From: Thelocarpon superellum
Taxonomy: Eukaryota
Assembly: GCA_026025795.1 (NCBI GenBank)
Contig: JAPEUG010000019.1
Coordinates: 62,001 to 90,382, forward strand
Length of the DNA: 28,382 nt
Direction: 5' to 3'
Under the pieces are notes generated by a model. The model was not told the DNA's origin. It worked only from the letters and a program-made list of their open reading frames with translations, and made no database searches. Shown one piece after another: positions 1 through 28,382 of the stretch. Made by a program: the position numbers and the translations under genes. Within the stretch, counting starts at the first letter, position 1. Each line of letters begins with the position of its first letter.

Positions 1-22
1 ACACATGCAGTCATACAGCCCT

Positions 23-3000
23 CTAAGCATTTCCGTCTCCCTCCGTTCCTCCCGATCGCTCTCTCACCCACGTAGCAGCGCGATTCTCAACCTCCTGCAC
101 CCTGCCCGTCGAAGAAGGCAAACGTACCTCAAACTCGCGCCATCGTTTGAAGAATGCGCGGGCCGGCTTGGGTTTCAAGCCCGGCAGAGCGACGATCCGC
201 GCGAAAAGGTTGCGGATCCTTTCGTCTCTGCCTCCCTCGTCCTGCCCTTCTCCGCCTTCCCTGTCTCCTTTCTGATCAGTTCTCCCCGTCTTGCTCATCT
301 CTAGATCGAGTAGTACGTTCCACAGATCCCATCGCTTGGGGAAATTGGATAACACGCCCTCGAATAGGGTACGGCCTCGTTCAGCGTCGCCGCTGGCCGA
401 GTGGAATTCAAGCGAGGCGAATTTTGTCGTCGTGGCCACGTGTGTGTGCGGTGGAAGGGCTTGCAAGGCTCGTGGGAGGAGAGATCGTGCCGTCCCCGGC
501 GACGATAGCGTCTGCATGTGGAAGGTCGCTGCGTTATACCAGATCGATGGCGACTGGGAGAATTTCTTGACCATGGCATCGAACAGGCTCTTGGCTTGCT
601 GTTCTGTTGTTAGTGGAGTGGATCCTGAGGTGAAATGCGATAATCTCACCTCCTGCTTCCCCGATTGAATGTAGATGCTCGCCAGTCGTTCATGAACCTC
701 TTGCGCGTCATTATACTGACATGCTCGCTTGAACACGTCCTCCACCGTGTCGTCGCTGCCGTAGGTGTTCTCGAGGTTGAGCAAACCAACCCACACATTC
801 AGCTTCTCCGTCTCCTCGCGCACGTTGATCGTCTGAAGAGCACGCTCTGCTGTCTCTCGAGCCTGACCAACCTCGCTGAGCTGCAGGTAAGAAGCCATGT
901 ATTGGAGCCAGAGAGAGGACGAGTCCGGTTGTCCGAGCAAGAGACGTTCAAAGTCCTCGCTCGATCGAGGCCCTTCGGCATCGAGCTCACCCGTTTGATC
1001 AACCTTGATCTCCGCTCGCCGTCGTTTCTTCCGTTTCGGCGCGTTGGTTTCGTCGTCGTCCATTTCCGACTCCAATCCCGTGCCATCCTGGTCGAGAACC
1101 GACCCAGTCCAATCAAAGCCTGTGGCGCGGAGTCCATTCCGCGGCTTCGTCATTCCTGTAGGCTCCTCGACCGCCACTCCGCCCCCTTCCACGCCTTCGT
1201 CCCTGTCTTCACCCTCCACTTCTTCCCCCTCAAACTCTTCATCTGCATCTCCTAACATGACTCCATCCATACCATCCTCGGAATCGTCACTTTCATCAAT
1301 TGCTTCATTCCCGTCAACGAAATAGGACGCTTTCAACCCAAAGCTGATTCGTCGCTTCTCTGGTTCCACCTTCAACACTTTTGCCTTGACCACATCTCCC
1401 TCCTCGTAGAGTTTCGTGATATCGCCCACTCGCTGATCGGCAATCTCGCTGCGATGACACAGTCCACTGACGTTGGCGGAATGATCGACCACGATGAAGA
1501 CACCGAATGCCTCCACCTTTCGTACTTTTCCGGTGACGACTTGTCCCACCGAGATGTCGTCAAAGGTGGTAGGAGGAACGTAATCCTTATCAATCACCGA
1601 AACCTTCAAACTCATCTGCGCGTGATTGAGCAGAGAATCGACCGCGGTGATCTTTCCCTTGACGAGTTGGCCCTCTTCAAAGCCTGACTTCCAATCTTTA
1701 ATGAACGAGTCCGATAGGTCCGAGACGCGAACGTAAGCCGTCACCTGCGGCCCCAGGCTGACAAACACTCCGGTATCGGCGACATTCTTGATGAATCCTC
1801 GGACCACGTCGTTGACCTTGAGTTGATCGATCGCCAAGATCTCGGGGTCTGTGACAGGGAAGGACGAGTTCAGCACCCGAGAGGGTCGGGTAGACAGCCA
1901 CATCTTCTGGTTTGAGACATCCAGCTCCGTCACGCACACCCGTACAATCTCGTTCTTCCGGTAGCCGGTCGGATTGGCCTTGGAGTAGTCGTCCGCCAGG
2001 TCCGTCAGCCCGACATGGCCCGAGGTGGTCTCACTTAGCTGGACGATGATGGATCGCTCCGTCACTTTGGTGACGCGTCCGGGGATCACCATGCCCTTGG
2101 CCAAACTTGCAAATCCGGTCGTACTCGAAGTCATGGATCGCGCCGAGAGGTCAAGCCGATGGCTTGCGACATCGACGTGCGTGACGTGCACCTTGAGCGC
2201 CGATCCCACGGGAAAGTTCTTCTCCATGTCTTGCAGCAGCGACACGTCATCCGACACGTCGAGATGTCGCAGGCGCCCACGCACATTCGGTGACAAGTTG
2301 ACCCAGAGGTAGTCTTGGGCGATATTATTGATAAAGGCCACCCATGTGGAACCCACCGCCACCTTATTGAGGGTCAAATAATCGGGGTTGAATGAGGTTA
2401 GTTCACTGGGCTTCGCCGAGAGCTCAAACACCGGCACCTTCGCGCCGCGATGCGTAATGGGCAGGAAGCGGTGATTTCGCGAATCATGAAGGCCGAGAAT
2501 GCGGACAAGTAGGACGTCGTGAGTGTGGAAGCGGCGGAGGGGGTGCTTCCGGTCTTTGATTTCATCCCACGAATCAAACACTTGCGAGACGTCTATTCGT
2601 CCCTGCACGTTGTCCGCCAGCTTCACGTTGATCTGGGTCGCCTTGATGGAGACGATTCGCGCCTTCGTGAGCTGTCCCAGGGACCATTGTTCCGGAGATG
2701 TCACGCTGGGGTCAACGGGGTTGATGATTGCCTCCGTCGAGCCTGTCTTTGATGACGATGCCGTCACCTCGTCCGTCATGGACAGGACGAAGCGTTGCTG
2801 GGAGTGGTCGAGCGATTCGACCGCGGCCGTAATTGATTGGTTTCGACGCAGGCCAAAGTCTGGCAGGTGACGAGACTCCTCGGGCAGATTTCGACCCGGC
2901 AGGATGCTCGTGAGATCAGCGGCAAACCGGACAAAGACGTCGGTCGGGGTCACGTTGCTGACGAAGCCATGCACGATGCTGCCTTCGGTGATATCCTCGA

Positions 3001-5589
3001 ACGAAGTCACCAAGCGGCCCGCCTGCGCATCGGCCACCAAGCTGGGTTTCCCGGACAGGATGATGAGTCGCTTCGCCTCCTTCTTCTGCAGGACTACGAG
3101 ATCATTGAGCGTCTGGCCAACGCGCACTCGTTTATGTGCCGACGCATTCTTCTGCTCCGACCCATCTGTCAGGTGTCCGATGACCATGGTCGCTTTCAGA
3201 CTCGACCCAACAAGCTCCAGGGTGAGATCGTCAGCGGATTTCTCCGACACCTTGCCACTCACGACGCTTCCGATCTTCAGCGCCTTCAGCTCGGCCATCT
3301 GTTGCTGTCCCAGCGCGGTGAGGTCGCGGCAGGAGACTGTCATCTTCTGGGCCCGCGCATCGACCGACAAGACATGGACCGTGACCACCTGACCCAGGCG
3401 AAAATGCTGGACGGGATCTTGAATGTAGGCTTCACTCATCTCCGAGACCGGGAGGAAGGCTCGAACAGAGGCGTAGAACTGCACCACGGCACCAGAGGGC
3501 AGAATCTTGACCAGTGTGCCAGGAGACTGTGCATTGGGCATCACCTCATCGTACGACGTGAAGATGGGCGCATCGGAGTGGACGAGAGACTTCTTTAAGG
3601 TGAGCCGCAGCTGTCGTTTTTCGGGATCGGTGGAGAGAACGCGGGTGGTGACGGTCATGCCCTCGCGGAATTTGCGCTCGGGATGTGACAGGGCGACGTC
3701 AGCCATGTGCATGTCCGGCACGAGACCCGTGATACCGTCGGCAAGATTGACCAAGAGTCCGCCAACGCCGTCCGCGTTGAGCATGAGTTTCTCGACCGTA
3801 CCCTTGACAACCTGGCCAACCTCCACATCCTCGAGGCGCAGAAAGGGCTGCTGGAGCACGCGCTCCTGCATGGACGCCAGATAGGTGGCATCCATGGGAT
3901 TATATCCGTAGATGCGGGCGGTCTGGATCGATCCTACCTTGTACGGCCCCGTTGTCTCTGCGAGGGTGTCGACCTTCTTGTCGGCGATTTTTGAGATGTG
4001 GACAAACGCCGGCACACCCTGGATCCCGGTGTCGAGGAATAGCCCAAAGCCAGGGACCACCTTGACGACCTTGGCTTGTTCCATGGTGGAGGAGAGCGGA
4101 AGAACGTCGACGGGAGGATGCGACTGTCCATCACGTGGTACGGTAAGGGGCGAGAGGGCGAGCAGATGATGCAACAGGGAGAGACCCAGCTTCTTGGGTT
4201 CCACGGTGGGAAAGGTACAGACGATGCGGCCCTTGACCTTTTGTCCCACGGCAAATCGCTTGGTGAGAGCCTTGGCGGATGCACATGCGCCTGAGTGCAC
4301 GAGGTCGGCGGTGACGTCCAGCAAGCCCATGACTTTTCCCGCGAGACCTGTACTGGTCACCTCTGCGACCAGAAACTCGACGGCGGTGCCCGGGAGGAAG
4401 GCATCGATTGTGGGTGCGGTACTGAGGAAGGCGGCTTTCTTGAGATGGCCCATCTTCAGTGGATCCGCGGACAATTTGACGGTGTTGCCGTTGGCACTTT
4501 GGCCCGACACCATGCAAAGGACGACGGCACCTGGCTCCAGCGGAGGATGTGAGGAGGAACGGCCGGTCTGCTTGGAGGACATGAAGCCCCGCAGGGAGGC
4601 ATCGCCCAGGCCCACGTTCATGACGAGACCGTGATCTTCCACACTGACGACTGAAGCCTGGACGGTGTTGTTGACAATCAACTCGGACCTTGACAGACCT
4701 TCATTGACCAGCCGCGGGTTCACCGACAACTCGATCCGTCTCTTTGCCGGCACCGTCACCGGTCCCGTGGCCGAGGCCTCGTCCGTGGTGGACGTGACAC
4801 GGGCGCGGAAGAATTGGCCGAGTGTGAACAGCGTGTTGAGATCAAGATCATCGTCTCTTGTGGATCCAGCATCGTCGCCCTCCTGATCATCGAGGTCGCT
4901 GTCATCCTGAGCCAGGAGTCTCTCTAGCCGTTCGTTCACCTCGTCAGATACCGCGGTCAGTGGGATGTACCCCGTCAGGTTGTTCGGGAGGGCCAAAGCG
5001 ACATCATGCCGGTTGATTTCGACCACTTGGCCCAAGATTAGAGAGCCGGGTACCAGACGCTTTGCCTCATCAGCATTCATCCGCGGCAGTGACTTGGATT
5101 GCTTACTCGGTAGCCTAGGCCTTCAATCCGTACGCTTGGCTCCTCTGCCTTTGGGACTGTTTCCTTCTTCGACTTGGATCGAGACTTGGTCTTATGCTTC
5201 ACCGATGTCGGCCGTGACTCGGCCGCATCGCCGTCGTCATCATCATCTTCCGCCGGTCGATTGCGAGATGCCTTGGGCTGACTTTGCTCGAACAGGACGT
5301 CGCGGGTAGCATCAGCCTTGATCTGTTTGTGCTCCAACGGCGTCAGGACGCTGGCGCCGCCACGGGGAAAGGCCGCTTCTTCTCCGCGGATGAGGGAGGA
5401 GGTAATGGGAGTCTTGTGGATCGGCGGTGGGGCGGACTTGGTGGCGGCATGCAGCCCCGCATCCTTCTCGGGCGGGAGCGAGGTAAATGTTCTGGACTTT
5501 TTTCGAGCATGACCGGCTTCTGGCGCGGTCTTGGAATTGGGGAGCTTTGCATCTTTCAGCACACTACTTTTGCGCTTCAGGGGCGCCAT
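23..5589 (-). CDS. RRP5: rRNA biogenesis protein Rrp5 (tandem S1 RNA-binding domains + C-terminal TPR/HAT repeats); 3 exons 5589-5107, 5059-650, 598-23; ~1822 aa
   Basis: The N-terminus has the [17 protein letters not shown] motif, followed by many S1 repeats (e.g. [29 protein letters not shown]). The C-terminus has [20 protein letters not shown] and [23 protein letters not shown]. Intron 5106-5060 (GTAAGC..GCTGAT..AAG, 47 nt) joins ORFs 5077-5589 and 23-5080 in frame. A second in-frame intron lies at 649-599 (GTGAGA..CTAAC..CAG, 51 nt). Confidence 0.96.
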
Positions 5590-6261
5590 CAGCTACTGTG
5601 GGCACAGTGGCTAGCACTGGATCTCTGTCCAGGTCGACATCTTGTTGACGGAGACAGAACGGTCACTGATGGCCATGGCTGAATCCAGGTCCAACGAGAT
5701 TTCGTACTGTCCGCCAAGGAAAGATGTGGGCGACTCTCCGGCCGACGTAGTGCCAAGATTTCGCCACGTGACGAGGTTCCTCCGTCCATGTTGAGGGCCA
5801 ATGGTGGCTCTCGCTTCGATAGCGGTTTGTATGAAGGTACAATGTGCGGCAATGGTAGTACCATCGTAGAGTACTACTCTTAGGTGGACCCGCTTTGGGG
5901 TCCACTGATAGCGTCCAAGCTCCCTGGAGCTCGCCGTAGCCACGCTCTCCTAATGTCTTAGCGAAGCCACTCACCGAGCCGCAGTTACCTACAGCTAGCT
6001 ACAGTTGGCTGCAAGTTACGTGCCAGTTACGTGCCTCGTGTCACGACGCGATCCACACGCGAAGGGAGGGACTCTGCCAGTGGCCAATGGAGCCCGACCC
6101 CGGCTCACCACCTCGCCGACCCTCTGCCTCCCTGTTCCGTCCATCATGATGTGGCGACCGTGATCGTGTCAAGATGTCTACAGGGTTCGAATGCGAATGC
6201 GAATATTGTTGCGAGTCACTGTAGCCGGGACGTGGACCTGTGCCTTGTATGATCAATCCCC
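5590..6261. promoter_or_regulatory. Bidirectional promoter region RRP5/CDT2 with an E-box (CACGTGAC 5765-5772) and two MCB-like ACGCGA sites (6046-6051, 6057-6062)
   Basis: The two genes are head to head and the motifs are read directly from the sequence. cdt2 is an established MBF/MCB target in fission yeast; function here is inferred. Confidence 0.5.
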
Positions 6262-8526
6262 ATGTTGTCCCCTCATACGGCCTCGTCGCCGGCCACGGCC
6301 CCGTCGGAGAATGGCGAGGGTGGCAAGCCCAAGAAAGCTCCGTCGGTCACGCCCCGCACCTTTCGCCGCTTCTTCACCCCTCGATCCTCCGTCACCAAGT
6401 CCGGCCACCTCTCGGCGGCGCGTCAGGCGCTGCGCGATATCACCACCCCCGCGCTGAATGGTCCTCATCGTCGCCACCACGCTGTTCTGGGGCCGCTTGC
6501 CCCTTTCCCTGACCTCTCCGTACCAGATGGCAAGAACGAAGGTGCACACCCAGCTCCGCACGGGGAGAAGAGACGGATTGCTTTGTCGCCCGATCCCTTG
6601 AGCCCCGACCATCGTGCGTCACGCAAACGACGGACGACCACGGCCACGGCCACGGCCACGGCGTCCTTTATTGTGGCGGAGGACCGAGACGGGCACGCAT
6701 CATCACAAACCACACTGGACCTGGACGACTCGGCGGACGAAGATGATGTACATCAAACAACAAGGAGGGCTCATGCACTCGACCACCGACTCCCTCGAAG
6801 ATCCGTCGCCAGCTTCCGCGAAACGTCCATCAGCGCTCGCCTCCTTCAGCGGAGCTTTGAGGGGCTTGGCGGCCGATCGATCCCATCTTCCTGCGCCTCA
6901 TGGCAGAATGAAACGGCCGATTTCTTCAGCCGAGCGGACGATTCGCATGCATGCACGAGTGTGGCACGGCCTGGTCGAGTCCCACCCTTCTGTGCGGCCA
7001 GCTGCAACACCAATGCCCTAGTGGCCGTCGGCGACGAGCAAGGTGGGATCCGACTACTCGAGTCGGCCAAGGCCATGGGCGGTGACGCCTTCCTGGGCTT
7101 CCAGGCGCACGACAATGCCATTTTGGACCTGTCCTTTTCCTTCGACGACAAATTCTTGGCCACGGCATCAGGAGACCAAACGGCGAAAGTCATCGACATG
7201 CGCAGCCAGCGAGCGGTGGCGTCATTGGAAGGGCACACCTCGTCGGTCAAACAGGTCCGCTTCCAGCCAGGTAGCGGCTCGAACCACATCGTCGCGACGT
7301 CGAGCCGCGATGCCAACGTTCACATTTGGGATCTGCGATGCAGAGGCACCGACGGGCCCGTTCGTCGGCTGTACACGTCTTTGACGCCCGCGGATGAGTG
7401 CGCCGAAGCCCTGGGCATAGCCCGCGCCACGACCTATGTATGCCCCGTCAACAGCATGGTCGACGCCCACCCGGAACGTCGACCAGCGCGAAACCAGCAC
7501 GGCCTTGCACCGAGACCCTCCGGGACAGGGTCAACGGAGCCCACCTCTCGAGGCGAGTCGCCCGGCTCATCCGTTACGGCGCTGAGCTTTCTGCCTCCCG
7601 GACGCGAACACCTCCTCTTGACCGCGTCGGAAGGTAACGCGTGCATCAAGCTCTGGGACCTGCGTACCTCACACCACCCCCGCCGCCGCGGACGCGCCGT
7701 GCCCCTCTCTACCACGCGCCAACCCGACAGCCACGACAAGTACCGTCACTTCGGCGTCAACGCGCTCGCCCTGAGCGGCGACGGCGCACGTCTATACAGC
7801 CTGTGTCGCGACAACACCGTGTACGCGTATTCGAGCAACCACCTCATTCTAGGCCACGCGCCCGAGCTCTCCTCCCTGAACAATCGACCCCGGCGCTCCG
7901 GCGGCAACGGCAAAGAAGGCCTCGGCCCTCTGTACGGCTTCCGGCACGAGCAAATGCACACGGCCACCTTCTACGTCAAGCTGAGTCTGCGCAAGGCGCA
8001 GGACGACCGCAGCGAGCTGCTCGCAATCGGCAGCAGCGACGGATGCGCCGTCTTGTTCCCGACGCACGAAAGCTACCTGAACGAATCCGCGTACCCGCCG
8101 AAATCATCCCCTTTTGCCACCTCCACCACCATCTCTCCCACAGCACCAATAGACACGCCTTCACCCACGCCGCCCAGTAGTGGTACGCGCGGCGCGCTCA
8201 CCCGCTCCACGAGCGGCACGGGGCTAGGACCAGGGCAGGGGCAGGGGCAAGGGCTCGCCGCAAGGCTCCAGGACACGATCCCAATCTACGGGCACGGCAC
8301 GGTTTTAGGACACGGCCACACGCGCGAAGTGACGGGCGTGGCGTGGACGGTGCGCGGCGACCTTGTGAGCGTGGGCGATGATTTCCTGGCGCGCTGTTGG
8401 CGCGAAGACGGAGCCGAGGCGCGCGATCTGAGACGTTATGCGGGGCTCGAGGGTCGTGGGTGGGGTTGTGGATGGGCGGAGGTCGAGGAGGGGTTTGATG
8501 ACGATGAGGATGAGGATGGAAGTTGA
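6262..8526 (+). CDS. CDT2: WD40-repeat protein Cdt2/DTL, substrate receptor of the CRL4(Cdt2) ubiquitin ligase; 754 aa, apparently intronless
   Basis: WD40 repeats include AHDNAILDLSFS..LATASGDQT, GHTSSVKQVRF..SRDANVHIWDLR, IKLWDLR and GHTREVTGVAW. It also has the TFYVK motif typical of Cdt2/DTL and the fungal N-terminal TPRTFRRFFTPR. Confidence 0.9.
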   Translation: MLSPHTASSPATAPSENGEGGKPKKAPSVTPRTFRRFFTPRSSVTKSGHLSAARQALRDITTPALNGPHRRHHAVLGPLAPFPDLSVPDGKNEGAHPAPHGEKRRIALSPDPLSPDHRASRKRRTTTATATATASFIVAEDRDGHASSQTTLDLDDSADEDDVHQTTRRAHALDHRLPRRSVASFRETSISARLLQRSFEGLGGRSIPSSCASWQNETADFFSRADDSHACTSVARPGRVPPFCAASCNTNALVAVGDEQGGIRLLESAKAMGGDAFLGFQAHDNAILDLSFSFDDKFLATASGDQTAKVIDMRSQRAVASLEGHTSSVKQVRFQPGSGSNHIVATSSRDANVHIWDLRCRGTDGPVRRLYTSLTPADECAEALGIARATTYVCPVNSMVDAHPERRPARNQHGLAPRPSGTGSTEPTSRGESPGSSVTALSFLPPGREHLLLTASEGNACIKLWDLRTSHHPRRRGRAVPLSTTRQPDSHDKYRHFGVNALALSGDGARLYSLCRDNTVYAYSSNHLILGHAPELSSLNNRPRRSGGNGKEGLGPLYGFRHEQMHTATFYVKLSLRKAQDDRSELLAIGSSDGCAVLFPTHESYLNESAYPPKSSPFATSTTISPTAPIDTPSPTPPSSGTRGALTRSTSGTGLGPGQGQGQGLAARLQDTIPIYGHGTVLGHGHTREVTGVAWTVRGDLVSVGDDFLARCWREDGAEARDLRRYAGLEGRGWGCGWAEVEEGFDDDEDEDGS

Positions 8527-8819
8527 TGAGGCGAAGACGGACGGCGTCCGTCTGACGACGAGCATGGTCTTGCGGCGCTCGTTTGGTTCAAAATGGCGGA
8601 CTTTGCTTCCATGCGTGTGGATGCGACAGGACAGAACAGGGCAGGACAGATACCCCTGCCGTTGGGCGTCTACTCGTACACCTAGATATAGAGCCTCTGA
8701 ATTGGTGCTCCCCACATCCCTTTGTGATTGGAAGAATGCAAGATGCCCCCGTTCCTTTGACGCCACCAATAAGTCATCCGGTCATGAACGCCCTTTCTCG
8801 TGATATTAGTCGGAGTCCA

Positions 8820-9959
8820 TCACGGAAGCAAGGGCTTCTCGAGAGACATGGCACTCAGCGGCCAGTCCAGCCAATGGTGCAGCGAGGGGTCCAGCATCCG
8901 GTGAACGGTGGAGAGGATGCGAGCAGACCAGCCGTGGATCCACCAGTAGGAATCGAGGCGATGGAGGAGCACGCTGTACTGGGCGAGGATGATGAGGGCC
9001 TTGGCGTGGCGTTGCTCGAGCAGCTCCACGTAGCTGGGGAGCACGGCGCTCGGCCACTTCAGGCCGTTGTTGACGCGGCTCAGATCTGGATCGGTAGATT
9101 CCATGCGCTGGAAGTTCTCCTCCAGTTCGTCGAGGGCGCTGGTGCACGCCTTCTTGACGGTGCTGGATTCGTCCGCGTCAACGCAGTGCTGGCGAAAGGC
9201 GGCAAGGTGCTCATGTACGTCCGTGGGTGTGGTAAGGGGTTGTCCGGTGGCCTCGCCGGCCTGGAGCCGGCAGAGCAGCCGCAGCTGGCCCGCTTGGATC
9301 CACTCCCACGTGGGAAGTAGCAGGGAACGGCTCCCGCGGATCAATTGCAGCCAGCCCGTTGCGCTCGTCACACTTTCCAAGAGCCCCAGGGTGTCTGGAG
9401 ACGTGGGCGAGGCAAAGGCCAAGATCACCAAGAGCGCAGACAAGGCGAAGAGGGTGTTGCAATTGGCGGGCCTGACGTGGGCTAGCGCAGGGCGAAAGAA
9501 GCCCAGCGCCGCGTCCTGATGCATCGTGGCTTCAATCTGGTAGTGGCGGGCGGCATCGGGTCGAAGCATGGCCAGGTGCTGTGCCGAGAGGGCGAGGATA
9601 CCTCGTAGCAGAAAGGGCTGGCTGAAGCCTTCTTGCGGCACCACGATCTGCCAGATGCTTTGCACCGCAGGGAGGTCGCTGAGGGTGAAGCAGGTCACCG
9701 TGCTGAAATGATGGAGCAGCTCAAGATCGGTCACGCGCGGCAGCATCGCCAGCTCCGGGGTCAGCGTGCGTGCGGGACTGCAGGATTGCGAGACCAGAGA
9801 GGCCTGGGAAGCGTTCGTCGTGGCGGGGGAGGGCGGGGCCCTGTCCGACCCCTCTCGACGCTCCTTTCGCGCACGTTGAGCATATCGACGCTTCGACGCT
9901 CGTTGAGCGTTCAGTGCCTCTTCCTCCGTGCGATGAAGCCGAGGACGACCGGCAGGCAT
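8820..9959 (-). CDS. Upc2/Ecm22-like fungal transcription-factor regulatory (sterol-binding-type) domain protein lacking a Zn2Cys6 cluster; 379 aa, intronless
   Basis: The ATG at 9959 is in a strong CACCATG context (the track's start at 10010 is TTG). Motifs DLELLHHFST, IWQIVVPQEGFSQPFLLRGILALSAQHL, ANCNTLFALSALL, WLQLIRG, WP and ALIILAQYSVLLHRLDSYWWIHGW..WLDWP are typical of Upc2-like C6 proteins. Confidence 0.85.
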   Translation of the reverse strand: MPAGRPRLHRTEEEALNAQRASKRRYAQRARKERREGSDRAPPSPATTNASQASLVSQSCSPARTLTPELAMLPRVTDLELLHHFSTVTCFTLSDLPAVQSIWQIVVPQEGFSQPFLLRGILALSAQHLAMLRPDAARHYQIEATMHQDAALGFFRPALAHVRPANCNTLFALSALLVILAFASPTSPDTLGLLESVTSATGWLQLIRGSRSLLLPTWEWIQAGQLRLLCRLQAGEATGQPLTTPTDVHEHLAAFRQHCVDADESSTVKKACTSALDELEENFQRMESTDPDLSRVNNGLKWPSAVLPSYVELLEQRHAKALIILAQYSVLLHRLDSYWWIHGWSARILSTVHRMLDPSLHHWLDWPLSAMSLEKPLLP

Positions 9960-10554
9960 GGTGCACGGGCACAGGCCAGATGGGCTGTGGTCAGGTTGAA
10001 AAGGATTCAAGGCGGCCCCCCGAGGCCATGTCTGTCATCTAGCGGTCTTGCCCCTCATTCGTGGATAGCCACATGTCCGCGGGTACCTGAACGACCTGTA
10101 TGTTCTTTGCCCACACGAGGTGACCTTTCCGCTGTGCGACTGGCTGTCTCCATCGAAGCGAGCAGCCACGGAAATCGCGAGTCTACCAGGAGAGAAATCT
10201 AAGGTACCAGGTACCATACCCGCTATGATGGCCTGTGACCACGAGTCTTCTCGGATGCTCGACGCTTCTCACGGCGCGTCGACCTGACCGGAGCCGCACG
10301 AGGATAGGCGGACTCCGCAGCTCGTGCTCGTACTCGGGACCTTCGATCAGTGTAACCCAGGATTTATATCTACTGTGGGAGCGTCCCTGAGCGTCGAACA
10401 AAATTCGCTTGTTCGTCCCGCATTCCTTGCTCCGCCCTCCGACCGGGGTCTGACCTTGGGAGCCCTCCACAGCCAATGAGGAGCAGGGGGACTGAACTGG
10501 CGAAATAAAGCGCCCTATCAACGGCCGGTCTCCTATCGATCCGGCGAAGGAAGA

Positions 10555-10581
10555 CGGTTGATCCGGTGGATCCGGTTGATC
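10555..10581 (+). repeat. 3 x 9-bp direct repeat CGGT(T/G)GATC in the divergent promoter of the regulator and RTA1
   Basis: The sequence reads CGGTTGATC CGGTGGATC CGGTTGATC. Confidence 0.8.
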
Positions 10582-10875
10582 GCTCCATCTCATACGGGTG
10601 GGAACGCGTCCGCAGGATGGAGTAAGGAGACGATTTGTTGACTGGTCGTACTGGCATGACCTTAGTTGCGTATGTGTGCTCTCGGATCAGCCTTGCATTG
10701 AAGTCTACAGACGTGTAGAAATCTATTCTCTTTGCCTTCTTGATGCATTAAACCGTCTGGGCCGCGAGCTGTTTCCCTACATAAGAAGGACCGAGGCCCT
10801 CCCTGGCCTCTGGGGCCACGCACTCTCTCAGTCTTCACACGCTCATTGTCTCGCACCCGTAGACGAAGACATACC

Positions 10876-11831
10876 ATGACGGACTTCAACACGGTCATCA
10901 ACGCTCCTTTCGCCTTCTACCGCTATTGGCCGTCCCTCGTCGCGGCCATCATCTTCACCGTCCTGTTCATCCTGACGACGGGCGTGCATCTCGCGCAGTT
11001 GATCCGCAACCGCACCTGGTACTTCATTCCACTCTTCATCGGAGGATGCCGTACGTGTCTATTCCCCGGATGGTTGTGGCATGGCACGCTGACCGGCTAC
11101 CAGTCGAGTGCATCGGATACATCGCGCGGGCCATGTCCTCGAAGCAAACCCCGGATTGGACGCTGGGCCCCTTCATCGTCCAAGCTATTCTGCTGCTCGT
11201 GGCCCCGGCCCTTTTCGCCGCCACCATCTACATGAGCCTGGGACGCATCATCCTCTCGGTGGATGGTGAGAAGGTGTCGCTGATCCGGAAACGCTGGCTG
11301 ACCAAGCTGTTCGTGGCGGGGGATGTCTTTTCGTTCCTGCTCCAAGCCTCCGGTGAGCCATTGCCCTCCCTGGATGACGCACTTTGACCCGCCCACTGAC
11401 GATCATCAGGCGGTGGCATCATGGCCGGCAAAACGGTCAAGGCCGTGAGCCTGGGCCAGAACGTCATCCTCGGCGGACTGTTTCTGCAGCTCATCTTCTT
11501 CGGCCTGTTCATAGCCGTGTCCGCCGTCTTCCAGATCCGGCTACAGAAGCGTCCCACGCCCCTCGCCATGTCTCTCGACAACCCGTGGCGCCAGCGCATG
11601 GCGGTGCTCTATCTCGCCAGCGCCCTGATCATGATCCGATCCATCTTCCGCGTGATCGAGTACCTGCAGGGCAACGCGGGATATATCCTCCGACACGAGA
11701 TCTTCCTCTATCTCTTCGACGCGGTGCTCATGTTGGGCGTCATGGTGCTGCTCAACATCAAGCATCCTGGTCGGATCGCGGCCATGTCTAGTCGCAAGAA
11801 TGGGTCCGACAGTGGCCTGCCGATGGCTTAG
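10876..11831 (+). CDS. RTA1: RTA1-family (Rta1/Rsb1/Rtm1-like) 7-TM lipid-translocating/resistance membrane protein; exons 10876-11050, 11104-11352, 11410-11831; ~281 aa
   Basis: Motifs include FYRYWPSLVAAIIF, GGCLECIGYIAR (spliced), LLVAPALFAATIYMSLGRII, TKLFVAGDVFSFLLQASGGG, IRSIFRVIEYLQG..HEIFLYLFDAVLM and HPG. Introns 11051-11103 (GTACGT..CTGAC..CAG) and 11353-11409 (GTGAGC..CTGAC..CAG) restore a single frame. Confidence 0.92.
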
Positions 11832-13050
11832 GCCCTGATGTTCTCGCATGAAATGGAAAGGGGATGGAGAATGGCAGAATAGACGGGGAGTGACAAGCGG
11901 TACACCTTTGACAGATTGCAGTGTAATAATGGGCATATCAGGGGTTAGACTAGCGATCAGAGGACGGAGTATGTATGAGCGTACTAATGGGGCCAAACCT
12001 ATGAGGACTCATGGAACAGCCTACATACCATTCTCGTTCATTCGTTCGTTCATTCATTCTACAGATCACGCGATCCGATCGATCGAAACAAAAGACGGTC
12101 GAGTCATTTCATCATTCTGGACTGAAGCGCGACTGATGACTCTGATGAACTCCATCTAATCGTCTACCGCCCGAGCCCCGTCCGTGTGCAATGCGTTGCG
12201 TTGCAGGGCCGGGCAGAGCACAGGAACAAGTAGGGTCGCGTCGGGTCGAATCGAGAGTCGATTGGGCAGGAAAAGAGGAAATGAAAGAATTGGTCATGAA
12301 GTGGAAAGGTATCGGGAAAGGAGTAGCCCTATTCGGTGGTGGCATTTTTGGGGGGAAGGCTGAAGCTGATCAGGCGTCAATCAGATTCACAGCCGGGGCA
12401 GAGGTGAGTTGGGTGATTGAAGTGTGAAGGTTGAAAGGCTCACTCGTTCATCTAAAAGGGACGAGAAGGCGGATGAAGAGGTCGACAGGTCGTCTTGCGC
12501 CTTGACAGGTGCGTAGGCGTAGGCGTAGACAGAAGAATGATGATGTGTCCTGGATCCACTCTGAATCCGCTTCCATCCTCCTCTGCGCTTGAACATCTGC
12601 CTGCCTGCCTCTTAGGAACTTCTTCCTCATGCTGACTCGTCCGTCCATATGTGGCCTGTTGTCGGTCTAGGTAGCAATGACCGGGGATGCCGAATGGTGA
12701 TGGTCGAGAAGAGTGGAAGTGCAACAAATCGAATTGGCTTGGCAAAAGTTATGGAAAAGGCCGTCCGTCCGAGGGGGAAGAGGCAAAAACAATGCGCCTC
12801 GTAAACGCCAAATGTGGGGGGTGGGACGCATCCACAACCAAGCAGAGCCCATGCTCCGGGCAGCCAGGGTGAGAGCCAATGCTAGTGCAAAGAGCGAGAG
12901 GAAGTAGAAGGCCCACGCGCTGTTCAGTCCCGTTCCATGTCTGTGCAATGTGTAATCTGCAATATGCGCCGTGTCCTACCCGAGGTGCAGGTCAAAGATT
13001 CTCCGAAGACAGGCGCCGTCATCTCGTCGTCGTCGTCATCATCATGGTAC

Positions 13051-15425
13051 TCATTGGCGTCCGTCGTAGCGCCATGGGTTGATCACGTCATACGACGCGG
13101 CCCCAACGACCGAACCCATCGCGGTCAAGAGCGACGGGCCCGACGTCTCCGGGACCGTGAAGCCTTTGGCCATCTCCCCTTCGCAGTAGAGCGAGGCGCG
13201 TTGGTAGCGACGGTCGGCGTACTTGTCGTAGACAACGGCATGGTGCTGCTGCGGGTTGTCACAACATTCATGGAGCATCGTCAGGAGGGGCCGCAGCTGT
13301 CCAAAGGTATAGTTGGAGTAGTGGATGTGCGCCGGGGTCTGGCCATGGTCAGCGGGAGCACACGAGGATAGGGAGGGGCGTCGGAATGTGGGCGGGCCAT
13401 ACCCAGTCACCCTTCTTCAGCATCATCCGCGCCAGACAGTGGGCGCCTGCCGCGACGAAGCTCGGGGGACAGCCGACGAAGCGCTCGTCCATGATGGCCA
13501 CCTCGAGAAAGTACTTGGCCAGGGTGCGGATCTCGACGTCGTAGTCATCCGCCTTGCTGATGCGGCGCAGGAAGCTCATCGGGCCGGGCCATCCGAGCTC
13601 AAAGGAGAGCATGCTCAGCATGAAGCGCTCGGCCTTGAGGATCTCGTCAACGGTGTAGCCGCCGTCAACCATGTAGGCGATCTCGTGCACCGACGGACAG
13701 TTGATCTCCTCGTACTTGGCCGCGATGAAGATGGCCGTAGCCCCGACCAGCTGCAGCTTGCCCAGCGACACCACCTTGCACGACAGGAAGCGGTCGATGT
13801 AGTTGGCGCAGAGGAAGAGCGTCTCCGGTAGCAGGTTGAAGCGATGGTGCACCTGCATGATCCACTCCATGAGTACCGACCGCATCGACCACTGGATCTC
13901 CGCCTGGTTGTCCATGTAGTGCGCGTCGGGCAGCATCTTCGTCTCAAGCTCCTTCATGTACTGGAAGATGTCGTCGCCGTACTCCGCCACCATGGTGGGG
14001 TCCAGGTGCTCCTCCTCCACGTCCTCGGGCACGCGGCACGCCTCGACCACCTCCTTGGCGAGGGCCAGCTCCTTGCGGACCTTGGCCGTCACCTTGGGCG
14101 GCAGCACCGCTGTCGCCCCGCCCGTCGTATTGTCGCCGCCCGTCACGTTGTCGCCGACGGTCAGGTTCTCTCCACGCGACGGGTAGGAGCGCGCGGTCGT
14201 GTAGCCTTCCTCGTCGTACAGGTCCTCTTCCGGATCACCCTCCGCCTCGTCGTCCCAGTACTCCTCGGGCTCCGTCAATTCGGCCACGGCCAAGAGGTGG
14301 CTGGCGTATTCGGCCTTGGCGAGGGCCTCTTGTTCGAGGTGTCGGTCCCGCTCCGCCAGGAGCTCGTACATGACCATCTGGTTGTGTTCCTCTTGCGAGA
14401 GGGCCAAAGACTTAGATGGGCCATACTCCTTCTTCGCCGGAGCTGCCTCCGCGGACGCGTCGGGGCGCGCCGGGAACTGATGGTGCAGGATCTGGTGCGC
14501 ACGTTGTTCCGCTCGTACGTCCGCGACGTGGTCATCCTGGTCGTCGTATTCGTCATGGTCGTCGTGGTCCCGTGTCATCTCCGTCGGGGAGGGGCGGATC
14601 AGCTTGCTCTGAGTCTTGCGTAAGACGGGCACCTCGGGACGCAGGTGGGGCTGGCTCTTGTGGTGCCGCGGGGCCAGGCTCTGGTGCACGGGTGCTGTGG
14701 GATTCGCCGCTTGCGTCTCCTTCAATGCCTGCACCACCGGCTTGGAGGTATCGCTCGCGGGCGAGTCGTGATAGACGAGCGTATGACGCTTCCCGACGGG
14801 TCGGCGGGTGTTGGCCGCGTGGGCTGCTGGCTGTGGCTCCGACTGAGACGGCTTTGGGGCTGTGGTCCCCGTCGCAGCCGACGACACATTGCTGAGGAGG
14901 GCCTTGACGCCGGAGAGGGACAAGGGTCGCTGGGCGGGGCGTCGCAGCGGCGCTGGTTTGTTCTCGGCCTCAAGGGGGAGAGCTTTCTCCAGGACGGCGA
15001 GGGGATTCTTTAGGCCCAAGACCGAGTCGTCGTGGCTGGGCTGAAACGTTCGAGCCGTGCTGTTGGCCGTGTTGCTGACGTCGCCAAAGGCGGTACGCTT
15101 GGCCGCGGCCTTCAGGCCTCCGGCGCTCAGGAGGGTGGGAAGGGCGCCGGTGGACTTGTAGCGTTGGTGGAGCGACTTGCCCGCGCCAACCGGCACGTTC
15201 TCGTCCGCTCGCACTCGGATCGCTCGTGCAGGACGCTGCGGCTGCTCAATGGCCGGGTCAGTTCCGGATCGTTTGCGAGAGGGGGTAAAACGGAGGGGGA
15301 ATGAGAGCTTCATCTTCCGAATTCCTGGCCACGCTCCACCATCACGGGAAGTTGCACAGAAGGAGGGTCCTTGGGGGGAGCGAGGGGGAGGAGCTGAGAG
15401 AAGAGCAACCTACTTTGGCGTCCAT
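13051..15425 (-). CDS. CLB3: B-type (G2/M) cyclin, Clb3/Clb4-like; exons 15425-15414 (MDAK), 15241-13403, 13338-13051; ~712 aa
   Basis: It has the cyclin box WSMRSVLMEWIMQVH..LLPETLFL..KLQLVGATAIFIAAKYEE and GWPGPMSFLRRISKADDYD, plus a destruction box RTAFGDVSN (15097-15071). Intron 15413-15242 (GTAGGT..CTGAC..CAG) gives MDAK|PQRP..RADEN. Intron 13402-13339 (GTATGG..CTGAC..CAG) joins the C-terminal exon. Confidence 0.9.
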
Positions 15426-17540
15426 GATGGGTCAGAGACCGCGGTGGGTGGGCGGTGGTTCGAGGGGTTGATGGCTGCGCACGTCGCGATCTCTTCAGAT
15501 CCCACACATTCACCCTAGCGTCGGCGTGTGAAGCGGAAGAAGGACGGACGCCGATGGCCAAGCTGGAGAGGTTGACGATCTTGAACGCGTCCAGCAGTGT
15601 GAATGCCGCAGGCCAGTGTGTGCTGCAGCTCAAGCCGGTGGTGATGCCGTGCCACAGGCTTGGAGAGCTGGGCAAAGCACGACGGCCAGAATCTGGACCA
15701 AGTTCTTGTTGTTGTGTACGAGTGCCGCATCGCTTAGGACGAGGCGCGCCGAACAGGCACCAGACCATAGTACGAGTTCATGACCCTACCATAATACAGG
15801 CGTAAGGGCCGAGTAACAGAGGAGGTGGTCGTCTTCGCTCACCGTAGTCGTGCCTCGCCGTAGCGGCGGAGGTGCAAGTTCCTGCGTCGGTTGTCCCGCA
15901 ACAACCACACGGTCGCATACCCTCGCTTGGGGTAAACACCTTGCCTAGTTAGGAGAGTCGGCCATTCGGCTCGCCTCTCTCGGCGCCTCCGTCGCGTCTC
16001 CCCGCGCTCGCGACCGGGTCGGGCAGGAACCATGGCATCGCATGGATCAACGTCGATCTTGTGGATCCGTGATGGATGATGATCCTAGGCTGGTGACAAT
16101 GTTCTTCATATACTGTGCACCCGGATGGGCCCCTCAGCCCCATGGCTACGACGCGAATCGCGCATAAGCCAGATAGAGTGGGGTATGACACGGCGTCGAC
16201 GCCAGATCACGTGACTCCACCCTCTTCCTTGTCGATTGCCGACCGTCCTTCCTCCTGACGGACCGCCAGCGCGCCCCGAACTGGCCGAGAGCGACGAAGA
16301 GTCGGGAAGGGGGCAGAGGGCGGCAATGACCGCCATGATGGTCCAGAATCATTTCTACCAGCGTTGATCTCCGATAATCTCCTCGGCTGTGGGCCGAGCG
16401 CACTCAACGGCGATTGCCGACCTGCGACTCGCCGTTACGAGGCGGGCAGGAGTACTCCCGTAAGTTACTCGTGAAGCCTTTTCGACTAGAAATAGGCTCG
16501 AAACGAGAGCGAGGCGCAAGGGGAGGAAAATGGAAGGGGAGTGCCGGCGCAGGCGCAGAGACTTCTCCTCCGCGTCCTGCGACGCTGCGACGCCGCGAAG
16601 TCCGCCGCTCGGCGAGCCTATCATCTCGATCGTGCCCACACACCCACCCACGCTTCGCTACGCCCACATTCGTTCTACTGGGGGAAGGGGACGAAACGCG
16701 TGGTCGCGCTTGGACGATGAAAGGCTCCCGTCTGGCTAGATGGTCAATGCAAATGCAGGACGAGGCGGTCTATGCCCGCAGGCCCATACCACCCAGCCAG
16801 CTCGCCCTCCACCCAGGCGGCCAGGCGGCGAGGCGGCAACGCTGCGACCCGGCGGCGCTGCGAATGTGCTTACCGCTTTCGTCCTGTTGCGACAGCGTAG
16901 CCCGGACCGGGCGCACCGGCCTTCAGAGGGCCACCCGCCAAGAGCACGCCCCCACCAACCCCCCTTGTCCCAGGTGTGCGTGGGCTGTCTCGTACGAGCG
17001 TGCGCCGGGGGAATCGATGGCCCCGATGGAATCGTCGTAGGAATGGCCGCCCATTCACATGTCCGACTGGACCAGCGCTGCGACGCTCGCACAAGCTTTC
17101 GTCCACTTTGAGCCCGACCGCGTGAGGATCGCCCGATGGGCGTCAAGTTACCTGATGGAGCGATCGCAGATGCAGTGCCCCTGGGCCTGGTGCCTGCCGG
17201 CGATGACTCTGTCATGCCGATGTGCCGAGAATGCGAGCCGACGAGGGTGGCGGGAGACCGGGTGAAATCAAGTCATTGTTGGGGGCGTGCTCGCCCCACC
17301 CGTCCATCCCCACTATGAGTACTCGTTGACAAGGACGAATGACTACATCTACGGTGACGGCCAACGGCTGTCAGCGCTCTCTTCCTCGCACCTCCCTTGG
17401 TGGGTAGTGGTGCGCGGCGTCGTGTCCGGACCTAGACCAATGCGCGCGTCGGCTCGCTTCTTTCGGGGCGTCGGCGCGAGGCCGCTCGCTCGTACCTGAC
17501 ATTCTTGCCCTGGGTACCATCGATCTCCACACGCCCGCGT

Positions 17541-17571
17541 GGCGACCTGGCGACCCCGGCGACCTGGCGAC
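17541..17571 (+). repeat. Four GGCGAC units at 8-9 bp spacing
   Basis: The sequence reads GGCGACCT GGCGACCCC GGCGACCT GGCGAC. Confidence 0.75.
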
Positions 17572-18370
17572 GCTGGATCCTTCGCCAGGGTCGGGGACGG
17601 GTAGGAAGGCTCGTAGTTACCACACATGCTCCGACTACGATCGAGACCCGAGCGTTGCGTCGATCACCGCCAGTTCAACCAGAGACACGTCCGGGCGCGA
17701 GCCTACGATTGGTGAGGAATGCACGACCAGGAGCGTCGTCGCGCCACCTTGCCCCCCGGCCCAGAGGCACATGAAACCCGGCGCAAGCGACGACGGCGAT
17801 TAAACGCCGGGCGTCGCCTGCATGCCCATACGCCCACACGCCCACCGCTCGCCAGCGCTGGATCCGCGGCCGCACACGGGTCGAGCGACGGCCGCGACCT
17901 TGCGACGTGCGCCTGCCGCCGCTTCAGCCCACGGCGCGCGCACGCCGTCGATGCCGAGCACGTTGGCTGGGGCAGGAATTGGCCAGGCCGGGACGGCACT
18001 CGTACCGCCGTGCCTGGTCCCAAGTACTTTGTGCTTGTCCCTGGATCGCACGTAGCTCGATACATCCTGGTCGTCCAAGTATCAGCCCGCGTAGCGGTAG
18101 ATGAGCGTGGTCTGGCCACCATGCGCGGCCGCCGCAAGCAGCACAGTAACATAGTACGAAGTACGTGAACTCCGGCGCAGCTGGACCGACGACCAAGCGA
18201 GGGGAGGGTGTGAAGAGGCGGCGGCCGCTTCGCTGGCACTCGGCTCGTCCGTCCGCCCTCCAACCTCTTTCGCCAGGCCTCCCCTCCCCCGCCCATCCCT
18301 GCCCCACGCCGCGGGCGCTTCCCCTCATTGGTGCAGATGGACAGGTCCGAGCTATTCCTGTGTCTGCGCT

Positions 18371-18397
18371 GTCGCCCCGTCGCCCCGTCGCCCCGTC
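18371..18397 (+). repeat. (GTCGCCCC)3 tandem repeat
   Basis: The sequence reads GTCGCCCC GTCGCCCC GTCGCCCC GTC. Confidence 0.8.
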
Positions 18398-20255
18398 ATC
18401 CCTCCATTCTCCATTGGCCTGCAACGTCGGAGGGATCTTCTGAGCCTATGGGATGGTACGAACCTACCCAGCTCGGTCCGCCGTCGGGCTGGCCAGAGCC
18501 GACGCCTGCCCCCGCGACGACCGCGACGGACCGCCTGGAAAGTACGTTGTGCGAGTACTTCTACTTCTCTTCGACCGCCCACCACGCAACGGCGTAGCAC
18601 CGTCGCCACCACCGCGGCCAATTATTGCGACTCAAACGTCATTCGTCATTCGGCGCTCGTCACGAGTATGCCGCCATGACTGGTCACCGGCGCGCGGCGT
18701 GACACGGCCGTGCCCGCGAGCAGCCAGACGGACGAGCAGCCAGCACCAGCACCGGGATTCGTACCGCTACTCGTCGTCGCGGTAGTCAGATGCTGGGTTG
18801 AGTGCGACGATAGCATGCTATCCCACATCCGAGTAGGAGCGAAGGTCGGCAGGAGCAGGAGTTGCAGCCTCTGCGCCCTTCCAGGCCACTCCAGACGGTG
18901 CCGGCCTTTCGCAGGGCTTCTTATTGTCGCATCATGATCTCCGACCGACCTATGGTGAGGGAGCTCGATTCGGACGACTATTCCTGTCGCCCCCGGGCAC
19001 CGGCGCCCGCCCGTTTAGCTCTCGCCCTTGCTCGCCCTTTCGCCCTCTCGCTTTCTCCCTATCTCCCTCTCGCGCGCTTCGTTCATCTCGCGCAGGCCCG
19101 CCCCGGATGCATTTGCGCGTAACTGCTGGCCCATCGTCCACCACCCAATTGCCGCAGGTGCGAACTCGACGAGCGCCCCCCGTCCCAGTACGCGCGCAGC
19201 AGGGGCTCCGATGAATCATTCCCGCCCGCCATCGAGGATGCCACCAGCAACACGCAACCCGCAGCATTCACGTCGGCGGTCGACGATCGACGGTCGCACC
19301 GTGCGCGCGAGCCTGGCACCGTAGTCCGCGTAACTTATGGCCATCCTCGGTCGAGGTACTTTCGTAATGGTATCTCGTCACCGAGCGCCATCCCCCGTCG
19401 TCCTGCCCACCTGGGTTGGCTTGGTTGGCCGCCAATAGGGCGCACACTCACACTCTCCGCGCACCTGTGCAACCTTGCCGTTCGCTGCCTTGGCCGTGCT
19501 CTTTGCCTTTGCCGTTGCCGCCATCCCTCCTGCTTGCTGCTGCCCCGGGACGACTGCCGTGGCCAGCGCGGCGATCAACGGGCACAGCCAGGGACGAGGT
19601 ACCAAGTCCCAAGTACCGAGTACAGTCGACCAGACGTACCTACGCCTGTATCTTGAGCCCGGATGGTCATGGTAGTACTTCGTACCATCCACCCGACCAC
19701 CCACCACCCACCACCCGCCTCTGTCCATCCGCTACCTCGTCCAGCCGGAGGGAACGGTCCTGTAGGGTAGGCAGGTACATTCACTGCATCGGGAGTCCAC
19801 ACAACTCTCCTCTCTCCGCCGCCGCACCAGACGCCCACCGCCGACACACCCACTCGCACACTCCCTCACACACCCTTCTCCCCTGCGCCTCTGCCTCTTC
19901 TCTTCTCTCATCGTCCGCTGCGCTGCGCCCATCCCAGTCGTCCACCTTCTCGTCGCACCACTCCATCCATCTTGTGTGCCCGCCCTGCGCATCCCCACGG
20001 CCCTGACGAACCACGCACCGCCGGTCTCGTCGCCCATGCTCGTCGTCGGCTACTGATCCGTCACCCTCCCATCGCCGTCGCCGGTGCGCTGCTCCACCGC
20101 TCCACCATCCATCCTCGCCCACGACGCCAGCTACACCGCGCGGCTGCCTGTCTCTCCTCCACGGCCGCGGCCGTGGCCCGGAGCATCCGCGACGCTCTCG
20201 CTTCGTACCCGTCGCACCTCTCTCTCTTCCGGCCTCGCCGCCGGCGCCTCCATCC

Positions 20256-20482
20256 GTAAGTTGCCCCAGTCTATCCCCTCCCCTCTCATCTGAATTGCGA
20301 GTCTCGTGCATCATGGCGGTCGCCCATGTGATGACGCGTGCTTGCCCTCCTGAGCACGGTGTCGCATCATCACGGCGTCCGCTGGTGCATCTCGCCACTC
20401 TTGAGCCTCGCAGCCGGCGATGGGGCCTCGCGGCGTGCTCCTTTCCTCCCTCCAGCGGTAGCTAACTGATGGCCGGTCGCAG
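20256..20482 (+). other. Probable 5'-UTR intron (227 nt) of the downstream Zn2Cys6 gene
   Basis: There is a perfect GTAAGT donor at 20256, a GCTAAC branch site at 20461, and a CAG acceptor ending at 20482, 12 nt before the ATG at 20495. Confidence 0.65.
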
Positions 20483-20494
20483 GAAAAGAGCATC

Positions 20495-22855
20495 ATGGAG
20501 GTCTCCAACCTCCTGACGCAGGATCCCTCCCTGCGCGCCCGGCGCCCTGTCACCCCACAGTCTTACCACGCCTCGCCCCAGACGAGCCCCAAGCCCAAGC
20601 ACGTCGCCTTCGAGTTGTACTTCCCCGAGTCCCCCAATTACCGGGCGCGACTCCCGATGCGGGTCCAGATCTTCCCGCATGACACTACCGACTCCATCAT
20701 CACCACGGTGAAGAACTTCTACGGCCTCTACGAGGGCCCCGGTGGCGCCAAAGGCGTCAGTTTCGAGGACGAGCAGGGCAACACCCTGATCGCCCGGTAC
20801 GAGAACTTCCGGAACAACATGGTCGTCTACGTCCGCGTGCTGCTCGAGGAGGCCGGCACGCCCAAGGCCTACGGCCCGCCCGAGCACCCGTCGGCGTCGC
20901 CCAACCACTTTCAGAGCGAGCCGCACGCCATGCGACCGCCTCAACCCGCCCAAGCCCTCACCTACGGACAAACGCCATCGCGCCCGGCCTCGCGTACCAT
21001 GCGCAAGCGCAGCGTCTCGCCGCCGCTCGGTCGCGGCCGTCGCAGCGTCTCGGCCAACACCCGGCCGGATCCGAGCAAGCCCAGCCGCTCGCGCACCGGC
21101 CTGAAGAGTCGTGGATCGAGCACGCACGCGAGCGGGCCCGATGTCAACGGCGACGCGATGAATGGCTTCAGTGATAGCGATGGCGGTCAGGGCTCCGTGT
21201 CGGGCTCCCGCAAGAGCAGGAGCGAGCAGCTGGCCAGCGCCGAGATCAGCCTGGACAACATCGTGGAAGGCGGTCGGCGGAAGCGCGCCAAATTTGAGAG
21301 CTCGGTGAGACCTCCTTCCCGGCGAGGCCTGACCCGAACTGACCGGTCGCGCGCGTACTAGGAACTGCCACTCTTCGTGCCCCCTCAGGTACCCATGACC
21401 ACATCATCTTCCTCCGTCTCGCCCGCCCGTCGTGCCGCACCCCTTCACGGTCTTGGACCCTTTGGCCAAGCTTCGCAGCGACCGGTGTCATACTCGCAGC
21501 CGCTCCCGTCGCCACAGAGCATCGGGCACGCCGACCGCCTTTCGGGCCACCGGGCCGCCGCTGGATCATCATACTCCACCCCCGCGGGCAACCAACACGG
21601 GCACCACCTGCGGAATCGGATGAGCGCCTCATACCCGCCCTCCCGCCGTGGCATGGGGAGTAACCCCTTCGGCCACCATAGTGGGATCCTCCCCACGCCA
21701 GACCCCACCGTCGCGAGCTGTATCTCCGACGAGGACGTGGCCATCCAGCTCATGCGTCTGGGCGATGCCTCGAACATCTCGCACGACACCCGCCACTCGG
21801 CCTCGACCCTCGACGACGGCTTCAGTGGTGCCGCTGACGCCGCCTCCTCCACGGGCGCGACGAGCGACAGCGACATGGAGGACGAGGACGAGGATGAGAG
21901 CGACGCGACGGAGCCGTCGGGCCTCCCCGTCGGTCCGCCGCGCGAGCCGGCGGCCTCGAGCCCCATTCCCTTCCCGGGTGCGGTCAAGCGGAAGCACAAG
22001 CATCTCGATGACATCCTGCCCAGCTTTGACAGCACCGAGCCGAGCGGCGATGAGGGCGCTCGTGTCGTGGGCAACGGGTACGGCGACGAGCACGACCGGA
22101 AGCGCATGCGTTTTGACGTGTCGGGCCCCCAGTTGCGTGACGCGTTTCTCGAGGAGCGCGAGCCGCTCATCAAGATGGATCCGAGCGTGGCCGAGGCAGC
22201 CTTTGACGGCCGCACTCCTGTCCGCAGCCTACACGGCGCGGTCAAGAGCAGCAAGGTCGCCAAGGCCCGCCCGCTCGGCGCCAACAAGATCAAGGTCAAG
22301 CCCTCCGCGGGCACGGTCGCGGGCGCGAACGCTAAGGTGCCCATCTCACCCGCCTCCCTCACGGCGCCATCGCGCAAGACGTCTAACGCGTCGACGATCA
22401 ACTTCCAGCACCCGCTGGGTGAGGATGAAGAGGATCTGTCGTCAAAGCCGCGCTGCCAACGTTGCCGCAAGAGCAAGAAAGGCTGCGACCGGCAGCGCCC
22501 GTGCCAGCGATGCACCGACGCCGGCATCGGCATCGATGGCTGCGTCAGCGAGGACGAGGGGAACGGTCGCAAAGGCCGCTTCGGTCGACACATGGGCGTG
22601 GTGGTCAAGAAGGGACCCGGCCACCAGCATAGCCATAGCCAGGATCACGGTCACGCCGATGCCATGGCGAGTGGCCCCGCCCCTGCTTCCGCCCCCAGCG
22701 TCATCCGTGGATCGGCTCATGGTACGATGGATGGCCTCGCCAACGGCATCGCCGATGGACCTGTCCATGCTGCCGTCAATGGATCACCAACTCCTTTGGC
22801 CGGCCCAGCCATGACCCCGCTTAGCCTCGACAAGAACAAAAAGCGCAAGCGTTAA
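20495..22855 (+). CDS. Zn(II)2Cys6 (C6) transcription factor with a C-terminal zinc cluster; exons 20495-21304, 21362-22855; ~767 aa
   Basis: The zinc cluster CQRCRKSKKGCDRQRPCQRCTDAGIGIDGC (C-X2-C-X6-C-X5-C-X2-C-X9-C) is at 22454-22543. NLS-like GGRRKRAK and a terminal KNKKRKR are present. Intron 21305-21361 (GTGAGA..CTGAC..TAG) joins FESS|ELPLFVPPQVP. Confidence 0.9.
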
Positions 22856-24266
22856 CGGCCCCAATTGGGTCTCCCGACGCAGTCACGTGAATTTTCCCAT
22901 GTCGAATGTCGGCGTTGCTGCTCTCACGATTCTTCGGTCGCTCTTCTCGGCTTGATTCAGTTCTGACGTTCGTGCGACCGCGCCTCAGACCAAGAAACAA
23001 AAAAAAAAAAACCCCCCCAAAACCGGACAGCAATCCCCTCGGTTCTGATGCCGACGAGTGTGTGTCTCTTCCCGCGTTGCCCTGCAGCTCCTCGTCACGA
23101 TCTCTTGACTGCTTCCCATTCCCCATTCTTCATTTGCTCTTCTCGATACATCACACATCATCCGTCATCCGACATCCACTCTACCCCTTCGTCCACCCTC
23201 GCTATCGTCCGTCAGCGCGATCTTGGGTGGGGACCTCAGGTTTGGATAGAGCCGCGAGATGATTCCATCTTGAGGCCTAGTCGTCCCTCGACCTCGCACG
23301 TGCCTCAAAAACCATCAATATTTCCTTCGCGTCACCGTCCAGTCATCCTGGCTCGCTCTACCAAATTGCCGATTCTCCCGCTCCTGCAATCGCCTCTGGC
23401 GGTCAGTCTCGCATTCTTGTCAATCACGATACGATCGATCCCCGGGTCACGTCCCATGCCCACACTCCTTTGACGACTCTAATGATTTGCTTGACTCGCT
23501 CTTCCTTGTCCGCGGCGCGCGCTCTGCGTTTGGTTCTGAGCCTTGGTCGATCGAAGAGGAGCCTGGACTTCGTTGCGCGTGGGTGGACGGCTGGAGGCCC
23601 ATGGCTATTGCGTCACGTCGTCTTCGGGCGTTTACTCTGGTCGTCCTCTTTGTCATTGTCCGGCAAGTGTTTGCGCCCCACTTTGCCCTGATTCGGAGCT
23701 TGATGTATGGTCAATTCTATGAGCCATTCATTCCCATGACACCCAACGGTGCGCTCGCTCCGACGTAGATGGAATGTGTCCGTTGGTAGTGGCGTGTCGT
23801 GTCGTGATAAACGCCGGTGGAGGGAGGCGACGCGCTTACGCTCACCTTGGCAGCCGGACCAAGCGCGGGGCCGAGCTGAGCTGAGCGAATCTCGGAGCGG
23901 ATTATCCTTTGCGCGCGCCGATGACGTGTCGTCCAAAGTTGCCCCTTTGGGAAGGCTGCGACCGCCTAGGCTATTATAGGACGAGTATTTGTCGTGGGCT
24001 CGGCTAACGAAAGTAATGCATGTACATTACTTATGGCACCACTCCCGTATTCTTTCTCTCGCAGCGACGAGAATAAAGCTGTTCCGCATTTGATCCACCT
24101 TCACCACAGATGTCATCGACGAATTTGGTGAGTGACGGATGGCGTCTTCATCGTTCCACATGCCGCGAGATGGATCGACAAATCATGGATGGAGGTCGCC
24201 GACCTCTCCCTGAAGAGCGTTGACCCGCTTGAGTGAGCTCGTTGGGTGCACCTCACCGCCTTCATC

Positions 24267-26737
24267 ATGGCCCCCGCCACACCTTCACGGCGGCCCACTC
24301 GAGGCTCCGGTACTGGTTCCCCCGCAGCGACTGCCCCACCACCGTCTCCCAATGCGTCGCAAGCAACTCGACACGCGGACGAGGCTGAGGCCGCAATGGC
24401 AGCGGATCTTGAGATGTCTGCGGGACCTTCCGTGGTGTCGACAAGCGCTCCGTCGTCCGCCGACCCCCGCCAGCCCACCGCTCGCCTCTCTTCGCTCTCG
24501 CTCTCGCGCCGCGCGCCTGGCATGCCTCCTCCTCCGCTGGGCGAGAGCGGGCCCAAACCGCTCAAGTTCAAGCCCAAAGCTCCCATCCGACGCAGTCAGC
24601 GAGAGCGCGAGCTGGCCGAGCGAGACGAACAAGAGCGTATCGCGGCACGAAACACGGCCCGGAGCGCCGCTGGCCCGCGGCCTCCGGCACAGATGCCCTC
24701 TAGATCAGGTCGAGGTGGCGTTCGCGGCGTTGGTTGGATGCGTGGTCGTGGCCTGGGCCCGGGGCGAGGTGGGAACCGAGCGGGCTTTCATCCCGGCCGA
24801 GGTGGCTCCGGGTCGCGAGTGGGCGAGGGCGTGGCCAGCGGTCCGTTTGGAGCGGGCAGTGTCGTGACATGTGGGTAGTAGAGACTAGGCTGTGGTCAAG
24901 ACGGCTAAGTGACAAATAGCAACGTCTTCCAAGAAACGAAAGGGCTCCGGCGTGCCCAAAAGCGAGTCGTCACAGAGATCCACAGCAGCTCCGTCGACAG
25001 CCCAATGCGTGGGTCGTCCCTCGACCGTGCCCCGCATCCACAGCAACGAGATTCGCGGAGTGGATGGATTCAAACATGAAGGGGAGGAGATGGACCCGAT
25101 CTACGTTTCGTCCGAAGACGATGACGACGAGGCGGCCGGCCCGCGGGTTGACATTGAACATATCAATCTGGCGAGCGACGCAGAGGACGGAGAGGACCGC
25201 TTCAAGGCAGGTGAGGCCGAGCCTCGTCTAAGCTGGGCCCTCAAGCCCGTTCGCCTGGATCGTCGCGAGCACCGAGAACGGGCGCCAGGCGTGACGACGG
25301 ACGCGGGAGCCCCACGCTTTGCCGCATTGAAACGGAGGGCGCTCGAACGAGGTGCTGACGCCACTCCGTTTGTTGGGTCGGACGCCGAACACGAGAAGCC
25401 GTCGCGCAGACGGACGGAGAAGACCAGAGACGTGGAATACCTCCGGAACGAACGCCGATGGAAAGGCGTGTACGAGGTGGAGGGAGACCACGACGTGCGG
25501 GGTAAGCATCATGAGAACAACGGTGGCGACGGCCTCTCGACTCACCAAGGCGCAGTGAAGGACGAGCCCAACGACGAGGCCGATGCTGCTCTCCCCGCAA
25601 GCGTCCCCGCAACGTCCGACCCAGTCACTCGAGCATCAGCATCGCGGTCATCATCCCAACGAGGCCCACCGGCACCGACAGGGACGGACGAGGCCGAGAA
25701 GGAGGCGACGGAGGCAAAGATCGTCCAGCGCCGCAAGACCAGCTTCAAAGAGTCCAAGCCCGTGCTCCAGACGGAAGAGGATCGACAGGAATGGGCTCGT
25801 CGTGAATTGGACGTTAAGCTTCTCAGCGAGGAGCTGGGACAGCTGTATACGGACCCGGTGGCAAGTGGTCGAGACGGCGCAGGCGACATTCCCATGGTAG
25901 GTGGGGCGTGGTTCGTCAATCTTGGATCCCGTATTAATCCATGTGTAGGAGGGACCGACGACGGCAAATGGCGGACGTGGCTACTGCTCGCTCTACCTCT
26001 TCCAATTCCCGCCGATCCTGCCGGCGCTCTACGACCCAGTCAAGAAGGAAGACGGCGGCGCCGACGCAGACGCCGATGCAGACATGGAGGCAGACGGATA
26101 CGCAGGCCCCTCGACGAGCGAAGCACACACGTTACCGCGCACCTCGGCGCGCGTGTCCGGCGCCAGCACATCCAGCACCAGCGCCAGTGCCAGGATCATC
26201 AACCACCCAGCCCACCGCTCCGTCCTTGCAACTTCCACCGAACCTCGTCCCCAGATCAAAGCGGACCCAGACCACCACAAAAAAGGAGTCGCCGCCGCCG
26301 CCGCCGCCGCTGCCGCGACTTCACACTCCGGGTCAGGCTTAACCCCGCGCGCCTTTACGGCCAAAGACGCCACGTTACCCCGCGGCAAAGCGGGCAAACT
26401 GACCATCCACGCATCCGGTCGCGTGCTGCTCTCCTGGGGCGGCTCGAACACGCTTCAGCTTACCCGGGCAATTGACACGGAGTTTTTGCAGGATGTGGTC
26501 GTCTCGGATCTCAAGGGTGTGCTGGATCCTGATGCGCCGCCGGGTGCTGGGAGAGGTGGGACGGTCGGAGCGGGAAGAGGAGGAAGAGGAGGGGTGGGGA
26601 GTGCTGGTGGGGGTGCTAGTGCAAGTGCAGGGGCAAGTGCAAGTGGAGATGGCGGAGAGGAGAGGGGAGTGAGTGGCGGAATCGCGCGCATCGAAAGTAA
26701 ATTCATCGTGTCGCCCTATTGGGAGGATTTGCTCTAG
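24267..26737 (+). CDS. RPC4: DNA-directed RNA polymerase III subunit RPC4 (C53); exons 24267-24870, 24920-25501, 25556-25896, 25949-26737; ~771 aa
   Basis: The N-terminus has LKFKPKAPIRRS. LYLFQFPPILPAL and GKAGKLTIHASGRVLLSWGG..FLQDVV..KFIVSPYWEDLL match the RNA_pol_Rpc4 domain. Introns are at 24871-24919, 25502-25555 (in frame, less certain) and 25897-25948. Confidence 0.87.
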
Positions 26738-26799
26738 GTACAGTAGATAGAGAGACGCAGGACCAAACATACCGGAGAGATGATCACGCACATTGGCGT

Positions 26800-27558
26800 T
26801 CACTTCCCCATCGTCAAGAACAGACGATCCCCGACATCGCCCAAGCCAGGCCGAATCATGCCTCGCTCATCACAGGCATCATCGACCCCGCCCACCCAGA
26901 CATCGACGCCCTCGGCCCACTCGTCCGCGGCGCGCGCGACACCCTCTCGACTCGCCAACACCGCAATGAGCAGCACGCGGCGCACGCCCCACTCACGAAG
27001 GGTTTGTATGGCGGCCGCACTGGTCCCGCCCGTGGCGATGACAGGGTCGATGAGGATAGCGAGGTCGGCGGCGGCGGAGTTGACGGTGGAGCCGGCCGTG
27101 TGCTGGCCTTGCGCCGCGAGGGCGCCTGGCGTCGACTGCACCGTCGGGACGCCAGGCTCCGGGTGATGGTAGGGCAGGTTGTTGTAATATTCCACCGGCT
27201 GCAGGGTGGTCGGTTCCCTGAATAGACCGAGGTGATGCACGGGCACCGGGCGTGGCAGCAGCGTCTGGATGGCGGATACCATGCCCAGGCCGGAACGCAG
27301 CACGGGGACGAGGGCGACGCGCGCCGGCGAGATGGTCTGCGTCGCGTACTCGTAGCCCAGTGGGGATTGGTCCACGTCGCCACTGGCCACGGCGTGCAGG
27401 CTGTGCCCGAGTGCTTCGCACCCTACGATCAGCGCGATCTCGTGTACCAGTGCCTCGGTCGCGCGTGCGTCGGTGCGTGCTGATCGTAGTTGCGAAAGCT
27501 TGGCCTGGAGACAGGGGTGGTGGGAGATGTGCACATTTGCTGGGAGGAAGGTCGCCAT
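26800..27558 (-). CDS. Uracil phosphoribosyltransferase (Fur1/Upp family); 252 aa, intronless
   Basis: Motifs include HPCLQAKLSQLR, LVPVLRSGLGM, HHLGLFREPTTLQPVEYYNNLP, the PRPP-binding loop LIDPVIATGGT and the uracil-binding tail IRPGLGDVGDRLF. The ATG is at 27558 (the track's start at 27672 is not an ATG). Confidence 0.92.
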   Translation of the reverse strand: MATFLPANVHISHHPCLQAKLSQLRSARTDARATEALVHEIALIVGCEALGHSLHAVASGDVDQSPLGYEYATQTISPARVALVPVLRSGLGMVSAIQTLLPRPVPVHHLGLFREPTTLQPVEYYNNLPYHHPEPGVPTVQSTPGALAAQGQHTAGSTVNSAAADLAILIDPVIATGGTSAAAIQTLREWGVRRVLLIAVLASREGVARAADEWAEGVDVWVGGVDDACDERGMIRPGLGDVGDRLFLTMGK

Positions 27559-27991
27559 TGGAAAGGGCGGCACGGTGAGGTAGCACAGGGAGACGGCGAG
27601 GGAGGGGAAGGGGAGAGTGCGGAGAGAGCTGCTGGTGGCGTGGATCGAGCTGGATGGTGGGGCCGTTATCAACGCGTCCGCCCCTTCTGGGACGTGTTTG
27701 CTTCCATCGCCTTGGTTTCCATGCTTGACGACTGCTATTCGTACGTCGGAAGCTACGGCTGATGTGCTGGCGACGCGGACTTGTCACGCCCTGCGAATGC
27801 CGTCTTGTGTTCCCTGATGTTAGGTGTTGCACCCCCACCCCCACCCTCACATGTCCGGTTCAGGTACGAGTACGAGTACAGTGCGAGTACCGAGCAACGG
27901 GGGAGTGGTGGAGTGGGGGGGGGGGCTTTTTGAAAGTGGCGGAGGTAAGTCGAGAGGGCTACCGTACGAATACCAATATCAATCGTCATGC

Positions 27992-28017
27992 CATCAGGAC
28001 ATCAGGACATCAGGACA
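27992..28017 (+). repeat. (CATCAGGA)3 tandem repeat in the UPRT/PQ-loop bidirectional promoter
   Basis: The sequence reads CATCAGGA CATCAGGA CATCAGGA CA. Confidence 0.85.
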
Positions 28018-28166
28018 CTGGGAACCTCCAGAATCATCGATCCTGCCCCGTGATCGACTAGATTGATTGCTGATGGCTCCGGCGAGTTCGGCCCCGGGAG
28101 ACCAGCTAGGTCCACTGCGGATCATCTACGAATGATAAAGATTGAGAAAAAATTCCATTAAATATT

Positions 28167-28382
28167 ATGGATATTCCGGTCGCCGCAAACGTTCTCGGCG
28201 TCATCGGTGCCGTAGGCCTCCCTGTTCTCCCTCGAATCACACTATCGCTTCATCGCTAAGTGCAAGTAGATATGCTGGTCAGTCCAGGTATGTCCATCCC
28301 TGTCCAACTAAACGATTGCGTCCCTGACGTCGTCAAGTTGATTCCTCAAATCATCATCAACTACAGGCGTCATCACACCCAT
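28167..28382 (+). CDS. PQ-loop repeat membrane protein (Ilt1/YDR090C-like), 5' part only; exons 28167-28211, 28270-28287, 28338->end
   Basis: The spliced translation MDIPVAANVLGVIGA|ICWSVQ|LIPQIIINYRRHHTH contains the PQ motif. Introns are 28212-28269 (GTAGGC..GCTAAG..TAG) and 28288-28337 (GTATGT..CTGAC..AAG). Confidence 0.85.

Follow-up and report, generated by a model that had tools for sequence, protein, structure and literature searches.

The window, the whole 28,382-nucleotide stretch of Thelocarpon superellum DNA that was analysed, contains two divergently oriented genes lodged, as the first-pass annotation had stated, among housekeeping genes, which encode RRP5, a WD40 protein, a cyclin, RPC4 and a UPRTase. 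The gene on the minus strand (8820..9959, stop codon included) is an intron-less coding sequence for a zinc-cluster-less regulator of the Fungal_trans_2 family (PF11951). Its translation of 379 aa begins MPAGRPRLHRTEEEALNAQRASKRRYAQRARKERRE and consists of three parts: a basic N-terminal motif (aa 1-37), a linker (aa 38-75) and the Fungal_trans_2 domain (aa 76-370). A spacer of 916 bp from start codon to start codon (9960..10875), presumed to be a shared promoter, separates it from an RTA1-family gene on the plus strand. Exon 1 of this neighbour (10876..11050) runs from the ATG at 10876 to a GTACGT donor at 11051, exon 2 (11104..11352) and exon 3 with the stop codon (11410..11831) both match Pfam RTA1 (E 1.4e-27 and 1.4e-32), and the two introns (11051-11103 and 11353-11409) are both GT-AG. 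The spliced coding sequence of 846 nt gives 281 aa with no internal stops. Against PF04479 the exon ORFs scored 97.1 and 113.4 bits, with a gathering cut-off of 24, and covered profile positions 7-87 and 98-205 of 208. The product is thus RTA1-like over nearly the full length of the profile (7-205) and resembles the RTA1/Rsb1 lipid-translocating exporters, and the gene is one of several RTA1 paralogues. Rta1 itself is placed in the lipid-translocating exporter family in the excerpt consulted of PMC9697666, which also lists Upc2, Mot3 and Rox1 motifs in the RTA1 promoter of S. cerevisiae.

The C-terminal part of the regulator (aa 76-370; 8850..9734, minus strand) has the all-helical fold of the Upc2 ligand-binding domain. 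The match to PF11951 reached 27.7 bits, above the gathering cut-off of 21 (E 1.6e-6), over aa 80-214 and profile positions 1-125 of 384. A phmmer search of the PDB returned four Upc2 chains alone at E<0.1, the best of them 7vpu (E 4.4e-12), and the fifth match was an unrelated protein with an E of 0.73. In the AF2 model the helical domain showed a mean pLDDT of 85.5, and the Foldseek search with this model placed Upc2 ligand-binding domains at all ranks from 1 to 10, with a probability of 1.00 each; TM(target) was 0.57-0.64 over 281-319 columns for ranks 1-8 and 0.25-0.29 for ranks 9-10, which are T4-lysozyme fusions. The Upc2 fold therefore extends over the whole domain, as had been proposed from the sequence. 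The accompanying label of an 'Upc2-like sterol sensor' went too far, as the protein is one of many Fungal_trans_2 paralogues and only 18-20% identical to Upc2 in the Foldseek alignments. Sequence comparison does not support orthology to Upc2, because the closest relatives of the regulator are paralogues in lichen-type fungi. Upc2 and Ecm22 are sterol-sensing Zn2Cys6 factors of Saccharomycotina, for which the ligand-binding-domain structures 4N9N, 7VPR and 7VPU are available. The regulator shares with them the C-terminal fold and, with Upc2, the order of a basic N-terminus, a linker and a ligand-binding domain, but it is much shorter (379 aa), has a different N-terminal motif and carries no Zn2Cys6 cluster.

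Prediction of a homodimer gave an ipSAE of 0.61 against 0.00 for the best control, a score that may reflect model memory because Upc2 dimers are already solved. In the calibration, 21 of 30 proteins solved as pairs attained this mark, and none of 23 solved as single chains did. Agreement of contacts between runs was at least 31% and partner pLDDT at least 71. The homodimer is thus a prediction of these models. Its interface, as predicted, comprises aa 76-87 and 104-118 and falls on columns with little or no variation in members with and without the zinc cluster alike (L79-F85). This arrangement would agree with Upc2, described in the portion seen of PMC7397035 as a constitutive homodimer held together by its C-terminal sterol-binding domain.

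The absence of the zinc cluster is genuine. Pfam gave the Fungal_trans_2 match and no Zn_clus match in the 379 aa, just as the first-pass annotation had expected, and the N-terminus does not contain the Gal4-type pattern CX2CX6CX5-12CX2CX6-8C. Its claim that the spacer holds no exon able to supply a cluster was likewise borne out: when 9900-11000 was read in all three minus-strand frames, the pattern CX2CX6C did not occur and the sole CxxC was found at 10997, beyond the spacer. A stop stands in frame 26 codons 5′ of the regulator ATG, whose context is gcaccATGc. Because aa 1-75 include a single Cys, no second cluster half can be present between M1 and the ligand-binding domain, whatever is located upstream. 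An artefact of the gene model, with a spliced upstream exon encoding the Zn2Cys6 cluster, or a pseudogene would be another way to account for such a protein. Many database relatives lack the cluster in appearance only, because their models are truncated at an intron that splits it just before CDE (L011, L027 and L009). In the window, moreover, an AG dinucleotide is found 26-27 nt 5′ of the ATG, where the frame is open. Against this, no minus-strand frame of the spacer offers a CxxC, the only Cys before the ligand-binding domain is the one mentioned, and in every one of the 13 orthologues conservation sets in exactly at M1. At the orthologous locus L001, from another genome, an in-frame stop precedes the ATG by 9 codons with no AG, and hence no acceptor, in between. 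The reading frame is intact in all 13 orthologues. Compared with a related strain over 8820-9699, a stretch that excludes the motif, the regulator gene shows 7 differences that are synonymous and 6 that are not, and the dN/dS of about 0.28 is based on these 13 differences. The artefact or decaying-gene explanation is thus largely refuted, and we consider it very improbable. Contigs from two RNA-library runs (151 nt) cover 10654-10946 only, and DNA may be present in such libraries; the regulator gene had neither contig nor joints in these runs, where an uncovered part proves nothing. Neither an upstream zinc exon, nor a decaying gene, nor a lack of orthologues with the motif, the three outcomes named beforehand as contrary to the proposal, came to light.

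What stands in place of the cluster is a motif of 31 residues (aa 1-31; 9867..9959, minus strand) formed by an MPAGRP arm and a basic helix. It is common to 13 orthologues (12 protein clusters and one metagenome locus), all of which begin with MPAGRP. Carried by these 13 proteins from the first Met on, the motif is no chance feature. It is also the most conserved stretch of the regulator, with 17 of its 31 positions invariant: mean pairwise identity among the 13 orthologues is 82% in the motif, 59% in the ligand-binding domain and 46% in the linker, and between the two deep subclades the values are 67%, 42% and 25%, respectively. AF2 predicted a helix at aa 12-37 (block pLDDT 90-92), the conserved face of which is made up of A15, A18, Q19, S22, K23, Y26 and R29. 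The linker that follows (aa 38-75; 9735..9848, minus strand) is disordered, with pLDDT blocks of 42-51, and weakly conserved, with 1 invariant column out of 44. A mitochondrial presequence is an unlikely reading of the N-terminus, because it contains an acidic run, E12-E14, in which E13 is invariant. Exposure of the invariant Pro after removal of Met could presumably be read as a Pro/N-degron.

Over its entire length, the regulator can be aligned with 12 orthologues. A profile search of 1,835,955,588 proteins gave 5 matches at E<=1e-3, three with the same architecture and two that are short proteins with marginal E values (6e-4 and 8e-4). In the word-index search of longer proteins, all 12 matches belonged to the same length class (370-412 aa) and 11 had PF11951 on record. 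A tree built from 85 ligand-binding domains gathered the 12 rows bearing the motif into one group (SH-aLRT 98), nested among clades with full or half zinc clusters. As judged from these sequences, the motif is clade-specific, has a single origin and is confined to a small set of fungi, most of them lichen-associated.

The same subfamily includes paralogues that combine Zn2Cys6 and Fungal_trans_2 (e.g. P0009, P0010, L004, L009, L011, L027 and L032). Their ligand-binding domain is homologous to that of the regulator over its full length (hhalign probability 100%, E 5e-69, 39% identity), the N-terminal module and the DLELLHHF motif are a similar distance apart, and some of them adjoin RTA1 genes, as the regulator does. 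They differ at the N-terminus, where the paralogues have a six-Cys cluster with an intron before CDE and the regulator has the MPAGRP motif. The two are not aligned by hhalign, whose alignment begins only at the ligand-binding domain. An origin of the motif in situ, from the second half of a zinc cluster, was considered and is unsupported, hhalign giving no alignment of the N-termini. Strings reading 'GRPR' upstream of the ligand-binding domains of L032 and L033 were also discarded, since they lie after or beside ordinary zinc-cluster exons and do not represent the motif. As regards the origin in situ, MAFFT placed the RPR of the motif beneath the RPRC of the paralogues, and the family intron is located just before CDE.

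The first-pass annotation had recognised a basic motif in place of the cluster, and this stood. Its terms 'AT-hook-like' and 'bZIP-like' did not, except as a description of resemblance: neither a Pfam family nor a PDB sequence matched the N-terminus of the window protein at E<=10. AT_hook (PF02178) did not match it either and matched only 1 of the 8 members scanned, and no bZIP model matched the whole regulator at E<=1 or the N-termini at E<=10. With residues 1-40 as query, the word index returned the query itself as sole match (1 hit from 2 candidates), and the ESM Atlas gave no usable feature match, the structural neighbours being unrelated single helices. A literature search by terms, among which the motif string itself was not included, found no paper describing the motif, and the parts seen of PMC5415576 and PMC3998117 contain nothing on Fungal_trans_2 proteins without a zinc cluster.

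The resemblances deserve consideration nonetheless. The basic region of bZIP proteins such as GCN4 and Yap has the signature N-x2-A-A-x2-[SC]-R, with Q in the Yap form, and its Asn is invariant. The motif recalls it in having a continuous basic helix with the face spacing A15-x2-A18-Q19-x2-S22-K23, but an invariant Ala replaces the signature Asn, Lys replaces Arg, and the helix leads into a disordered linker and not into a leucine zipper. AT-hooks and related GRPR arms, as in HMGA and the Hin recombinase, contact the minor groove. To these the motif is similar in its invariant G4-R5-P6 core, the adjacent basic residues and the position of the core where a DNA-binding-like helix begins, and it differs in reading A-G-R-P where the AT-hook reads R-G-R-P. 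A tentative reading, which we would sooner expect to fail than to hold, is that the motif is a new and autonomous DNA-binding element, the GRP arm lying in the minor groove while one basic helix reads the major groove, with the two recognition helices paired by the ligand-binding domain instead of a zipper.

The opposite reading, in our judgement possible and rather unlikely, is that of a co-regulator that does not bind DNA, the basic motif serving only in nuclear import or as a helix for protein contact. Such a protein would pair through the DLELLHHF interface with a Zn2Cys6 paralogue, as its partner or as a dominant-negative subunit. Mixed dimers are conceivable because the predicted interface columns (L79-F85) are conserved across members with and without the zinc cluster. 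That the motif matched no DNA-binding family in the Pfam and PDB searches fits this reading, as does its K/R-rich, NLS-like composition; Upc2, too, has its NLS, a bipartite one, at the N-terminus, according to the part seen of PMC7397035. Yet an NLS requires basic residues only, whereas the invariant positions of the motif include M1-P6, A15, A18, S22 and A27. The small residues among these (A15, A18, S22 and A27) sit on one face of the helix, and the motif is more conserved than the ligand-binding domain itself, all of which speaks against a simple import signal.

The pairing with RTA1, which the first-pass annotation had read from a single locus, recurs in a second, distant genome. At L001, the one orthologous locus examined, the transcription factor gene (1589-2776, plus strand) and an RTA1 gene (918..3, minus strand) are again divergent, with a spacer of 670 bp. 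The two transcription factors are 41% identical and the two RTA1 genes 55.6-68.5%, the latter value being that of the tblastn match to exon 1 of the window gene. The far flank is different, and tblastx of the window against the 6 kb beyond the L001 transcription factor found no real similarity. The divergent pair has thus been seen in two genomes of the motif clade. Among the Zn-bearing paralogues, RTA1 is divergent from the regulator gene at L008 and L009 and in tandem with it at L032; the L009 and L032 copies share about 35-43% identity with the window gene, compared with 56-69% for the L001 copy. In the nearest Zn-bearing clade, RTA1 is absent from all six loci with complete 6-kb flanks (L002-L007).

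Both RTA1 genes and zinc-cluster-type regulators form large families in filamentous ascomycetes, a background on which the two could be neighbours without regulatory meaning, simply kept together by descent. The presence of the pair in only two genomes of the motif clade is compatible with this, and a search for a conserved promoter element yielded none. Between the window spacer and that of L001, the k-mers in common stay at chance level, with 4 9-mers (4.15 expected) and 1 10-mer (0.94 expected), and no common repeat was detected in them, a result that would equally suit a co-regulator that does not touch DNA. Opposed to such a reading are the divergent orientation, kept at 41% identity of the transcription factors while the DNA beyond them is unrelated, and the three loci at which RTA1 also adjoins Zn-bearing paralogues of the same family. 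On this evidence we hold an adjacency devoid of regulatory meaning to be improbable.

The reading that we favour, to which we give about even chances of being right, is that of a ligand-gated, probably dimeric regulator with a new basic N-terminal module that controls the adjacent RTA1 gene, the two forming a selectively maintained unit. The regulator would descend from transcription factors of the Zn2Cys6 plus Fungal_trans_2 type, having lost the zinc cluster and acquired a clade-specific 31-residue module, in which the MPAGRP arm is followed by an amphipathic basic helix. A flexible linker of ~40 residues ties the module to the Upc2-type ligand-binding domain, which may sense a lipophilic ligand and would dimerise through its first helices, including the family-wide DLELLHHF motif. 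Two basic modules would then exit the dimer side by side, providing nuclear import and probably contact with DNA. Acting on the shared promoter, the regulator would control the adjacent RTA1-family membrane protein, of the lipid-translocating-exporter type.

For those who annotate these genomes, the family carries a warning, as most of the relatives that appear Zn-less in protein databases are models truncated at the intron within the cluster. The motif clade is different: a whole clade has retained the sensor and exchanged the DNA-binding end for an undescribed motif, which is more tightly conserved than the sensor domain. Should the motif bind DNA, it would be a minimal DNA-binding module of a new kind and would illustrate how a transcription factor can change its DNA-reading head; were it to do so autonomously, a Zn2Cys6 factor would have been rebuilt as a 'zipper-less bZIP-like' regulator, in the style of nuclear receptors, for an adjacent lipid exporter. 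If it does not, nature would have provided in this clade a series of Zn-less proteins that partner or antagonise zinc-cluster factors. The pairing with RTA1 offers a ready-made target gene and may provide a simple two-gene system for lipid or xenobiotic sensing in lichen-type fungi, where genetics is scarce.

The minus-strand open reading frame at 8820..9959 encodes a protein of 379 aa, beginning MPAGRPRLHRTEEEALNAQRASKRRYAQRARKERRE, in which Fungal_trans_2 (PF11951) was matched with 27.7 bits (cut-off 21) over aa 80-214 and Zn_clus was not among the Pfam matches, as the first-pass annotation had read it. From M1 up to the ligand-binding domain (aa 76-370) there is a single Cys and, therefore, no complete cluster is possible with the existing coding sequence. 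The start codon has the strong CACCATG context claimed for it (gcaccATGc), and the same Met is the start in 13 of 13 orthologous proteins. An upstream Zn2Cys6 exon, which would have spoken against the replacement of the cluster, was looked for in the frames of the 9960-10875 spacer and none was found. Translation of the three minus-strand frames of 9900-11000 revealed no CX2CX6C pattern, and the sole CxxC, at 10997, is antisense to exon 1 of the neighbouring RTA1 gene and beyond the spacer, which agrees with the earlier statement that the spacer has no C-X2-C for a spliced exon; an upstream exon with a full zinc cluster is excluded inside the spacer. An in-frame stop is located 26 codons 5′ of the ATG, and an AG occurs 26-27 nt 5′ of it with the frame open, although the extra residues gained from it show no conservation. 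At L001, a metagenome locus encoding an orthologue, a stop is found 9 codons 5′ of the ATG with no AG in between. Comparison with a related strain (two DNA runs) gave 13 differences, 7 synonymous and 6 non-synonymous, and a dN/dS of ~0.28 (214 synonymous and 662 non-synonymous sites), a weak test restricted to 8820-9699 that leaves the N-terminal motif outside. The feature is real and not an annotation artefact, and what the first-pass annotation observed is borne out on all points.

The distribution of the basic N-terminal motif (aa 1-31) came from several searches. The first detected 81 proteins at E<=1e-3 among 8000 scored candidates, the named close relatives being mostly lichen-type ascomycetes (Vezdaea, classified as Pezizomycotina, leotiomyceta incertae sedis; Lecanora, Sclerophora, Bacidia and Alectoria) and the remoter ones Aspergillus, Penicillium, Fusarium and Trichoderma. 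The MPAGRP start was common to the window protein and three of these matches (P0002, 50% identical, P0003 and P0004); other relatives carried a Zn2Cys6 cluster in the equivalent place, and many began directly at DLELLHHF. A 45-column profile of four N-termini, run over 1,835,955,588 representative proteins, matched five at E<=1e-3, three of which (P0002, P0082 and P0083) share the same architecture, whereas P0084 (70 aa, E 5.8e-4) and P0085 (76 aa, E 7.7e-4) are short. These two are K/E-rich and contain a loosely similar GRP-K-x-Y-x-T-x-E-E-A-x2-A string, in two copies in P0084, which could reflect either a more widespread short motif or composition. A word-index search for longer proteins with a widened profile recovered 12 at E<=10 among 8000 candidates, all of 370-412 aa with an MPAGRP start and 11 with PF11951 on record. 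Neither this search nor the profile found the motif in any other protein architecture.

Conservation was analysed across 13 orthologues, of which 12 are protein clusters and one is the L001 frame; all start MPAGRP, so the lack of motif-bearing orthologues that would have weakened the idea is not the case. Within the first 31 residues, 17 do not vary (M1, P2, A3, G4, R5, P6, R10, E13, A15, A18, Q19, R20, S22, K23, A27, R29 and R31). Averaged over pairs of sequences, the motif is 82% identical, the linker (aa 38-75) 46% and the ligand-binding domain 59%; across the two deep subclades the values are 67%, 25% and 42%, respectively. Judged by us from their spacing, the helix positions that are conserved (15, 18, 19, 22, 23, 26 and 29) would lie on one face. 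The proposal that a basic N-terminal motif stands in place of the zinc cluster holds.

In a tree of 85 ligand-binding domains built by maximum likelihood (quick IQ-TREE, LG+G4, with a long-branch warning and no inferred root; four rows without the anchor motif and two short proteins excluded), the 12 motif-bearing rows formed one group (SH-aLRT 98), corresponding to one change. This group lies in an unresolved fork together with clades having full or half zinc clusters, and the most distant clade also has zinc clusters; that the ancestor of the motif-bearing clade lost the cluster is parsimonious, not proven. Many relatives look zinc-less because their cluster is interrupted by an intron, placed between ...RKVK and CDE... 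(4056-4670 in locus L011, 771-1251 in L027 and about 5700-6100 in L009), and the first exon is missing from the automatic gene models. Among the tree rows, the database proteins classed as 'half-Zn' (8) and many of those classed as 'none' (44) are truncated gene models, not truly zinc-less. The paralogue of a marine-sediment contig (L033, 3-380 and 235-1404) has the first half-cluster, CLNCKRRKVK, in its first exon and a second half-cluster that seems degenerate in downstream frames, and may represent another lineage losing the zinc cluster. When the profile of the 13 orthologues was compared with that of 13 Zn-bearing paralogues, the ligand-binding domains could be aligned (probability 100%, E 5.4e-69) and the N-termini could not.

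The labels 'AT-hook' and 'bZIP' were not sustained as family memberships. The N-terminus scanned alone had no Pfam match at E<=10, AT_hook was matched in only one of eight scanned motif members (unnamed in the output), and neither family was among the whole-protein matches at E<=1. The motif profile matched nothing among PDB sequences at E<=10, and an Atlas search of the N-terminus returned nothing usable. The main rival explanation, that the protein is a non-DNA-binding partner of Zn-bearing paralogues, is considered less likely than a ligand-gated regulator of RTA1. The A-x2-A-Q-x2-S-K-type spacing recalls the bZIP basic region and the start resembles GRPR minor-groove arms, likenesses that are leads, not membership.

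The Upc2-type C-terminal domain was confirmed. A phmmer search of all PDB sequences matched four Upc2 ligand-binding-domain chains (best 7vpu, E 4.4e-12, aa 76-233) and a single unrelated entry (E 0.73). In an AlphaFold2 model built from a 50-sequence alignment (mean pLDDT 85.5, pTM 0.76), residues 12-37 form a helix (pLDDT about 90), residues 38-75 have low confidence and residues 76-370 fold into a helical domain. In Foldseek against PDB, ranks 1-10 were Upc2 ligand-binding-domain chains (probability 1.00 each), the top eight having TM(target) 0.57-0.64 and 18-20% identity, and all matches beneath them had E above 0.6. The domain therefore has the Upc2 fold; at this identity the protein is a distant paralogue of Upc2, not an orthologue, and the label 'sterol sensor' is unsupported as membership. 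Homodimer prediction scored 0.61 against 0.00 for the best control; of proteins with structures solved as pairs, 21 of 30 attained that mark, and of those solved as single chains none of 23. Agreement between runs was at least 31% of contacts, and partner pLDDT at least 71. The confident predicted interface (aa 76-87 and 104-118, the DLELLHHF helix and the next helices) coincides with the family's most conserved columns, and the pass may just reflect likeness to the solved Upc2 dimers. A review describes Upc2 as a constitutive homodimer through its C-terminal domain, whose bipartite NLS, at the N-terminus of the protein, is presumably masked when ergosterol binds (PMC7397035).

The divergent neighbour is, as annotated, a plus-strand RTA1 gene (PF04479, E 1.4e-27 and 1.4e-32), with exons at 10876-11050, 11104-11352 and 11410-11831, two GT-AG introns and a spliced CDS of 846 nt (281 aa). 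RNA-library contigs from two studies span 10654-10946, which takes in the start of RTA1 and the 222 nt before it, and none lies on the regulator gene. This is only a weak hint that RTA1 is transcribed. Over 8500-12100, two DNA runs labelled moss metagenome contain a strain about 1-1.5% divergent from the window, and two metatranscriptome runs of other studies contain 151-nt contigs of the RTA1 5′ region with two variants of that strain, at 10747 and 10750. The pair is flanked by RRP5 (23-5122, minus), a WD40 protein (6262-8526, plus), a cyclin (13349-15409, minus), RPC4 (about 25949-26737, plus) and UPRTase (26800-27783, minus), with no biosynthetic cluster around it in the window. About 12 kb away, a complete Zn2Cys6 cluster, CQRCRKSKKGCDRQRPCQRCTDAGIGIDGC, is encoded at 22448-22540 (plus) within the 497-aa open frame 21362-22855, which has no Pfam match at E<=1e-4 and reads as a further zinc-cluster gene, of the ordinary kind. 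In 16378-24878, several long open frames (220-520 aa, GC-rich) likewise have no Pfam match at that threshold.

A scan of JGI metagenome contigs yielded 37 loci encoding relatives, of which L001 holds the sole orthologue (1589-2776, plus; 395 aa, MPAGRPEIKRTQEDAKEAQRLSKRLYARR...; 41% identity over residues 1-374). Divergent from it, across a 670-bp spacer, lies an RTA1 gene (918..3, minus) that is 55.6-68.5% identical to that of the window and runs off the contig. Since tblastx of L001 against the entire 28-kb window matched these two genes alone, with scraps of <=29 aa in the 6 kb beyond the regulator, the pair has persisted through change in at least one of its flanks. RTA1 was present in the flanks of 4 of the 37 loci, L001 and the Zn-bearing paralogues L008, L009 (divergent) and L032 (tandem), and absent from those of L002-L007, the six loci of the nearest Zn-bearing clade that have full flanks. 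K-mer sharing between the window and L001 spacers did not exceed chance, and no repeat was common to both. One paper describes motifs for Upc2, Mot3 and Rox1 in the S. cerevisiae RTA1 promoter and assigns Rta1 to the lipid-translocating exporter family (PMC9697666).

In conclusion, the protein is a clade-restricted Zn2Cys6/Fungal_trans_2 variant with a new, tightly conserved basic module in the place of the zinc cluster, and its gene is kept head-to-head with an RTA1 gene. The chances are about even that it acts as a ligand-gated dimeric regulator of RTA1, in which the dimer would control RTA1 and the N-terminal module would provide nuclear import and probably DNA contact.
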